The notes: generated by a model not told the origin, from the letters alone. Positions 1-64,000 are shown, numbered from the stretch's first letter. The stretch: DNA of 64,000 bases from Bacteroidota bacterium (GCA_049523215.1 JBEKNC010000008.1:12689-76688), one strand, 5' to 3'. A program made the numbers and translations.

Positions 1-215
1 ATCGTTTGTCCATCGCCCACCGCACCATGGTCGACGATGCTTACTGTTCGTTCTGGAAAGTTTGCTATTTGAATCTCGGGCATAGAAAAAGGTAAGCCGG
101 TAGTGTACGACTTGGGAACAGGTTGTGCCGAAGTTTGAGTGAATACAAGACTATACACTATGGTACAGAGGACTACTTGTATTCGTATAAGAACGGCGTA
201 GGTTTGTTTCATCAT
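1..215 (-). CDS. Glycoside hydrolase family 28 (polygalacturonase-like), N-terminal part; runs off the window start
   Basis: Not in the ORF track. Manual translation from ATG 215/212 (GGAG at 221-224) gives MMKQTYAVLIRIQVVLCTIVYSLVFTQTSAQ...MPEIQIANFPERTVSIVDHGAVGDGQT, a signal peptide followed by the GH28 N-terminal FP..xGAVGDG motif also seen in 16123-17523. Confidence 0.75.
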   Translation of the reverse strand, partial: MMKQTYAVLIRIQVVLCTIVYSLVFTQTSAQPVPKSYTTGLPFSMPEIQIANFPERTVSIVDHGAVGDGQT

Positions 216-224
216 TGATGCTCC

Positions 225-1925
225 TTAGTTATTTATTCTGAACCAATCAAAGTCAGAGTAACCATTTGATATACTCTCAAATGGACTCGAAGAAAATATT
301 CCTACTTTCGCTCCGATCCATTTACCTTCGCGTGCAACAAATTCCTTTCCGAGCGGTTTAAATACAGAACCATCTTCGCTGTAGCTGAAGCGGCACACAG
401 CTTCGGTATCTATCGCAACACGCAACATCACTGAATCTCTCATGAACAATACATCTGCTTCTTCTGTCTCTCCCGTCCCTTTGTCTGCATCCTTGCAGAC
501 GACTTTTGTAAGATGAACGCCGTCGGTTTTCTTCACTATTGAGATATAGGAATAATCAAGCCCCATCATGATGAGACCTGCTTTTTCGCCAACGTTTGCC
601 GGACTCAACATCACTTGCGTTGTTGCCATGAATTCTGGGGCTGGAAATTTTTGCAGCAATAAATTGGGAACACTCCAAAGATTAACATTGCTGTCCGGAA
701 TTACGATTGATCTTAATCGTAAAGCTCCCTTCTTCTCTTTCAACGAATACCACTGATGAGAATGATTCGCATGCCATTGCCACTGCAAACCTAACGCTGT
801 AGAATCAAACTCATCGCTTGTTTGAGGACAAGTGATGGAATAAATCTTTCCGACTTGCGGTTTTTTCCATGAGAGTACTGGTTCGCCTTTTCCATCACCA
901 TCCGGATCAACTCCGATGGTAGGCCAGTCACCGTTCCAAGTCATCGGCTGAAGGTGAACGATCCTGCCATAAGCGCCATGCCCCTGGAAATGAACAAACC
1001 ATGATTCACCGGTTTGCGTCTCTATCCAACCACCTTGATGCGGTCCATTGATTGCTGTTGTCCCTTGGTCAAGAACTATTTTGTCTTCGTATGGACCAAG
1101 AACATGTTTCGCCCGCAATACTGTCTGCCAACCATTTGCAACACCGCCGGCAGGTGCAAAGATGTAATAGTATGCATTCCGTCTATAGATTTTCGGCCCT
1201 TCTATTGTTGGATGATTTTTATGCCCGTCAAACACCATCACGCCGTCATCAAGAATTTGTTTGCCATCTGTACTCATCCGGTGGATAGTCAGCACACTGT
1301 TGAACCCGACTCGACTCTTCGCCCAAGCATGTACAAGATATACGTTACCATCGTCATCCCACAGCGGACATGGATCAATCCATCCTTTCGCTTGCCTCAC
1401 GAGAAGAAGCGGCTCCCATGGACCCGAAGGATTCTTAGCCTTGGACATATAAATTCCAAGATCAGGATCACCATAATACACATAGAACTCTCCGGCATGA
1501 AACCGTATGCTTGGTGCCCAGCATCCTTTGCCATGTTGAGGCTGTCTATATTCGGCTGATGGCAGATTTTCAGACACATGACCGATAATCGTCCAATTCA
1601 CTAAATCCTTAGAATGTAATACCGGCATCACTGGCGCGCAATTGAAACTTGACGACACCATATAGAAATCTTCTCCTACTCGAATAACATCAGGATCGGA
1701 ATAGTCGGCAAAAACGATCGGATTCGTGTATGTTCCGTCACCATTATCAGCTATCCACAGCGATTTGTTCTTACTTCGCTTGATTTCTCCTGATGCGATT
1801 TGAGCATATGAATATGACGGAAGAGTAACAGGAAGGGATACGACGACCAAGCATATAATTGTTCGCAGGTTTACATTTTCAATGAAACCGTGAAAATACC
1901 GCACTTGTTTTCTTTCAGTATTCAA
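225..1925 (-). CDS. Glycoside hydrolase family 43 (beta-xylosidase/arabinofuranosidase-like) with C-terminal beta-sandwich
   Basis: DYSDPDVIRVG, WAPSI, WIDPC, IEGPK and PHQG beta-propeller motifs; SDEF...LQWQW C-terminal domain; N-terminal hydrophobic signal. Confidence 0.9.
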   Translation of the reverse strand: MNTERKQVRYFHGFIENVNLRTIICLVVVSLPVTLPSYSYAQIASGEIKRSKNKSLWIADNGDGTYTNPIVFADYSDPDVIRVGEDFYMVSSSFNCAPVMPVLHSKDLVNWTIIGHVSENLPSAEYRQPQHGKGCWAPSIRFHAGEFYVYYGDPDLGIYMSKAKNPSGPWEPLLLVRQAKGWIDPCPLWDDDGNVYLVHAWAKSRVGFNSVLTIHRMSTDGKQILDDGVMVFDGHKNHPTIEGPKIYRRNAYYYIFAPAGGVANGWQTVLRAKHVLGPYEDKIVLDQGTTAINGPHQGGWIETQTGESWFVHFQGHGAYGRIVHLQPMTWNGDWPTIGVDPDGDGKGEPVLSWKKPQVGKIYSITCPQTSDEFDSTALGLQWQWHANHSHQWYSLKEKKGALRLRSIVIPDSNVNLWSVPNLLLQKFPAPEFMATTQVMLSPANVGEKAGLIMMGLDYSYISIVKKTDGVHLTKVVCKDADKGTGETEEADVLFMRDSVMLRVAIDTEAVCRFSYSEDGSVFKPLGKEFVAREGKWIGAKVGIFSSSPFESISNGYSDFDWFRINN

Positions 1926-2956
1926 GCAATAACTTTATTCACGCAGGTCTTACACAATACTAGCCTTGTTGGTAGCGTAATTGTTCGCGGAAGACTCTTG
2001 TTTTTTTGTTTGACATTTTCGATCGTCAACTCCAGAGCCTTCCTTCCCAATTCTTTTGTCGGTTGTTCTACATAGCTCATCGGAGGCGAAAGAAATTGAT
2101 TTAATCCGCCGCTGTTTCCAAAGGAAATAATATCAATATCCTTAGGAATAGTCAGACCATAGTGCTGGACCGCACGATACACACCTAACGCTACAGGGAA
2201 TGTAACGGCAAAAATCACTTCCGGCAGATTGCCTGAGTCATAGATTGTTTTGAATCCCTTAGTACCATCTTCCTCGCTAAATCCGCCATTCACTATCCAC
2301 TCTGGTCTGATGGAAAGCCCATATTTTTTCATCGCAGATTTATACCCTAACAACCGCTCTTTCCCAATATTAATATGTGTATACCCAGCAAAATGCGCGA
2401 TCTTCCTATAACCAACTTTAATTGCTTGTTCTACTGCAGAAAAAGCCCCGCCCTGATCATCTGCGACTACACTATTAAATCCTTGTATATTAATCACTCG
2501 ATCCATGAATGTGAGAGGAATTCCCCATTTCTTTATCTTTTGAAAGATTGCATCATCTTTCGTTTGCTGTGACACCGAAATAATCAGGCCGTCGACGCGC
2601 ATTGAGAGAAGCGATCGGATATGTTGTAACTCACGTTCCGCATTCTCCTGCGATACTGTGAGAATAATTTCATACTTTTGTTCAAACGCTGAGTCATAAA
2701 TAGCTTCAATGACATTAGAGAAGAAAGAATGAGCGATTTTGGGAACAATGACGCCTATTGTCCTTGAGGAATTCGAGGAGAGATTTCTTGCCATGTAATT
2801 TGGAATGTATCCCAAATCGCGGGCGACTCGCTTGATTTTTTCCTTGGTCGTAGAAGAAATATCTGGATGTCCACGGAGAGCTTTCGATACTGTCACTTTC
2901 GAGACATTTACTTTTTTTGCTATATCAGCAAGTGTTATCTGAAATTTTTTCGTCAT
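1922..2956 (-). CDS. LacI-family transcriptional regulator
   Basis: HTH TLADIAKKVNVSKVTVSKAL, hinge YIPNYMARNL, periplasmic-binding-protein-like effector domain. Confidence 0.95.
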   Translation of the reverse strand: MTKKFQITLADIAKKVNVSKVTVSKALRGHPDISSTTKEKIKRVARDLGYIPNYMARNLSSNSSRTIGVIVPKIAHSFFSNVIEAIYDSAFEQKYEIILTVSQENAERELQHIRSLLSMRVDGLIISVSQQTKDDAIFQKIKKWGIPLTFMDRVINIQGFNSVVADDQGGAFSAVEQAIKVGYRKIAHFAGYTHINIGKERLLGYKSAMKKYGLSIRPEWIVNGGFSEEDGTKGFKTIYDSGNLPEVIFAVTFPVALGVYRAVQHYGLTIPKDIDIISFGNSGGLNQFLSPPMSYVEQPTKELGRKALELTIENVKQKNKSLPRTITLPTRLVLCKTCVNKVIA

Positions 2957-3359
2957 CTATGCATGTTCCTCGTACGGCAATAAAGACGGAGTATCCAATA
3001 TTCGGAATCACTATCTATGCAAATAATAGTAATTCTCTTCGATCACGAATAATAATTCCTGTTATGCGCGGCTGCCGATTCCCATGTATCCTTAAGAACA
3101 TCCCACGAAAGCGCCGCCGGCCACACGGAGAGCTTGACCAGTTTCACATTTCCAATAAAAAAAACTTTCCCCAGGTTTATTCATCGATTTGGGATCAAAA
3201 TGTACGTTTACGCCAGCTGAAAGCACTATACTGCATGACTAGTTGCTGGAATCGGGATTAAGCAAACAACGATCAAGCAGTTCTTTCATTACAGGTACCA
3301 TAGTTTTCATTTTACTTTATCAATAAGATGGTGACCACAACCCGAGTATAAAAATATTT

Positions 3360-4910
3360 CTATCGCGCTGGAATCGCTGCATTGCTTAAAAGCCATTGGA
3401 AAAGATTTCTTCCTGTCTTACTATTCTCGTAATCAATTGGAAGTCGGCGTGTATCCATGTACTCATTATACAACCAGGGATCACCTACTGCGAATACCAG
3501 GCCCTTCCCAACACGTGCTGACGCCATGAGCACCAAATCATTCTCAGTAAGAATCGGTTTTGCCGGCTTTTCAATTTTGAGCGAACAAATCTCTTTCATG
3601 AAAATCTGTTTCACATCTTTAAAGATGGGATGTGCTGGCAGATGATCGTTCTTCCCTGTCTCATAATTGCTACCAATAACTTTATGATAACAGTCTTCGT
3701 TAAAATGAATGTCAAAATGTTCCGATAAATGATTGAGATGTTCGAACTCCATGTTTCCTTTATCATTTCCCATCAGCACCAACACTCCGCCTCGTTCTAC
3801 CCAGGGAACTATTACTTTGATTGCATCTTCTGAAATGTAATTGGGTTGTCTAGGTTTAGTTTCATCAGGTGTATCGGGATCCACAATAATATATATGCTG
3901 AAGCGATTCAAAGATGAATCAGTGGGAGAGCTCTGAAGCGAATCAAGTTCAGCACCGAGAAGATCAATACTTCTGCCTAACTGAGAAAAACCGCTGTCTG
4001 TTGTATCTTCCCATACATAATGCCAGCGTTCAAGAACAGAATCTTTTTTCGATCTCCATTCGTTATTAAAGAAGTAATCGAGCCCAACAACTTTTCCTTC
4101 ACCAACCAAATTCTTGGTTTGTGCTGGTATGAGCTCTTTTTCTAATGGCAGGTGCAATTCTTTGATTCCTTCAACAACGAATGAAGCCATTTGAATTGCG
4201 CCTGTTCGTGTAAAATGTGTGTTGTCTCGTTTTTTATTCCACAGACGAAACTCGTTTTGTTTTACGCCGGCAAGATAAAGTTCTTTTGATGGTGCATCGC
4301 CCAATTTTATTACCAACTGCTTTGTTTTCTCAAACATATCAATGAGCGGAACATTCTCTTCCTTCGCGACTTCTTTCATCACAGCCGGGTATTCGCCATG
4401 AGTACCAACATATTGTCCATTTTTATCGAAATCCCGCCGTGTAATTGGCGTTAAGAGAATTGGAATTGCCGATTTCTCACGCGTTTCATGAATAATTCTT
4501 TTTAGATTATCTTTATAGTCAGGATGTGGGGCAGCGTATCGTAAAGTGTCTTCCTTTTTTGCATCATTATGGCCAAACTGAATAAAAACGTAATCATCCG
4601 GTTGAAGTTGGTCATACACTTTCTTCCAGTGTCCTTCAGCAAGAAAATTTTTAGTACTGCGGCCATTGACCGCATAATTCATGATATGTACATATTGAGA
4701 AAAGAACATGGGGAACATTTGTCCCCAACCATGTTCCGGATTATCGGCGAGCGGTTTATCCGCCATTGTTGAATCGCCAATGAGAAAAATGCGGGTTGTC
4801 CTTTGAGACAAGCATGCAACAAAAAGCATAATAATGCAGCAAGCAATAAAAGGCCAGAACAAGCGTCTCATGTTCATAGAATAGTTCGACATTTCATACT
4901 CACCTTTCAT
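3360..4910 (-). CDS. Rhamnogalacturonan/pectin acetylesterase (CE12, SGNH) fused to a C-terminal DUF4350-like (GATase-fold) domain; probable lipoprotein
   Basis: SGNH blocks IGDST, GRST, QFGHND, DNTHF; lipobox-like FVA-C; second half GLDYFFNNE...IIVDPDT...GGVLVLMGND...GDPWLYNEY. The start may be a few codons downstream. Confidence 0.85.
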   Translation of the reverse strand: MKGEYEMSNYSMNMRRLFWPFIACCIIMLFVACLSQRTTRIFLIGDSTMADKPLADNPEHGWGQMFPMFFSQYVHIMNYAVNGRSTKNFLAEGHWKKVYDQLQPDDYVFIQFGHNDAKKEDTLRYAAPHPDYKDNLKRIIHETREKSAIPILLTPITRRDFDKNGQYVGTHGEYPAVMKEVAKEENVPLIDMFEKTKQLVIKLGDAPSKELYLAGVKQNEFRLWNKKRDNTHFTRTGAIQMASFVVEGIKELHLPLEKELIPAQTKNLVGEGKVVGLDYFFNNEWRSKKDSVLERWHYVWEDTTDSGFSQLGRSIDLLGAELDSLQSSPTDSSLNRFSIYIIVDPDTPDETKPRQPNYISEDAIKVIVPWVERGGVLVLMGNDKGNMEFEHLNHLSEHFDIHFNEDCYHKVIGSNYETGKNDHLPAHPIFKDVKQIFMKEICSLKIEKPAKPILTENDLVLMASARVGKGLVFAVGDPWLYNEYMDTRRLPIDYENSKTGRNLFQWLLSNAAIPAR

Positions 4911-4911
4911 C

Positions 4912-6117
4912 TCATTTTACATTTGGTACTGTCATACATTTTTTTTCTAGTTCAAGAGCCGCAAGAATAAATGGGCCGATCGCCTTAAAGTCATTCGTTC
5001 GTTGTTTCTCATGAATATAATATTCATAGCTTCCATCGCGGTATGGAATTCCACCTAAACCCGCTCCTTGGCATGTATGATGCAAAAAGATTAATCCTTT
5101 CTCATCCACAGTTACCATGGAATCAAGAATTCCCTTAAATGATTTTTGTGCAACTGCCAAATACGATGTATCGAGATATCCTTTGTCGGCGCCTTTTGCA
5201 AACGCATAGACAAACATGCACGATGCGGAGGACTCAAGATAATTCCCTGCACGGCTTCCTTGGTCGAGAACCTGATACCATAATCCTGAATATGGTTCGC
5301 GATACTTCAAGAGCGCCGCAGATTCTCGTTGCAGAATTGCGATGAGTTCAGCACGCTTTGGATAATCCTGTGGAAGATAATCCAACACATCCACGATTGC
5401 CCACATATACCATCCCATTGCCCTGCCCCAAAAGTGCGGCGATACGCCTGTTTCTGGATTTGCCCATTTCTGCTGTTTGCTTTCATCCCATGCATGATAC
5501 AGCAATCCAGTTTTTGGATCACGGGTATGATGTTCTATAAAGATAAATTGATTGGCGATATCATCAAACACAGACGGCTCATTGAACATATGCGCGTACT
5601 CCGCATAAAACGGTTCTGCCATATAAAGACCATCCAGCCACATTTGGTAAGGATAAATCTTTTTATGCCAAAAGCCTCCTTCATTCGTCCGAGGCTGGTT
5701 AGCAATCTGCTTACGCAGAGTATCGGCGGCAATTTTATACTTTTTTTCACCCGTTGCTTTAAAAAGTTCCAGCAGTTGTCTGCCGGTTGCAATATAATCG
5801 GAATTGAAGGAAGAATAATCATAGGTCAGGATGGATCCATCATTCTGCACATAGAGATCCATCTGCTTCTTGATATAGTCGAGGTAGGTTTTATTCTCGG
5901 TGGCAAGATAGACTTGATATACTCCCTGGAGCACTACTCCGCGTTCATAATCCCACCACGCGCTGTAGGGTACACCGGCGTACCGAATAGTATCCGGATG
6001 AGCACGGATAAAGCTATCGACAATCTTTTGAGAGAACCTGTTTTCCTGTGAATTCAGCTGTTGAATGGATGAACAACTGCAGAAAAGTACAAAAGCTCCA
6101 ACAATCCAATGTTTCAT
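4912..6117 (-). CDS. Unsaturated rhamnogalacturonyl hydrolase (GH105, YteR-like); probable lipoprotein
   Basis: WHKKIYPYQMWLDGLYMAEPF, FWGRAMGW and YLESSAS motifs. Start moved to ATG 6117 (upstream AGGAG; signal MKHWIVGAFVLFCSC) because the ORF-track start lies inside a stem-loop. Confidence 0.9.
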   Translation of the reverse strand: MKHWIVGAFVLFCSCSSIQQLNSQENRFSQKIVDSFIRAHPDTIRYAGVPYSAWWDYERGVVLQGVYQVYLATENKTYLDYIKKQMDLYVQNDGSILTYDYSSFNSDYIATGRQLLELFKATGEKKYKIAADTLRKQIANQPRTNEGGFWHKKIYPYQMWLDGLYMAEPFYAEYAHMFNEPSVFDDIANQFIFIEHHTRDPKTGLLYHAWDESKQQKWANPETGVSPHFWGRAMGWYMWAIVDVLDYLPQDYPKRAELIAILQRESAALLKYREPYSGLWYQVLDQGSRAGNYLESSASCMFVYAFAKGADKGYLDTSYLAVAQKSFKGILDSMVTVDEKGLIFLHHTCQGAGLGGIPYRDGSYEYYIHEKQRTNDFKAIGPFILAALELEKKCMTVPNVK

Positions 6118-6160
6118 AATTTGACTTACTCCTATTTCTCCAATATCTGATATGAATACT

Positions 6161-6208
6161 CTTGCCCACCCTGGACTCCAACATCTCGGACGCTCCAGGG
6201 TGGGCAAG
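6161..6208 (-). other. Strong intergenic stem-loop (15-bp perfect inverted repeat) without a U-tract
   Basis: CTTGCCCACCCTGGA (6161-6175) and TCCAGGGTGGGCAAG (6194-6208), just 3' of the T9SS gene. Confidence 0.8.
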
Positions 6209-6243
6209 CAAGTACAAACCGCTACAATGTAACTTCCTTCAAA

Positions 6244-8040
6244 TTACTTCATCAAAATCATACGCTTGACATCAACCGACTGGCCAGCTTCGATCCGGCA
6301 GAGATACACACCAGAGCTCAGATGATCTGCTTTGAAAGTAACGGGATACGTTCCGGCTTCTTGATGGCCGGAGAATAAGGTTGCCACTTGCTGACCTAAT
6401 AAATTATATACTGTCACCGTTACATAGGATGCCTTCGGAATTCCATAGGTGATAATGGTGGAAGGATTGAACGGGTTGGGATAGTTCTGATTCACAAAGA
6501 ACGATTTGGGAATCGTACTTGTTGTCTGTGATTTCACGCCAATCAAGGTTTGAATTTCTCCAACCGTCCAGACACCATTGATATTAATTCCCGCATTGGT
6601 GGCAGCCACATGTGTTGTGGCATTTGTAACCAGTCCCTTCGGGGCCCATACTGTTCCAGTTCCAGTATACCACATGGGAACAAAATTGGTTTCAGTCGCA
6701 GTCCCCGGTATATCGGCAGGGTCATAACTAAACTGTAACCCAGCACTGGTTATACCTGCATCAGCAGTGACGGTCCAATAACGCCGCAATGCCGTGGTCG
6801 TATCACTCAAATGAGAATTCGCAGGAGTCGATGCTGTAATCGTTACTGTTCCAGAACCTGCTGTCCCTGTTGCAATTGCATAATTGTTATAAAGGGTGCT
6901 GTTTGTTCCGGTGCAAGTAACACTACCATTTGAAGTTCCATAGGTGGCCTTCAAAGACCCGCCGCTATCGACGACTAGAACGCCGGTTCCGCTAAGAATA
7001 TTTGTGCCTATGTCCAACGTCGAACCGTTTGCAACCTCATAGCTAAATGCAGAAGAAGATCCGATAGTGGCATTGCTCAAAGTTAAAGTTTGAGTACCCG
7101 ATTTCGCAAAAACAATTTTTGCATTGTTATTCGAAGTAGTTAATGAGCAGGAAGAAAATGTTACGTTGCCGTATACATACCAGTAAACTGGACCGACTGA
7201 ACCCCGTTGCATTGACCACCATGAGGTGGAAGTTCCACTTCCGTTGACAGTCAGATTCCCCAATACATTAATCTGATAGTTCGTCAAGCCGCCTTGCAGA
7301 GCATTGCTGGTACCATGTGGACCGAATTGCCCATTATACTGAATCATATCGCCCTTGATTGTAATAGGGGCAGTATAGATTTGCGGCGAACCAGCTGAAC
7401 CGGGAGATGTTAAATAAATTCTTCCGCTGGCTCCAGTCGCGCGTACAGTAAAATTGCCCTTGATCGTATCATTAACCCCAGTCATATTCATATTGAGGTT
7501 TCCAGTCTGAGTGGGACAATTCCATTCAAAATTGTAATAAGACTGGTCTAAGTTTTTGGGTACTGTATCCATAAGAACTGAACCAAGCGATATTAAACAC
7601 GTCGAACCCGTTGCCCATGTCGCTTTTGGAAGTGATCCATAGTCCCGTGCATGTTTGTACACTCCGTTGACAATCATCGAACCGCCACCAGCAACTGTAA
7701 TTCCTGTCAACATAGATCGTGTTACAGGCGGGCCAACAGTAACAGTATCACTGGCACTTACAACCAAGGTCGCCAACGAATCGACAAATACAGAATCCAC
7801 GACCACGTTCGCAGTGATGGTGATTGTATGATTAGCAAGTATTTCTATCTTGCCGACACTGGAATCAGGAGTAACGGTAGCAGCGATCCATGCGGCTCCA
7901 TTATATTTTTGCCAGGAAGCTATTGCATTCCAGTTGCCTGACCCAGCTGATCGATAATCATTCGTCACCTGAGCAAACACCGCAATTACAGAAATGAGCA
8001 GAAGCCCTGTAATTGCAAAAATTGTACGCATCGATCTCAT
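6244..8040 (-). CDS. Secreted T/G/S/N-rich beta-strand protein with T9SS type A C-terminal sorting domain
   Basis: Signal peptide MRSMRTIFAITGLLLISVIAVFA (AAGGAG upstream of ATG 8040); DYRSAGSGNW N-terminus; CTD QNYPNPFNPST...SGVYLCRI...KRMILMK. Confidence 0.85.
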   Translation of the reverse strand: MRSMRTIFAITGLLLISVIAVFAQVTNDYRSAGSGNWNAIASWQKYNGAAWIAATVTPDSSVGKIEILANHTITITANVVVDSVFVDSLATLVVSASDTVTVGPPVTRSMLTGITVAGGGSMIVNGVYKHARDYGSLPKATWATGSTCLISLGSVLMDTVPKNLDQSYYNFEWNCPTQTGNLNMNMTGVNDTIKGNFTVRATGASGRIYLTSPGSAGSPQIYTAPITIKGDMIQYNGQFGPHGTSNALQGGLTNYQINVLGNLTVNGSGTSTSWWSMQRGSVGPVYWYVYGNVTFSSCSLTTSNNNAKIVFAKSGTQTLTLSNATIGSSSAFSYEVANGSTLDIGTNILSGTGVLVVDSGGSLKATYGTSNGSVTCTGTNSTLYNNYAIATGTAGSGTVTITASTPANSHLSDTTTALRRYWTVTADAGITSAGLQFSYDPADIPGTATETNFVPMWYTGTGTVWAPKGLVTNATTHVAATNAGININGVWTVGEIQTLIGVKSQTTSTIPKSFFVNQNYPNPFNPSTIITYGIPKASYVTVTVYNLLGQQVATLFSGHQEAGTYPVTFKADHLSSGVYLCRIEAGQSVDVKRMILMK

Positions 8041-8126
8041 ATGATGTCTCCTTATATATTGATGAATAATTGATTGAACCAATAAATCTATCGCCACATC
8101 TTGTGGTCTATTTGGTTACAGCAACG

Positions 8127-9617
8127 CTATTGTAGAGTATACGAAAGACCAAGAATAATATTTTGAAGAGTCCGACTATTCATATTAACATTCGTTATCC
8201 ACATATCTTCATAGCTCAATGTTGAATATTCATAAGCAAGATTGAGTTGCACATTACGATATTTCACACCGCATCCAATTGCATACACTGAGGAGGTGAT
8301 CGCCTCTGAACTAATATAGGTGTTTTGAGGAGTAAAGACATCCGTCTGTTTACTATACCCGCATCTCAGCGCAAGCCACGGAATGGGATTATACTCGAGG
8401 CCGGCTTTAAATTTATACCCATCAAGCCACGGCTCTAATGAAATTCCGCCCGCCGTATATTGTGCAGTACTATAGGGCAGATATTCGTATTCAACATTGA
8501 ATGAAACATCCTCACGAAGTGCAATACCCATCCCCACAGACCCTCGCAACGGTAATTTCATCTCATCCGAGCTGCTTACAGGAACTGAGACAGAATTCGA
8601 TCCTGCCGAATCCGTTTGGAGTGTCCCTTTGTAATCACGAGAGATCGTTGTCGGAGGCTTGACTGCCACACCAAAAGTAACAAATCGCCCCTGGTATGTG
8701 CAACTGATGGTATACTCTTGCCCGCTAAAATCCGATGTTCCGACAAGAGAACTGTTATAAGGATAGGAATACAGTCCAAAAAAGGTTTGATGCATGATAA
8801 GCAAACCGCGCCCAACATGATAACTATAATCATTCGTTGTCCCTTTTAACAACTGAGCGCTCACACCAAGAGAGAATTTATCCGAGAATGCCACAGAGAC
8901 AGCACCGCCAAATCCGTAAATAGATCCTTCTCGTTTTTGAATTGTCTGGAACCATGTAACAGGAAGAGCATCCTGATTAGCGTCCGAGAGAGGATGATTA
9001 AACGGTGCCGGCCTGTACGAACCAATATCAGGATTTAAGTTATTACTGTTTGCGTAATAATAATCTAAATTAGCATATTCGAAAGTGCCAAGGCCCGCCG
9101 CGAACTTCATTTTCCCCAAGGAAAAAGGTACTGCAAGGAATGCTTGAAGAGGCATGCTCGAATTCTTCGTATACTTCCAATTAGGCTGGATTTTATCCAA
9201 TTGCCGTTGTACCGTATCCCTAGCTATCGAACCACTATTATAGAGTGTATCTGGGACTCTTGGTATAGTGATTGTATCCGACAATCCTCCCAGTAAAAGG
9301 CTAAAATTCGGATAACTTTGCATAGGAAACCATTGCTGCGTTTGATCATTTGTTTTATATCGCTGATAGCCGCCGATGGATACCTGAATGCTCCCAATCG
9401 TTTGTAGCGCAGCTGGATTGGCAAACATGAGCGAAACATCATTCTTAACGGACAAGGTCACACCACCCATTGCGCGCGAAATGACAGAAGGATCCGTTGT
9501 TTGGTTCAATCCCTCTGTTGTAAGAATTTTATTATAATCTTGCGAAAAAACAACTGGAGAAAAAACAAATACCAGCAGGCAAGGTATGAGAAGGAATTTC
9601 GTCTTGTTGTTCATCAT
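8127..9617 (-). CDS. Outer-membrane beta-barrel of the FadL/PorV superfamily
   Basis: Signal peptide; N-terminal SRAMGG...LMFANPAAL hatch-like motif; amphipathic strands ending LGLSYTLQ; start overlaps the upstream stop. Confidence 0.7.
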   Translation of the reverse strand: MMNNKTKFLLIPCLLVFVFSPVVFSQDYNKILTTEGLNQTTDPSVISRAMGGVTLSVKNDVSLMFANPAALQTIGSIQVSIGGYQRYKTNDQTQQWFPMQSYPNFSLLLGGLSDTITIPRVPDTLYNSGSIARDTVQRQLDKIQPNWKYTKNSSMPLQAFLAVPFSLGKMKFAAGLGTFEYANLDYYYANSNNLNPDIGSYRPAPFNHPLSDANQDALPVTWFQTIQKREGSIYGFGGAVSVAFSDKFSLGVSAQLLKGTTNDYSYHVGRGLLIMHQTFFGLYSYPYNSSLVGTSDFSGQEYTISCTYQGRFVTFGVAVKPPTTISRDYKGTLQTDSAGSNSVSVPVSSSDEMKLPLRGSVGMGIALREDVSFNVEYEYLPYSTAQYTAGGISLEPWLDGYKFKAGLEYNPIPWLALRCGYSKQTDVFTPQNTYISSEAITSSVYAIGCGVKYRNVQLNLAYEYSTLSYEDMWITNVNMNSRTLQNIILGLSYTLQ

Positions 9618-10636
9618 AGTTCAACTCCCAAGCTAATACGATGGGCATTTGTAAGAAGATAGCTACCAAGTGCTCCATAACTATAATCAAGCATTAATTT
9701 TACCCCACCTATTGTATAATGTAATCCCCCTCCGAAAGTGAGCCCTTCATTGTCATAATTATATTTATATCCGATGCGAAATGCAACCGTTTGGGCATAC
9801 TCATATTCCAATCCCATGTGTACCTGTTGATCATCATCATTCGGTTGGAACAAGTCGAAAGCCATGCTTAATCTATTATTTTCTTCTGAATAGAAGAGGC
9901 TGTTCGGGCCGATCAGATCAGCTGCCATTCCGATACGGAAAAGCATCGGTGCGTGCTCTTTCTCAACTGCATAGGCAAAATCGGGTCCAAAATTCTGGAT
10001 TGCTGCAGCAACCTGGATTGTCCTAAATCCTGTATTATAACGCATGCCAAAATCGAAAAGATAAGTGCCCGCATCGGTTTTATAAGGATGTCCTGAAGGA
10101 TCGAAGTATGTCACAGTGCTTCCATTCGCAAGATTTTCGTAGGCATATTTGAATGAAATTCCCATCGCAAATTTCTCTGTCAGGCTTTTTGCATATGTGA
10201 GCCCTACCAAATAACTGTATGGCTGGAATGTATTGCCCGTGAGACCGGGATAGGGTAATTCTTTAATGGAAGGAAAACTATTAGTCGTTTCATCGAATTT
10301 ACCGTAGTCCACATATTGCAACTGTAAGCCCATTGCTCCAAAATTACCCAAAGACATTGCATAGGATAACGCACCTAACTGGGCATCAAAAATCCATTTC
10401 GTGTAGGTTGTGGAAAATTCACTGTTCTGTGTCAATGCAACACCTGCCGGATTCCAATACACAGCTTCTGCACCGGAGGCCCAAACGCTATATGCATCCC
10501 CTAAGGCAGTTGCACGGGCACAGGGCATGACCTTTAAGAACTGCATCGAGGTCGAACCCACCTGTTGTGAGAGAGCTGACGAGGCGATAATCAAGATCGC
10601 TACCAGCACTACGAGAATTTTATATCTTGTTTTCAT
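9614..10636 (-). CDS. PorV/PorQ-family (UPF0164-like) outer-membrane beta-barrel
   Basis: MQFLKVMPCARATALGDAY...AVYWNPAG motif; terminal HRISLGVEL; start reassigned to ATG 10636 (MKTRYK...). Confidence 0.85.
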   Translation of the reverse strand: MKTRYKILVVLVAILIIASSALSQQVGSTSMQFLKVMPCARATALGDAYSVWASGAEAVYWNPAGVALTQNSEFSTTYTKWIFDAQLGALSYAMSLGNFGAMGLQLQYVDYGKFDETTNSFPSIKELPYPGLTGNTFQPYSYLVGLTYAKSLTEKFAMGISFKYAYENLANGSTVTYFDPSGHPYKTDAGTYLFDFGMRYNTGFRTIQVAAAIQNFGPDFAYAVEKEHAPMLFRIGMAADLIGPNSLFYSEENNRLSMAFDLFQPNDDDQQVHMGLEYEYAQTVAFRIGYKYNYDNEGLTFGGGLHYTIGGVKLMLDYSYGALGSYLLTNAHRISLGVEL

Positions 10637-10655
10637 TGCTCTCGATTCCTTTTTC

Positions 10656-13064
10656 TTAACGAATAATAACAAATTTGTTCCAAGATCGGTTGCCCTTATC
10701 ATCTTCCACAACAAAATAATATACACCCGATGACACCCACTGATTATTCCTGGATATCTGATACCATGTCTCTAACCCGCTATCGACGCTATGCTGAAGG
10801 GTTTGAATTAATTGGCCGCTAAACGAAAATATCCTGATGGTGCAACGGATAGGCAACCCCATAAAGATAATCTTATTCTGGGCAAGTCCGCTTGCCGAAG
10901 CTCCTGTATTTCCTGAATTTACAACAAACGGATTCGGTACTGCCCATACTTTGCCAAGCGAAGCAAAGGCAGGCTGTGCTGTACTATGATATGTCAAATT
11001 TGTTCTGCCGCTTCTCTTACCGGTCGAATCCACTGAAATGATACAATAAAAATATTCTTGCCCGGATGCACTCCCTATATCTACGAACGTATACGCACTG
11101 TCATGCAACGCTAGCGGGCTGTGGACTCCGATGCCTGTGGTGTCTTTATAATACCGAGGGTCACGTCTTCCAACACTATCTAAAGTCGTCCATGGCCCAA
11201 TTGGATTATTTGCACGCTGCACCAGATAGTAACCAAACGGTTTACTTGCACTAGAAAAACTTTCTACTTGTGTTCCCCAGACTATTTTGTTCGATGCAGC
11301 TACAGTATTCTTTATAAGAATAGCAGGTGCTGGAACCGGTATGGAAATTCCTTGATTATAATTATGGCCTTCAGGAGAAGGCGAAATTGCCGATGATGGT
11401 TCATATTGTGTCGAATCATATTTTATGTATGGTCCGCCTTTATACATTTGAATAGCCCTATCTGCAACATCACGAAGAGAGATAGCCACGGTATCGACAT
11501 AATCGGGAAGTTTGTGGTTTTGCATATACCGGCTTCCCATTGCTGTGAATGGATATGATCCAGTGTTGTCCCTTAGATAGTTATATTGCAACGTATCATA
11601 CCAGCTTGGAACAGGGTGGTACCCCGGCGTGTACGGAGTCGTCATATTTTGTGGATCAGCACTTCCTCCTTCCGTTGTTTGCTGTCCACCGGCGCCACCC
11701 AGGTCATTATAGATTTTATCATTCGGTCCGCCGGCGCCGAATCCCGCCACCTCGGCAATAACAAAGTGCATTCTTTCTCCCGGCAGGAATGTATACGGAC
11801 CGAATATGAAGTATTTTCCGGTCGGATTCCGGTATGCACCGTACCAATTTGGACAACCTCGTCCCCACCAATATTTCGGAAAATAGCTTGTATCTAAGTA
11901 ACAGAATGGTTTATAATAACGAGTTTGTTCAATATCCATCAATCGTGTTTGTCGATCGGCACCCATATTTCCGTTGTCATTTACAAGAAGATATGGTTGT
12001 CGTAATGTTTTAGTATTTCCTGTGGGGTCTTTGACCGTATTCACTTCCCATACCAAGTTCGTATCTGACGCAGGTTCTACACCCGACCGATTAAACAATG
12101 GACAAATGACAGTGTACTTCGATGCCAGATGAGTATAGTCGTAATACAACGGAAAATATCCCACAGCCCCCGGGGCAGTCAAGACCGAATCTTTATCATT
12201 ACCATTAAAGCGGAGAACACCATCAACAGAATGATCGTACACCATATAGCGTGTCCAGTTAAACCTTCCATAGACATAACCCAGCGCTCCCGCTTTGTCG
12301 TCTCTCATACTCGCTTCTGTCCAGTTATTATTATTCAATTGCATATCCGCGATCAATGATGGGCCGAGCGAATAATTGAAACTCACAGCCATTGCCCGAA
12401 GCGTATCGGGGCGGCCGGCAGTGCGTGCAGCAAGGCTTGCACCTATTTGTGTATTGTCTAATTGGTAATCGTAGATAATGAAGTTATTATAACCCGGAAA
12501 ACTCCATGCGCGGCTCGTACGTGTAACTCGGATTCCCATCGGGGTGTCCCATGTCGAAGTAATTATTTCTTCTGCTTCAGTCGAGATATAACTCGGATTG
12601 ATATTCCCTGCCGAATCTATCGGAAAATTCGATCGATAGTTTACAGAGATGGGAATCGATTGTGACGGTGTATTATTCCCGCTTGCATCTGAGAATCCGC
12701 CGCATGCGGCATACACACGAGGAGATGTTTTTACACCCGCTTTGAGCACAGCAGTATCAGCGGCTAGCCAGATTCCTCCGCCAAATGCGTTATAAAATCC
12801 GGCATAACTTCTATCTTGAATACTAATATGATATCCGGTATATCCACCAAGGCCGTCTCCAATACCGTTGCCCGGCCATGAAAACGACGGTTGCCCGAGA
12901 ATACCGCCTGTCGTGCCGCCTTTGCCATCCAGCGGTCGTCCTAAATCACCAGTATTAAAAACTGTTTGATGCAGCATTCCGCGGGAATGTACAACTTTGC
13001 TCTGAGATGATGCATGTGAAGTTGCGATGAACAGCAAAACAAGAATAAGATTAATTGATTTCAT
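10656..13064 (-). CDS. Large secreted protein of unknown function with an FN3-like domain and a divergent T9SS-type CTD
   Basis: Signal peptide; FN3-like region near the C-terminus; CTD VWAVPNPFVV...CTIRIFSFSGQLIQTL...SGVYYFVVE...KFVIIR. Confidence 0.75.
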   Translation of the reverse strand: MKSINLILVLLFIATSHASSQSKVVHSRGMLHQTVFNTGDLGRPLDGKGGTTGGILGQPSFSWPGNGIGDGLGGYTGYHISIQDRSYAGFYNAFGGGIWLAADTAVLKAGVKTSPRVYAACGGFSDASGNNTPSQSIPISVNYRSNFPIDSAGNINPSYISTEAEEIITSTWDTPMGIRVTRTSRAWSFPGYNNFIIYDYQLDNTQIGASLAARTAGRPDTLRAMAVSFNYSLGPSLIADMQLNNNNWTEASMRDDKAGALGYVYGRFNWTRYMVYDHSVDGVLRFNGNDKDSVLTAPGAVGYFPLYYDYTHLASKYTVICPLFNRSGVEPASDTNLVWEVNTVKDPTGNTKTLRQPYLLVNDNGNMGADRQTRLMDIEQTRYYKPFCYLDTSYFPKYWWGRGCPNWYGAYRNPTGKYFIFGPYTFLPGERMHFVIAEVAGFGAGGPNDKIYNDLGGAGGQQTTEGGSADPQNMTTPYTPGYHPVPSWYDTLQYNYLRDNTGSYPFTAMGSRYMQNHKLPDYVDTVAISLRDVADRAIQMYKGGPYIKYDSTQYEPSSAISPSPEGHNYNQGISIPVPAPAILIKNTVAASNKIVWGTQVESFSSASKPFGYYLVQRANNPIGPWTTLDSVGRRDPRYYKDTTGIGVHSPLALHDSAYTFVDIGSASGQEYFYCIISVDSTGKRSGRTNLTYHSTAQPAFASLGKVWAVPNPFVVNSGNTGASASGLAQNKIIFMGLPIRCTIRIFSFSGQLIQTLQHSVDSGLETWYQISRNNQWVSSGVYYFVVEDDKGNRSWNKFVIIR

Positions 13065-13093
13065 AATATTCCCTGCTTAGAAAATGTTGTTAT

Positions 13094-16069
13094 TTAAAAA
13101 TCAATGGAAAAGCCAAGATGAAACGACCTCGGCTGATTTGAATAAAGCAAAAAGTCTTTGTCAAGACCTAAATATGCGAAGTTCTGCTTTGCATCATTGA
13201 GATAACGCAATCCGTTCTGTGCATCAATGGGCAGCGTGTTATAGAGAACCGCATTCTGATTTTGTTCTCCAGCAGTAGTTAACTGGAAGACATAATTATA
13301 ATTAAAGATTCTGTTGTCAAAGAGATTGAACACTTCCATATACAGGGTTGCAGTGACGCCAAAGAAATCACGAAATCTCTTTGATATTTTTAGATTCGTA
13401 TTATACTCCCACGGTGACCGCATATTATTGATGACAACCCCACCGGTGGAACCATATAAAGTATAGGGTCTGCCGCTTCGGAGAAATGAATTTGAAGAAA
13501 CAACAATATCACCCAACGGATATGTTTTCCCGATTGCGAATCCCCATTTTTCCTGGGTTGCATATCCAAGGTTAATGAGGATATTATGTGTCCGATCGAA
13601 GTCAAGGAGAATATCTTTTGAGTCAGTGACAGGAACGCTGTAATAAAATATAGGTGGAGAGCTTCCCACTGTACTACTCTTGCCCGTAGCATAGCTGTAT
13701 TGATAATTGACAGATCCGAATAAATCTCCGCTCCGTTTATTCAAAATGAGGCGGAAGCCGCGGATATTGGCATAGTCACGATTAATCCACGTTGTGTATG
13801 CGAGAGAACCTGACGCTGTGCCAAACGTCGCTTGTTGAATAAGGTCTTTAACATTCTTATAATAGCCGCTGACATCGAGTGTGAGTCCTTCGCCAAATCC
13901 AAGCATAACACCTACATCATAACTGTTTGTAATTTGCGGTTTCAATGTCGGGTTGCCCAGCCGGTTGGCATTAACCGGGGTAGGGGAATTTATCTGATAC
14001 ATTGTGTTTCTTGAATCGAGGAGATACTGGAACGCAGGACGTTGCATAAACGATCCATAATTCAAATGGAATACCGTTGAAACAGAAATCGGGAACGAGA
14101 TACCTATGCGGGGCTGGAGACGCCCGACGATAGGAACTTTCTGGTTGAGTGCGCCTGAACCTAAATAGGTTAACTTGCCCGTTGTATCTGTTGAGTAAGG
14201 ATTCTGATAATACGGGGCATAAAGATTAGAAGCAGAATAAGAATTTTCATCCCAGAGATCCCACCGTAATCCTATATTCGCGATCATCCCTTCAAACTCC
14301 ATCTTATCCTGCACAAATAAACTGGCTTCGAGAGGATGCGCAGAATAAATATCATAGACCGGATAATTATTCCCCATACTTAGTCGGTCGTTGACGTCGA
14401 TCGTATAGTAATTTGCCTGTATGCCGGCATCGAGCAAGTGGGACTTTGTTACCTGGCTCGTTAACGAAGCATCCAGTGAGACAGTCTGTGATTTTTCATC
14501 CTGAAATGTTGTATTGCCTCCGCCAAAATTAAGTCCATCTGGCGGGTTTTTGGCCGCCTGCATCATGACCGTCCCCCAATACAAGATGTTTGCACGCAAT
14601 GAATCAACGTAATCACTGGCAAAGGGAGTTGAACCGAGTCGCATTCTCGTCTGCAAGGTACTTAACTTAACTTCATAAAATGTCCTCTGACTCACTGCCT
14701 GTGTGAAACGGATACCGGCTTGTTGATTGGTTATCGATTGGCGCTGAATGGATAAGATATCATCCCACAAATAGTTATAAAAACCTGGGATTGGTACATT
14801 ATTCTGGTTCGGGAATTGGTTCGTGTTGTTTTGGGAATAAGCAGCGCTGAATCTCAACGTCGCATTATGACCCATGTCGGCGACTATGTTCCCCATAATT
14901 TGTTGTTGGACATCAGGGTGTTCCACAATAAGCTCTGGCCAAGAGGTAATACTATACAATGCTAGGAACATTCTGACATTGTCCGCGATAGGTCCACCCG
15001 TTGAGAATTCCACTGAATAATCTAAATTATTTTTATAAGACGTGTTGTTGAGATATCTTTTCGATTGCAGCCAGAGCGCACGGGCCATTGCTATCTGTAC
15101 CACCGAATCATTGGCTAAAGAGTTAGCTGCAACTCCCATTGCAATTCTATTGCTCTTGCCGGTAGAAGCATTGTACCAGGTAGTATCATTCAGCATCGTC
15201 TGGAGGTACCTGTTATCGCTAACGCTGTACGGGTTGCCGCCGAAATATCTATTTGCGGGCAGTGTCGTATTTACTTCGGCATAACTATGCCATTTATCTG
15301 CCTTGCCCTCTTTCATGGATATGTTTACGACACCGGATTGAGCATTCCCGTACTGCGCACCGAATCCGCTTGTGACAACCTCGACTTCTTCCACTGCACT
15401 CATGATGGGTAGGAGTCCCGTTGAATTATCCAACGGATTGGTAATTCCCATGCCTTGTAAAGTATATAATTCTTCCCCACTTCTACCGCCACGGAAATGC
15501 CCATCGGTGACATCCGCTGCAAGTCCAATGACATCTCCCACATCCCTCATACCAGCAAGCTGCTGTACATCTTCGGACCGTATGATAGAACTCGTTGACG
15601 TTTTTTCCGGTTCTACATCGGGACGAGTGGCCTCAACGGTCACTGCTTCCTGTTCTATGGTGGTAGGTTTAATTTTAAAATCTGCTGTTGTGGTGCGCCC
15701 GGAATTTACGATAACCCCGAGTTGGACCATCTTATCGTATCCGATCATCGAAGCCTGCAGATCGTACTTGCCGGCAGGAATATTGATCATAAAGAAGGTA
15801 CCCTCAATATCTGTCGCGGCGCCCATGCTCGTTCCAAGCACCACAATATTTGCACCGATCAGCGGTTCTCCTGTCACGGCATCGGTAACGACACCTGAAA
15901 TTTTTCCGGATGTTTGTGCAGACAACATACCAGATATTAACAGGGTGAGAATACCGACGTATGGAAAGAGCCTTGCTTTGCGTTGATGAAATTCAAAGCC
16001 AACTTGTGCCTTATGCAACATGCGGAAGCATCGGTCGTACGTAATACGAGGAAAAATACTATTTGTCAT
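13094..16069 (-). CDS. TonB-dependent receptor (non-SusC type) with N-terminal carboxypeptidase-regulatory-like domain
   Basis: GKISGVVTDAVTGEPLIGANI; plug HFRGGRSGE...SGFGAQYGNAQSGVVNI; barrel ending LGFSIDF. Confidence 0.92.
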   Translation of the reverse strand: MTNSIFPRITYDRCFRMLHKAQVGFEFHQRKARLFPYVGILTLLISGMLSAQTSGKISGVVTDAVTGEPLIGANIVVLGTSMGAATDIEGTFFMINIPAGKYDLQASMIGYDKMVQLGVIVNSGRTTTADFKIKPTTIEQEAVTVEATRPDVEPEKTSTSSIIRSEDVQQLAGMRDVGDVIGLAADVTDGHFRGGRSGEELYTLQGMGITNPLDNSTGLLPIMSAVEEVEVVTSGFGAQYGNAQSGVVNISMKEGKADKWHSYAEVNTTLPANRYFGGNPYSVSDNRYLQTMLNDTTWYNASTGKSNRIAMGVAANSLANDSVVQIAMARALWLQSKRYLNNTSYKNNLDYSVEFSTGGPIADNVRMFLALYSITSWPELIVEHPDVQQQIMGNIVADMGHNATLRFSAAYSQNNTNQFPNQNNVPIPGFYNYLWDDILSIQRQSITNQQAGIRFTQAVSQRTFYEVKLSTLQTRMRLGSTPFASDYVDSLRANILYWGTVMMQAAKNPPDGLNFGGGNTTFQDEKSQTVSLDASLTSQVTKSHLLDAGIQANYYTIDVNDRLSMGNNYPVYDIYSAHPLEASLFVQDKMEFEGMIANIGLRWDLWDENSYSASNLYAPYYQNPYSTDTTGKLTYLGSGALNQKVPIVGRLQPRIGISFPISVSTVFHLNYGSFMQRPAFQYLLDSRNTMYQINSPTPVNANRLGNPTLKPQITNSYDVGVMLGFGEGLTLDVSGYYKNVKDLIQQATFGTASGSLAYTTWINRDYANIRGFRLILNKRSGDLFGSVNYQYSYATGKSSTVGSSPPIFYYSVPVTDSKDILLDFDRTHNILINLGYATQEKWGFAIGKTYPLGDIVVSSNSFLRSGRPYTLYGSTGGVVINNMRSPWEYNTNLKISKRFRDFFGVTATLYMEVFNLFDNRIFNYNYVFQLTTAGEQNQNAVLYNTLPIDAQNGLRYLNDAKQNFAYLGLDKDFLLYSNQPRSFHLGFSIDF

Positions 16070-16122
16070 TTGGTCTCCTTGTTACATGATGACAAGTATA
16101 AGTTACATGGGGAACACAAAAA

Positions 16123-17523
16123 TCATTTATTATTTACTTTCACATTGATCATACTCAAATCTTTTACATTCTCAAGAACATTGGGCTCTGCTACATTATT
16201 GAAGGTGCAGTTTTCAATATGCACATTCGTTGCAGGGGATCGGTCATAGGCGCGAACCCAAATACCAAATTTGCTCTTGTCACTTTCAATATTCTTTAAT
16301 TCCACATTCTGTACAAGAGGCGTAAAACTTCCTGCATCTCCTTCTTCATAATAGAAATCAATCTGCATCACGGCATCTGAGACCTGTCCAACCTTGATAT
16401 TCCTGAAATACACATTCTCCACCACTCCGCCACGAATAGAATTCGTCTTAATGCGAAGCATACGGTCGAGATTCGGGCTATCCATCGTATCATTTTCTGC
16501 ATAGACATTGCGTATCCCACCAGAGAGTTCGCTTCCTATCGAGACGCCGCCATGTCCATTCCTCATCCGGCATCCTTGAACAATGATATTGGAACAGGGA
16601 ACATTCACCCGTCGACCATCATTGTTCCGCCCGGATTTTATAGCAATGCAATCATCGCCGGTGTTAAAATAGCAATTCTTGATGAGAACGTCAGTGCATG
16701 ATTCCGGGTCGCAGCCATCATTGTTCGGCCCCAGTCCATCTGTCGTCACACCAATGATTGAAACATTTCTGCATAGTACTGGATTGAGAAACCACATCGG
16801 GGAATCTTTGAATTTCACTCCCTGGACTAATACATTCTTGCACTTGTATGGTTCAAAGAAATTTGGGCGAAGATAGAATCCATCACCAAAGATACGCTCT
16901 GCAACTGGAACGCCCTTTTCCCCCATCTCAAATAATTTCTTGCGCGCAACATTTTGATTGGGCATGCCTGCCACCCAACCGGCTTCTTTCTTTCCTTTCC
17001 AACTCCACCAATTGTCATTTGCTCCTTGTCCATCCAAAACCCCTTCTCCTGTCACAGCGATGTTTTCTTGCTCATACGCATAGATGAGTGGGGAATAATT
17101 CATACACTCGACACCCTCCCAGCGCACAAATACAACAGGAAGGTAATTTTTCGGATCAGTAATGAATTTGATTGTCGCTTCTTTAGAAACATACAGGTTG
17201 ACATTGCTCTTCAAGTGGATGGCGCCTGTAAGATAGATTCCTTTAGGTACCACAACCCTACCGCCGCCTTCGGTATTGCACTTATTAATAGCTTTCTTGA
17301 ATGCCTTGCTGCAATCGGTTTTTCCGTCACCAACTGCACCGAATCTTGTGATATCAAAATCTTTCTGGGGAAAAGTTGGGGGAGAGATTCTTTGTAATAA
17401 TGCCGGGAACGCATCCCATCCTTGCGGAGCGGATTCGGGTTGTTGAGCAACAACAAGAGAAGTTGCAAACAGATAACACAGAACACTTGAAACAGAACTT
17501 CGTAACCCAGAAATCATAGGCAC
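16123..17523 (-). CDS. Polygalacturonase/exo-galacturonidase (GH28)
   Basis: Catalytic motifs PNNDG, GDDCIAIKSG, GHGG and RIKT; signal peptide. Confidence 0.93.
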   Translation of the reverse strand: MPMISGLRSSVSSVLCYLFATSLVVAQQPESAPQGWDAFPALLQRISPPTFPQKDFDITRFGAVGDGKTDCSKAFKKAINKCNTEGGGRVVVPKGIYLTGAIHLKSNVNLYVSKEATIKFITDPKNYLPVVFVRWEGVECMNYSPLIYAYEQENIAVTGEGVLDGQGANDNWWSWKGKKEAGWVAGMPNQNVARKKLFEMGEKGVPVAERIFGDGFYLRPNFFEPYKCKNVLVQGVKFKDSPMWFLNPVLCRNVSIIGVTTDGLGPNNDGCDPESCTDVLIKNCYFNTGDDCIAIKSGRNNDGRRVNVPCSNIIVQGCRMRNGHGGVSIGSELSGGIRNVYAENDTMDSPNLDRMLRIKTNSIRGGVVENVYFRNIKVGQVSDAVMQIDFYYEEGDAGSFTPLVQNVELKNIESDKSKFGIWVRAYDRSPATNVHIENCTFNNVAEPNVLENVKDLSMINVKVNNK

Positions 17524-17619
17524 TGCCTTCTCTTCATATATTCTTGTTCACAATAGAGAATTAAAAACTATTTTGCAACAACTTTTTTCTAAAATATTTC
17601 TTCTATGAATAACGAGAAC

Positions 17620-19170
17620 CTATTTTGTAAACATCATTTTCCGTGTCTGTGTAAACGACTGGCCTTTTCCGGTTAGTAACAATAAGCGGGCAAAATACAT
17701 ACCGCTTGACATTCTTGCCGCATTCCATTCGACCGTATAAGTTCCGGGCTGCCTCTGCGCATTCACAAGTGTCGCTACTTCCTGGCCGAGAATATCATAC
17801 ACGCTAATTTTCACAACACCGGCAGAGGCAACATGGTAACCGATTTCTGTCGATGGATTAAAGGGATTCGGATAATTTTGGTACAGGGTAAATGTATTGG
17901 GAATTGAGGCCTTACTCTGATCTGTAACACCAGTAAGAACACTCGATTCAAAGCATCCCAAATCCGGAGCTGTGCCGATAAACGATAACCCCACATTTGT
18001 TCCGGCATTCACAAACTGACTATTCGATGCAAGATGCATAAAATTGATATCCGGCAGGCTGCCATCCGACTTCCTCGGCCCGCGAACTCCAGTTGTGTCT
18101 AGACTCATGAAATCTGCTGCAGAAGGGGCAACAGCAAATGGTGGATTCATCCAACTATCTGTTGTCAATACGGCAAAGGCACCGATATTTCGTTTGTTGC
18201 CAAATTCCATACAATTCGTGAGGGTGAGGATCTTTCCGGTATCCAGAGCTTCATAAATCGAATAGTTATATCCTGTGTTGCGATAGGATGTACAATTATA
18301 GAGCGTCATCGATCCCAAATCGTGATTTTGATCGAATCCTTTCGACTTATTGTCAAAAGTAAGACAGTTCTTGAGGATCGCATTATGTTCCATGTTATTT
18401 CCCCCCATCTTAAAACCGTTCCCATTGCCACTGCTCAGAGCACCGTTTTTCAAATAGCCGTTCTGGAAACTCCAGCAGTTCTCAATTGTTGTCGAAACGT
18501 TGGTATTGGGAGACTGTAGTAATCCGTCCCAACCATCATCGGAATTTTGCCAAGCCCTGCACCCATAGAAATAGTTGCCGGTTCCCACATTCAGTTTCGG
18601 TGAAAAACCATCTGCGTTTCCTTGTAGGAGATCAGCATTGAAATATGAGTCGCAATTCAAGATCTGGTTGTTAGATGCGCCATTGTCCAGCTGTAATCCT
18701 GTGTCGTTATTTTCATAAAATCTGCAGAGTTCAATAATATTGTTTGAGCCACTGATATACATTCCATTATCGCCGGCTTTATATATATCAAACCCTTTGA
18801 CGTACCAATAGCTTCCGCTGATACTGACACCTCTATTACTGCTGTTAACTGCCATAGAAGAAAAGTCTAGAATCGGGCTTTCGCCAGGATATGCCCAGAG
18901 ATTACACATATTGCTGCTCGATGCACCACTTTTAGTACCTATACTGATTTTCGCAGAACTAGTATATGTGCCTCCACGCACATAAATCGTATCACCGGCG
19001 ACGGCAACAGATATTGCATTGGGGATTGTTCGGAAAGGCAAGTCGATTCTATTTATAGTGCCAGTAGTATCATTGCCAGTTGTGGATACAAAAATCTGAC
19101 TGGCAAAAGAGACCGTTATGAAGGTCCAAATCAAAAAGAAAATCACTGCACTTCGTTGTACCAAGATCAT
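17620..19170 (-). CDS. Pectate lyase family 9 (PelL-like) with T9SS CTD
   Basis: NADGFSPK, CRAWQNSDDGWD and GNGNGFKMGG PL9 motifs; CTD QNYPNPFNPST...RKMMFTK. Confidence 0.9.
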   Translation of the reverse strand: MILVQRSAVIFFLIWTFITVSFASQIFVSTTGNDTTGTINRIDLPFRTIPNAISVAVAGDTIYVRGGTYTSSAKISIGTKSGASSSNMCNLWAYPGESPILDFSSMAVNSSNRGVSISGSYWYVKGFDIYKAGDNGMYISGSNNIIELCRFYENNDTGLQLDNGASNNQILNCDSYFNADLLQGNADGFSPKLNVGTGNYFYGCRAWQNSDDGWDGLLQSPNTNVSTTIENCWSFQNGYLKNGALSSGNGNGFKMGGNNMEHNAILKNCLTFDNKSKGFDQNHDLGSMTLYNCTSYRNTGYNYSIYEALDTGKILTLTNCMEFGNKRNIGAFAVLTTDSWMNPPFAVAPSAADFMSLDTTGVRGPRKSDGSLPDINFMHLASNSQFVNAGTNVGLSFIGTAPDLGCFESSVLTGVTDQSKASIPNTFTLYQNYPNPFNPSTEIGYHVASAGVVKISVYDILGQEVATLVNAQRQPGTYTVEWNAARMSSGMYFARLLLLTGKGQSFTQTRKMMFTK

Positions 19171-19305
19171 AATTCTTTTGAGAGCAACTATAAAGTGATT
19201 CTGTGAATTTATGAGACAAAATACAAAGCTTATCCAACATGCCTTCTCTGTCTTTTGAAAGACGAGAATTGAACAAAAAAAACGTAATCCAACGATTAGA
19301 TAGTA

Positions 19306-19358
19306 TTATCGATAACTTTATCGGTAACTATATTACCGAAAAAAATAGTTTCTGTCAA
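19306..19358 (-). promoter_or_regulatory. sigma70-type promoter overlapped by three LacI-type operator candidates
   Basis: Minus-strand TTGACA (19353-19358)-N17-TAATAT (19330-19335); CG-centred boxes TTATCGATAA 19306-19315, TTATCGGTAA 19318-19327 and TTACCGAAAA 19333-19342. Confidence 0.7.
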
Positions 19359-19569
19359 GTTAACTTTTAAAATTCTTTGTAACCAATATTTTAACGTTAG
19401 AACACAGAACGAACAGCGAGTATTTCAAAAATTTAATCATTTTTTTAATTACTCATACAATTTTCAAAAGAGATCCCAATTCAATGTCTTCATAATGTGT
19501 TTGAAACTACCAAAAGTTGAATCTACAGTGATATCTTTTTCAAACAATCCTATCCACCATTGTTCGTAA

Positions 19570-20655
19570 TTATCGCTTAATTCTCGCCGAGCCACCAAGC
19601 ATCACATGTCTTATTTCTTCCATCGTTACCATACTTGTATCTCCGCGCGTGCTCTGAAGAAGTGCGCCATGGGCTGTACCCATTTCTACACATTCCTGCG
19701 GTGTCGTATTATGGAGTAATCCATAAATAAATCCGCTGCAGAATCCGTCACCGCCTCCAATACGATCTTCAATCTCGAGGTTTTCATACTTCTTCGATTG
19801 ATAGAATATGCCGTCGTAATACATGATAGCAGACCAATTATTGAGTAATCCACTTAGAACTTCACGTAATGTTGTCCCGACAGCTTGAATACTTGGATAT
19901 GTCACGACGACTTTTTTTACCATTTTTTTGTATGCTTCGATAGGCAATGTTTTTAGATTTTTATCTGTGCCTTCTACTTCAAATCCAAGAACCTTTTGGA
20001 AATCTTCTTCGTTCCCAATGAGAATATCAATAAAAGGAACGAGTTTCTTTGTCACTTCGAATGCTTTTTTACTAGACCAGAGTTTGCTCCGGAAATTAAG
20101 ATCATAGCTTACGATAGTTCCGGCATCGTGTGCAGCTTTCATAGCTTCTGCTGTAACTTCGGCACAACTATCGCTCAATGCTGTAAAAATTCCACCAGTG
20201 TGAAACCAACGTACTCTTTTTGTTGTAAATATCCGTTTCCAATCAACTTCACCTGGTTTCATGTAAGAGACCGCTGTGTTGCCACGATCATAGAGTGTCA
20301 CGCTCGAACGAACGCCGATGCCCACTTCGCTGAAGTTGAGACCTATCCGTTCAGCTCTGCCGACACCATCATAAGGAACCCAAATCACCTCGCTCATATC
20401 CATACCACTGGATCTTGCATGGTTTCGAATAAAATGTCCGAGTTGATTATCTACGAGGCGAGAAACCCATCCAGTCCGCATACCAAAACGGGAGAGAGCA
20501 TACGCAACATTATACTCTCCTCCACCGGCGTACGCCTCGAACACCGGCGTCAACTCGATGCGTTGGTGACCTGGAGGGCTTAGTCGAATCATACACTCGC
20601 CAAGCGTCAGTAAATCAAATTCACATTGAGAGGCAGATTGAATCTTCAATGGCAT
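19570..20655 (-). CDS. kdgK: 2-keto-3-deoxygluconate kinase-like PfkB sugar kinase
   Basis: GGGEYNVA, WFHTGGI, SYDLNFRSKLW and DRIGGGDGF motifs; pectin context; start reassigned to MPLKIQ. Confidence 0.8.
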   Translation of the reverse strand: MPLKIQSASQCEFDLLTLGECMIRLSPPGHQRIELTPVFEAYAGGGEYNVAYALSRFGMRTGWVSRLVDNQLGHFIRNHARSSGMDMSEVIWVPYDGVGRAERIGLNFSEVGIGVRSSVTLYDRGNTAVSYMKPGEVDWKRIFTTKRVRWFHTGGIFTALSDSCAEVTAEAMKAAHDAGTIVSYDLNFRSKLWSSKKAFEVTKKLVPFIDILIGNEEDFQKVLGFEVEGTDKNLKTLPIEAYKKMVKKVVVTYPSIQAVGTTLREVLSGLLNNWSAIMYYDGIFYQSKKYENLEIEDRIGGGDGFCSGFIYGLLHNTTPQECVEMGTAHGALLQSTRGDTSMVTMEEIRHVMLGGSARIKR

Positions 20656-20736
20656 TTTTTTATTCCTTTCACGTAACAAGAAAAACATTATCGCTCTTCG
20701 ACAACAGTCCCAAGCCATACATCGCTCAGTGTGCGG

Positions 20737-21816
20737 TCATCGCTGAATACGAGCCGATCCGCCTTTGGCAAATGCTCGCACCTGATCTGCGGTTACCATC
20801 GTGGTATCACCAGGTGTTGTTGTCAGCATCGCACCGTGTGCCCAACCGAGCCGCACTGCATTCTCCGGTGTTTCACCTGACAAGAGTCCGTAGAAAAATC
20901 CTGCCGCATATCCATCACCGCCGCCGACTCGATCGACGACATCAAGCTCGCATGTCGGGGAAACGTACGTTTTGCCGTCTACCCATGCTACGGCTGCCCA
21001 GCTATGCCGGTTCGTTGAATGCACTTCGCGTAATGTGGTGGCAACTGCTTTCACATTGGGATATTTCTTGACTACCGCTTCGATCATTTTGAAAAATGCA
21101 GTCGGATCGAGAGCAGACTTTGATTCGACGTCCTGACCGGGCATGCCTAATCCTTTTTGCAAGTCTTCTTCATTTCCAACCAGCACATCAACATTTTCTA
21201 CAATACCATGAATAACTTCAGCCGCTTTCTTCTCGCCGCCCCAGATGTTCCACAGTTTTGCGCGGAAATTCAAATCGAAGCTGGTTACAGCACCCGCTTT
21301 CTTTGCGGCTTTCATGCCTTCAATGATCAATTGACCCGTTGTTTCAGAGAGTGCGGCAAAAATTCCACCGCTATGGAACCAGCGTACACCATCCGCAAAA
21401 ATTTCATTCCAATTAAAATCGCCGGGTTTCAACTGAGCACCCGCTTCATTGGATCGATTGTAAAACACAACCGGTGGACGCACACCATGTCCTTGATCGC
21501 TGTACACCGTCGCCATATTAGGGCCGTTCACGCCATTATGTTTGAAATGTTTATAGAAGGGCTTCACACCCATCGCTCGAACGCGTTCCGCGATAAGATC
21601 TCCGATTGGATAATCGACCATCGCAGTAGCGATACCAGTCTTCATACCAAAACAATCAGACAAGTTTGCCGCCACGTTAAATTCACCGCCGCTCACATGA
21701 ATTTTGCATTGATTCGCTTTCCGAAAAGGAATGATGCCCGGATCCAAACGATTCACCAATGCACCCAGCGAAACTAAATCTAATGCACCATCCTTTTTTA
21801 TATTCAAACCACTCAT
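20737..21816 (-). CDS. kdgK: 2-keto-3-deoxygluconate kinase-like PfkB sugar kinase (second paralogue)
   Basis: SGGEFNVA, WFHSGGI, SFDLNFRAKLW and DRVGGGDGY motifs; AAGGAG before ATG 21816. Confidence 0.8.
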   Translation of the reverse strand: MSGLNIKKDGALDLVSLGALVNRLDPGIIPFRKANQCKIHVSGGEFNVAANLSDCFGMKTGIATAMVDYPIGDLIAERVRAMGVKPFYKHFKHNGVNGPNMATVYSDQGHGVRPPVVFYNRSNEAGAQLKPGDFNWNEIFADGVRWFHSGGIFAALSETTGQLIIEGMKAAKKAGAVTSFDLNFRAKLWNIWGGEKKAAEVIHGIVENVDVLVGNEEDLQKGLGMPGQDVESKSALDPTAFFKMIEAVVKKYPNVKAVATTLREVHSTNRHSWAAVAWVDGKTYVSPTCELDVVDRVGGGDGYAAGFFYGLLSGETPENAVRLGWAHGAMLTTTPGDTTMVTADQVRAFAKGGSARIQR

Positions 21817-21930
21817 TGTTTGCTCCTTTGTTTTAGCTTTCAGCAATTAGAGATTAGCTTTTTGCTTTTGGTTCTTTTTACTTTATATCTTTTTACTTCT
21901 TTACTTCTCACTATTTTACTTTTATTTGGA

Positions 21931-22764
21931 TCACACACCTGAATATGCCGAGAAGCCCCCGTCGATCGGAAGAACAATACCCGTGACGAACTTCGATGCA
22001 GGCGATAACAGCCACAGCATACCACCTAACAAATCTTCCGGTGTGCCAAAACGCCCAGCCGGCGTATGATCAAGAATCTTTTTACCTCGGGCAGTTAATT
22101 CACCTGTTGCTTTGTCAGTCAAGAGAAAGCGATTTTGTTCCGTCAAGAAAAATCCAGGTGCAAGTGCATTCACACGGATATTGGGCGTATATTCCTGAGC
22201 CATGTGAACAGCAAGCCATTGCGTGAAATTACTGATTGCCGCTTTTGCCGCTGAATATGCAGGGATGCGTGTTAACGGACGGAATGCATTCATTGAGGAA
22301 ATATTCAAAATAATTCCTTCCTTCTGCTCCACCATCTTCTTCCCGAAAATCTGACTTGGCAGAATTGTTCCGATCAGATTGAGATTGGAAACAAACTGCA
22401 ACGCTTCAGTCGGAATGTCGAAGAACGATTGCTCCGGATTGGTCGTCGCCTTTGGGTTATTTCCGCCTGCGCCGTTGATCAGAATATCAATGCGTTTGTA
22501 TTCGGCAAACGTCTTATCCGCAGCTTCTTGGACTTTTGCTTTATCAAGCACATCGATAAAAATAACTTTATGCTTTCCTTTTGTTCCGCTTAATGTTGCG
22601 AGCACTTTTTCGCCAAGCGACACATCACGATCAAGAATGACGATGTTCGCATTGCATCCTGCAAGACATCGCGCCATTTCGCCGCAGAGCACTCCGCCGC
22701 CGCCGGTGATAGCAATCGTCTTCCCTGTAAAATCATATGCCTTTGTTACTTCCTGAAGATTCAT
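21931..22764 (-). CDS. uxuB: SDR oxidoreductase, D-mannonate oxidoreductase/fructuronate reductase-like
   Basis: ITGGGGVLC, NGAGGN, PLTRIPAYSAAKAA and LTARG..ILDHTP, typical of SDR-type UxuB. Confidence 0.75.
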   Translation of the reverse strand: MNLQEVTKAYDFTGKTIAITGGGGVLCGEMARCLAGCNANIVILDRDVSLGEKVLATLSGTKGKHKVIFIDVLDKAKVQEAADKTFAEYKRIDILINGAGGNNPKATTNPEQSFFDIPTEALQFVSNLNLIGTILPSQIFGKKMVEQKEGIILNISSMNAFRPLTRIPAYSAAKAAISNFTQWLAVHMAQEYTPNIRVNALAPGFFLTEQNRFLLTDKATGELTARGKKILDHTPAGRFGTPEDLLGGMLWLLSPASKFVTGIVLPIDGGFSAYSGV

Positions 22765-22832
22765 TGTTGTTCCTTTCACTTAAATTGCAACTTGGTTCGT
22801 TTTCAATAATTGAATCACTGCATGTTCACATA

Positions 22833-24182
22833 TTATAAATCAGTGATCGGTCTGTGTCTTGGAACCAGTATTTTCATGATACCCCATGCGGTGACATACG
22901 ATAACGCACATATGACGAACATGATCATATACGCTGTCTGCGGTGTAGCAATAAAAACATCTGTCAATCTACCCGCTAATAATTGAATGACAACACCACC
23001 TAACCCACCCGCCATTGCACCAATGCCTGTAACAGAACCTACGGCTTTCTTAGGAAACATATCAGATACAGTCGTAAATAAGTTGGCAGACCACGCTTGA
23101 TGTGCTGCGGCGCCAATACATATTATCGCTACTGCAAAATACATAGCGCGAACACCAAAATGCTCCACATTACCAAAATACTGCGTCAGTAGAACGGCAA
23201 GGGGGAACAGAGCAATTATTATCATAGCAGTCATACGTGCCTTATAGACCTGCATTCCTTTATTCATAAATATCATAGGGATGCCGCCGCCGTACACACT
23301 TCCTATAATGGCGACTCCGTAGACAATAAAAGTGGGCCACTTTACATCCGCAGGAGCCATACCAAACTGTTTGATCAGATAATCCGGCAACCAGAACAGA
23401 TAGAACCACCAAATACCATCGGTAAGAAATTTGCCGAAAAAGAAAGACCATGTCTGGCGATAACCTAAGAGCTTTCTCCATGGAACTTTGGCTTTGTCTT
23501 CAGCTGATTTATCTGCCGCTTCATCAGATGAATGGATATACTCGTATTCGGGTTTTAATAACTTCTTATGTTTTGATGGAATCTCATAGAGCCAGAACCA
23601 GAAAATCAGCCATAAAAGCCCGACTGCACCCGTGACTATAAAAGATATTTTCCAACCAGCTTGATCACCATAAGTTACCATAATCCATGGTATTAATAAT
23701 GCTGCAATCATAGCGCCCATATTTGATCCACTGTTGAAAATACCCGTTGCCAATGCTCGTTCTCTTTTGGGAAACCATTCAGCGACGGTTTTTATAGAAG
23801 CAGGGAAGTTGCCTGCTTCTCCAATCCCAAATATACTTCTGATAAACACGTGTACTGCAACGGTGGCACCTGCAAAAGCATTAGCTATGCCTGCGAATGA
23901 CCAAACTATTAATGACCAAGCTAATCCAAGCTTTGTACCTATTTTATCAATCAACCAGCCTGCACCTATCGTCATTAAGGCGTAAAATGCCGTAAAGAAT
24001 GCTGTAAGATATGAAAAATCTGTATTCGTCCATCCGAAACCGCCTGCTTCAACCGATGTACAATAGAATGGTTTTAAATAACTGATTACCTGACGGTCCA
24101 TATAATTCATCGTGGTCGCAAAAAAGAGCAACGCACAAATTACCCAACGATAGTTCCCAATTTTTTCACCTGTTTGTTCCAT
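22833..24182 (-). CDS. exuT: MFS hexuronate transporter (ExuT-like)
   Basis: RWVICALLFFATTMNYMDRQV, GEAGNFP, WFPKRERALATGIFNSG and HQAWSANL motifs. Confidence 0.85.
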   Translation of the reverse strand: MEQTGEKIGNYRWVICALLFFATTMNYMDRQVISYLKPFYCTSVEAGGFGWTNTDFSYLTAFFTAFYALMTIGAGWLIDKIGTKLGLAWSLIVWSFAGIANAFAGATVAVHVFIRSIFGIGEAGNFPASIKTVAEWFPKRERALATGIFNSGSNMGAMIAALLIPWIMVTYGDQAGWKISFIVTGAVGLLWLIFWFWLYEIPSKHKKLLKPEYEYIHSSDEAADKSAEDKAKVPWRKLLGYRQTWSFFFGKFLTDGIWWFYLFWLPDYLIKQFGMAPADVKWPTFIVYGVAIIGSVYGGGIPMIFMNKGMQVYKARMTAMIIIALFPLAVLLTQYFGNVEHFGVRAMYFAVAIICIGAAAHQAWSANLFTTVSDMFPKKAVGSVTGIGAMAGGLGGVVIQLLAGRLTDVFIATPQTAYMIMFVICALSYVTAWGIMKILVPRHRPITDL

Positions 24183-24291
24183 TGAAAATCCTTCACATTT
24201 TAAAGTTAATTATATCCTGTAAACTCACTCAAGAGATTTTTTCACAAAGAGTGACCGTAGTCAGGCTAGCGAAACGATGAATACTGCAACA

Positions 24292-25632
24292 TTACACTTG
24301 TACGATTTCCATTTTCGGTGCAAGTACATGGAACAACAACAGCGCTATAAGATACATCGAAGCGCATAAAATAAACAAAACGAGATACCCGGTTTCCACA
24401 TCTCCACTCAACCGAAAGGCATTGATGACATATCCAGCTAACAATTGGAACAATGCAGCGGCAGTAAAACCTCCCATCGTGCCGATGCTTGTAACAGATG
24501 CAACCACTTTCTTTGGAAACATGTCAGATGGAGTTGTGAGCAAGTTCGCAGACCATGCCTGATGTGACGCAGCGACAACTCCAAACAGAATAACCGCAGG
24601 CCATAAATCGACAAATTTGACTGCAATAACCGGAAGAACCAATAAAGCAAAACCAAACATCGTGGTTTTTCGGGCCCTATTTACCGTCCACCCATTCTTA
24701 ATTAATCGAGATGAAAACCATCCACCACCGATACTGCCAACCGTTGTCAGTGAATAAATTATTATCAGCGGAAGAGCAAAGTGGACAATATCTTTTATAT
24801 CGACATGATATTTGTCTTTGAGATAAATAGGAAGCCAGAATAAATAAAATATCCATGGTACGTCAGTTAAGAGTTTACCGATGAAAAAAGCCCACGTTTG
24901 ACGATAACTTAATAATTGTATCCAAGGGACTTTATCTGTTGATGCCTGCTGTTCGTCAATATCGCTGTGGATGTAATCATATTCTGCTTTTGTCAATTGT
25001 TTCTTATCGGCAGGTTTTTTATAAATTGCGAGCCAAAATCCAAGCCAGATAAGATCGCAAACACCGGTAATAATGAAACCGATTTGCCAGAATGGATGAG
25101 CGGGATCTGCTGCAAAGTAATATATTGCCCATGGAATAACGAGAGGCGCTAAGACCGCGCCTATATTTGCGCCTGAATTAAAAATTCCAGTCGCTAAAGC
25201 ACGTTCTTTTTTCGGGAACCATTCGGCAACGGTTTTGGTAGCCGAAGGAAAATTCCCTGACTCTCCGATGCCAAGTCCGACCCGTGCAATTCCAAGTCCA
25301 AATGAACTCCGGGCAAGTGCATGACTCAGAGAAGAAAGTCCCCAAATTGCAACGGATATCCCATACCCGACCTTAGTCCCGACTTTATCGATAAACCATC
25401 CAAAGAAAAGAACACCGAGCGCATACGCTACTGTAAAAGCAGTAGTAATATAACCGTATTCTATATCGATATTATTGGGGTTTGCCCATTGAATTTCTTG
25501 CTGCAAGACCGGCCTCAGGATGCCAATCACCTGACGGTCCATATAATTGATGGTCGTTGCAAAAAACAAAAGCGCACAAATTACCCAGCGGTATTTGCCG
25601 ATTTTAACTTTTATTGCATTCGCGTCTTGCAC
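24292..25632 (-). CDS. exuT: MFS hexuronate transporter (ExuT-like), second paralogue
   Basis: Same ExuT motifs (NYMDRQV, GESGNFP, ERALATGIFNSG, HQAWSANL); GTG start. Confidence 0.85.
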   Translation of the reverse strand: MQDANAIKVKIGKYRWVICALLFFATTINYMDRQVIGILRPVLQQEIQWANPNNIDIEYGYITTAFTVAYALGVLFFGWFIDKVGTKVGYGISVAIWGLSSLSHALARSSFGLGIARVGLGIGESGNFPSATKTVAEWFPKKERALATGIFNSGANIGAVLAPLVIPWAIYYFAADPAHPFWQIGFIITGVCDLIWLGFWLAIYKKPADKKQLTKAEYDYIHSDIDEQQASTDKVPWIQLLSYRQTWAFFIGKLLTDVPWIFYLFWLPIYLKDKYHVDIKDIVHFALPLIIIYSLTTVGSIGGGWFSSRLIKNGWTVNRARKTTMFGFALLVLPVIAVKFVDLWPAVILFGVVAASHQAWSANLLTTPSDMFPKKVVASVTSIGTMGGFTAAALFQLLAGYVINAFRLSGDVETGYLVLFILCASMYLIALLLFHVLAPKMEIVQV

Positions 25633-25815
25633 TATTCAGTCTCTCTCATCAATCTTATGCTTTTGAATTATTTTATTCCTAATTATTTTTTCTTTTGCTA
25701 TCGTTATCGTCAAAGGATATTCTCATGGAAGTGAAAATCCTTTCAGATAGTTATTCCACTCTTCAACGGTGCTGTTTCTCATGAAGACTTATTGTCTTAC
25801 TCATACACTCTCCCT

Positions 25816-26649
25816 CTATTGAAGCTCATTCATTGAGACGCCATCCATATCATCAAACACCTGATTCTCGCCGCCCATCGCCCAAATAAAGCTGTAATTA
25901 CGTGTACCAACTCCGGAATGAATTGACCAACTTGGATTAAGTACCGCTTGTTCATTGCGCATGACCACATGACGCGTCTCGTCAGGTTGTCCCATCAAGT
26001 GCACTACCAAAGCATCGGGCGCTACATTGAAATACATATATACTTCCGACCGCCGCTGATGAGTATGAGCAGGCATCGTATTCCAAACACTTCCTTCCTC
26101 CAACTCCGTCAATCCCATTACTAATTGACAGCTCTTGATGCCATTGATATGTATCATTCTATTGAGAATTCGTTTATTCGCATCGCGTTGACTTCCGAGG
26201 ACCACGTGTTCCGAATCAGCAAGATGAAGGTGCGTTGTCGGATATCCCTTGTGCGCCGGGTAACTGACGAAATAGAACTTTGCCGGTGCGATTGTTTGTT
26301 CACTGGTAAAAATAATATCCTTCGTGCCCCGACCTATGTAGAGCGCATCTTTCAGCGCCATGGAGTATTCCTTGCCGTCAACAATTATGGTTCCGTCGCC
26401 GCCAATGTTGATAACGCCAATTTCACGACGTTCTGCAAAATGTTCTGCTGACATTTCTTTCTTTGTCGCTAGCAACTTTAATTCCCGCTTCACAGGTACG
26501 GCAGAACCTGTTATTGATCTATCGATATCGGAATAAGTCATTGGTACAGTATCAGGTACAAAAAGATTGTCGATGAGGTATGCTTTCCGTAATTCATCGG
26601 TCGTCATCGTTCGGAATCCCTTTGGATCCGTTGTTGATCTCATATCCAT
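25816..26649 (-). CDS. kduI: 5-dehydro-4-deoxy-D-glucuronate isomerase
   Basis: RREIGVINIGG, SCQLVMG, WNTMPAHTHQRRSEVY and WAMGGENQ motifs. Confidence 0.95.
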   Translation of the reverse strand: MDMRSTTDPKGFRTMTTDELRKAYLIDNLFVPDTVPMTYSDIDRSITGSAVPVKRELKLLATKKEMSAEHFAERREIGVINIGGDGTIIVDGKEYSMALKDALYIGRGTKDIIFTSEQTIAPAKFYFVSYPAHKGYPTTHLHLADSEHVVLGSQRDANKRILNRMIHINGIKSCQLVMGLTELEEGSVWNTMPAHTHQRRSEVYMYFNVAPDALVVHLMGQPDETRHVVMRNEQAVLNPSWSIHSGVGTRNYSFIWAMGGENQVFDDMDGVSMNELQ

Positions 26650-26790
26650 GATGTCACTCCTCTTGATTCTTCTTTTACGTGCAAATACACATGTTCAGAA
26701 TCCAAATAAAACGTTTCGGACACAATCTTGCGATTCGCATACAATTGAATCATGCTATCTGTGTGCAACAAAGACTCTACTTATCCTTCC

Positions 26791-27750
26791 TCACAATTGA
26801 ATGAGGTGAATTGCAAAACCGCCTATTTCAAGGTCAAGGTACACCGTAGAGAGTTTTCCATCTTGCATGTTCTTTGTTTCAGGTTTAATGTTAATTCCCC
26901 TCAGTGCAAGATGAGCAATCGCACGTTCAATGAAATTAGTGGCAATAGCAATATGACCGTTCGTGCCGAGATACTGCCGCTTGAGCACCTCAAATTGCGT
27001 CCCAACAAAGAATGAGCCGTCTGTTTCGCGTACTCCGAAATTAAAGATTTTTTCTATTGTTGTAGCAATTTGTTTCGCATCATTGACATTAGGCATATTC
27101 ATACCGATATGCCTGAGTTCAAATCCTAACATTTTGGCGACTGCTTTGTGTGTAAGTTTCATAATCTCATCAAAATTACCAGAATGAATGAATGCTGATG
27201 GTATCATCCAACTTCCACCGCAGGCGAGAACACGTGGGAGTCGAAGATACGAGAGTAAAGTCGATTCTTCGATGCCGCCAGTGGGAATGAATTGCATTTC
27301 TTTGAACGGTGCTGCAATCGCCTTCAGATATTCTGTACCGCCACTCGCTTCTGCCGGAAAGAATTTCACGACTTCAAGATTGTATGCAATCGCATATTGG
27401 ATTTCTGTCGGTGTTGTTACACCGGGGATAATAGGAATTGAATTGGAGAGACAGAACTCAACAACTTTCGGGCTAAATCCCGGCGATACAATGAAACGCG
27501 CTCCAGCATCAATTGCTGTTCGTGCTTGATCAATAGTGAGAACGGTCCCCGCTCCTACGAGCATTTGCGAGAAATCCTTCGTAATCCGTTCGATCACACT
27601 CGCAGCTGCTTGCGTCCGAAATGTAACTTCAATAGCCGGCAATCCGCACTCGCATAGCGTTCGTGCAAGCATCACCGCTTTCTTTTCATCTTCAACGATT
27701 GCAACAGGAAGAATTCCCAGCAATCCAATTTGTTCCAGTATTTTATCCAT
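26791..27750 (-). CDS. eda: KDPG/KHG aldolase with a ~105-aa C-terminal extra domain
   Basis: EVTFRT, GAGTV, KFFPA, PTGGI and GGSW motifs, followed by an extension (LGFELRHIGMN...GHIAIATN...GGFAIHL). Confidence 0.9.
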   Translation of the reverse strand: MDKILEQIGLLGILPVAIVEDEKKAVMLARTLCECGLPAIEVTFRTQAAASVIERITKDFSQMLVGAGTVLTIDQARTAIDAGARFIVSPGFSPKVVEFCLSNSIPIIPGVTTPTEIQYAIAYNLEVVKFFPAEASGGTEYLKAIAAPFKEMQFIPTGGIEESTLLSYLRLPRVLACGGSWMIPSAFIHSGNFDEIMKLTHKAVAKMLGFELRHIGMNMPNVNDAKQIATTIEKIFNFGVRETDGSFFVGTQFEVLKRQYLGTNGHIAIATNFIERAIAHLALRGINIKPETKNMQDGKLSTVYLDLEIGGFAIHLIQL

Positions 27751-27771
27751 AGATTTCTAGTTTTCACGCAT

Positions 27772-28524
27772 TTATCGTGCCATCCAACCGCCATCGACGA
27801 CGAGTACGTGGCCATTCATATAATCAGAGGCTTGCGAGGCAAGGAATATCACTGGACCTTTCAAATCATCCGGTATACCCCATCGGCCTGCTGGAATACG
27901 ATCTAAAATTGTTTTTGAACGAATGGGGTCTTCTCGGAGGGCCTTTGTATTGTTTGTAGCCATGTAGCCCGGTGCAATCGCATTGATGGTGATGCCGTGC
28001 TGAGCCCATTCATTCGCGAGCGCTTTTGTTACCTGTGCGACTGCTCCTTTGCTTGCAGCATACGATGGCACCAAGATACCTCCTTGAAATGCCAACAACG
28101 AAGAGATATTAATGATTTTCCCGTACTTTCGTTTCATCATGTCATGCGCCACCGCCTGGCAAAAGAAGAATACGGTCTTCGAGTTAATTGCCATTACATC
28201 GTCCCAGTCTTTCTCGGAAAAATCTATTGCTGGTGTTCGACGTATAATGCCTGCATTGTTCACGAGCACATCTACTTTTCCAAACGTGCGGATTGTTTCA
28301 TTCACAATGGATTGAATCGGACCGATGTTCATAAGATCAGCTACGATAGTTATTGCTTTCCGATCCATCGCCTTAATTTCTTCAGCAGTCTCGGCACTCG
28401 AAACATAATCCACTAAGACCAAATCCGCCCCCGCTTCAGCCAATCCAAGTGACATGCCTTTGCCGAGCCCGGTGCTTGCGCCAGTGACAATAGCTACCTT
28501 GCCTGAAAGATCAAACCGATTCAT
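27772..28524 (-). CDS. kduD: 2-dehydro-3-deoxy-D-gluconate 5-dehydrogenase
   Basis: NNAGIIRR, FQGGILVPSYAASKG, ILDRIPAGRWG and VDGGWMAR motifs. Confidence 0.93.
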   Translation of the reverse strand: MNRFDLSGKVAIVTGASTGLGKGMSLGLAEAGADLVLVDYVSSAETAEEIKAMDRKAITIVADLMNIGPIQSIVNETIRTFGKVDVLVNNAGIIRRTPAIDFSEKDWDDVMAINSKTVFFFCQAVAHDMMKRKYGKIINISSLLAFQGGILVPSYAASKGAVAQVTKALANEWAQHGITINAIAPGYMATNNTKALREDPIRSKTILDRIPAGRWGIPDDLKGPVIFLASQASDYMNGHVLVVDGGWMAR

Positions 28525-28563
28525 AGTAATTCCTTCTGTTTTGTTCGTCCGAATTTATTATTA

Positions 28564-28607
28564 CAAAAGAAGCATCCAGCCAACGAAACACTGCGACTGG
28601 ATGCTTC
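28564..28607 (-). terminator. Stem-loop / probable intrinsic terminator after the T9SS gene
   Basis: GAAGCATCCAG (28569-28579) and CTGGATGCTTC (28597-28607), followed by a short T-run on the minus strand. Confidence 0.65.
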
Positions 28608-28653
28608 CTCTTCTCTCATAAAAAACTGCAAGGAAAACAATCTTTTACGAATA

Positions 28654-30492
28654 CTACTTCATCAGAATCATTTTCTTTGTTGATGTAAACGATCCTGATT
28701 GCATCTTATAGAAGTAAACACCGCTGCCAAAGCTGGCGGCATTCCATGTTGCAGGATATGAGCCGGCTTGCTTGAATTCATTCACCAGCGTTGCTACTTC
28801 ACGACCCAAGAGATCATATACCTTCACCGATACAAATCCGGCTTTAGAAAGTTCATATGTAAAGTTTGTGCTCGGATTGAACGGATTCGGATAGTTTTGT
28901 GTGAGAGCGAACTTGTCAGGGATACCTGTAGCATTGCCCGGGACTGACGTTAACACGGTTCCAAATGCCCACATAGTACTACCTACAATTTTTCCATCAG
29001 ATGCAGCATGGCTCAGATTTACGCTGGCATTAAAGCCGCAATCCAGACTATCAAGATACCAATCTGTCCTTTTCCGGTCATAATCATACACCCACACACC
29101 AGGTCCGGCCTTTATAAAATTCGTTGCAGGTGTACCACTCGAACCGGTCTTCTGTTTCCCCGCACCAGCTCCAACATTATTCACTGTGTTACCACCCACT
29201 CCAATTCCTGCTGGTGCCCAATACCACCGAATCATTTTGGTCATCAGTTGTGGAATTTTAATGGGCTTAATAGTAATCTTCTTAAATGCATTTACTGTAT
29301 CTCCGCCATTTGCCTGCACTTGCCTCTTTATATCTGATGTCAGGATAGGCTCTGCTCCCCCAACATTATATGGTGCATGGTAAACGGAGACTGTATTACG
29401 CACTGCAACACCTGAATCCGAGATACAATAATAATTATTTGAGATATGCCATGGTGTAATATGAGCAGTTGAATTGCGTTTTGCAACTACCCAGCTAATC
29501 ACCGACTTTCCATTTAATGGATCAAGATCGGGACTATCATTTAATTCACCTTGGCGTATCAGATCGGTATCGGATCCCATAGCAAAATTATCGACAAACA
29601 AATTATCTTTAATTTCGTAAGGACCGTCATTCAGCGAATCTATATCACCGAAGGAAAGCATAGCATTATAGGCCATACCATTGATGACGGTATTATGATT
29701 AAACTTAATACTATGCATCGGTTTTGTAGAAAGATAATGTCTAATAATACGCTCTTGACAATTTACGATGGTATTATTTTCCATTATCACTGAGTCAACC
29801 TCTACGTTTCTTAAATCTATCCCCTTGCCGGCTCCTAAATTCGAGGTACCTAAGAATCCCAAATCCGCAAAGACTGAATTCGTTACTCGAATAGTATTTG
29901 CTCTTCCATCGGTTCTAATAATTTGACCATTAATGGATTTCATAATACAACTATCAAGATAAACACTGCCGCCGCCACTTGCTGCAATTTGTATCTGATT
30001 ACCTTGCAGCCCATCAATCCCTCCTGTCAAGTCTTCGTCATACCCGCACATGGCAATATTTTTCAGCATCACCGTATCGTTAGCGCCAGTGCAACTCACA
30101 AATTGTCCCTGAGGCACGCTCGTTGCTCCTGAGGGTTCAAATATGATGACCGGTTTCCAATCGATCGTCATATTCCCTTTTGCTGGAATGACGTAATTTC
30201 CTGATTCCCCACGAATAACTAACTTTCTATTTCCAGTAATATTTATTACGCCATTACAGGGGAATGTTCCATTCTTTGCTAACACATAGACACGTGTATG
30301 ATTTAGCCAGGCAACCGGACCGTTTGCAGCTTTCCATCCTGTGCCTGCCGTATCCGCAATAATAAGTTGATTAAGAAAAAGACCTGTACCCAATAAATTG
30401 GGGATAAAACATGTATCCTCCACCTGACTAAACGCCCTCAGGGGGAGCAGTATAACAAGCAAAAGCCAAAAAACGTATCGTCCTTTATTCAT
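28654..30492 (-). CDS. Secreted right-handed beta-helix-like protein with T9SS type A CTD
   Basis: Signal peptide; stacked Asn repeats (ENNTIVN, FNHNTVIN, KDNLFVDN); CTD QNYPNPFNPST...KKMILMK. Confidence 0.8.
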   Translation of the reverse strand: MNKGRYVFWLLLVILLPLRAFSQVEDTCFIPNLLGTGLFLNQLIIADTAGTGWKAANGPVAWLNHTRVYVLAKNGTFPCNGVINITGNRKLVIRGESGNYVIPAKGNMTIDWKPVIIFEPSGATSVPQGQFVSCTGANDTVMLKNIAMCGYDEDLTGGIDGLQGNQIQIAASGGGSVYLDSCIMKSINGQIIRTDGRANTIRVTNSVFADLGFLGTSNLGAGKGIDLRNVEVDSVIMENNTIVNCQERIIRHYLSTKPMHSIKFNHNTVINGMAYNAMLSFGDIDSLNDGPYEIKDNLFVDNFAMGSDTDLIRQGELNDSPDLDPLNGKSVISWVVAKRNSTAHITPWHISNNYYCISDSGVAVRNTVSVYHAPYNVGGAEPILTSDIKRQVQANGGDTVNAFKKITIKPIKIPQLMTKMIRWYWAPAGIGVGGNTVNNVGAGAGKQKTGSSGTPATNFIKAGPGVWVYDYDRKRTDWYLDSLDCGFNASVNLSHAASDGKIVGSTMWAFGTVLTSVPGNATGIPDKFALTQNYPNPFNPSTNFTYELSKAGFVSVKVYDLLGREVATLVNEFKQAGSYPATWNAASFGSGVYFYKMQSGSFTSTKKMILMK

Positions 30493-30551
30493 GACGCACT
30501 CCTTAAAGAATGTTAAGTAATTAGTTAGTTAGATTACATATACTTTTATCA

Positions 30552-33500
30552 TTACAGCGACACGCGTACTCCAAGGTCAAATGTTGTACCATATAATTCT
30601 GCTCTAATGGGCATACTCCAATTCATGAAATTGTCTATCTGCGATCTTCTCTCTTTGCTATTTGTCAAATTGTTCACATTCAGAAAAACAGAAAGCACAG
30701 GGGAGACGACCTGCTTTAGGGCAAGATCCCACTTTGTAAAACTTTCGACTACATTATCTTGTGTTCCGTCACCCGAGTACTGACTTGTAAATTTATCTTG
30801 ATAGAAAACCGACAACCTGGCAGAGAATCCTGCTATATCATAGCCAAGCGCTGCATTACCATAAATCTCCGGTTGATTTTCTGATCGTCTTTTCACTAAC
30901 AAATATCTATGATCTTCCAATACAGTAAAATATGCCGGGTTTCTTCCCACGGGCGGATTCCATACCGAGTCTAGCACAACTTGATTAATAATAATATTTG
31001 TCTCAGAACGTGTTATCGAAATGCTGTACGATAATGTGATACTTTTGAGCCAGGCAACGGGAATAAAACCGAAATTCATTTGATGTTCCAATTCGAAGCC
31101 CCATGCATAGGAGCGATCAGGCGAATTGTAGGCTAAATTGGCAGAATAGGTAGTGTGAGTATGCAATTGATTATATATAAGCGGAGTGTTATTCCACGAT
31201 GACATATTTATATAGGCCATCAAATCATCTAGTCGATGGAAATCCGTGTTGGGGGCATGCGCGGCTCCTATCAGTGCACTGACCGGAGCCCAGCTTATAT
31301 TCACATTTCTCATTTGATGATAGAGATCGTCTAATACTTTATAGAATCCGGAAATCGCTATCAATCCAATCGTATTGCTATAGATCTGTGCATTTGCCTC
31401 ATAATTCCATGCCTTGGTATCCTTTAACTTGGGATTTCCAATGAAAAGGGCAGTATTAGATGTGTTATAAGAAAATTGCGGCAACCGTAAATTATAATCC
31501 GGACGCGCTAATGCTCTATACGCAGCAAAACGAAGACGGAGAAATTCTGTCGGCTTAAAAGCTAACTGTGCACTCGGCAGCCATATTGTTTCAGAGTATT
31601 TTGCTGTTGTGTCTATCGCTGGAGATGAGAGGAGTTGAACTGCGCCGGTACCGCCTACCGACCCGTCTGAATATTTTCCATGATAATCATTTGATTCTTT
31701 TTCGACCCTTATGCCAAAAAGGAGTGTGGCAAATTGTCCGACATCAAGTGTATTCATAAGAAACGCACTCGATACTCGTTCCTGAATGCTATAATCGTTT
31801 AATAATGTCATTCCGTTGGGTCCATAATCTTGCGCAGCCAAAGGATTAATAGCATTTTGGTTAAGGGTCCACCACAGCTTTAACGCATCTTGATTCATCA
31901 GTGGATTCATACTATACATACCCAAAAGGTTACGGGTTTGTATCGGTTGATCAAGAAATCGAGTCAATGGCACGGCACTATTGGATGTTCCTTCAAAGCG
32001 CGTTCCAGTAAGAATGATCGGTTCGCTTGCAGTAGTCAATGCATATGCTTTATAGTTATTCCATGAAAGATTTCCATTCGTCATCCATCGTGTTTTGTCC
32101 TTGTATTTACCTCCTACTTTAATGTTATTCGTAAACATGTCTCCAAACGTAAATTTCTTAGACACATTGAGTAATGCCGTCTTCTCAGCATCGTCGGTGC
32201 TTAGACTTAAAAATTGCGTGCTGTCAAGCGTAGCACTTGTAAAATTATTAACTGCAAGAGGGATTGTAGCTGTCTCAGGAGGATCTTTGGTTGCCGATGT
32301 AAATCCTCCTCCCGGTTCTGAAAAGGATAGACGACAATCAAAAGGGGTCTCAGTTTTCGATCGAGCATAAGAAGCATTCCAATCAACTGTTAATCCAAGA
32401 AGATAATTCTTCCCTTGCAATGAGGTATTGAGTGTACTAAGCGTTTGTTCTGTATATTCATAATTATATTTCCAAGCACTAGTTCCGCCCGATGGATACG
32501 TTCGATTATGCAGTATAAAATTTCTATCAGTCTCGCTGTACGCACCTGTTAATTTGACAGAACCGCTATCCGATGTATTAACATCAAAAATTACTTGTCC
32601 ACCGTTTCTTTTGCGGATTTCATCATTAAAATCGACCACAAATGTAGTTCTATTCCAATCGTTAGTTCCATCCGGATTCACGGTCGGAGTGGGAAGGCCG
32701 CTTTTGCTGTAAGTATATCCATACGTGACGTCTTCTTTGCTCCGAATTTTCTTTTCCGTATTACCCTGTATTTGTACACCAAGAAAATCGTCAAAATATC
32801 TTTCGGCATACCGAAGAGAGATATCATATTGTTTAGCCGACTTCATGAGATTATTATAGTCTCCTTTGAGATCGAGGCGAATTTCTCTCTCTGATGGGGC
32901 TTTTCTTGTTACCAGGTTAATACCTCCGGCAATGGCATCTGCATCCTGGTCGGGAGTCAGAGTTTTATATAATTCAATGCCTGCCAGCGCCCCTTGAGAC
33001 ATCATACTAAGGTCCACATCTCGCGAATTAGCATCTGTTGGAGGAATTTTTACTCCATCGATAGTAATATTACTGAATTTCGAGCTCAATCCACGCATAA
33101 CAACATTAGTTGCTTCACCTCCACTGCGAATAATGGAAACACCCGGTAATCGTCCAATAGCTTCTGCAGCATTTGCATCCGGTAATTCTTTAATCTTTTC
33201 CTCGGACACAACACTGACTATTCTGTCCGATGCAATCTGCTGGTTGATTGCAGCAAGTTGACCGCGCATCTGAGCGGTGACAACGACCGCTTCACCTTCT
33301 ATGATTGCGGGTTTCATTTGGATGTTTTTTTGTACATCTTTCGTTTTCGAAAAATCTATTTCCAAAATTTTCGGTTCGTATCCTACATAAGATATCTTTA
33401 TATTAAAGGTACGTGTTGGAATTCCAACAATCCGAAATTGACCTTCAATATCCGTTGCAGCCCCCAAGGATGTCCCCTCTACAATAACGTTCGCACCAAT

Positions 33501-33653
33501 CAACGTCTCGTTGTTAGAAACATCTGTGACAGTACCTTTTAACGAGGCTTGTCCAAAAGCAATTATCGGTACAAAGAGAGCGAGAGAGAAAATCCTTTTT
33601 GTGGAAGATACTATTCGCATAAGCATATTACTCCTTATTGGGATTGATTTCAT
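30552..33653 (-). CDS. TonB-dependent receptor (Xanthomonas/Caulobacter-type carbohydrate TBDR)
   Basis: AAINQQ...ELPDANAAEAIGRLPGVS..GGE...RGL plug; ALARPDY..GNPKL; ends GVRVSL. Confidence 0.92.
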   Translation of the reverse strand: MKSIPIRSNMLMRIVSSTKRIFSLALFVPIIAFGQASLKGTVTDVSNNETLIGANVIVEGTSLGAATDIEGQFRIVGIPTRTFNIKISYVGYEPKILEIDFSKTKDVQKNIQMKPAIIEGEAVVVTAQMRGQLAAINQQIASDRIVSVVSEEKIKELPDANAAEAIGRLPGVSIIRSGGEATNVVMRGLSSKFSNITIDGVKIPPTDANSRDVDLSMMSQGALAGIELYKTLTPDQDADAIAGGINLVTRKAPSEREIRLDLKGDYNNLMKSAKQYDISLRYAERYFDDFLGVQIQGNTEKKIRSKEDVTYGYTYSKSGLPTPTVNPDGTNDWNRTTFVVDFNDEIRKRNGGQVIFDVNTSDSGSVKLTGAYSETDRNFILHNRTYPSGGTSAWKYNYEYTEQTLSTLNTSLQGKNYLLGLTVDWNASYARSKTETPFDCRLSFSEPGGGFTSATKDPPETATIPLAVNNFTSATLDSTQFLSLSTDDAEKTALLNVSKKFTFGDMFTNNIKVGGKYKDKTRWMTNGNLSWNNYKAYALTTASEPIILTGTRFEGTSNSAVPLTRFLDQPIQTRNLLGMYSMNPLMNQDALKLWWTLNQNAINPLAAQDYGPNGMTLLNDYSIQERVSSAFLMNTLDVGQFATLLFGIRVEKESNDYHGKYSDGSVGGTGAVQLLSSPAIDTTAKYSETIWLPSAQLAFKPTEFLRLRFAAYRALARPDYNLRLPQFSYNTSNTALFIGNPKLKDTKAWNYEANAQIYSNTIGLIAISGFYKVLDDLYHQMRNVNISWAPVSALIGAAHAPNTDFHRLDDLMAYINMSSWNNTPLIYNQLHTHTTYSANLAYNSPDRSYAWGFELEHQMNFGFIPVAWLKSITLSYSISITRSETNIIINQVVLDSVWNPPVGRNPAYFTVLEDHRYLLVKRRSENQPEIYGNAALGYDIAGFSARLSVFYQDKFTSQYSGDGTQDNVVESFTKWDLALKQVVSPVLSVFLNVNNLTNSKERRSQIDNFMNWSMPIRAELYGTTFDLGVRVSL

Positions 33654-33711
33654 TTTATTGTACGTGGTTTAGAATATTTTGAAGAAAGACAAAAACTCTT
33701 CCTCTATCTCG

Positions 33712-33731
33712 ATTCATACCATAGTATGAAT
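33712..33731. promoter_or_regulatory. Perfect palindrome upstream of the TBDR; candidate FadR/GntR operator
   Basis: ATTCATAC-CATA-GTATGAAT; the GTATGA half-site recurs upstream of the gntR gene. Confidence 0.45.
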
Positions 33732-33783
33732 GGAATTCAAAAACTTCCTTCAACATCCTTTTTAAAAATACTATATGCCGTCT

Positions 33784-34512
33784 TTAATTCTTTTCTGCAC
33801 TTGGCTGATTTTGTAACATTTGTTCTGTATGCTGTTCAGCAATTTCAAGATGTCGTATCATTGCATTCCGAGCGCCTTCTGCATCTCGTTGTAAGATTGC
33901 GGTAAGAATTTTCTCATGCCACTCAACGGCTGATTGTTTCGCATCCACAACAGTCGCGTACACAGACGATTTGATTTGCGGAATAAGCCTGTGTATCGGT
34001 TCGAGTATCAATGGAATTAACGAATTTTCTGCCGCTTTTGCAATATCCAAATGAAAGAGCATATCGAGTCTTGAAAGCTCTTCATAGTCTCCATCACTGT
34101 GCACCAAATCGTACTGATCCTTTTTCAGTTTTTCGGCATCTTTTTCCGTGTGATGAAACGCCGCCGAGGCCGCAATGGGAGGTTCAATAATTTGCCGGGC
34201 ATGAACAACATCGAGAACATAACTGCGCTTATGTTGCATCTCAAGGTAAAGATAGATAGGATCAGTCACTGTCTCGGAAGATATGTTTTGAACAAATATC
34301 CCCTTGCCCTTCATTATTGTTATAAGACCACGCGCACTTAACGTACGGAGTGCCTCACGAACTGCCGTTCGGCTTACACCAAACTGCTGGCAAAGCACTA
34401 ATTCTGATGGAAGTTTTGCACCTGGTAATAGTGCCTTCGATCGAATGGTTTTTTCAATTTGAGATACCACGATGTTGCTTAAAAGACTCCTTTTTCCAAC
34501 AGATATAAACAT
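33784..34512 (-). CDS. GntR/FadR-family transcriptional regulator
   Basis: KLPSELVLCQQFGVSRTAVREAL HTH and FCD domain (DMLFHLDIA..N, H..I..AI...D). Confidence 0.93.
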   Translation of the reverse strand: MFISVGKRSLLSNIVVSQIEKTIRSKALLPGAKLPSELVLCQQFGVSRTAVREALRTLSARGLITIMKGKGIFVQNISSETVTDPIYLYLEMQHKRSYVLDVVHARQIIEPPIAASAAFHHTEKDAEKLKKDQYDLVHSDGDYEELSRLDMLFHLDIAKAAENSLIPLILEPIHRLIPQIKSSVYATVVDAKQSAVEWHEKILTAILQRDAEGARNAMIRHLEIAEQHTEQMLQNQPSAEKN

Positions 34513-34522
34513 TTTTTTAGTA

Positions 34523-34578
34523 GTCGTATGTATGATGTATTACATAACGAATTTATATAATATTTATTAGTCTGTCAA
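34523..34578 (-). promoter_or_regulatory. sigma70-type promoter of gntR with downstream candidate operator
   Basis: Minus-strand TTGACA (34573-34578)-N17-TAAATT (34550-34555); repeat/palindrome GTCGTATGTATGATGTATTACAT lies between the promoter and the start. Confidence 0.55.
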
Positions 34579-34829
34579 GAGAAATCTTTTTTCCCCCCAT
34601 AGTTGTTTGCTATGGTTACTGAAAGTTTTGGGCCGTTTTTGATAAGAAGGAAATGCATACTTCATTTTACGAAAAAAATGAAAAGAGGTTGAATCTTTCG
34701 AGATAAGGAAAGAAAACCATAAATACAATGGTTGCGACTGTAGGAAAGAGCATTCCTCTGCGACACTACAAGGCGCATATGAAAGAAATGGTAGATGCGC
34801 TCTTTTATTCCCCGCTGATGACCACGTTC

Positions 34830-36290
34830 TTATCTCTGTGACTCTGACGGCATACACACTATCGAACTGTCACCCCCCTGCTTATTTCTATACAGCACAA
34901 AATACTCTGCACTCCAATAGTTATATTTTTCCAACACTTTTATCGTTGTATCTTGCAGTATTTTCTTCTTCGTCAACTCGGTTTGAGAGAAAATAGAATT
35001 CGATGAGAATGGGTCCCATAGAATGAGACATTCCGGATACTCCTCGAGCGTCTTCTTGTTGAATCGTGCAAAATGCGGACCTCCCGTCGGCGCCACATCC
35101 ATGACATATGCTGCGACATAGCTGTTACTCAGTAATGTCAGATTCGGATATTCAGTCCTCAACGCTTTCGTCAATGTGATTACAACCTGATCATAGTTCG
35201 GCCAACGCCGAGGATGAGTCGTCAATATACAATTGAACACTACGACACTTAAAACGAGAATGGAAAAAACAAGGTGCACTCCCGGTTGTTTTACTCTATC
35301 CAAAATCTCCGATAGACCATACACCGAAACAATCCCGAAGAACGGCCCTACAACTGCGATGTACCGCAACTCACCGATGCTGCCCGTCCAGTGAAATATT
35401 TCTGCTCCGGCAAACGTATGAACGATAAGTGTGATCGCTATCGTACCATAGAGAATTCCAAAGTCGGCACTCCTCTTTGCCCTGGCAATAAACACGATGC
35501 CTGCAACAAAAAAAGCCACCTGTGCAAATCCGAAGGTTGTATGCAGGTTCTCCACATAGTGCGTCACCGAGACGCCAGGAATAAACTTACTCAGACTCGA
35601 AAATTTTGACCATTCCCTGAAAAACGTCATGACATCACCTGAAATGATTGTCGTTGATCCAATCCAGATCAAAGGCCCCAACAACACGAGAGGAAGTATC
35701 TTCCATTCGCGTTTCCAAACATACACGAAGAACATCAAACCGGCAAATATATACATTTCACTCCGGCACAATATCACTGCCGAAGCAACCGCCAAACTCC
35801 ATCCGTGCTTTTCCTTCAGGTAATACAAGTACGAAAGTGTGATCAGAAAAGCAGCCGGCAATTCTGTCATGCAAGCATACGAAACATCAAAGAGGACCGG
35901 TTGAAGCCCGACGAGTATGACAACCCACTCTGCATGCCGTATCCCTTTTAGTTTGGCAATCCGGTAGGTGACCAACAGAAGACAGATCAAGAGCGACAGT
36001 GCAAAGAACATTGTAAATGAATGTCCAAGTTGTGCCGGCAGAGCAAAAAGCCATTGCGGTATCGGTCTGTGCCAAGTCTGCACTGTCACAGGCAGTGCCT
36101 GCAAAACAAACCTGCTATAGAGATAATGTGCACACTCATCGATAACATAAAATCCGTTCGATTTGAGAATCCAAACAGATCCTATAACAGAGACGATGGC
36201 GAGGAAGAAAACGAGAAGCGGCTTTTTCAAATGATGTTCATTGTTTTTCTTAGTTTCATAAAAAATAGAATTCTTTTCTGATTCATTCAA
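34830..36290 (-). CDS. Multi-pass membrane protein, probable GT-C fold (ArnT/PMT-like) glycosyltransferase
   Basis: About 11-12 hydrophobic segments; DE motif after TM1 (VIDECAHY), TELP, R-x-E and RY motifs; soluble C-terminal domain. Confidence 0.55.
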   Translation of the reverse strand: MNESEKNSIFYETKKNNEHHLKKPLLVFFLAIVSVIGSVWILKSNGFYVIDECAHYLYSRFVLQALPVTVQTWHRPIPQWLFALPAQLGHSFTMFFALSLLICLLLVTYRIAKLKGIRHAEWVVILVGLQPVLFDVSYACMTELPAAFLITLSYLYYLKEKHGWSLAVASAVILCRSEMYIFAGLMFFVYVWKREWKILPLVLLGPLIWIGSTTIISGDVMTFFREWSKFSSLSKFIPGVSVTHYVENLHTTFGFAQVAFFVAGIVFIARAKRSADFGILYGTIAITLIVHTFAGAEIFHWTGSIGELRYIAVVGPFFGIVSVYGLSEILDRVKQPGVHLVFSILVLSVVVFNCILTTHPRRWPNYDQVVITLTKALRTEYPNLTLLSNSYVAAYVMDVAPTGGPHFARFNKKTLEEYPECLILWDPFSSNSIFSQTELTKKKILQDTTIKVLEKYNYWSAEYFVLYRNKQGGDSSIVCMPSESQR

Positions 36291-36471
36291 GTACGGACGA
36301 TGGAATAGTAATGACGACTGCGATAGAACCAGGTCCGCTCAAACTCGGTATAGCAAGCGAACTAAACGAGATGTTCCGCTCTTGCTGCACCTCCCTTACC
36401 AAGCGGACGTTGCAGCGAATCCTCCTAAAAAGAATATCCTGTTTTCATCGACGATATACTCAAAGGAAGTT

Positions 36472-38500
36472 CTAGAATGGGGTCAATTTCTTTTCTGTTC
36501 CCTCGCCAAGAAAGTGACCGAGAAAACGAAGACCATTCACCCATTCGAACAACCACACTTCTACCCACGTCAATGGATTCCACAGATACAAATACCATCG
36601 CCGCCAGATGTGTTGAACATATGTTCTCGTAAATGCACCGGCGAATGGGTTCCGCTTCCTGAACCAGAGACGTACAATAGAGGGCACTTTGACTTCCGGC
36701 ATCTCGATGTGAAGCTTCGCATAGAACGATGCGAGTTCCTTCACTTTTATTTCTCGCCAATCTATGATGCCCTGCCCTGTCTTTCTGATCATTTCATGCA
36801 GATCATCTTCAATTTTACTTTTCGATCGACTCTGAAGCCATACTTCTTCGAGCTGAAAGAAAAGTTTCACTATTCCCCATAACCGGAGAGCAAGAACCTT
36901 CGACCGATTCCACCAAAACAGGGCATATGCTTCACGGGGAAATCCAACTCGGCGATCATTTCGGCGCCGTACTGTCCAAAATCCGCAGTTCATTGGGTGT
37001 AATCGTTCAATTCTTGATGAATAGAGGTACCAGGCAAAGAAAGACAGTTTCTCTCTATAATAGTATTGGTCATGCCTCCAGATCTTAAGAACGTTGACCA
37101 TATGCTCTGTAGAGTAAAACTGTTCCCATGCATTATGGTATGCTTTCAAAAGTTCATCACGAGACATGCGTTCCGGCTCTACCGCGACATGCGCCGAATC
37201 GTATGTATTGAAATCATCGCTCATCCATCGTCCCTCCCGCCACCACCGCTGGTGATCCTTTGAACCCGGGAGCGGAGCAAGAATGTAGAACGAAGCAGAA
37301 TCAAACATCATTCGTTGAAGTTCTGCAATATCCTGTTTGATACTTGCCGATGTATCGAACGGCAGTCCCAGCATATAACCTGCGTGGCAGGAGATGCCGA
37401 GTGAATGGCAATGAGCAACGAGATCTTTGTACTCGGAGACCTGATTCTGAAACTTATCTTTGGAACGGAGATTCTCTCGGTTCACACTTTCCACACCGAA
37501 GAAGACTTGATTGCAGCCTGCCCGTGCTGCGAGTTCAAAGAAATCTCCTCCTGGCATTTTCCGCGCTGCGAGATCGCTCTGCATCATGAATGTGAACGGT
37601 ATCTTTTCTTCTTCTCGCAGGTGGATGAGTTGTGAAAAAAGTTCTCGCCATTGAGGATTTCGCGCTGTGTTGTCATCCGTGAAGAAGGAGTGTGAAACGC
37701 CTGCCTCATGATAACTTTGCCGCACAAAATCGACAACTTGCTTTGGATTCCGATACCGCATTGTCCGAGTCACAGTTAAAAACGCATCCTCGCCCTGTAT
37801 CAATGGTAGTAAATCGCGAGGCGAAATTATCAAATTCATCCTTCGTAATATATGGTATCGGAACATCCATGAGATTGGGTGTGGGATTTAAAAAATTATA
37901 GAGTGTTTGTGCCCTTCCCCTGAGAACGTCTTCTACAACAACAGACAACCGACCTCCTTCTACCTCTCCGGCAACAAGAATGATTCCTTTTGACATTGCA
38001 GCCTTAAGATCATCTGTAACACCGATCATAGCGAGCATACCGCTTACATGAAAACCTCCGATCAATACCGGGATTCCGTATGGCCGAAACTGCGAAGCAA
38101 TATCCAACGCACGAGGGTACTGGTTTGTTTGAACACCGACAAGCATAACGATTGACTTCACCCCAGAAACTTTAGAACGCTTGACGATATCCTTCACAGG
38201 TATCCACTCAATCGCTTCATCGATTTTGCGGATGTTGAGGGTGACTGTATGGAAGAAAGATTCCTTCTCAAGATCGCGGACAAGCGTTCCGATCTGGGTT
38301 AACGTGTTACTGCGGATAACACCGATACGTGTTTTAATCGGATAACCGTCGTCCGTGTAGTTGGTCGGACGGATGAGCGTCACATCAAGTTCGCGTACTC
38401 CATACTCTCGTGCCGTCTGGATATAGGTTCGTGCATCATTAAGCCGCTCTGGTTCTTCTACTGCAATGAGTTCTTGCATATTTCTTCCTTTTGAGAGCAT
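36472..38500 (-). pseudogene. B12-binding-type radical SAM gene disrupted by a frameshifting deletion within the CxxxCxxC motif
   Basis: The upstream ORF (37706-38500) reads ...IGGFHVSG...GEVEG...DTGRGCVFNC then goes out of frame. The downstream ORF (36472-37866) resumes at RTMRYR...FFTDDN...FFGVES...PLPGS. Only 4 nt (37768-37771) separate the segments and the third Cys is missing. Confidence 0.85.
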
Positions 38501-38783
38501 GGAATATTTTAATATTTTTATTAACTATTATTCTGATTGGGAAATTATCTCTTGACCTACACGCTAAGGAAGCGACCATCTATCCTTCGAGTACGAAATA
38601 CTCTTCACCTATCACTAATGAAGTATGATGATGATTTTTATAAGCGGGAATAGCTCGAAAGAATGAAAAAGGGATTAATCCTTTTTGTAGGACGAAGTGC
38701 TCTTAGGTGAGCATGAACGACAACTGAATTCTGGAATCCCTACAATGTATAACCGTAGGTAGACCGTTACAAGCGCCAGCCTT

Positions 38784-39117
38784 CTATTCTTGCACAGTAT
38801 ATGGCTTTGTGAGAAAATCATTGACATTCAGTTCCATCGACTGAATCAAAGTTGTGATATCGGGTTCTGCCAGTCAAGGAAATAATTGAAGTTTTTAAAG
38901 TCACAGGATCCTTTCGCAGTTCAGCAAGAACATCGAATCCTTTGAGCTTCGGCATTTCTATATCACATACAATCACATCAGGTGGATGAGTACTGACAGA
39001 CTCTCATACTCGTACACCGTCTTCTGCCAGTATAATCTCATTTCCTTCCGAGGAGAGTACCGCTTCAATTGCAGTGAGTGTATCTTTTTCATCATCGACA
39101 ACTAATATTTTTGCCAT
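38784..39117 (-). pseudogene. Single-domain response regulator (receiver) pseudogene
   Basis: Manual translation: MAKILVVDDEKD...AEDGVRV*(TGA 39004-39006)ESVSTHPPDVIVCDIEMPKLKGFDVL...IISLTGRT, then a one-base frameshift to DITTLIQSMELNVNDFLTKPYTVQE*. Confidence 0.85.
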
Positions 39118-39203
39118 AGTGAGTCTGTCTTTCGTATTGTGAAACATAACCACAGAGCAAGTTCTGGGGTTATCTTCAAGTTATTTTTCACTTCCTTACC
39201 ACC

Positions 39204-39259
39204 GTCAGGATGAAAGTCATGACGGCACGTAGGGGTGGTGTCAGGAATTACTTCCTGAC
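39204..39259. promoter_or_regulatory. Two copies of a GTCAGGA-N6-TCCTGAC palindrome (candidate regulator binding sites)
   Basis: GTCAGGA-TGAAAG-TCATGAC (39204-39223) and GTCAGGA-ATTACT-TCCTGAC (39240-39259). Confidence 0.6.
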
Positions 39260-39272
39260 GCATATTTCCTAT

Positions 39273-39830
39273 TCATTGTTCTTTTGGAATTGCAGCGATC
39301 TTTCCCTCCAGTGAGCCAATGTGGTCAGTTTTATAGAGCTCTGCCCGTTTAAAGTCTTCGAGCGCCTGGGCGATACTATTGGCGGAATGTTCAATGGACA
39401 CAATATTCTTGATTGCTTCTTGATTATCCTTTACCGATTTTTTTGTTTTACTAATTAAGAGAGCAATGATGGCAAGCGGGTTATTGATCTGATGCTGCAA
39501 ACCCTTTACAACTTCATGCATGGTTTTCAGTTGAGTATCTTTTATTTGTAATTCTTTCTCATGCACCAACTGCTGTGTTTCGTGTTGATGAAGTTTTGAA
39601 CGATACTCAATCACTTTCACCAAACTAACTGCCAAGAGCCACATGAATGGCAGTGCACTGAAAATATCATAGGCATCGGATAACGTTGCACCATGGTATT
39701 TCACTTTATAAAACAGACGCACGATGGAGATGAACAAGTAGCAATAAATAATATATCCCGAAAGCAAGGCAGGGTACCTTGCAAAGAACTCTGTTGTGTG
39801 CTCTCGTATTGAACGTAAAAATTTTATCAT
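39273..39830 (-). CDS. Membrane protein with a HisKA-type phosphoacceptor domain but no ATPase domain
   Basis: Two TM segments, a coiled coil and the H-box LQHQINNPLAII; the protein ends without N/G1/F/G2 boxes. Confidence 0.7.
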   Translation of the reverse strand: MIKFLRSIREHTTEFFARYPALLSGYIIYCYLFISIVRLFYKVKYHGATLSDAYDIFSALPFMWLLAVSLVKVIEYRSKLHQHETQQLVHEKELQIKDTQLKTMHEVVKGLQHQINNPLAIIALLISKTKKSVKDNQEAIKNIVSIEHSANSIAQALEDFKRAELYKTDHIGSLEGKIAAIPKEQ

Positions 39831-40311
39831 GAGGACTCCTTTTAAATTCAACTCCAAAAGTGCATTGTTCCGGGGAAACGTCGAGCTCGAGTTATTATAG
39901 TTGTATGGCGTAGTTAAGGGACCGCGTTGAAGAGCCCAAAACTATACTCTTAGGAGTGTTCTCTGAGCTCAAAACTCCTGGTTCAAACTATAAAAATTTT
40001 CACTTTGGAACAAATCTCGACCTGATTTTAACAAGTGTAATCTGTTTTGTACAGAGGATACCGATGATTCCCTTAAGCGGGAATAACCCGAGAGTATATA
40101 ATCCTTTTTTAGGAGAAAGAAGCACTGTTCAGAAAGGGCAAGAGCACCTGATTGTGCTGAAGGAATTGTTGTTGTGCAAGGAATTTGCCCCTCATGATCC
40201 TTTTCAAAAAAGGGAAGAAACGTCATGTTTGTCTTGGAAATTTTCATTTTATTGGAGGAACAAAAACCGAACACCTTCATATAAATGCATGACAAGAAAT
40301 CCTGATCTTCG

Positions 40312-41448
40312 ATGAATGATGAGATAACATTTTCAAAAAACTGCAACATCGCCTTTGTTTGTTTCTCCTCTTCTTTCGGGGGACTAGAATTAAGCATACT
40401 GAAACTCGCATCTGAATTCAACAAGAGAATGGCAGATTGCCTTATTATCGTACCACCGAACACATCGCTGGCACAGTCTGCTAGACAATATGATCTCAAA
40501 GTAGAACTCTTAAAGACAAAATTGAAGTACGGCGATGTTGCGGCTTCAATCCATTTGGCGCGCATTCTTCGATCCCGACGCATAGACGTCGTTGTTATCA
40601 TGCAATCAAAAGACATGAGTATTGTCACGGTTGCACACTTGCTCTATCCATATGCGAAACTTGTGTTCTACCAGGAAATGCAGTTCGGTATAAATAAACG
40701 CGATATTCTCCACACATGGATGTACTCTCATCTTTCACTCTGGATTACTCTGACAAAGAAGATGAAACAGGAAGTTATTGAGCATACACGCATGCCTCAG
40801 GAACGAATTAGCGTCATCCCCATTGGTTCGGACATGAAACGCTTTGATCCCAACCTCTACAATAGAGAAACAACCAGAAACCAGTTTGACATTCCACAAT
40901 CAAAACTTGTGGTTGGTATGTTAGGTAGATTGGACCCGCAAAAAGGACAGGAGGAGTTCATTCGAACTATTCCGATTCTTTTAAAACATCAAACTCATTT
41001 GCACTTCGTTATCGCTGGAGATGAAACTGAAGGGCAGCATGGATTCAAAAAGAACTTGAGAGATCTGAGCATCGAACTTGGAGTGAGCGACGAGGTTCAG
41101 TTTCTTCCATTTACTGATGCGGTACCGGAATTCATGTCTGCACTTGACATCTTCGTGCTTCCTTCCCATACCGAAACATTTGGCTTTGTCCTCGTTGAAG
41201 CATTGGCGATGGGAAAAGCAATTGTTGCAACAAACTCCGGTGGTGTACCGGAAATTATTACGGATGGCTCCACCGGACTTCTCATCCCGCCGCGAGACGT
41301 GCCGGCACTTGCAGATGCACTTTTAAAGCTACTCAAGGATCAGCGGCTACAATCTTCTTTTTCCTCTGAAGCACGGGCCGACGCTCTCAAACGTTTTGAT
41401 ATTGCACGGTGTGTAGATCAATTAGTCATCTCACTGGACACTCTCTAA
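40312..41448 (+). CDS. Glycosyltransferase family 4
   Basis: GGLE, GRLDPQKG and PSHTETFGFVLVEALA motifs. Confidence 0.9.
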   Translation: MNDEITFSKNCNIAFVCFSSSFGGLELSILKLASEFNKRMADCLIIVPPNTSLAQSARQYDLKVELLKTKLKYGDVAASIHLARILRSRRIDVVVIMQSKDMSIVTVAHLLYPYAKLVFYQEMQFGINKRDILHTWMYSHLSLWITLTKKMKQEVIEHTRMPQERISVIPIGSDMKRFDPNLYNRETTRNQFDIPQSKLVVGMLGRLDPQKGQEEFIRTIPILLKHQTHLHFVIAGDETEGQHGFKKNLRDLSIELGVSDEVQFLPFTDAVPEFMSALDIFVLPSHTETFGFVLVEALAMGKAIVATNSGGVPEIITDGSTGLLIPPRDVPALADALLKLLKDQRLQSSFSSEARADALKRFDIARCVDQLVISLDTL

Positions 41449-41605
41449 GAATCAATGCGAGAGTTATTAAAACATCATTTCTTGTACAAGCACAATCATA
41501 GAATGTATTATTGATTGATTTTCTTCGCGGACTTTCGCATCTTATTGAGGGAATCAATACCATCCAATGTGTGTTTAGTCATAGACAATTGAGAGGAGTA
41601 GTATT

Positions 41606-42040
41606 ATGACAACCGTCAGAAGTGTTTTGCAATCCAAAGGTAGTGATATCTGGTCGACCGCACCGGACACCTTGGTCTTTGATGCCCTGAAAGTGATGGC
41701 TGAAAAAAATGTCGGGGCACTCTTAGTGATGGAAGGCAATCAATTGATAGGAATCTTTTCAGAACGAGACTACGCAAGAAAGGTAGTGTTAGAAGGAGAA
41801 TCCTCCCATAATATTACCATACGAAATATCATGACCTCTGGTGTGATTTCTGTAGCACCTGATCAATCCATCGAAGATTGCATGGCTCTCATGACGGGCA
41901 AACGCATCCGTCATCTCCCCGTATTGGAAAACAGTAAAGTGGTCGGCATGATTTCAATTGGAGATGTCGTGAAAGCCATCATTTCCCAGCATGAAGACAC
42001 AATCAAGCAATTGGAAAATTATATTACCGGCGCTCGATAA
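41606..42040 (+). CDS. CBS-domain pair protein
   Basis: GIFSERDYARK, IRHLPV and ISIGDVVK motifs. Confidence 0.9.
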   Translation: MTTVRSVLQSKGSDIWSTAPDTLVFDALKVMAEKNVGALLVMEGNQLIGIFSERDYARKVVLEGESSHNITIRNIMTSGVISVAPDQSIEDCMALMTGKRIRHLPVLENSKVVGMISIGDVVKAIISQHEDTIKQLENYITGAR

Positions 42041-42084
42041 GTTTTCTTTTTTATAGAACAGGTTATTAACCTGTCCCACAAGAT

Positions 42085-42630
42085 TCAACTCATCGTTGAT
42101 GTTGCTTCCCTTATTGTCTGCTCACACTCTGCACAAAAATTCTTCCCTTTCACATCGATCTCTTCGGCTGAAGTAGAGGAGTGCATGACGCACTCCGGTC
42201 TATGGCAGTGAATAAGTCCGAAGGTATGGCCAAGCTCGTGAACAGCTTCCTTTAATAAGCGAATGTGTTTTAACTCGGGATTCGGATCCAATCCGAAGAG
42301 TTCTTCTCTGAGCCGAAACGAAGAAAGCACAGCAACTTTATCATCTAACTGGGCTTCTCCGAACACATACGTGAACACAGGTACAAAAAGATCCACCGTT
42401 GTTATTCCAATGATTTTCCCTTGATGTGTTGGATAGCTTTTGAGAAGTGCAGCAATGATGGAAGTGGAATTGAATTGGTTACGGTATGAATCAAATGCGA
42501 ACGCCGGATCAACGTAGCTCGATTCTTCGATGGAAACCGATTGTTCAAATGCGCTTGTTAACGGTGCGATAAGCGACGTTAATTCCGCATGATCGACCGG
42601 CCGAATCGGAACGATCAGAATTGACGACAT
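42085..42630 (-). CDS. Archaemetzincin-family zinc metalloprotease (M54)
   Basis: YVFGEA and KEAVHELGHTFGLIHC....CVM...FCAEC (HExxHxxGxxH plus Cys4 zinc finger). Confidence 0.9.
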   Translation of the reverse strand: MSSILIVPIRPVDHAELTSLIAPLTSAFEQSVSIEESSYVDPAFAFDSYRNQFNSTSIIAALLKSYPTHQGKIIGITTVDLFVPVFTYVFGEAQLDDKVAVLSSFRLREELFGLDPNPELKHIRLLKEAVHELGHTFGLIHCHRPECVMHSSTSAEEIDVKGKNFCAECEQTIREATSTMS

Positions 42631-42633
42631 CGC

Positions 42634-43989
42634 TTATGGTCTCTTTAAACCGTACTTGGTGATTTTGTTGTACAGCGTGACGCGATCAATATCGAGAATA
42701 TCCGCCGACCGCGAAATATTCCATCCGCATCGGTGAAGAATCATTTCAATGTGAGCTCGCTCAATCGCCGCAATCGAATCTGCCTGCAGCCCATGCGCTT
42801 TAGATGCTAACTGGAAGGGTAAATCGGTGTGCTGAATTGCCGGCGGCTTTGCAAGCACCATTGCACGTTCCATTACATTTTCCAATTCCCGTACGTTGCC
42901 CGGCCAATCATACTGCACCATAATATCCATTGCATTCGGACTAATCTCAGTGATCGCTTTGTGCATAGCGGCTGCATGTTTATTGCAGAAATACTCAGCA
43001 AGGAATGGAATATCCTGCCGGCGCTCACGCAGCGGGGGAATCACAATAGTAAAAACATTCAGACGGTAATAGAGATCTTCACGAAACGATCCCTCTTTAA
43101 TAGCGGCTTCGAGATCACGATTCGTAGCGCAGATCACGCGAAAATCGCTGGAGATGACTTCGTTTCCGCCGACACGTGTGAATTGCTTCGTCTCGAGAAC
43201 ACGCAATAACTGCACTTGCATTTTTTGGCTGATTGTTCCGATTTCATCGAGAAAGATTGTTCCACCATCAGACAATTCAAATTTTCCCTTTCTGCGAAAC
43301 TGTGCGCCGGTAAATGAACCTTTCTCATGACCAAATAGCTCGCTCTCCAGAAGGCTTTCAGCCATTGCACCGCAATTGACGGCAATGATTGGAAAGTAGC
43401 GACGGCTGCTGTTAGCGTGAATGACCCGCGCAATCAGCTCCTTGCCGGTTCCACTTTCACCGCGCAGCATTACTGTTGTATCGGTTTTAGAAACGGTCTT
43501 TGCCAGCTCTATCACTTTCTGGACTTGCTGACTTTCACCAACGATCTCGTTTGCTTTGACGATATCTGATATCTGTTCGCGAAGTTGGACATTTTCTTCT
43601 ACCAATTTTCTCTGTTTAAGAGCATTTGTGACAAGATGCGAAAGATGTTCCGGATCAATGGGCTTGGTGACATAATCGAACGCACCTTCTTTCAGCGCCT
43701 GTACAGCGCTTTCGACTGAAGCGTATGCCGTGATCATGATAACACTTGTGTTCTTGTCGATCTCCTTGAGGCGTTTCTGAAGATCAAGTCCGCTCATTCC
43801 GGGCATCTTGATATCGAGCAGTGCCAGATCCCATGGACCTTCATTCATTAATTTGAGTGCGTGATTTGCATCTTCCGCCGATTCAACGCGGTACCCATCT
43901 TGCCGGAACCACTTCGTCAGCGATTCACGGACAATCAGTTCATCATCAACAATCATGATGCTTTGTGGTGCAGACTTTTTTTCAGTCAT
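42634..43989 (-). CDS. sigma54-dependent response regulator (NtrC/AtoC family)
   Basis: Receiver (IVDDE, LDIKMP); AAA+ GESGTGKE, ESELFGHEKGSFTGA, FREDLYYRL and WPGNVREL; Fis-type HTH. Confidence 0.95.
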   Translation of the reverse strand: MTEKKSAPQSIMIVDDELIVRESLTKWFRQDGYRVESAEDANHALKLMNEGPWDLALLDIKMPGMSGLDLQKRLKEIDKNTSVIMITAYASVESAVQALKEGAFDYVTKPIDPEHLSHLVTNALKQRKLVEENVQLREQISDIVKANEIVGESQQVQKVIELAKTVSKTDTTVMLRGESGTGKELIARVIHANSSRRYFPIIAVNCGAMAESLLESELFGHEKGSFTGAQFRRKGKFELSDGGTIFLDEIGTISQKMQVQLLRVLETKQFTRVGGNEVISSDFRVICATNRDLEAAIKEGSFREDLYYRLNVFTIVIPPLRERRQDIPFLAEYFCNKHAAAMHKAITEISPNAMDIMVQYDWPGNVRELENVMERAMVLAKPPAIQHTDLPFQLASKAHGLQADSIAAIERAHIEMILHRCGWNISRSADILDIDRVTLYNKITKYGLKRP

Positions 43990-44016
43990 AATTCATGTCC
44001 CTTGATAAAAATTTTT

Positions 44017-45627
44017 TTAACTATGTATCTCTTCATTCGGCAAAGTTTGCCGTGGAAGTGTAATAGTGAATGTCGTGCCCATGCCTTGTTTTGATTCTAC
44101 GGATATTGAACCGCTATGACGCTCGATAATGCCATAGACCACCGAGAGGCCGAGTCCGGTGCCCTTGCCTTCTTTCTTTGTTGTATAAAACGGCTCAAAG
44201 ATATGTGGCATATCTTCTTCATGAATCCCGCTTCCTGTATCGCGCACTGTAATCTGCACTGCATTGAGATATTCAACTTCTTCTACGCGGATATAGAACG
44301 AACCACCGCCGGGCATCGCCTCAACAGCATTGATCTCAAGCGCAAGCAACGCCTCTTCTAATTGGTGCGGATCGCAGTACAGAACAACCTGTTTATCTCC
44401 CATCTCAACGACAGATGTAATATTATTCATTTTCAAGTGATGGTCGATAAGCTTGAAACTTCGCTCGATGATCAACCGCAGATCGGAATCTTTAAACTCG
44501 CCGACTTTCTCCCGCGAGAATAGCAGGAGATTCTTGACGATGTTGCCGCAACGCGCCGTCTCGTCCGCAATGAGCGTAAGCTCGCCGACCATTTCTTGTG
44601 TACTTTCCGCCGACGGAATTTCACGCTCCATTTTTTTCCGCAGCAACTTGGCATATGTAAGGATACCTTCCAGCGGATTATTCAATTCATGCGCAACAGT
44701 GGCAGCAAGGGTACCAAGCGATACCATCTTTTCAATTTGTACCATGTGCTTTTGTGCACGGCGAAGCTCTTCTGTTTTTTCGGCAACACGCTGTTCAAGT
44801 GTTTGTGTCCAAGTAGTCAGTTCTGTCCGTGCGCGTTTTAACTCCTGTGTCATCTGATTAAAGGACATTCCCAACGATCCAATTTCATCACTCATTTGGA
44901 CATCAATACGATAATCGAGATTCCCTTTCACGATTTCCTGAGTCCCAATCACAAGTCTCTTGACAGGAATATTGACCATCCTCCAGATGAAGACAGTAAC
45001 GAAGCCGGTGAGCAGAACGACAAGTGAAAGCGACCCAAGAATTTGTGTACGTTCGAACTGTGCAATATCCTGATCGACATCCTGAAGCGGGATCATGACA
45101 TCAAGAATTCCGAGCACGGTTTGGGAAGAGCTATGCGCATGGCAATCACTTGTGGAACAACTTGCATCATTTCGGATAGGAGTGATGATACCGATAACAC
45201 GATATCCTTTTGGTGAATCGAAAATGCGCTTGAGTGTCGGATCTTTCTGCGGAACAACCGGCTTCCCTGTTGCATGGCAGCCAATGCACGCCTCAGCAGT
45301 CATATCGATATTTTTCCCAACTTCAGCTTCTTGCGTCGAAAATGTAACCATCCCTTTTTTATTTATGATACGTATTCCTTCTATGCGTGGCTCATTTCCA
45401 ATGGTTTTTATAATTTCGTAAATATCCTCCCGCCGATTGAGCAGCATACTGTAACGGGTTGATCGACTAATAAGATCGCTGATATTCGTTGCCGATTGTT
45501 TAGCAGAAGCTATATACTTGCTGGATTGCCAGTCTACAAGAAGCATGGTAAACAGCGTCGTTCCAACCAACACGATCACTGCAATACCGAGAAATAATCG
45601 AAAACCAAGTAAATGGAAAAATCGCAT
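44017..45627 (-). CDS. Sensor histidine kinase with periplasmic c-type haem motifs and HAMP domain
   Basis: TM-periplasmic domain-TM with CIGCH and CSTSDCH; HAMP; AHELNNPL, DTGSGI, PFYTTK and GTGLGL. Confidence 0.92.
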   Translation of the reverse strand: MRFFHLLGFRLFLGIAVIVLVGTTLFTMLLVDWQSSKYIASAKQSATNISDLISRSTRYSMLLNRREDIYEIIKTIGNEPRIEGIRIINKKGMVTFSTQEAEVGKNIDMTAEACIGCHATGKPVVPQKDPTLKRIFDSPKGYRVIGIITPIRNDASCSTSDCHAHSSSQTVLGILDVMIPLQDVDQDIAQFERTQILGSLSLVVLLTGFVTVFIWRMVNIPVKRLVIGTQEIVKGNLDYRIDVQMSDEIGSLGMSFNQMTQELKRARTELTTWTQTLEQRVAEKTEELRRAQKHMVQIEKMVSLGTLAATVAHELNNPLEGILTYAKLLRKKMEREIPSAESTQEMVGELTLIADETARCGNIVKNLLLFSREKVGEFKDSDLRLIIERSFKLIDHHLKMNNITSVVEMGDKQVVLYCDPHQLEEALLALEINAVEAMPGGGSFYIRVEEVEYLNAVQITVRDTGSGIHEEDMPHIFEPFYTTKKEGKGTGLGLSVVYGIIERHSGSISVESKQGMGTTFTITLPRQTLPNEEIHS

Positions 45628-45660
45628 AGTGTTCAAGTTGAATTAATATACAGTTTTTTG

Positions 45661-45675
45661 GCAAGATTTGTGCCA
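45661..45675 (-). promoter_or_regulatory. sigma54 (-24/-12) promoter for the HK-RR-archaemetzincin genes
   Basis: Minus strand TGGCAC-AAATC-TTGC, a perfect match to TGGCAC-N5-TTGC. Confidence 0.8.
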
Positions 45676-45734
45676 ATAACAAACAGGGTTGATAAACTCA
45701 ACAATCTGCGGTAAGAATGGCTTAAAGTCTCAAT

Positions 45735-45774
45735 AAAAAGAAAGCCTCTCCCAAAAAAAGTAATGGGAAAGGCT
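45735..45774 (-). terminator. Intrinsic terminator after the second GcvH-like gene
   Basis: Minus strand AGCCTTTCCCA-loop-TGGGAGAGGCT followed by TTCTTTTT. Confidence 0.7.
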
Positions 45775-45795
45775 GGAAATAGATAGTATTTGAAA

Positions 45796-46608
45796 TTATT
45801 GAGGTAAGTGCACTATCCGATTCACAACTTCTAAGTAGACTTTTGGACCGAGGATGCTTTCGATGCTGTTTACACCAATACCGCCGTCAAACAACGTTGT
45901 CCCTGCTGAAGGGTGGTTATATCGGAAAGCATGTGTAAATGAATGTTCAATGTTTCGCATTGTTCGTTCGATATTCTGCCGCGAATCAGTTGCAGAACTA
46001 AAACTATGAAGTCCTTTCGTCTTTGTGGTAATCTCCATAATCCAACCTTCGCCAAACGGTGACATACCCAGCAAATTCGGTTTTTGCTGCAATGCCGGAT
46101 TAAACTTGCAAATGGTTGCGTCGATGGGAGAACGAAGTGTAATGGCGCCCCCCGGTAAGATAATCCAGCAGAACGGATCATGCCGTCGTATGCTTGATGG
46201 AGCTTTTGAGACGACGATACTGAGTATCGGTTGAAAGAAATTTGCAAGGATGTGATTGATTCCGATTCGATACTTGCCTGTCTCGTTCTCCTGAACCCAA
46301 TAGTGACTGCGATTATACATTCTATCCTGCGGTACTACAACTGCATGTAAACCTTCAAGATAATTCTTCAATGTGTTTCTGAAGAGTGCATCGGCGGTCA
46401 TTGCTTTTTCTTCTATGGGGACAACCGACTCTTCCTCATTGCGAGGATCCATAGTTCCTAATTGCCGTTTCTGGATGGTATTATTGAATTCACAGGACTC
46501 GCAACGAAATTCTTGATCACAAAGTTTAAATCCTGTTACCCCTGCATCCATCCAAACACATCGCAGTTCGCCTTGAGGAATAACACTCTGAGTTGATTTC
46601 TTTTCCAT
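45796..46608 (-). CDS. GcvH-like protein with N-terminal Cys-rich domain, lacking the lipoyl-Lys
   Basis: CVWMDAGV..KLCDQEFRCESC; H-protein fold signatures SHYWV..YRIGI, SPIDA..NPAL..P..L...PFGEGW; C-terminal GTTLFDGG. Confidence 0.8.
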   Translation of the reverse strand: MEKKSTQSVIPQGELRCVWMDAGVTGFKLCDQEFRCESCEFNNTIQKRQLGTMDPRNEEESVVPIEEKAMTADALFRNTLKNYLEGLHAVVVPQDRMYNRSHYWVQENETGKYRIGINHILANFFQPILSIVVSKAPSSIRRHDPFCWIILPGGAITLRSPIDATICKFNPALQQKPNLLGMSPFGEGWIMEITTKTKGLHSFSSATDSRQNIERTMRNIEHSFTHAFRYNHPSAGTTLFDGGIGVNSIESILGPKVYLEVVNRIVHLPQ

Positions 46609-46642
46609 ATTTTTTCTCCTCCAATTTCATGCTTTTAATTTA

Positions 46643-47818
46643 TCAAGCCGAAACATCGATAAAATGTACAACTTCATGTTGAGCAACCCTATGTTCTTCT
46701 TCGTGGTGTTCGGGAAAGATCGGCAAGTACTTGACAGCAAGTCGAAAGATTGCAAATCCTAATGCAACAATCATTAATGTAATCGAGCTCTCAATCGCCG
46801 ATGGAAAATAATTTGCTCCTGCACTTCGTTCTACAGAAGTGATTGCAACATTCAGCCGATTGAACACAAACCCCATAACAACCAATAATGCAGAAACAAA
46901 AAGTCCTCTTCTATTCATTCGCACGCGCGGGCTGATGAGCAGAAGCATCGGGAGAATGACACCTAATCCAATTTCTACCCAATACATCATTCCTTCATAA
47001 TTAAACGTAAAGACATATTGCCAAAGTCTCATCGTATGAATATCTTCAATTTTAAGCACAAGATAGACCGCAAGTGCCACAACGGTCACTTTAGCAATTT
47101 GCGTAAGTATATGTACTTCTATCTCACGATGGAATGCCCGCGAACTCAAGAAAGATTCGATGATCACCATCGCCGGACCGACTGCCATTGCCGATGCAAA
47201 GAAAAGGTATGGCAGGCTGGAAGAGTACCAAAGAGGATACACTTTTTCCGGAATGATAAGAAACAATGATCCAAGTGATGATTGATGGAGTGATGACAGA
47301 ACAACACCGAGAAGAACCATTGGAATGGTGATACTATGGATGATCTTTTGCGGGCGTTCAAAATTTAATTTTTCGAAAATAATCGGACTGAATTCCAAAG
47401 CGAGCACTGTCGTATAGAGCATGACGCACCAGCCAACTTCAAACATGACAGAATGCGGATTCCACATGATGATCGGGTGCCACACATTCCATGGTTTTCC
47501 CAAGTCGAACATCAGTCCTAAAATCACTAAAACATATCCAAGAAATGCAGTTAGAATTGCAGGCCGCAGAATCGGGCGATATCGCTCAAGGTTGAAGAGA
47601 TAGACCGAGGCGGCAATAACAAATCCACCCGCTGCAAGACCGACACCGCATACGACATCAAAACCAACCCACAATCCCCAAGGAAATTTATCGCTGAGGT
47701 TTGTCGCAGTACCAAGTCCCCAGCCAAAACGAATGACCGTGGAGACAACTCCTGCAGCCATAATGACCCAAAACACCGCTGTCCAAAATGTAAGCTTAGA
47801 AAATACTCTCCAAATCAT
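46643..47818 (-). CDS. NrfD/PsrC/HybB-family integral membrane quinone-interacting protein
   Basis: TNLSD.FPWGLW, GVGLAAGG, DLGKPW, SVMFEV, LHQSSLGSL and NRLNV motifs; about 10 TM helices. Confidence 0.9.
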   Translation of the reverse strand: MIWRVFSKLTFWTAVFWVIMAAGVVSTVIRFGWGLGTATNLSDKFPWGLWVGFDVVCGVGLAAGGFVIAASVYLFNLERYRPILRPAILTAFLGYVLVILGLMFDLGKPWNVWHPIIMWNPHSVMFEVGWCVMLYTTVLALEFSPIIFEKLNFERPQKIIHSITIPMVLLGVVLSSLHQSSLGSLFLIIPEKVYPLWYSSSLPYLFFASAMAVGPAMVIIESFLSSRAFHREIEVHILTQIAKVTVVALAVYLVLKIEDIHTMRLWQYVFTFNYEGMMYWVEIGLGVILPMLLLISPRVRMNRRGLFVSALLVVMGFVFNRLNVAITSVERSAGANYFPSAIESSITLMIVALGFAIFRLAVKYLPIFPEHHEEEHRVAQHEVVHFIDVSA

Positions 47819-47833
47819 AACTGTCTCCGTTGC

Positions 47834-48616
47834 CTATTCATAGTGATCCGGAGTACCGTTTTTCTTTTGAGATTCCATCTCCTTCAATTTAAGTTCGAAG
47901 GCTTGGACCTCTTTGCGTCGGTTGGTAATCCACCAAACACCAGACAACAACGTGCTGCCCCAGAAGACATAATTTGGAATCTTTGAGAGAATCTCCCATG
48001 TAAGATTCGGCAAAGGATGATTGGGAAGATTCATTTTCAATCCGAGTTTCTCGAACGATTTATCCGAGATATAGAGAATCGACGTTCCACCCGCTTCACG
48101 AACTCCATAGATAGACGGATAGTACTTACCCGAATCGACATACATTCTTTTTTGCGCTTCTTTGATAAGTTCATCCACAGTGCCAAATGTACGAGCACCC
48201 GTCGGACATGCTTCTGCACAAGCAGGTCTTTCGCCTTTTTCAATGCGCTCATGACACAAATCGCATTTCGTTACTTTCGGATTCAGGCTGTTCCATTGGT
48301 ATTTCGGAACATCGAAAGGACACGCTTGAATACAATACCTGCAGCCCATGCATTTGTCTGCATCATAGACAACAGCACCCGTTTTCGTTTTCTTAAACGC
48401 ACCAACCGGACACACCGAAGCGCACGTAGGTTCTGCACAATGCATGCACATGCGTGGCAGATACGATTCATCGACTTGCAATACGGCTGTGTTTTGAACC
48501 GAGGAAAGGACATGCTGTTCTGAAACAGGATTTCCCCACCGTTCAGCATCAGCGACTTCACAGGCATAACAACCAACACAGAGAGTCGTATCAATCAACA
48601 TTCCATAACCAAACAT
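47834..48616 (-). CDS. HybA/FdnH-like multi-[4Fe-4S] ferredoxin with C-terminal TM anchor
   Basis: CVGCYACEVAD, CMHC..PTC..VCP, CMGCRYC..ACP and CDLC...PAC..ACP; C-terminal TM helix; no twin-arginine signal. Confidence 0.9.
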   Translation of the reverse strand: MFGYGMLIDTTLCVGCYACEVADAERWGNPVSEQHVLSSVQNTAVLQVDESYLPRMCMHCAEPTCASVCPVGAFKKTKTGAVVYDADKCMGCRYCIQACPFDVPKYQWNSLNPKVTKCDLCHERIEKGERPACAEACPTGARTFGTVDELIKEAQKRMYVDSGKYYPSIYGVREAGGTSILYISDKSFEKLGLKMNLPNHPLPNLTWEILSKIPNYVFWGSTLLSGVWWITNRRKEVQAFELKLKEMESQKKNGTPDHYE

Positions 48617-48712
48617 ATCAGCTTCTCCAGAATTTCAGACAACTTTCATAAGTTCACATCTTACATCTCACCTTAATGAGGAGGAGAGTGATCATCGGAG
48701 TCTTGTTGGTAT

Positions 48713-49381
48713 TTATTCTGCCTTCAAAAATTCTTTCTCAAAAGCATTCCATGTGCTTTCATTAAACTGCTCCAGCACTCCATTCAATGGTGCGCCTCCA
48801 TCCAGCATGGTAACGCCTGCGGTTGCCGGTACACCAATTTGTGCTTGCTCTTTTATGAAATCACGGAAGCGGCTGACTTCTTTTCTAAGCCATTTCGCCG
48901 CCTCATCCGCGATGGCAAGTAAACGTAATTCCGGTGAAATGTTTTTGGGAACGATCACGGCAACCCATCCAGCTACATATGGGTCTTGATGAAGCATTTG
49001 GGGAGAAGCAAGCAGTGATTCGTTTACAGTTAATACTGTACCGGATATCGGAGCGGGAATCGAGAGCACCCGATTGCCATGAGCCACAGTGAGAAGTGTG
49101 TCCCCCTTATTCAATTCCTTTTTGAGCGGTGCAACTTCGATTCTGTCAATTGATCCGATGACTTTTTGCGCAAAGTCATCGACACCAACACGTGCTTCAC
49201 CGGCGAATGTAAGCTCGACCCATGTGTGGGCTTTGCTGATAAAGAATCCTTTCGGTAAAAAAAATCGATCTGCCGGTATTTGAGCAGCTGATGGTGCTGC
49301 TTTCCGCTGCTTGGCTCGATCTCGGAGTAGTTCAATTCCAACGCAGAGAAGGATTGTGGCGACAACGAATAAAGCTACCAT
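48713..49381 (-). CDS. Membrane-anchored GcvH-like protein lacking the lipoyl-Lys
   Basis: N-terminal TM helix; HTWV....ARVGVDDFA, APISG.V..VN..L..SP.....DPY..GW; C-terminal GVTMLDGG. Confidence 0.85.
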   Translation of the reverse strand: MVALFVVATILLCVGIELLRDRAKQRKAAPSAAQIPADRFFLPKGFFISKAHTWVELTFAGEARVGVDDFAQKVIGSIDRIEVAPLKKELNKGDTLLTVAHGNRVLSIPAPISGTVLTVNESLLASPQMLHQDPYVAGWVAVIVPKNISPELRLLAIADEAAKWLRKEVSRFRDFIKEQAQIGVPATAGVTMLDGGAPLNGVLEQFNESTWNAFEKEFLKAE

Positions 49382-49480
49382 GATTGTTTCTCCTTAAAAA
49401 ATAAATTTAGATTCCTCAACTTGCTCTTTTGCATATATGCTCGTAGAATATTTCTTATCGAACTTTCCATTATTCATGCT

Positions 49481-49626
49481 CCAATATTTGTGCCAAAGGA
49501 AAAAAAGTTATTACTCTAAGAAAATCATTGATTTCTTACCAATTACGCTAAACAATCCAAATTTGACACTCAACGTCATTCTAATAAGTGGTGAGCATCT
49601 TTACACCGGGTGTTGAAATATTCAAT
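49481..49626 (-). promoter_or_regulatory. sigma54 promoter with IHF-like site and candidate upstream activator site
   Basis: TGGCAC-AAATA-TTGG (49481-49495); AATCAATGATTTT (49521-49533, near WATCAAN4TTR); GTTGA-N5-TCAAT (49612-49626). Confidence 0.65.
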
Positions 49627-49659
49627 TAAGGAATGACGCAGATTCATGGACTTGAATCT

Positions 49660-50940
49660 TTACTTAGAAATGGCCCGACCCATCACTTTCACTTTCAACA
49701 GATCACCGGTTTTAAAATATACCCAACCGACGATGAGCAGCGTCATTGTGCCGCCAAAGAGTACCGATGGTACTGTCCCGAATAATTTTGCTGCTGAACC
49801 TGATTCAAATGCACCAATCTCATTTGATGAGGCGAGGAAAATTCCATTCACGGCCATCACCCGTGCACGCATTTCATCGGGAGTCATCACCTGAAGAATG
49901 GTCGCTCGGATAACCACACTAATGCTATCGAATGCACCGCTCAGGAACAAAGCTGCCACTGAGACCAGCATCCAAGGCGAGACAGCAAAGATCAAAATAC
50001 ACACACCAAATCCTGCAACAGCAATAAGTAAATTCCTCCAGGCATGCTCCATGGGCGAGAAACGCGAAAGCAAAATGAGCATGAGCGTTGCACCAATAGA
50101 TGGAGCGGCGCGCAGTATTCCAAGTCCTTCTGCACCCACTTTTAAAATATCTTGGGCATAGATTGGCAGTATCGCCATCACGCCGCCAAAGAGAATGGAA
50201 AAAAGATCGAGCGAAATTGAATAGAGAATTATTTTTGTGTTGAAAACGAACCGTATGCCTTCCTTAATGCTTGCGACAACACTATCATGCTGAGCAATCT
50301 GGGCAATCGGACGATCTTTGATTTTAGAATAAAGCAGAAAAGATGAACCGACAAGCAGTGTTACAATCAGTAAAGTATTAGCAAAACCGATCCATGTATA
50401 TAGAAATCCGGCTGCAGCAGGACCAAGAATGGCGCCAACTTGCCATGAAGAACTTCCCCATGTTGCAGCATTTTCGAACAATGCAGGTGGAACAAGAATC
50501 CCGCGCAACGACATTGCTGTCGGCGATTGAAATGCACGGCATAATCCAATGACAAATATTGCCCCATAGATTGCAATCAACAATACCGACTGGTGAATCT
50601 GATCCTGCTGTCGAGTAAACAATTGAAGCATCACAGAACTGAGAACGATTCCACCGACACTCCACATCAACACCTTCCGCTTGCTGCTACGATCCGCAAC
50701 ATGGCCTCCATAGAGCGTAAATGAAATGAATGGTATTGCCTCGACAAGTCCGATGAGTCCCAGCGCCAACGGATCGCGAGTAATGCGGTACAGTTCATAG
50801 CCAATGGCAACTTCTTGAATCATCAATGCCATTGTCAATAAAAATGAAGCGGCTATGAGATAACGGAATTCGGGGAATCGAAAAGAAGCATATGGATCAA
50901 TGTTTATGCGGGTATTCTGTTCTGGAATCGGTTTCTTCAT
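49660..50940 (-). CDS. MFS transporter (EntS/MFS_3-like exporter)
   Basis: 12 TM segments; GHVADRSSKR, LDLFSILFGG..A.LP and SNEIGAFESG motifs. Confidence 0.85.
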   Translation of the reverse strand: MKKPIPEQNTRINIDPYASFRFPEFRYLIAASFLLTMALMIQEVAIGYELYRITRDPLALGLIGLVEAIPFISFTLYGGHVADRSSKRKVLMWSVGGIVLSSVMLQLFTRQQDQIHQSVLLIAIYGAIFVIGLCRAFQSPTAMSLRGILVPPALFENAATWGSSSWQVGAILGPAAAGFLYTWIGFANTLLIVTLLVGSSFLLYSKIKDRPIAQIAQHDSVVASIKEGIRFVFNTKIILYSISLDLFSILFGGVMAILPIYAQDILKVGAEGLGILRAAPSIGATLMLILLSRFSPMEHAWRNLLIAVAGFGVCILIFAVSPWMLVSVAALFLSGAFDSISVVIRATILQVMTPDEMRARVMAVNGIFLASSNEIGAFESGSAAKLFGTVPSVLFGGTMTLLIVGWVYFKTGDLLKVKVMGRAISK

Positions 50941-51172
50941 ATATCGTTAAAGCTCTATGCTCCGCAGCAAATGAATACATGAATATACGCTTCGTTCCCC
51001 AACACGACAACACAAGAGAAAGATGCTGTCCTCCGATCTTATTGCCTTTGATAATCTCGAATCCTTAGTGGAATTCTTTCCCCTTTTGTGGAGTTAAAAA
51101 AGTATATACAATTCAGTAGGCAGGGCTATTATAGAGCAAATGTAATTCATATTGTTATTTTTGATTTGAATT

Positions 51173-52111
51173 TTATAAAGTTATCCTCGTTCCCGCTTTG
51201 CCTTCCAACGCACCAAGGAGATGTTCGGGATCGGTAATGGTCACACGCTGCCCGCCTGCCGAAAGAAAATCAAGCGCAGCTTCAATCTTTGGCTTCATAC
51301 TGCCTTCACTAAATTGTCTATCAGCAAGATGCCTTTTTGCTTCTGCGACTGTGCTGATTCGAAGTGCCAGCTGATTAAATTTTTTAAAATTGATATAGAC
51401 CTCGGGCACTTCTGTCGAGATGACAAGATGCTCGATGCCCAATTTTGACGCGAGCAATGCAGACGCACGATCTTTGTCAATCACCGCTTCAATGCCTTTG
51501 ACTTCACCATTTTCAAGTATCACGGGAATTCCGCCGCCGCCTACAGCTATTACGACATTATTATGTTCCAGACAATCCTTTATCACTTCCAGTTCAATGA
51601 TATCTTTTGGTAGAGGAGAAGCAACAACACGGCGATAACCACGAGCAGCATCTTCAACGATACTCCAACTCAATACCCTTCTCTTTTGTTCTGCAACTTC
51701 TTTGGAATAAAACGGACCAATCGGTTTTGTCGGACGTTGAAATGCAGGATCGTTTTTATCTACAACAACTTGTGTGACAACAGTAACAACAGAACGTTTG
51801 ATTCCTTGTTTGCGGAATGCCGTTTGCATGGAATTTTGCAGCATAAAACCGATTTCACCTTGCGTCATGGCGACACACACATCAAGTGGAAGCGTGTACG
51901 TCTGCGATGAGCCGGCCTCTGAACGCAGCAATTGTGCACCGACCTGCGGACCATTGCCATGTGAAACGATCAGCGCATAGCCCCGCGCAACAATTCCTGC
52001 AAGACTTTCGGCGGTGAGTCTAGCGTTTACGAGCTGTTCGGCGATTGTTCCGCGCTGTCCGGCTCGGATGAGCGAGTTTCCGCCGACTGCGACGAGTATG
52101 GAGTTTTTCAC
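51173..52111 (-). CDS. arcC: Carbamate kinase
   Basis: VGGNSL, SHGNGPQVG, PTKPIGPFY, RRVVASP, GGGGIPV, AVIDKD and GSMKPK motifs. Confidence 0.95.
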   Translation of the reverse strand: MKNSILVAVGGNSLIRAGQRGTIAEQLVNARLTAESLAGIVARGYALIVSHGNGPQVGAQLLRSEAGSSQTYTLPLDVCVAMTQGEIGFMLQNSMQTAFRKQGIKRSVVTVVTQVVVDKNDPAFQRPTKPIGPFYSKEVAEQKRRVLSWSIVEDAARGYRRVVASPLPKDIIELEVIKDCLEHNNVVIAVGGGGIPVILENGEVKGIEAVIDKDRASALLASKLGIEHLVISTEVPEVYINFKKFNQLALRISTVAEAKRHLADRQFSEGSMKPKIEAALDFLSAGGQRVTITDPEHLLGALEGKAGTRITL

Positions 52112-53033
52112 GTCCTTTATCTTTCAACAGCGTATACAGAATTGCTTTCTGTGTGTGAAGCCGGTTTTCTGCTTCATCAAATACTACGGACTGAGGTGAA
52201 TCCATCACTTCATCTGTTACTTCCTCTCCGCGGTGTGCCGGCAGGCAGTGCATAAAGATGGCTGTGGGTTTTGCCTGTTTCATTAACTCGGCATCAATTT
52301 GAAATCCTGCAAACGCCTTCATCTTCGTATCGAAATCTGCCTCTTGTCCCATACTGACCCATACGTCTGTGTAAATAACATCAGCGTCATGTACACCTTC
52401 TGATGGATTGCACGAGAGTTCGATCTTTGCTCCTGTGGTTCCCGCAATTTCCATTGCTCGATCTACAACGGTGTAATGAGGCTGTAAACCTGCAGGAGTA
52501 ATCGCAATAAAGTCCATTCCTACTTTTGCTGCCATGAGCATAAGCGAGTGACAGACGTTATTACCATCACCAATCCACGCGAGTTTCTTTCCCTTAAAAG
52601 AGCCGAGGTGTTCATGAATGGTAAGAAAATCACCAACTGCTTGACACGGATGTTCGAAGTCTGTCAGAGCATTGATAACGCTCACCTTTGCGAACTTTGC
52701 AAGATCGTCGATATTCTTCTGCGCAAACGTTCGGATGACAACTGCATCAACCCATCGTTCGAGGTTTTTCGCTATATCATAGATGGATTCGCGTTTGCCC
52801 AGACTAATATCGGCATTGGTCAGATACACTGTGTTGGCACCCAGCTGTTTCATGCCGATCTCAAATGTCACATGCGTGCGCAGTGATTGCTTTTCAAAAA
52901 TCAACGCTACCGATTTACCTTCTAAAGATTTGGCAAACTTCTTTGGATGTGCTTTCATTTTTTTTGAAAGGTCGAGGATTTGCATCAATTCCTTCGTTGA
53001 CCAGTCTGCAATACCGAGGAAATCTCGTTTCAT
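52020..53033 (-). CDS. arcB: Ornithine carbamoyltransferase (ArcB/ArgF) with a basic C-terminal read-through tail
   Basis: FEKQSLRT, HPCQ, GDGNNV, YTDVWVSMG, HCLP and AENRLH motifs; operonic with carbamate kinase. Confidence 0.88.
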   Translation of the reverse strand: MKRDFLGIADWSTKELMQILDLSKKMKAHPKKFAKSLEGKSVALIFEKQSLRTHVTFEIGMKQLGANTVYLTNADISLGKRESIYDIAKNLERWVDAVVIRTFAQKNIDDLAKFAKVSVINALTDFEHPCQAVGDFLTIHEHLGSFKGKKLAWIGDGNNVCHSLMLMAAKVGMDFIAITPAGLQPHYTVVDRAMEIAGTTGAKIELSCNPSEGVHDADVIYTDVWVSMGQEADFDTKMKAFAGFQIDAELMKQAKPTAIFMHCLPAHRGEEVTDEVMDSPQSVVFDEAENRLHTQKAILYTLLKDKGREKLHTRRSRRKLAHPSRTARNNRRTARKR

Positions 53034-53084
53034 GGTTTATTCTCCTTGGGAGGGACACAACATGTTGTGTTCCTCCATATGATG

Positions 53085-54416
53085 TTATTTCAATCCATGT
53101 TTTTTCATGAAGGTGTTCAGGATTTCATTCAAGTCCGGTTTTGTGATTTCGTTTAATTCATAGCGGACGCGTGTACTTGGTTTGTTGATCTTAATAATAC
53201 GGCGTAGGTCGATCGGTGTGCCGATGATGACTGAGTCGCAATCGACTGTATTGATTGTCGTCTCGAGATCCGTAATCTGTTTTCCACCATATCCCATTGC
53301 CGGCAACAATGTTCCAATATGCGGATATTTCCTGAATGTTTCTGCAATAGAATTAACGACCCAAGGTCTCGGGTCGACGATTTCCTTTGCACCATATTTT
53401 CGAGCAGCAACCACACCGGCGCCATACATCATCTCACCATGCGTCAATGTGGGTCCATCTTCCACCACGAGCACGCGCTTGTTGCGGATAACAGTCTCAT
53501 CTTCTACTGTAATGGGCGATGCCGCTTCAATGATGATTGCTTTCGGATTGATGCTGACGATATTTTTCCGAACAATATCGATATTTTCGCGCGAGGCTGT
53601 ATCTATTTTATTAATGACAACCACATCGGCTAGATAAATATTGACTGCACCGGGATAGTACGATATCTCATGTCCCGGACGATGCGGATCTGCTACCACG
53701 ATGGTGAGATCAGGTTGATAGAATGACATGTCATTGTTCCCGCCGTCCCACACGATCACGTCGGCTTCCTTCTCTGCCGCATGAAGGATCGCTTCATAAT
53801 CGACCCCGGCGTAGATGATCGTTCCGTTAACGATGTGCGGCTCATATTCTTCCATCTCTTCAACAGTACATTCATGCTTTTGCAGGTCTTCAAGAGAAGA
53901 ATACCGTTGAACTTTTTGCTTTACCAGATCGCCGTACGGCATTGGATGACGGATCGCAACAACTTTTTTTCCGGCTGCACGGAGTAATTGACACACCTTG
54001 CGCGAAGTCTGGCTCTTGCCGGATCCCGTACGCACTGCGACCACAGCGATGACCGGTACTGTGCTCTTGAGCATCGTTGGATGCGCGCCCTGCAATTTAA
54101 AATCAGCGCCACAGGCCATTACGAGTGCTGCTTTGCTCATCACGTAGTTGAACGAAACATCTGAGTACGCGAAGACAACCTCATCTGCACTCAGTTCTTT
54201 GATAAGGCGCGGCAGTTCCGATTCTGGAAAGATGGGAATACCGTTTGGATAGAGCTTTCCTGCCAGCTCAGCAGGATACTTACGCTCTTCAATGTTTGGA
54301 ATTTGTGTTGCGGTAAACGCGACGACTTCGTAGCGGTCGTCCGTGCGGAAAACGGTATTGAAATTGTGGAAATCCCGTCCCGCTGCGCCCATGATGATCA
54401 CTTTGGTGTGTCTCAC
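53085..54416 (-). CDS. arcE: P-loop NTPase of the cDPG-synthetase/COG2403 family; probable arginine synthetase
   Basis: IMGAAGRDFHNFN, P-loop RTGSGKSQT, RHPMPYG, EEMEEYEPH, WDGGNND and EDGPTLTHG motifs; GTG 54416 with AGGAG; directly upstream of OTCase and carbamate kinase. Confidence 0.75.
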   Translation of the reverse strand: MRHTKVIIMGAAGRDFHNFNTVFRTDDRYEVVAFTATQIPNIEERKYPAELAGKLYPNGIPIFPESELPRLIKELSADEVVFAYSDVSFNYVMSKAALVMACGADFKLQGAHPTMLKSTVPVIAVVAVRTGSGKSQTSRKVCQLLRAAGKKVVAIRHPMPYGDLVKQKVQRYSSLEDLQKHECTVEEMEEYEPHIVNGTIIYAGVDYEAILHAAEKEADVIVWDGGNNDMSFYQPDLTIVVADPHRPGHEISYYPGAVNIYLADVVVINKIDTASRENIDIVRKNIVSINPKAIIIEAASPITVEDETVIRNKRVLVVEDGPTLTHGEMMYGAGVVAARKYGAKEIVDPRPWVVNSIAETFRKYPHIGTLLPAMGYGGKQITDLETTINTVDCDSVIIGTPIDLRRIIKINKPSTRVRYELNEITKPDLNEILNTFMKKHGLK

Positions 54417-54628
54417 AGGAACTCCTAATATTTTATGTGAATACTGCCGCCGTTCATGTCCGTGTGAGCAGCTGGGCAATTCTCAAAGCACGGAGCTTTT
54501 AACAACATCTGTAAAGTTTCGTGGGGCTAATATCGGAAAGGTTTCCGAGGGAATCAATAAATTGACAAGTTGTAAATGGTTCGGATGTTCATTTTTAGAC
54601 TCAATGGCTTAACTTCTCATCACTTTTC

Positions 54629-54657
54629 TTGCATCTCCCACCACCTCTGTGTATATT
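54629..54657 (+). promoter_or_regulatory. Putative sigma70-type promoter
   Basis: TTGCAT-N17-TATATT about 40 nt before the GT9 start. Confidence 0.5.
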
Positions 54658-54697
54658 GAGCCACGATTTGACAATAAATGGAGCGGAATAATATCGC

Positions 54698-55708
54698 TTG
54701 CAAAACATCTTAGTCGTTCGGACAGACCGTATTGGAGATGTAATTCTCACACTTCCGACCGTCGAAGCGCTTAAATCAAACTTCCCGAACGCACGGGTGA
54801 CGATGTTGGTAAGCAGCTATACCAGCACTTTGGTTGAGGGTATCGCAGGTACTCTTCTCTATAGTAGAGACGGAAAGGCAAGACCGTTCTTTGAGATGCT
54901 GAGGGAAATTCGAAATTCTCATTTCGATGTAGTATTGGTAGCATTTCCATTCTTCCGTATAGCTTTAGTATTGTGGCTTGCGAGAATTCCGGTACGTGTT
55001 GGAACTGGTTATCGATGGTACTCGTTCCTTTTCAACAAAAAAATCTACGAACATCGCAAGACTGCAGAGAAGCACGAAGCGGAATACAATCTCTCGCTCT
55101 TGAAAGGTTTGGGACACACGGTATCATCGAAGCCCGAAGCAAAGATTATTATCTCCCAACAGGAGAAAAAAACAGCTTCTGATGTTCGTCAATCGCTAGG
55201 AATTTCGGACACCGACCGTTTAGTATTGTTGCATCCGGGAAGCGGTAGCTCGGCACGAGATTGGAAACCGGAACGCTTTGCTCAACTCGCTGTTGAATTG
55301 ACAAAGATCGGTTATCAGGTTGTGATTACGGGTGGGAAGACAGAAGAAGCGCTTGTCAATCATGTTGCACATGAAGCAAAGAATGGTGTGAAACCTTTTA
55401 TCAGTACTCTGAACTTGAAAGAGTTTGCAGCGTTCATCCAGACAGCGAAATTATTTGTTGCGAATTCCACCGGTCCATTGCATATTGCTGCTGCAGTCGG
55501 AACTCCGGTAATCGGATTCTATCCACCTGTGCGTGTGATGAGTCCAAAACGCTGGGGACCATTGACCGACAAAAAGGCGATCTTTATTCCCGATCCGGTA
55601 CGTTGTCCGCGCTGCAAAGGCGGTGAATGCCAAGGGAATGATTGTATGGATCAAATTTCAGTACACCAAGTTTTAGATGCTGCGGCGAAGTTGATACTTG
55701 GCAATTAG
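54698..55708 (+). CDS. Glycosyltransferase family 9 (LPS heptosyltransferase-like)
   Basis: RTDRIGDVIL, HPGS....W, NSTGPLHIAAAVGTP and RWGP motifs. Confidence 0.9.
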   Translation: MQNILVVRTDRIGDVILTLPTVEALKSNFPNARVTMLVSSYTSTLVEGIAGTLLYSRDGKARPFFEMLREIRNSHFDVVLVAFPFFRIALVLWLARIPVRVGTGYRWYSFLFNKKIYEHRKTAEKHEAEYNLSLLKGLGHTVSSKPEAKIIISQQEKKTASDVRQSLGISDTDRLVLLHPGSGSSARDWKPERFAQLAVELTKIGYQVVITGGKTEEALVNHVAHEAKNGVKPFISTLNLKEFAAFIQTAKLFVANSTGPLHIAAAVGTPVIGFYPPVRVMSPKRWGPLTDKKAIFIPDPVRCPRCKGGECQGNDCMDQISVHQVLDAAAKLILGN

Positions 55709-55759
55709 ACAATGGTGAGTTGTTGTGATTTACGATTTTTTTAGATTGGAGCATTGTGA

Positions 55760-56569
55760 ATGAAAAAAATTTTCTTTGTGTGTATGATCTCCTTTCTTAC
55801 TGCTGCCATCTCCCAAATTCAGGCACAAGATACGCTTGCTGCAAAATCTGACGACGACCTTCGGAATCTCAATCAATCTGCTTTTTCTGTTGGCGAACGA
55901 TTGGTCTACGATGTCGGATACAGTTTTATCACAGCCGGAGAAGCAGTGTTCTCGATTCCTGCGATCGAGACAATTCATGGAAAGGAATGTTATCAAGTAC
56001 TCTTCACAGTTGTTTCCACGCCAACCTTTTCCTTCTTTTATAAAGTGGATGATCGTTACGAAACAATGCTTGATAAGAAAGGGATCTTTCCATGGCGATT
56101 TACACAGCGTGTGCGTGAAGGAAAATATAAATATGATTTTTCCGCAGAATTCGATCAACTGAACAATGTCGCCATAGCAAAGGATAAGCGCTATTCGATT
56201 CCCCCGTATGTCCACGATGCTGTGTCAGCAATGTATTATGTACGCACATTGGATTTTTCTAAATCGCGCCCGGGCGAGAAATTATACTTACAGAATTTCT
56301 ATAAAGACTCGACATACCAGCTTGCGGTAAAGTTTCTTGGGTACCAGCAAATTGAAGTGGAAGCAGGAACATTCAATTGTGTATTAGTAGAGCCACTTAT
56401 GAAAGAAGGCGGATTGTTCAAGAATGACGGCCGCATCGTTATCTGGTTGACGAACGATGAACGAAAGATACCGGTGAAAGTAAGCACAAAAGTCGTTGTT
56501 GGATCGATAGATTCCGAGCTTCGTGAATACTCCGGTATCAATGGACCGATTAAAGCAAAAGTGGAGTAG
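55760..56569 (+). CDS. DUF3108-domain exported protein
   Basis: Signal peptide; FSVGERLVY, FYKVDDRYET, AGTFNC and IWLTNDERKIPVK motifs. Confidence 0.75.
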   Translation: MKKIFFVCMISFLTAAISQIQAQDTLAAKSDDDLRNLNQSAFSVGERLVYDVGYSFITAGEAVFSIPAIETIHGKECYQVLFTVVSTPTFSFFYKVDDRYETMLDKKGIFPWRFTQRVREGKYKYDFSAEFDQLNNVAIAKDKRYSIPPYVHDAVSAMYYVRTLDFSKSRPGEKLYLQNFYKDSTYQLAVKFLGYQQIEVEAGTFNCVLVEPLMKEGGLFKNDGRIVIWLTNDERKIPVKVSTKVVVGSIDSELREYSGINGPIKAKVE

Positions 56570-56580
56570 CCAATTCTCAA

Positions 56581-57540
56581 ATGACAAAATTCAAGCAAAT
56601 AGACCTCAGCGGCGTCAAGACTATTTCTATCAAAGGCCGCAAGAGCAAAGTGACGCCGAACGATTTTGCAATACCGCTCGATGCAAAGAAAGCGAGCTTC
56701 AAGGATTTTGCCGATTCATTGCCGCGCATTCTCATCGGTAACGAATTACGCAATCTCGTGAACGACATCGTCCGCGCTCGCACGAAGACGAAACCTGTCA
56801 TTCTCATGATGGGAGCACACGTCATCAAAGTCGGACTTTCACCGCTCATTGTTGATTTACTCAAACGCGGTGTCATCACGCATGTGGCAATGAACAGTGC
56901 AGCTTCCATCCACGATGTCGAAACGGCGATGTGGGGACATACTTCAGAAGATGTAGCGCTCAATCTGATGGATGGAACATTTGGCATGTCGAAAGAAACA
57001 GGTGACTTTATCAACATCGCACTTGTGAAAGGAATGAATGAATCGACAGCCGGGTACGGCGAAACACTTGCAAAAAAAATTATTGCGATGAAAGGACGAA
57101 ACCGCAGCGTCAGCATTCTTGCAAATTGTTACAAGCTTGATGTTCCGGTTACAGTGCATGCGGCAATTGGTACGGACATCGTTCACCAACAGGCAACGAT
57201 GGATGGCGCGGCAACCGGTGAATTGAGTTTTCGGGATTTCAAAGTGTTCGTGAATTCCGTCAAGGATCTCATCAACGGCGGTGTGGTATTAAACTTCGGT
57301 TCTGCAGTGATCATGCCGGAAGTTTTTCTGAAAGCGCTCACTGTTGCCCGTAATCTTGGCTATAAAGCGAAAGGATTTTCCACTGCCAACTTTGATATGA
57401 TCCGACAGTATCGTCCGCAGATGAATGTTGTTGAACGACCGACACAAAAACACGGACGAGGTTACAATTTTACGGGACATCACGAACTTATGTTCCCATT
57501 GCTTGCCGCAATGATCAAATCTCAGCTTCCTACCAAATGA
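56581..57540 (+). CDS. Deoxyhypusine-synthase-like NAD-binding-fold protein of unknown function
   Basis: MMGAHVIKVG, VTVHAAIGTDI, GSAVIMPEVFLKA and GHHELMFP motifs. Confidence 0.6.
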   Translation: MTKFKQIDLSGVKTISIKGRKSKVTPNDFAIPLDAKKASFKDFADSLPRILIGNELRNLVNDIVRARTKTKPVILMMGAHVIKVGLSPLIVDLLKRGVITHVAMNSAASIHDVETAMWGHTSEDVALNLMDGTFGMSKETGDFINIALVKGMNESTAGYGETLAKKIIAMKGRNRSVSILANCYKLDVPVTVHAAIGTDIVHQQATMDGAATGELSFRDFKVFVNSVKDLINGGVVLNFGSAVIMPEVFLKALTVARNLGYKAKGFSTANFDMIRQYRPQMNVVERPTQKHGRGYNFTGHHELMFPLLAAMIKSQLPTK

Positions 57541-58481
57541 CTGAATTTCACCAACACATCCCAGAACCGGCGGATCAAGAAGAAGTGACTGCCGAAAAAC
57601 TTTCTTTTTTCGATCGGCATGCTATTCATCCACTTTTGTTCGCGTTTGTATCGCTTGTTTCCATCTTTCTTCTCTATCAAGTTGGCGGCGGTTTGCTGAC
57701 ATTTCTTGTTACAGGAACTGCATCCATTACTCGCGAAAATGTTTGGACAATGCGTTGGCTGACACTCATCGGACAGATGTGTTTCATTCTCCTTCCGACC
57801 TTGCTGCTGGCGCGATTATTTGCTACTCGATTGAGTAGAGTATTTCAGTTTCGAGTACCAGGACTGCGAGAATCAATTCTTGCGCTCATTGCACTCTTTT
57901 CATTACAGCGGGTGTTTGAAGCATATATGTATTTTCAGGAACTCGTGCCTCTTCCAGAATTACTACGTGATCTTATCGGACCGATCAAGAAGTTGTTTGA
58001 GGAACTAACGAAAGTTTTAATTCGTGCTGATTCACCAGTGGAACTCCTTGCGGTCATTCTTGTCGTGGCAGTGGTACCATCGATTGTAGAAGAATTACTC
58101 TTTCGTGGTCTCATCCAAAAAATATTTGAGCGGCTGATGTCGCCTATTGTTTCGGCAATACTTGCAGGAACGATCTTCGGTTTGTATCATATGAATCCAT
58201 TCGAGGTTGTGCCGTTAATCGGTTTGGGCGTGTTCTTCGGACTACTGAGGTATCGTTCACAAAGTCTCTTGCTTCCCATATCAGCACACTTCTTCAATAA
58301 CCTTATGGCGGTGCTTGCTTCCTATTATGGTTTGCAGGATGAAAATCTCTTAGCAGCCGCACAGACGACAGTAGATATACCAGCGATGCTGTTCGAGTTG
58401 GTTGCCTTTGCTGCGCTCTTCTTTCTGAGTTTTGTTGTATATCTTCGCCTCACGCATGATGTCTCGAGACGGATTCACTGA
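57537..58481 (+). CDS. CPBP (Abi/CAAX) intramembrane glutamic endopeptidase
   Basis: EELLFRG, FGLYH and HFFNN motifs; multiple TM segments. Confidence 0.9.
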   Translation: MTEFHQHIPEPADQEEVTAEKLSFFDRHAIHPLLFAFVSLVSIFLLYQVGGGLLTFLVTGTASITRENVWTMRWLTLIGQMCFILLPTLLLARLFATRLSRVFQFRVPGLRESILALIALFSLQRVFEAYMYFQELVPLPELLRDLIGPIKKLFEELTKVLIRADSPVELLAVILVVAVVPSIVEELLFRGLIQKIFERLMSPIVSAILAGTIFGLYHMNPFEVVPLIGLGVFFGLLRYRSQSLLLPISAHFFNNLMAVLASYYGLQDENLLAAAQTTVDIPAMLFELVAFAALFFLSFVVYLRLTHDVSRRIH

Positions 58482-58660
58482 GGAAACCAAATGGACGCCT
58501 GCATGAACTGCGCAACACAGCTCGACTTTCATTACACAAATGGCGAACAAAATACTTAGATATACTCAGGTTGAAAATGTAAACCAATCAACTTCATAGG
58601 AATGATCGATGCTGGGTCAGTCAGAAAAACAATACTAAACTCAGGGAAAGGAACAGATTT

Positions 58661-59071
58661 ATGACAAAGGAAATATTGAAAGACGTGAGATTCGCCAAAG
58701 CCGCTGATGTTATGACGAAAGATGTAGCATACATAGACGGTAATCAGTCTGTAGCCAATGCAATCAAGCTCATGAGGGAGAAGGGAGTGTCCAGTCTGGT
58801 CGTGAACCGAAGAGGACCTGAAGACGCATGGGGGATCATGTCACGTAAGGATGTGGTCAACATGATCGTTGATCCTGGTAAGGATCCACACGAAGTCAGA
58901 GTCTTTGAGATCATGTCAAAACCACTCGTCACGGTCTCTCCTGGTCTCGCTCTAAAATATTGTGCTCGGCTGATGAATCATGTGGGAATCAGGAGAGCGA
59001 TTGTTTTTGATGGTAAGGAGATTGTCGGAATTCTGAGTAACACCGATATCTTCAACGCCATCAAAGTCTAA
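58661..59071 (+). CDS. CBS-domain pair protein
   Basis: DVMT...SSLVV...GIMSRKD and IMSKP...GILSNTD tandem CBS repeats. Confidence 0.85.
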   Translation: MTKEILKDVRFAKAADVMTKDVAYIDGNQSVANAIKLMREKGVSSLVVNRRGPEDAWGIMSRKDVVNMIVDPGKDPHEVRVFEIMSKPLVTVSPGLALKYCARLMNHVGIRRAIVFDGKEIVGILSNTDIFNAIKV

Positions 59072-59275
59072 CTAACGCTTCAATGTCGAGCCATGTTAGC
59101 CACTTTATCAAACAAACCGACGCAGCCAAGTCGTACAGTTTGGTTTTGAAGAGTAGAGCGGTGTCTAACAAACGGCAAAACGTCGCTCACTTATTTGGTA
59201 ACGTTTGTCTTAACGTTAAACCTTGTCAACAAATAGTAATCGATTCTCATTACTTCATTGAGTGTGAAAATAACC

Positions 59276-60226
59276 ATGCCAAAATTTAAAAATCTTACTG
59301 TGCGTGTTCTCGTTGCGCTCGTCGCTATTCCAATCATCCTTTGGCTTACCATGCTTGGCGGCTATTTCTTCTTCTCCCTCATTGCCGTCATCTCCTCGCT
59401 TGCATTGTATGAGTTCTATAGACTTGCAGAAACCAAAGGCGCTGCTCCGCTCAAAACGCTCGGACTCGCTGCCGGAGTTATTGTCAATGCCGTCTTCATC
59501 TACGAACGATTTCAAGTCGATATCTACCAATTCGTCATCGACCATTTTGAAATCCATCTTTCGTTGTTTTCACAACATCAACTTCTCACCGTTGTACTGC
59601 TCAAGTTCCTCTTGTTGATCATGCTCATCGAGTTGTTTCGAACCAAAGGTTCGCCGACAATCAATATCGCCACAACCATACTGGGTGTGCTGGTCATTTC
59701 ACTGTGCTTCGGCACGCTCATTTTTTTACGTGAACTCTTTCCGTACGGATTTCCCGTTCATAAATTCTTTGCAGCGGGCTTAGCCAATGACCAGCAGCTT
59801 GCGCAGATTAATCGATGGGGCGGGTATACGGTCATTGCCATCTTCGCAACGATTTGGATCTGCGACACGGCGGCATATTTTGGCGGTAAAACATTCGGGA
59901 AACACAAACTTTTCGTGCAGGTAAGTCCAAATAAAACTTGGGAAGGAGCTGTATTCGGTTTCATTTTCTCCATACTAACCATGGTGACAGCAAAAATACT
60001 TGTGCTTGGCTATCTCACATATTACCATGCAATTGTTCTCGGAGTGCTTATTGGAGTATTTGGACAGCTTGGCGATCTCATCGAGTCCCGGTTCAAGCGA
60101 GACGCGGGTATCAAAGATTCCTCTTTACTTATTCCAGGGCATGGCGGCGTATATGATCGGTTCGACAGTTTGGTTTATATCTCCCCGATTGTGTATCTTT
60201 ATATAGACTTTGTTGTGCTGTCGTAG
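59276..60226 (+). CDS. cdsA: Phosphatidate cytidylyltransferase
   Basis: DTAAYFGG, SPNKTWEG and GDLIESRFKR..GIKDS...PGHGG..DRFDS motifs. Confidence 0.93.
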   Translation: MPKFKNLTVRVLVALVAIPIILWLTMLGGYFFFSLIAVISSLALYEFYRLAETKGAAPLKTLGLAAGVIVNAVFIYERFQVDIYQFVIDHFEIHLSLFSQHQLLTVVLLKFLLLIMLIELFRTKGSPTINIATTILGVLVISLCFGTLIFLRELFPYGFPVHKFFAAGLANDQQLAQINRWGGYTVIAIFATIWICDTAAYFGGKTFGKHKLFVQVSPNKTWEGAVFGFIFSILTMVTAKILVLGYLTYYHAIVLGVLIGVFGQLGDLIESRFKRDAGIKDSSLLIPGHGGVYDRFDSLVYISPIVYLYIDFVVLS

Positions 60227-60244
60227 CACTTATCGCGTGGAAGG

Positions 60245-61537
60245 ATGTTTGTGGCTGTAAAATCAAAGGTCAACGTTGTTACACTCGGATGTCCGAAAAA
60301 CCTTGTTGACTCGGAGTTGCTTCTTGGTCAGTTGAAGCATAGCAATGTGCAGCTTGTGAAGAATGCCGATGAAGCCGATACGGTTGTTATTAACACGTGC
60401 GGTTTCATTCGGGATGCAAAGCAGGAATCAATAGATGCCATTCTCGAAGCTGTAGAGAAGAAAAAACGGGGTGAGATAAAAAAAATTGTCGTCATGGGTT
60501 GTCTCTCTGAGCGTTTTAAGAATGAACTTGCTGATGAAATTCCGGAAGTTGATTCGTTCTTTGGGACAGATCAATTGCGCGTTGTGCTGAACTCTCTTGA
60601 CGTAAATTACAAGACCGATCTGCTCGGCGAGCGATTCCTCACAACCCCATCGCACTATGCATATCTTAAAATCTCCGAAGGATGCGACAATCCTTGCTCT
60701 TTCTGCGCCATTCCACTGATGCGAGGACAACATCACAGTAAGCCAATGGAAGAACTTGTCCACGAAGCACGACTGTTAGCGGAGAAGGGAGTAAAGGAAC
60801 TCATTGTCATTGCGCAAGATACGACATACTATGGATTGGATTTGTATGGCAAAAGGCAACTTGCATCACTTCTTGGCGAGTTGAACGACATTGATGGAAT
60901 TGAATGGATTCGATTGATGTATGCTTATCCGGCTAAATTTCCATGGGATGTTATAGAAGCGTTTCAGAATTATACGAAGCTCTGCCGTTACATCGATATT
61001 CCGATTCAGCATTATTCTGATACTGTGCTAAAATCCATGCGGCGCGGCATAAGCCGGAAAGCAACGCGTGAATTGCTCTTGCACTTGAAGAATGAAATTC
61101 CCAACCTCGCACTCCGCACAACGCTCATTGTCGGATATCCGGGCGAAACAGAAAACGATTTCAAGGAATTGTGTGATTTTATAGAAGAGACTCGTTTCCA
61201 CCGCCTCGGCGTCTTTCTCTATTCGCAAGAAGAAGGCACAGCGGCATTTGATCTTGGCGATCCGATCCCGGCAGAGATGAAACAGGAACGACAAATAACA
61301 ATAATGGAAATCCAAAAAGATATTTCTGAACAGCATAATGAATCTCTCATTGGCAAGACGATGAGGGTTTTAATCGACACTCAGGATAACAATTTTTTTG
61401 TTGGAAGAACAGAATGGGACGCACCGGAGATCGATCAAGAAGTACTCGTACGCAGTGGTCAACTATTGAATGTGGGCACATTTCATTCTGTAACTATTAC
61501 CGATGCAACAGAGTATGATCTTGTTGCCGCGGCATGA
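60245..61537 (+). CDS. rimO: Ribosomal protein S12 methylthiotransferase
   Basis: LGCPKNLVDSE, NTCGFI, KISEGCDNPCSFCAIP, IAQDTT and DAPEID motifs; TRAM domain. Confidence 0.95.
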   Translation: MFVAVKSKVNVVTLGCPKNLVDSELLLGQLKHSNVQLVKNADEADTVVINTCGFIRDAKQESIDAILEAVEKKKRGEIKKIVVMGCLSERFKNELADEIPEVDSFFGTDQLRVVLNSLDVNYKTDLLGERFLTTPSHYAYLKISEGCDNPCSFCAIPLMRGQHHSKPMEELVHEARLLAEKGVKELIVIAQDTTYYGLDLYGKRQLASLLGELNDIDGIEWIRLMYAYPAKFPWDVIEAFQNYTKLCRYIDIPIQHYSDTVLKSMRRGISRKATRELLLHLKNEIPNLALRTTLIVGYPGETENDFKELCDFIEETRFHRLGVFLYSQEEGTAAFDLGDPIPAEMKQERQITIMEIQKDISEQHNESLIGKTMRVLIDTQDNNFFVGRTEWDAPEIDQEVLVRSGQLLNVGTFHSVTITDATEYDLVAAA

Positions 61538-61564
61538 TGTACACTCTTACGCGAGGACAACGCT

Positions 61565-62881
61565 ATGGCATACAGAAGAATACAACGGATACTCTTCGCT
61601 GGGCGAACAATCCTTGCAGTTGGAATACTTGCCAATTATCTGCCCGCGCAGACCGATAATCAAAATGAATCAAAGGAGTATGTATCGGAAATATTTGGAG
61701 AAGCATTCGCATTCAAATCTGACTCATCCGGAAAAGGGCGTTTGGATATCTATATTCAGGTTCCCTATCCAGAGATCAACTTCATCAAGGAGGGAGAACA
61801 ATACGTAGGACGTATTGAAATATCCGCGACGGTGCTCACGCAAGAGAAGCAAGAACTCTGGCAAACGAGCCAAACGGTGGAATTGCGACTGAAAGATTTT
61901 ACGCAAACTATTTCCCATCGACTATCTACTCTCAAACGATTTTCAACAGATCTCCTGCCAGGAAAGTACGAACTCCTTTTACAAGTAGCAGATAATGAAT
62001 CTAAAAAAATGGCCGCCTTTCACAAGTCGGTGGTGGTCAAAGATTTTAGCACAGATTCGCTTGCGGTGAGTGATCTGATGCTGGTACATAGAATGGATGT
62101 TGACGGTACGCGAAAGAACATCGTGCCAAATTTGACAGGGGTTCTTGCAAAAGAATCGAATGGCTTTTATCTCTTCTTCGAAATCTACAACAAAACTCAA
62201 CTCGATTCTGTCCAATTATTATGTAAGCTCATCAATCCAAAGAAAGAAGTCGTCGCACAACGTGCAAAGAGCGAAATACTCTCAGGCAATCGGACACAAA
62301 TAACTTGGCAAATTGACACGCCGGCACTTGCTGCTGGTCAGTACGTGTTTCTCATTGAAGCCACGGGATATTCTAAAGTCAATCCAGCGGTAATGGTTCA
62401 TACATCATCCTCCCGCACCTGTCTTGTGCGAATAAAGGATTTGCCTTTGACTGTCACAGACATCGACAAAGCAACGGATCAGCTTCAGTATATTGCAAAA
62501 GGAAGCGAGATTGCGTACATCAAAGAAGCGGCAACTCAGGAGGAGAGACAGAAACGGTTTCTTGAATTCTGGGCAAAACGCAATCCAGATTCCAAAACAT
62601 CGCGGAATGAACTGATGGAAGAATATTATGCGCGTGTCGCATATGCAAATAAAAACTTTACGCAATACATGGAAGGCTGGAAGACAGACAGAGGGATGGT
62701 TTTAATCCGGTTTGGTTCACCACAAAACGTAGACCGCCATCCTTTCGATTCAGAGAGTAAGCCATATGAAATTTGGTATTACTATGATCAAAATCGGGAA
62801 TTTATTTTTGTGGATGAAACCGGATTTGGCGACTATCGTCTTCAATATCCCGAAACAGATTTGCGGGGAAGGATACGGTGA
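61565..62881 (+). CDS. GWxTD-domain exported protein
   Basis: FW..RNP....NE..EEYY.RV.YAN..F....GWKTDRG.V.I.FG.P...W.Y signature. Confidence 0.88.
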   Translation: MAYRRIQRILFAGRTILAVGILANYLPAQTDNQNESKEYVSEIFGEAFAFKSDSSGKGRLDIYIQVPYPEINFIKEGEQYVGRIEISATVLTQEKQELWQTSQTVELRLKDFTQTISHRLSTLKRFSTDLLPGKYELLLQVADNESKKMAAFHKSVVVKDFSTDSLAVSDLMLVHRMDVDGTRKNIVPNLTGVLAKESNGFYLFFEIYNKTQLDSVQLLCKLINPKKEVVAQRAKSEILSGNRTQITWQIDTPALAAGQYVFLIEATGYSKVNPAVMVHTSSSRTCLVRIKDLPLTVTDIDKATDQLQYIAKGSEIAYIKEAATQEERQKRFLEFWAKRNPDSKTSRNELMEEYYARVAYANKNFTQYMEGWKTDRGMVLIRFGSPQNVDRHPFDSESKPYEIWYYYDQNREFIFVDETGFGDYRLQYPETDLRGRIR

Positions 62882-64000
62882 GTCGGTTCCACCTATGTCA
62901 TTCAACACGAGCCAGCGCATACTTCACACCGGCTTGTTGTTTACTATGGGGCTTATTGTTTCTTGTACTTTCATCGGTTGTCAACGGGCAGGTCTCGCTC
63001 ACAGTGCATTCAGTGGAATTTGAAGGAAATCATACCTTCTCAGCTAACCAACTTACCGCTGCTCTTTCAACTAAAAGAGGCGGCCCATTCTCCGAATCTA
63101 TATTAGCGGGCGATCGGGAACATATTCTCGGTCTCTACAAAAATCGCGCGTATCTTCATGCTCGAATAGATTCGATGCAGGTACATTCCGATACCCTATC
63201 GCACGATGTGGAAGTGCACATCTTTCTTACCGAAGGGAAACCGTCGGTTGTGCGACGAATTGAATTCGACGGTTGTCAAAATCTTACAGCTGCCGAGTTA
63301 TATCCGGGTATGCAACTACACGAAGGCGATCCTTTTATCCCTTCTCTTTTGGAACAAGACATTCAAACTCTACTCCAACAATATGAGCGCAAAGGATATC
63401 CGCTTTCAAAAATTGCAGTTCAAAATGTTTCCTTTGTTGATTCTGCAGATGAAATGTCTGTCACAGTGCAGTTGCACATCGACGAAGGAAAGGCATTGCG
63501 CATTTCTGAAATACACATCGAAGGGAATAAGACGACCAAAGATTATGTCATCATGCGTGAAGCACGTGTGAGGGAAAATGAATTGTTCCGCAGTGATCTT
63601 CCTGAACGCATCAAACGCCGACTGGATCATTTGCAGCTTTTCTCGTCCGTCTCTCTGCCGGAATTATATTTAACAGAAGCAGAACAGGCAGGATTGTTGG
63701 TGCGGGTTGTGGAGGGAAAGCAAAACAATTTCGATGGAGTGCTTGGGTATGTTCCCTCGACTGCATCCGGTGGAAACGGCTACATCACAGGACTTGTCAA
63801 CATCTCACTGAGAAATCTTTTTGGCACCGGACGCAAACTCTCCGTCCGATGGTATCAAGAAACCGCAAGCTCTCAGGAAACCGAACTTCATTACTTTGAG
63901 CCATGGATAGTTTCCTATCCTGTCAATGCACAGCTTGGATTCTTTCAACGAAAACAGGATTCGACATTTGTGCGGATGCAATACGACATTGCCACCGATT
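62878..64000 (+). CDS. Omp85 (BamA/TamA)-family outer-membrane protein with POTRA domains; runs off the window end
   Basis: Not in the ORF track. Manual reading from GTG 62878 (overlapping the upstream TGA) gives a signal peptide, POTRA repeats (VEFEGNHTFS, IEFDGCQN, IHIEGNKTTKDYVIMRE) and the barrel start RNLFGTGRKL...YFEPW. Confidence 0.85.
   Translation, partial: MSRFHLCHSTRASAYFTPACCLLWGLLFLVLSSVVNGQVSLTVHSVEFEGNHTFSANQLTAALSTKRGGPFSESILAGDREHILGLYKNRAYLHARIDSMQVHSDTLSHDVEVHIFLTEGKPSVVRRIEFDGCQNLTAAELYPGMQLHEGDPFIPSLLEQDIQTLLQQYERKGYPLSKIAVQNVSFVDSADEMSVTVQLHIDEGKALRISEIHIEGNKTTKDYVIMREARVRENELFRSDLPERIKRRLDHLQLFSSVSLPELYLTEAEQAGLLVRVVEGKQNNFDGVLGYVPSTASGGNGYITGLVNISLRNLFGTGRKLSVRWYQETASSQETELHYFEPWIVSYPVNAQLGFFQRKQDSTFVRMQYDIATD

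Follow-up and report, generated by a model that had tools for sequence, protein, structure and literature searches.

A conserved seven-gene locus combining an Fe-S/NrfD pair, two GcvH-like proteins and a sigma-54 two-component system, most likely a membrane redox-signalling unit

Related systems and layout of the locus

The best-scoring named families for the Fe-S and NrfD-family proteins of the locus described here were those of Desulfovibrio HmcB/HmcC (also Nhc) and of HybA/HybB from E. coli hydrogenase 2, with which they share four Cys groups and a C-terminal transmembrane (TM) helix in the Fe-S protein, and a cofactor-less NrfD with 10 hydrophobic segments. Unlike the Hmc and Hyb proteins, the pair had all four scores below the cut-offs, carried no Tat signal, was accompanied by neither a cytochrome or hydrogenase partner nor HmcDEF-type subunits, and lay between two lysine-less H-fold proteins, next to a two-component system of its own. 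In Melioribacter roseus, a member of the same bacterial class, the NrfC/NrfD cluster Mros1572/1571 is likewise a two-subunit Fe-S/NrfD system without a molybdopterin subunit (PMC3534657). Compared by description, it may be orthologous to the present pair; the passages of that paper dealing with the cluster make no mention of H-fold proteins, a kinase set or a missing signal peptide. An earlier example in which the Fe-S and NrfD subunits lack Tat export is SoeABC, but it includes a molybdopterin subunit and a SoeC proposed to be inverted (PMC8076601), whereas the NrfD of this locus has an ordinary charge bias.

On the regulatory side, the haem-c PAS/PDC domain of the Geobacter chemoreceptor GSU0935 (3b42) resembles the sensor kinase of the locus in combining a PDC fold with a CxxCH motif; the kinase differs in its better fold matches, which are haem-free (WalK, KinD, CitA), in an extra Cx4CH motif, in its HAMP kinase architecture and in having a haem that is predicted from sequence. 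AtoSC and ZraSR, whose components AtoC/AtoS and ZraR/ZraS were among the best NCBIfam matches of the activator and kinase, similarly pair a REC-AAA+-HTH regulator and a HisKA kinase with sigma-54 promoters at the target and regulator operons. In contrast to these, the proteins of the locus scored below the equivalog cut-offs, had another sensor domain, and included an archaemetzincin translationally coupled to the activator.

Seven ORFs, all on the minus strand, were identified by ORF and Pfam/NCBIfam calls within positions 42085-49626 of the 64 kb window (the whole stretch of DNA analysed), and the co-oriented seven-gene cluster reported by the first-pass annotation was thereby confirmed. Unit 1 encodes a GcvH-like protein with a TM helix, GcvH(TM), an HybA/HmcB-like Fe-S protein without signal, an HybB/HmcC-like NrfD and a second GcvH-like protein with four Cys, GcvH(Cys4); unit 2 encodes a kinase with two haem-c motifs (HK), an NtrC-type activator (RR) and an archaemetzincin (AMZ). 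The features are as follows:

42085..42630, minus strand: archaemetzincin-family Zn protease (AMZ), 181 aa (NF033823, 161.8 bits; Peptidase_M54, 5.6e-20)
42634..43989, minus strand: NtrC-type sigma-54 activator (RR), REC + AAA+ + Fis-type HTH (Pfam domains)
44017..45636, minus strand: sensor histidine kinase (HK; HAMP, HisKA, HATPase_c)
45661..45675, minus strand: sigma-54 -24/-12 element TGGCACaaatcTTGC, 39 nt upstream of the HK start
45688..45702, no strand assigned: perfect palindrome GTTGA-N5-TCAAC, candidate activator site (motif scan)
45743..45774, minus strand: terminator-like hairpin, 11-bp stem followed by a U run, after gcvH(Cys4)
45796..46608, minus strand: GcvH(Cys4), 270 aa (GCV_H, 3.3e-14)
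46613..48709, no strand assigned: Fe-S + NrfD cassette as insertion/deletion unit (comparison with cassette-less relatives)
46643..47818, minus strand: NrfD-family membrane subunit, 391 aa (PF03916, 8.6e-27)
47834..48616, minus strand: four-cluster Fe-S protein, 260 aa (Fer4_11, 3.7e-26)
48713..49381, minus strand: GcvH(TM), 222 aa (GCV_H, 1.3e-20)
49481..49495, minus strand: sigma-54 -24/-12 element TGGCACaaataTTGG, 114 nt upstream of the gcvH(TM) start
49612..49625, minus strand: TTGA-N5-TCAAC site, candidate enhancer, ~130 nt upstream of the -24 element

No published description of the seven-gene module was found in literature searches.

The pattern TGGCAC-N5-TTG[CG] occurred exactly twice in the window when both strands were scanned (0.28 expected; 3 of 100 shuffles reach 2), each time on the minus strand, once upstream of HK and once upstream of GcvH(TM), which bears out the sigma-54 promoters previously claimed for both units. 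In its strict form it preceded gcvH(TM) in 16 of 30 loci and HK in 8 of 29, and was found upstream of five other gene families in 0 or 1 loci. The palindrome motif had 6 matches in the window (1.1 expected), and TTGA-N5-TCAA occurred in the 300 nt preceding gcvH(TM) in 9/30 loci and in those preceding HK in 9/29, compared to 0-3 of 24-32 loci for the other genes. Genome-wide, rpoN was present and 56 sigma-54-like sites were detected, only two of which, both at this locus, were preceded by TTGA-N5-TCAA at a distance of up to 250 nt and followed by an ORF; as no other genomic promoter combined the sigma-54 motif with the palindrome, the module looks self-contained. The divider between the two transcription units is the hairpin following gcvH(Cys4) (-20.2 kcal/mol, z -4.85; 0/200 shuffles fold as well), which was absent from the listing of a simple terminator scan and was found by folding against shuffles.

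The encoded proteins and the search for a catalytic subunit

The two H-fold proteins share with GcvH the Pfam GCV_H domain and the barrel fold, the fold comparison covering GcvH(Cys4) alone (AF2 model, pLDDT 77.5; Foldseek TMt 0.88-0.92, with 1onl_A at E 5.7e-11 and TMt 0.88, and 3a8k_E at TMt 0.92). They differ from GcvH in that the lipoyl lysine is replaced, a TM helix or a Cys4 motif is added, and the helical tail contains a DGG loop. GcvH(TM) comprises an N-terminal TM helix, N-out by charge bias, followed by the lysine-less barrel, a helix, an MLDGG loop and a C-terminal helix. In GcvH(Cys4), an N-terminal C-x12-C-x5-C-x2-C motif (across 23 sequences, C17, C30 and C39 are invariant and C36 is almost invariant) precedes the lysine-less barrel, a long helix, a TLFDGG loop and C-terminal helices, and neither its N- nor its C-terminal part had a Pfam match. 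A separate true GcvH, with its lipoyl K in EAVKAVS, is encoded in the genome; the corresponding alignment column holds N in GcvH(TM) and G in GcvH(Cys4), and both proteins fell below the NCBIfam GcvH cut-off (NF002270; 75.8 and 54.1 bits, cut-off 117). Among orthologues, K occupied this column in 0/23 GcvH(Cys4) and 1/25 GcvH(TM) sequences, the latter having K within one column in 6/25.

HK possesses, in order, a TM segment, a periplasmic PDC/sCache-like domain, a second TM segment, HAMP, HisKA and HATPase domains, with CIGCH and CSTSDCH between its two hydrophobic segments; both the CxxCH and the Cx4CH motifs were kept in 29/29 orthologues. The model of residues 36-200 (AF2, pLDDT 79.1) matched the sensor domains of WalK, the best fold match, and of KinD, CitA and DctB, as well as the haem-c sensor GSU0935 (Foldseek E 1.3e-4). 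Cytochrome c maturation genes were found in the genome, and the sensor would carry two c-type haems. RR encodes Response_reg (5.1e-33), Sigma54_activat (3e-70), AAA_lid_14 (6e-28) and HTH_8 (5.3e-12) domains and a GSFTGA loop read in the sequence, i.e. the REC domain, sigma-54 AAA+ domain with GAFTGA-type loop and HTH of NtrC-type regulators, and it scored below every NCBIfam equivalog cut-off (best AtoC, 470.7 vs 714). AMZ starts 4 nt after the RR stop, exceeds the archaemetzincin cut-off (161.8 vs 145) and retains HExxHxxGxxHC...C...CxxC in 28/28 orthologues; its subfamily score, HExxHxxGxxH motif and Cys4 zinc site place it among M54 archaemetzincins, with predicted activity. The first-pass labels of sigma-54 activator, archaemetzincin and two lipoyl-less GcvH proteins are therefore upheld, while for the "haem-c kinase" the kinase and both Cys motifs are seen and its haems are predicted from the motifs.

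The protein initially labelled "ferredoxin" is indeed an Fe-S protein, but of the four-cluster HybA/HmcB/FdnH type, with a C-terminal TM helix, a conserved WWITNRRxEV tail and no Tat signal. It scored below the equivalog cut-offs of HmcB (228.5 bits, cut-off 420) and HybA (194.2 bits, cut-off 263), and its best PDB matches were FdnH (3.6e-30) and PsrB (2.7e-28). Its four Cys groups would hold four clusters; 15 Cys are invariant in 24 sequences, and the 16th is kept by most of them but replaced by Asp in the window and two other loci (L007, L009). Only 12 residues precede the first Cys in the ORF, which cannot be longer, and no export signal, Tat or Sec, was found at the N-terminus of any of the 24 module orthologues, whereas a divergent paralogue (L034) has the Tat motif RRAFLK. 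TatC is present in the genome. NrfD, with its 10 hydrophobic segments and no cofactor motifs, belongs to PF03916 (95 bits, gathering threshold 25.8) and is closest to HmcC (345 bits, cut-off 550) and HybB (305.3 bits, cut-off 450), below both cut-offs. Its N-terminal-side loops contained 13-19 K+R against 3-7 on the other side in 26/26 orthologues, a bias in the same direction as that of the L034 homologue (14 vs 4), the partner of the Tat-signal Fe-S protein. The Fe-S C-terminal helix had 0-2 K+R before and 3-7 after it in 21/21 orthologues, so that the tail would be inside and the domain outside; charge bias thus assigns the Fe-S domain to the periplasm despite the lack of an export signal.

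The absence of a catalytic subunit, claimed for the cluster at first pass, extended to the orthologous loci and the rest of the genome. No molybdopterin, NiFe or other catalytic or multihaem subunit was detected by Pfam in the window cluster, nor was any such conserved extra gene found in the loci whose flank genes were clustered, where, shadow ORFs aside, no family other than those of the module recurred in more than about 3 loci. Unlike in Hmc/Nhc-type or CISM-type systems, the pair was found without an accompanying catalytic or multihaem gene in the window cluster and in the clustered loci. In the whole genome, NrfD (PF03916) and Fer4_11 were represented by one protein each, the only molybdopterin-family match was a NuoG-like ORF adjoining a NuoH-like ORF, and both NiFe hydrogenases lacked Tat signals and neighboured HdrA/MvhD-like genes, leaving no candidate for a partner of a known class. 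The genome search for an orphan Tat-exported catalytic subunit sharing the promoter motif, suggested with the annotation, also returned none; neither a catalytic subunit in homologous clusters nor a lack of co-occurrence of the seven genes, the outcomes named as contrary to it, was encountered. A strict Tat scan yielded one clear Tat-signal protein, unrelated to the module, which we take to be DUF362-like; it was rejected as a partner as its full-length relatives in 2/5 cassette-less genomes (see next Section) show that it does not track the cassette. Cytochromes with 4 to 14 haems are clustered on contig C1; the cluster includes CbcL-like, NapC/NirT-like, Rieske/cytochrome b and MtrC-like proteins and has its own quinol-oxidising modules.

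Conservation of the locus and loss of the Fe-S/NrfD cassette

Co-occurrence of the seven genes in other genomes, expected from the first-pass annotation, was verified on loci taken from 401 sampled genomes of the phylum. The full order was present in 17/20 fetched loci and in most metagenome contigs (GC 0.38-0.74), and the locus counts agreed: GcvH(TM) lay upstream of GcvH(Cys4) in 28/28 genome and 27/29 metagenome loci, Fe-S and NrfD were present in 22/28 and 23/29, and HK, RR and AMZ lay downstream in 24/26 and 25/31, respectively. Loci with two GcvH(TM) copies mostly carried the cassette. In the divergent variant L034, three consecutive genes encode the Tat-signal Fe-S protein, NrfD and a protein with 12 CxxCH motifs.

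The cassette was missing from five of 11 genome loci (L004, L005, L006, L008 and L011), and from further metagenome loci, the other five genes being intact. Four of the five genomes were 89-98% identical. DNA homology to the cassette-less relatives ended just past the gcvH(TM) stop and restarted at the gcvH(Cys4) start, i.e. a clean intergenic indel; an RNA-library contig joined position 46613 to 48709, bridging the two H-fold genes, and RNA-library contigs of cassette-less relatives covered the H-fold and HK-RR-AMZ genes. A search throughout the five cassette-less genomes did not find this NrfD protein, and both HK haem motifs were retained in them. In the HK+RR+AMZ tree, cassette-bearing outgroups surrounded two cassette-less lineages, which indicates that the cassette was lost at least twice. 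Both H-fold genes are under purifying selection where the pair is gone, judging from dN/dS values of 0.10-0.23 against four cassette-less relatives and, for GcvH(TM), 0.14 against L011.

Placing the quinone pair at the centre of the module, as was done at first pass, does not fit its absence from five related genomes in which the rest is intact. The Fe-S/NrfD pair is dispensable and not the heart of the module, a new finding here; since five genomes keep the other five genes without it, the core is most likely HK, RR, AMZ and the two H-fold proteins, with Fe-S/NrfD as an accessory arm.

The modelling of an H-fold protein with NrfD, also proposed at first pass, gave a GcvH(TM)-NrfD complex with an ipSAE of 0.70 (runs 0.70, 0.70 and 0.72; best of 3 controls 0.00), a mark reached by 58/80 solved complexes and 2/110 mismatched pairs, counts that hold only roughly here as own alignments and three chains were used. 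Runs agreed in at least 52% of contacts, with partner pLDDT of at least 74. GcvH(TM) is thus predicted to dock on NrfD, its TM helix packing on NrfD helix 9 (GcvH(TM) residues 1-21 and 41 with NrfD 311-327, 336-339, 386 and 388) in an N-out orientation that agrees with the charge bias of both proteins. The model listed contacts neither for the H-fold domain itself nor of GcvH(TM) with the Fe-S chain, and the packing of TM helices is prone to over-prediction. The GcvH(TM) helix is still conserved in L011, long without NrfD, so that docking on NrfD cannot be its only role.

A putative envelope redox-signalling module and its alternatives

We infer that the seven genes most likely constitute a widely conserved membrane redox-signalling unit. 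The reading preferred for the region, with a probability of roughly 0.45, is one self-contained, sigma-54-controlled envelope redox-signalling module of two operons. HK would sense the periplasmic redox state through two c-type haems in its PDC-fold domain and phosphorylate the NtrC-type activator, which would bind TTGA-N5-TCAA and drive both its own operon (HK-RR-AMZ) and gcvH(TM)-FeS-nrfD-gcvH(Cys4). NrfD would bind menaquinone, and the four-cluster Fe-S protein would wire it to a periplasmic haem partner; as the HK sensor domain is, by its motifs, the only haem protein encoded in the module, the pair would poise or report the quinone pool to the sensor, or be a regulated electron outlet. 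The GcvH(TM) helix, placed against NrfD helix 9, would hold its cofactor-less H-fold domain at the cytoplasmic face, forming with the soluble Cys4 paralogue a cytoplasmic docking or regulatory arm. At first pass the pair was proposed as a possible quinone redox sensor or electron conduit, the H-fold proteins as adaptors or regulators and the protease as tuning the response; these roles stay putative. Counting against the preferred reading are the periplasmic topology of an Fe-S protein without export signal, the limited number of loci with the strict sigma-54 motif (16/30 and 8/29), the position of the palindrome at 45688..45702, ~26 nt upstream of the HK -24 element and unusually close for an enhancer, the GcvH(TM) helix conserved in L011, and the lack of modelled contacts for the H-fold domain or with the Fe-S chain.

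The quinone pair lies in the regulated operon and not with HK, which fits an effector as well as an input. It is possible, if clearly less probable, that the pair works on its own as a quinol:periplasmic-cytochrome oxidoreductase (or in reverse), serving unlinked multihaem cytochromes and merely induced by the two-component system, with the H-fold proteins as regulators or assembly factors and no sensing. Electron donation to periplasmic multihaem cytochromes has been proposed for M. roseus (PMC3534657), and the cytochrome cluster on contig C1 and the 12-CxxCH neighbour in L034 point the same way. However, no cytochrome gene was linked to the signal-less form in the clustered loci, the C1 cluster brings its own quinol-oxidising modules, the two H-fold genes always accompany the kinase set, even where the pair is gone, and GcvH(TM) is predicted to bind NrfD.

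That the H-fold pair regulates HK alone, with the quinone pair as an unrelated passenger between them, is doubtful. The precedent would be YycH/YycI, membrane accessory proteins of the WalK kinase. The H-fold pair does stay with HK-RR-AMZ in the five loci lacking the cassette, under purifying selection and covered by RNA-library contigs, and WalK is the best fold match of the HK sensor domain; yet the cassette occupies the same place or lies directly upstream in 22/28 and 23/29 evaluable loci, over a GC range of 0.38-0.74, a constancy that makes passenger status unlikely. The predicted docking on NrfD and the mostly cassette-bearing loci with two GcvH(TM) copies also argue against it. The title of PDB entry 9a5d concerns YycH/YycI with WalK.

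An arrangement like that predicted for SoeABC, on the N-side with an inverted SoeC (PMC8076601), in which the Fe-S domain would be cytoplasmic beside the H-fold proteins and electrons would pass between menaquinone and the Cys4 domain of GcvH(Cys4), is improbable. It would agree with the missing signals in 24 Fe-S orthologues, as opposed to RRAFLK in the divergent paralogue, with the other operon products, which are cytoplasmic or cytoplasm-facing, and with the single, unrelated Tat-signal protein. The charge bias of NrfD, of the same sign as in L034, and that of the Fe-S C-terminal helix nevertheless put the domain outside, and the model listed no GcvH(TM)/Fe-S contact.

A catalytic subunit encoded elsewhere in the genome would suit the similarity of the signal-less Fe-S protein to FdnH, DmsB and PsrB, whose export relies on a partner with a Tat signal, but it is very improbable and, for known classes, largely refuted by the NuoG-like nature of the only molybdopterin-family match, the signal-less NiFe hydrogenases, the motif pair absent from all other genomic promoters, the lack of a conserved extra gene in any locus and the relatives of the Tat-signal candidate in cassette-less genomes.

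A further, rather unlikely reading would make the H-fold proteins the transducers of a respiratory-state sensor, GcvH(TM) being a third NrfCD subunit that signals the state of the complex across the membrane to its soluble Cys4 paralogue and to HK/RR, with AMZ processing one of these partners and the Fe-S protein exported without an N-terminal signal, perhaps with its invariant C-terminal helix and its RR-containing tail as guides. If true, the module would represent a new kind of respiratory-state sensor, built on a catalytic-subunit-less NrfCD complex with GcvH(TM).

Gene content and conservation of the module

The module consisted of seven ORFs in tandem, all on the minus strand:

42085–42630, minus strand: archaemetzincin (AMZ), matching NF033823 with 161.8 bits against a cut-off of 145
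42634–43989, minus strand: NtrC-type activator (RR) with REC, sigma-54 AAA+ and HTH_8 domains; GSFTGA read in the sequence
44017–45636, minus strand: HAMP-HisKA-HATPase sensor kinase (HK), with CIGCH and CSTSDCH between two hydrophobic segments
45796–46608, minus strand: GcvH-like protein GcvH(Cys4), 270 aa, GCV_H, four-Cys motif at the N-terminus
46643–47818, minus strand: NrfD-family protein
47834–48616, minus strand: four-cluster Fe-S protein, Fer4_11
48713–49381, minus strand: GcvH-like protein GcvH(TM), 222 aa, GCV_H, hydrophobic helix at the N-terminus

A GcvH(Cys4) profile searched against a 401-genome sample of the phylum recovered full-length relatives in 20 genomes at E < 1e-36, plus five later confirmed by synteny. 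The first-pass annotation had treated the seven genes as one unit, and they do co-occur elsewhere, in identical order in 17 of 20 fetched regions; the other three were a region truncated by a contig end, locus L027 without the downstream kinase set, and variant L034. Among loci with enough flank, GcvH(TM) lay upstream in 28/28 genome and 27/29 metagenome loci, Fe-S and NrfD upstream in 22/28 and 23/29, and HK, RR and AMZ downstream in 24/26 and 25/31, respectively. Both Cys-His motifs of the kinase were kept in 29/29 orthologues, and the zincin + Cys4 motif of the protease was complete in 28/28. When the flanking ORFs of all loci were clustered, nothing conserved emerged beyond the seven genes and their shadow ORFs. 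Metagenome contigs bearing the module ranged in GC from 0.38 to 0.74, and the Cys4-type profile matched 502 representative clusters at E 1e-30. The few relatives with source names included Ignavibacteriales, Bacteroidota and one Acidobacteriota MAG, while an atlas search returned GCV_H clusters only, among them a 1046-member cluster labelled mostly Thermodesulfobacteriota. A literature search outside subscription journals found the gene combination nowhere described, one article (PMC3534657) being the sole related text.

Two loci departed from this layout. Variant L034 (1177–8481, genome G158) carried a further group of genes upstream of the usual GcvH(Cys4)-HK-RR. An Fe-S protein bearing a Tat signal (RRAFLK), NrfD and a protein with 12 CxxCH motifs came first; they were followed by a second kinase, an ORF of 267 aa with a receiver domain (labelled RR) and an ORF of 386 aa that combined a hydrophobic helix at its N-terminus, a stretch resembling a receiver and a C-terminal part like GcvH(TM). 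Metagenome loci L108 and L110 had the same layout. Locus L020 (genome G290) carried a second, diverged set in the same region (62–5295 and 15349–16880), comprising GcvH(TM)-GcvH(Cys4) without Fe-S/NrfD and an HK-AMZ-RR group of changed gene order. Upstream of the module in the window, on the same strand, 49660–53033 encoded an MFS transporter (EntS-like by NCBIfam, under the cut-off), an ORF of the amino-acid-kinase family and an ornithine/aspartate carbamoyltransferase with overlapping ORFs (~90 nt); conservation of these neighbours was limited to the closest relatives.

The H-fold proteins are labelled 'glycine cleavage system H protein' in public records, a function they are unable to serve because the lipoyl lysine is absent. 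An ordinary GcvH (126 aa) was encoded separately in the source genome, and the alignment column of its lipoyl lysine is taken by N in GcvH(TM) and by G in GcvH(Cys4). Lysine occupied this column in 0/23 Cys4-type and 1/25 TM-type orthologues, and lay within one column of it in 6/25 of the latter. In the AF2 model of GcvH(Cys4) (pLDDT 77.5), the H-protein barrel was confident (TMt 0.88–0.92 to solved H-proteins), a long helix and C-terminal helices surrounded a conserved TLFDGG loop, and the Cys-rich N-terminus was of low confidence. The helical C-terminal tail was common to both paralogues; neither tail, nor the Cys4 N-terminus, matched Pfam at E up to 10. A 450-aa metagenome member of the family (P0181) possessed the CxWMxAG...C...CxxC motif twice, followed by a single H-fold domain, and the Cys motif therefore seems to act as a repeatable module.

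Partner search, topology and predicted contact of the quinone pair

The best-scoring families were HmcB (228.5, cut-off 420) and HybA (194, cut-off 263) for the Fe-S protein and HmcC (345, cut-off 550) and HybB (305, cut-off 450) for NrfD, all under their curated cut-offs. FdnH and PsrB were the closest solved relatives of the Fe-S protein; a PDB sequence search with NrfD gave 0 matches. Residue 23 of the Fe-S protein (48548–48550), the position of the fourth Cys in the first cluster motif (C-x2-C-x2-C-x3-C), was Asp in the window and in related loci L007 and L009; the remaining N-termini compared had Cys there. One cluster in this clade may be Asp-ligated or 3Fe.

In the source genome, PF03916 and Fer4_11 each matched a single protein, in both cases a module member. 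Its sole molybdopterin-family match was an ORF of 559 aa that precedes a NuoH-like one, and its NiFe hydrogenases had small subunits without Tat signals and adjoined HdrA/MvhD-like genes. A catalytic subunit located elsewhere, which the first-pass annotation had weighed against an orphan module, was thus found nowhere among the PF03916, Fer4_11, molybdopterin and NiFe matches. TatC was present. A strict twin-arginine scan of all ORFs, narrow enough to miss weaker signals such as that of the genome's Rieske protein, left one convincing candidate (C16:55053–56459, 468 aa), presumably DUF362-like with a T9SS tail. It was rejected as a Tat carrier since it does not track the cassette, full-length relatives occurring in 2/5 cassette-less genomes and missing from the other three. 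Its last ~100 residues matched dozens of ORFs per relative genome and therefore look like a sorting domain, which we take to be of the T9SS type.

Two further regions of the source genome were recorded. On contig C14, 97800–111300 contained two loci for NiFe hydrogenases, neither with a Tat signal, adjoined by ORFs resembling HdrA, MvhD and Etf. The large subunit of one was divided between two neighbouring ORFs (109158–109901 and 109910–110461), perhaps through a frameshift or codon recoding. On contig C1, 332000–349000 (L117) held a cluster of multihaem cytochromes with 4 to 14 CxxCH each, including a cytochrome b561 fusion, NapC/NirT-type, Rieske + cytochrome b and MtrC/MtrF-like members, and adjoined a cytochrome c assembly gene; the cluster resembles a set for extracellular electron transfer.

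The 24 module Fe-S orthologues began a few residues ahead of the first cluster, and none possessed a twin-arginine motif. Their C-terminal helix was preceded by 0–2 and followed by 3–7 K+R in 21/21, and NrfD carried 13–19 K+R in the N-terminal-side loops versus 3–7 in the other loops in 26/26. The L034 NrfD homologue (39% identical), whose partners are the Tat-signal Fe-S protein and the 12-CxxCH protein, showed the same bias (14 versus 4), and NrfD is therefore placed in the usual orientation. In solved relatives, according to PMC8076601, the NrfD face binding the Fe-S subunit is periplasmic; the same review describes the inverted Soe-type arrangement, a precedent for a cytoplasmic Fe-S/NrfD pair, which would however require a charge bias opposite to that of the module NrfD. 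The signal-less Fe-S protein is thus apparently periplasmic, and no export route was found for such a four-cluster protein, a minor puzzle for protein export.

A three-chain complex of NrfD, Fe-S protein and GcvH(TM), modelled with a custom alignment per chain, gave ipSAE values of 0.70, 0.70 and 0.72 (best of three controls, 0.00), a mark reached by 58/80 solved complexes and 2/110 mismatched pairs, counts that are only rough here. Runs shared at least 52% of contacts, with partner pLDDT of at least 74. Confident contacts joined GcvH(TM) residues 1–21 and 41 to NrfD residues 311–327, 336–339, 11–12, 48–53, 227, 278, 386 and 388; none listed involved the H-fold domain or the Fe-S chain. The GcvH(TM) N-terminus touched an NrfD loop assigned as periplasmic and residue 41 the NrfD C-terminal tail, which agrees with an N-out, C-in anchor. 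The model supports binding of GcvH(TM) to NrfD; the GcvH(TM) helix was conserved also where NrfD is absent.

Predicted regulation and loss of the cassette

The pattern TGGCAC-N5-TTG[CG] occurred at two sites in the entire window versus 0.28 expected, and the palindrome TTGA-N5-TCAAC at 6 versus 1.1 expected. Those at the module promoters were:

39 nt ahead of the HK start: predicted sigma-54 site
114 nt ahead of the gcvH(TM) start: predicted sigma-54 site
45688–45702: candidate palindrome upstream of the HK promoter
49612–49625: candidate palindrome upstream of the gcvH(TM) promoter

Further exact palindromes (56851–56864, 44264–44277, 4162–4175) lay outside the two promoter regions, with no sigma-54-like site near them in the window. 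A hairpin with a U run 3' of gcvH(Cys4) was supported by folding (-20.2 kcal/mol, z -4.85) but missed by a simple terminator scan. Across related loci, the sigma-54 pattern occurred upstream of gcvH(TM) in 16/30 and of HK in 8/29 (at most 1 for any of the five remaining genes), and the palindrome in 9/30 and 9/29 (0–3 of 24–32 for the others). The source genome possessed rpoN and 56 sigma-54-like sites; as a palindrome and a downstream ORF accompanied only the module's two, the predicted regulon is the module itself.

Five relatives (L004, L005, L006, L008 and L011) lacked Fe-S/NrfD, with a gap of ~50 bp between gcvH(TM) and gcvH(Cys4). Homology between the window and cassette-less DNA stopped just past the gcvH(TM) stop and restarted at the gcvH(Cys4) start, and a single NrfD query found no match anywhere in the five genomes. 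Proteins of L004, L005, L006 and L008 were 89–98% identical to those of the window. Both H-fold genes of the cassette-less genomes were stop-free (dN/dS 0.10–0.23 against the window), and their kinases retained both putative haem motifs. The Fe-S/NrfD pair is dispensable.

In a FastTree phylogeny of HK+RR+AMZ (12 taxa), the cassette-bearing L007, L010, L030, L022, L025 and L028 fell outside the window's clade, within which branch supports were 0.39–0.50, and cassette-less L011 was sister to cassette-bearing L010 (support 0.998). From this placement, the cassette is ancestral and was lost at least twice. Its gain by transfer in the window lineage is unlikely, because cassette-bearing outgroups surround the clade and cassette identity to L007, L009 and L010 (82–85%) matches the range of HK (82–84%) and GcvH(TM) (78–81%).

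The five core genes were covered in four RNA-library runs from three studies by assembled contigs, which show neither transcript starts nor ends, the libraries possibly carrying contaminating DNA. Bins over Fe-S/NrfD had almost no cover, and one contig (n=1) joined 46613 to 48709, bypassing the cassette. As the contigs were mostly 90–95% alike, the sampled populations would be mostly cassette-less relatives, and the data are silent on expression of the window's cassette. The cassette-less form occurred in libraries labelled peat and wetland metagenome.

Sensor kinase and reading of the module

The periplasmic part of HK was modelled as a single PDC fold (pLDDT 79.1), nearest the sensor domains of WalK, KinD, CitA and DctB and also matching the haem-c sensor GSU0935 (3b42, E 1.3e-4). 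The kinase CxxCH fell where confidence in the model was low. The source genome carried genes for cytochrome c maturation.

We tentatively read the module, with a probability of about 0.45, as a self-regulated redox-sensing device with a core of HK, RR, AMZ and the H-fold pair, in which Fe-S/NrfD would be an accessory arm tying the signalling core to the menaquinone pool. The chief alternative casts Fe-S/NrfD as a regulated quinol:cytochrome oxidoreductase serving multihaem cytochromes; such cytochromes are encoded on contig C1, and PMC3534657 proposes a comparable electron-transfer role for a pair of this kind in Melioribacter roseus.

The module provides a testable context for cofactor-less H-fold proteins, a family not yet studied, for a putative haem-bearing kinase and for Fe-S/NrfD pairs without a catalytic partner. 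The same holds for archaemetzincins, proteases that to our knowledge have no known bacterial role. Populations that are almost identical but either carry or lack the quinone pair occur together, which amounts to a natural experiment; comparing the two forms could separate the role of the pair from that of the signalling core.
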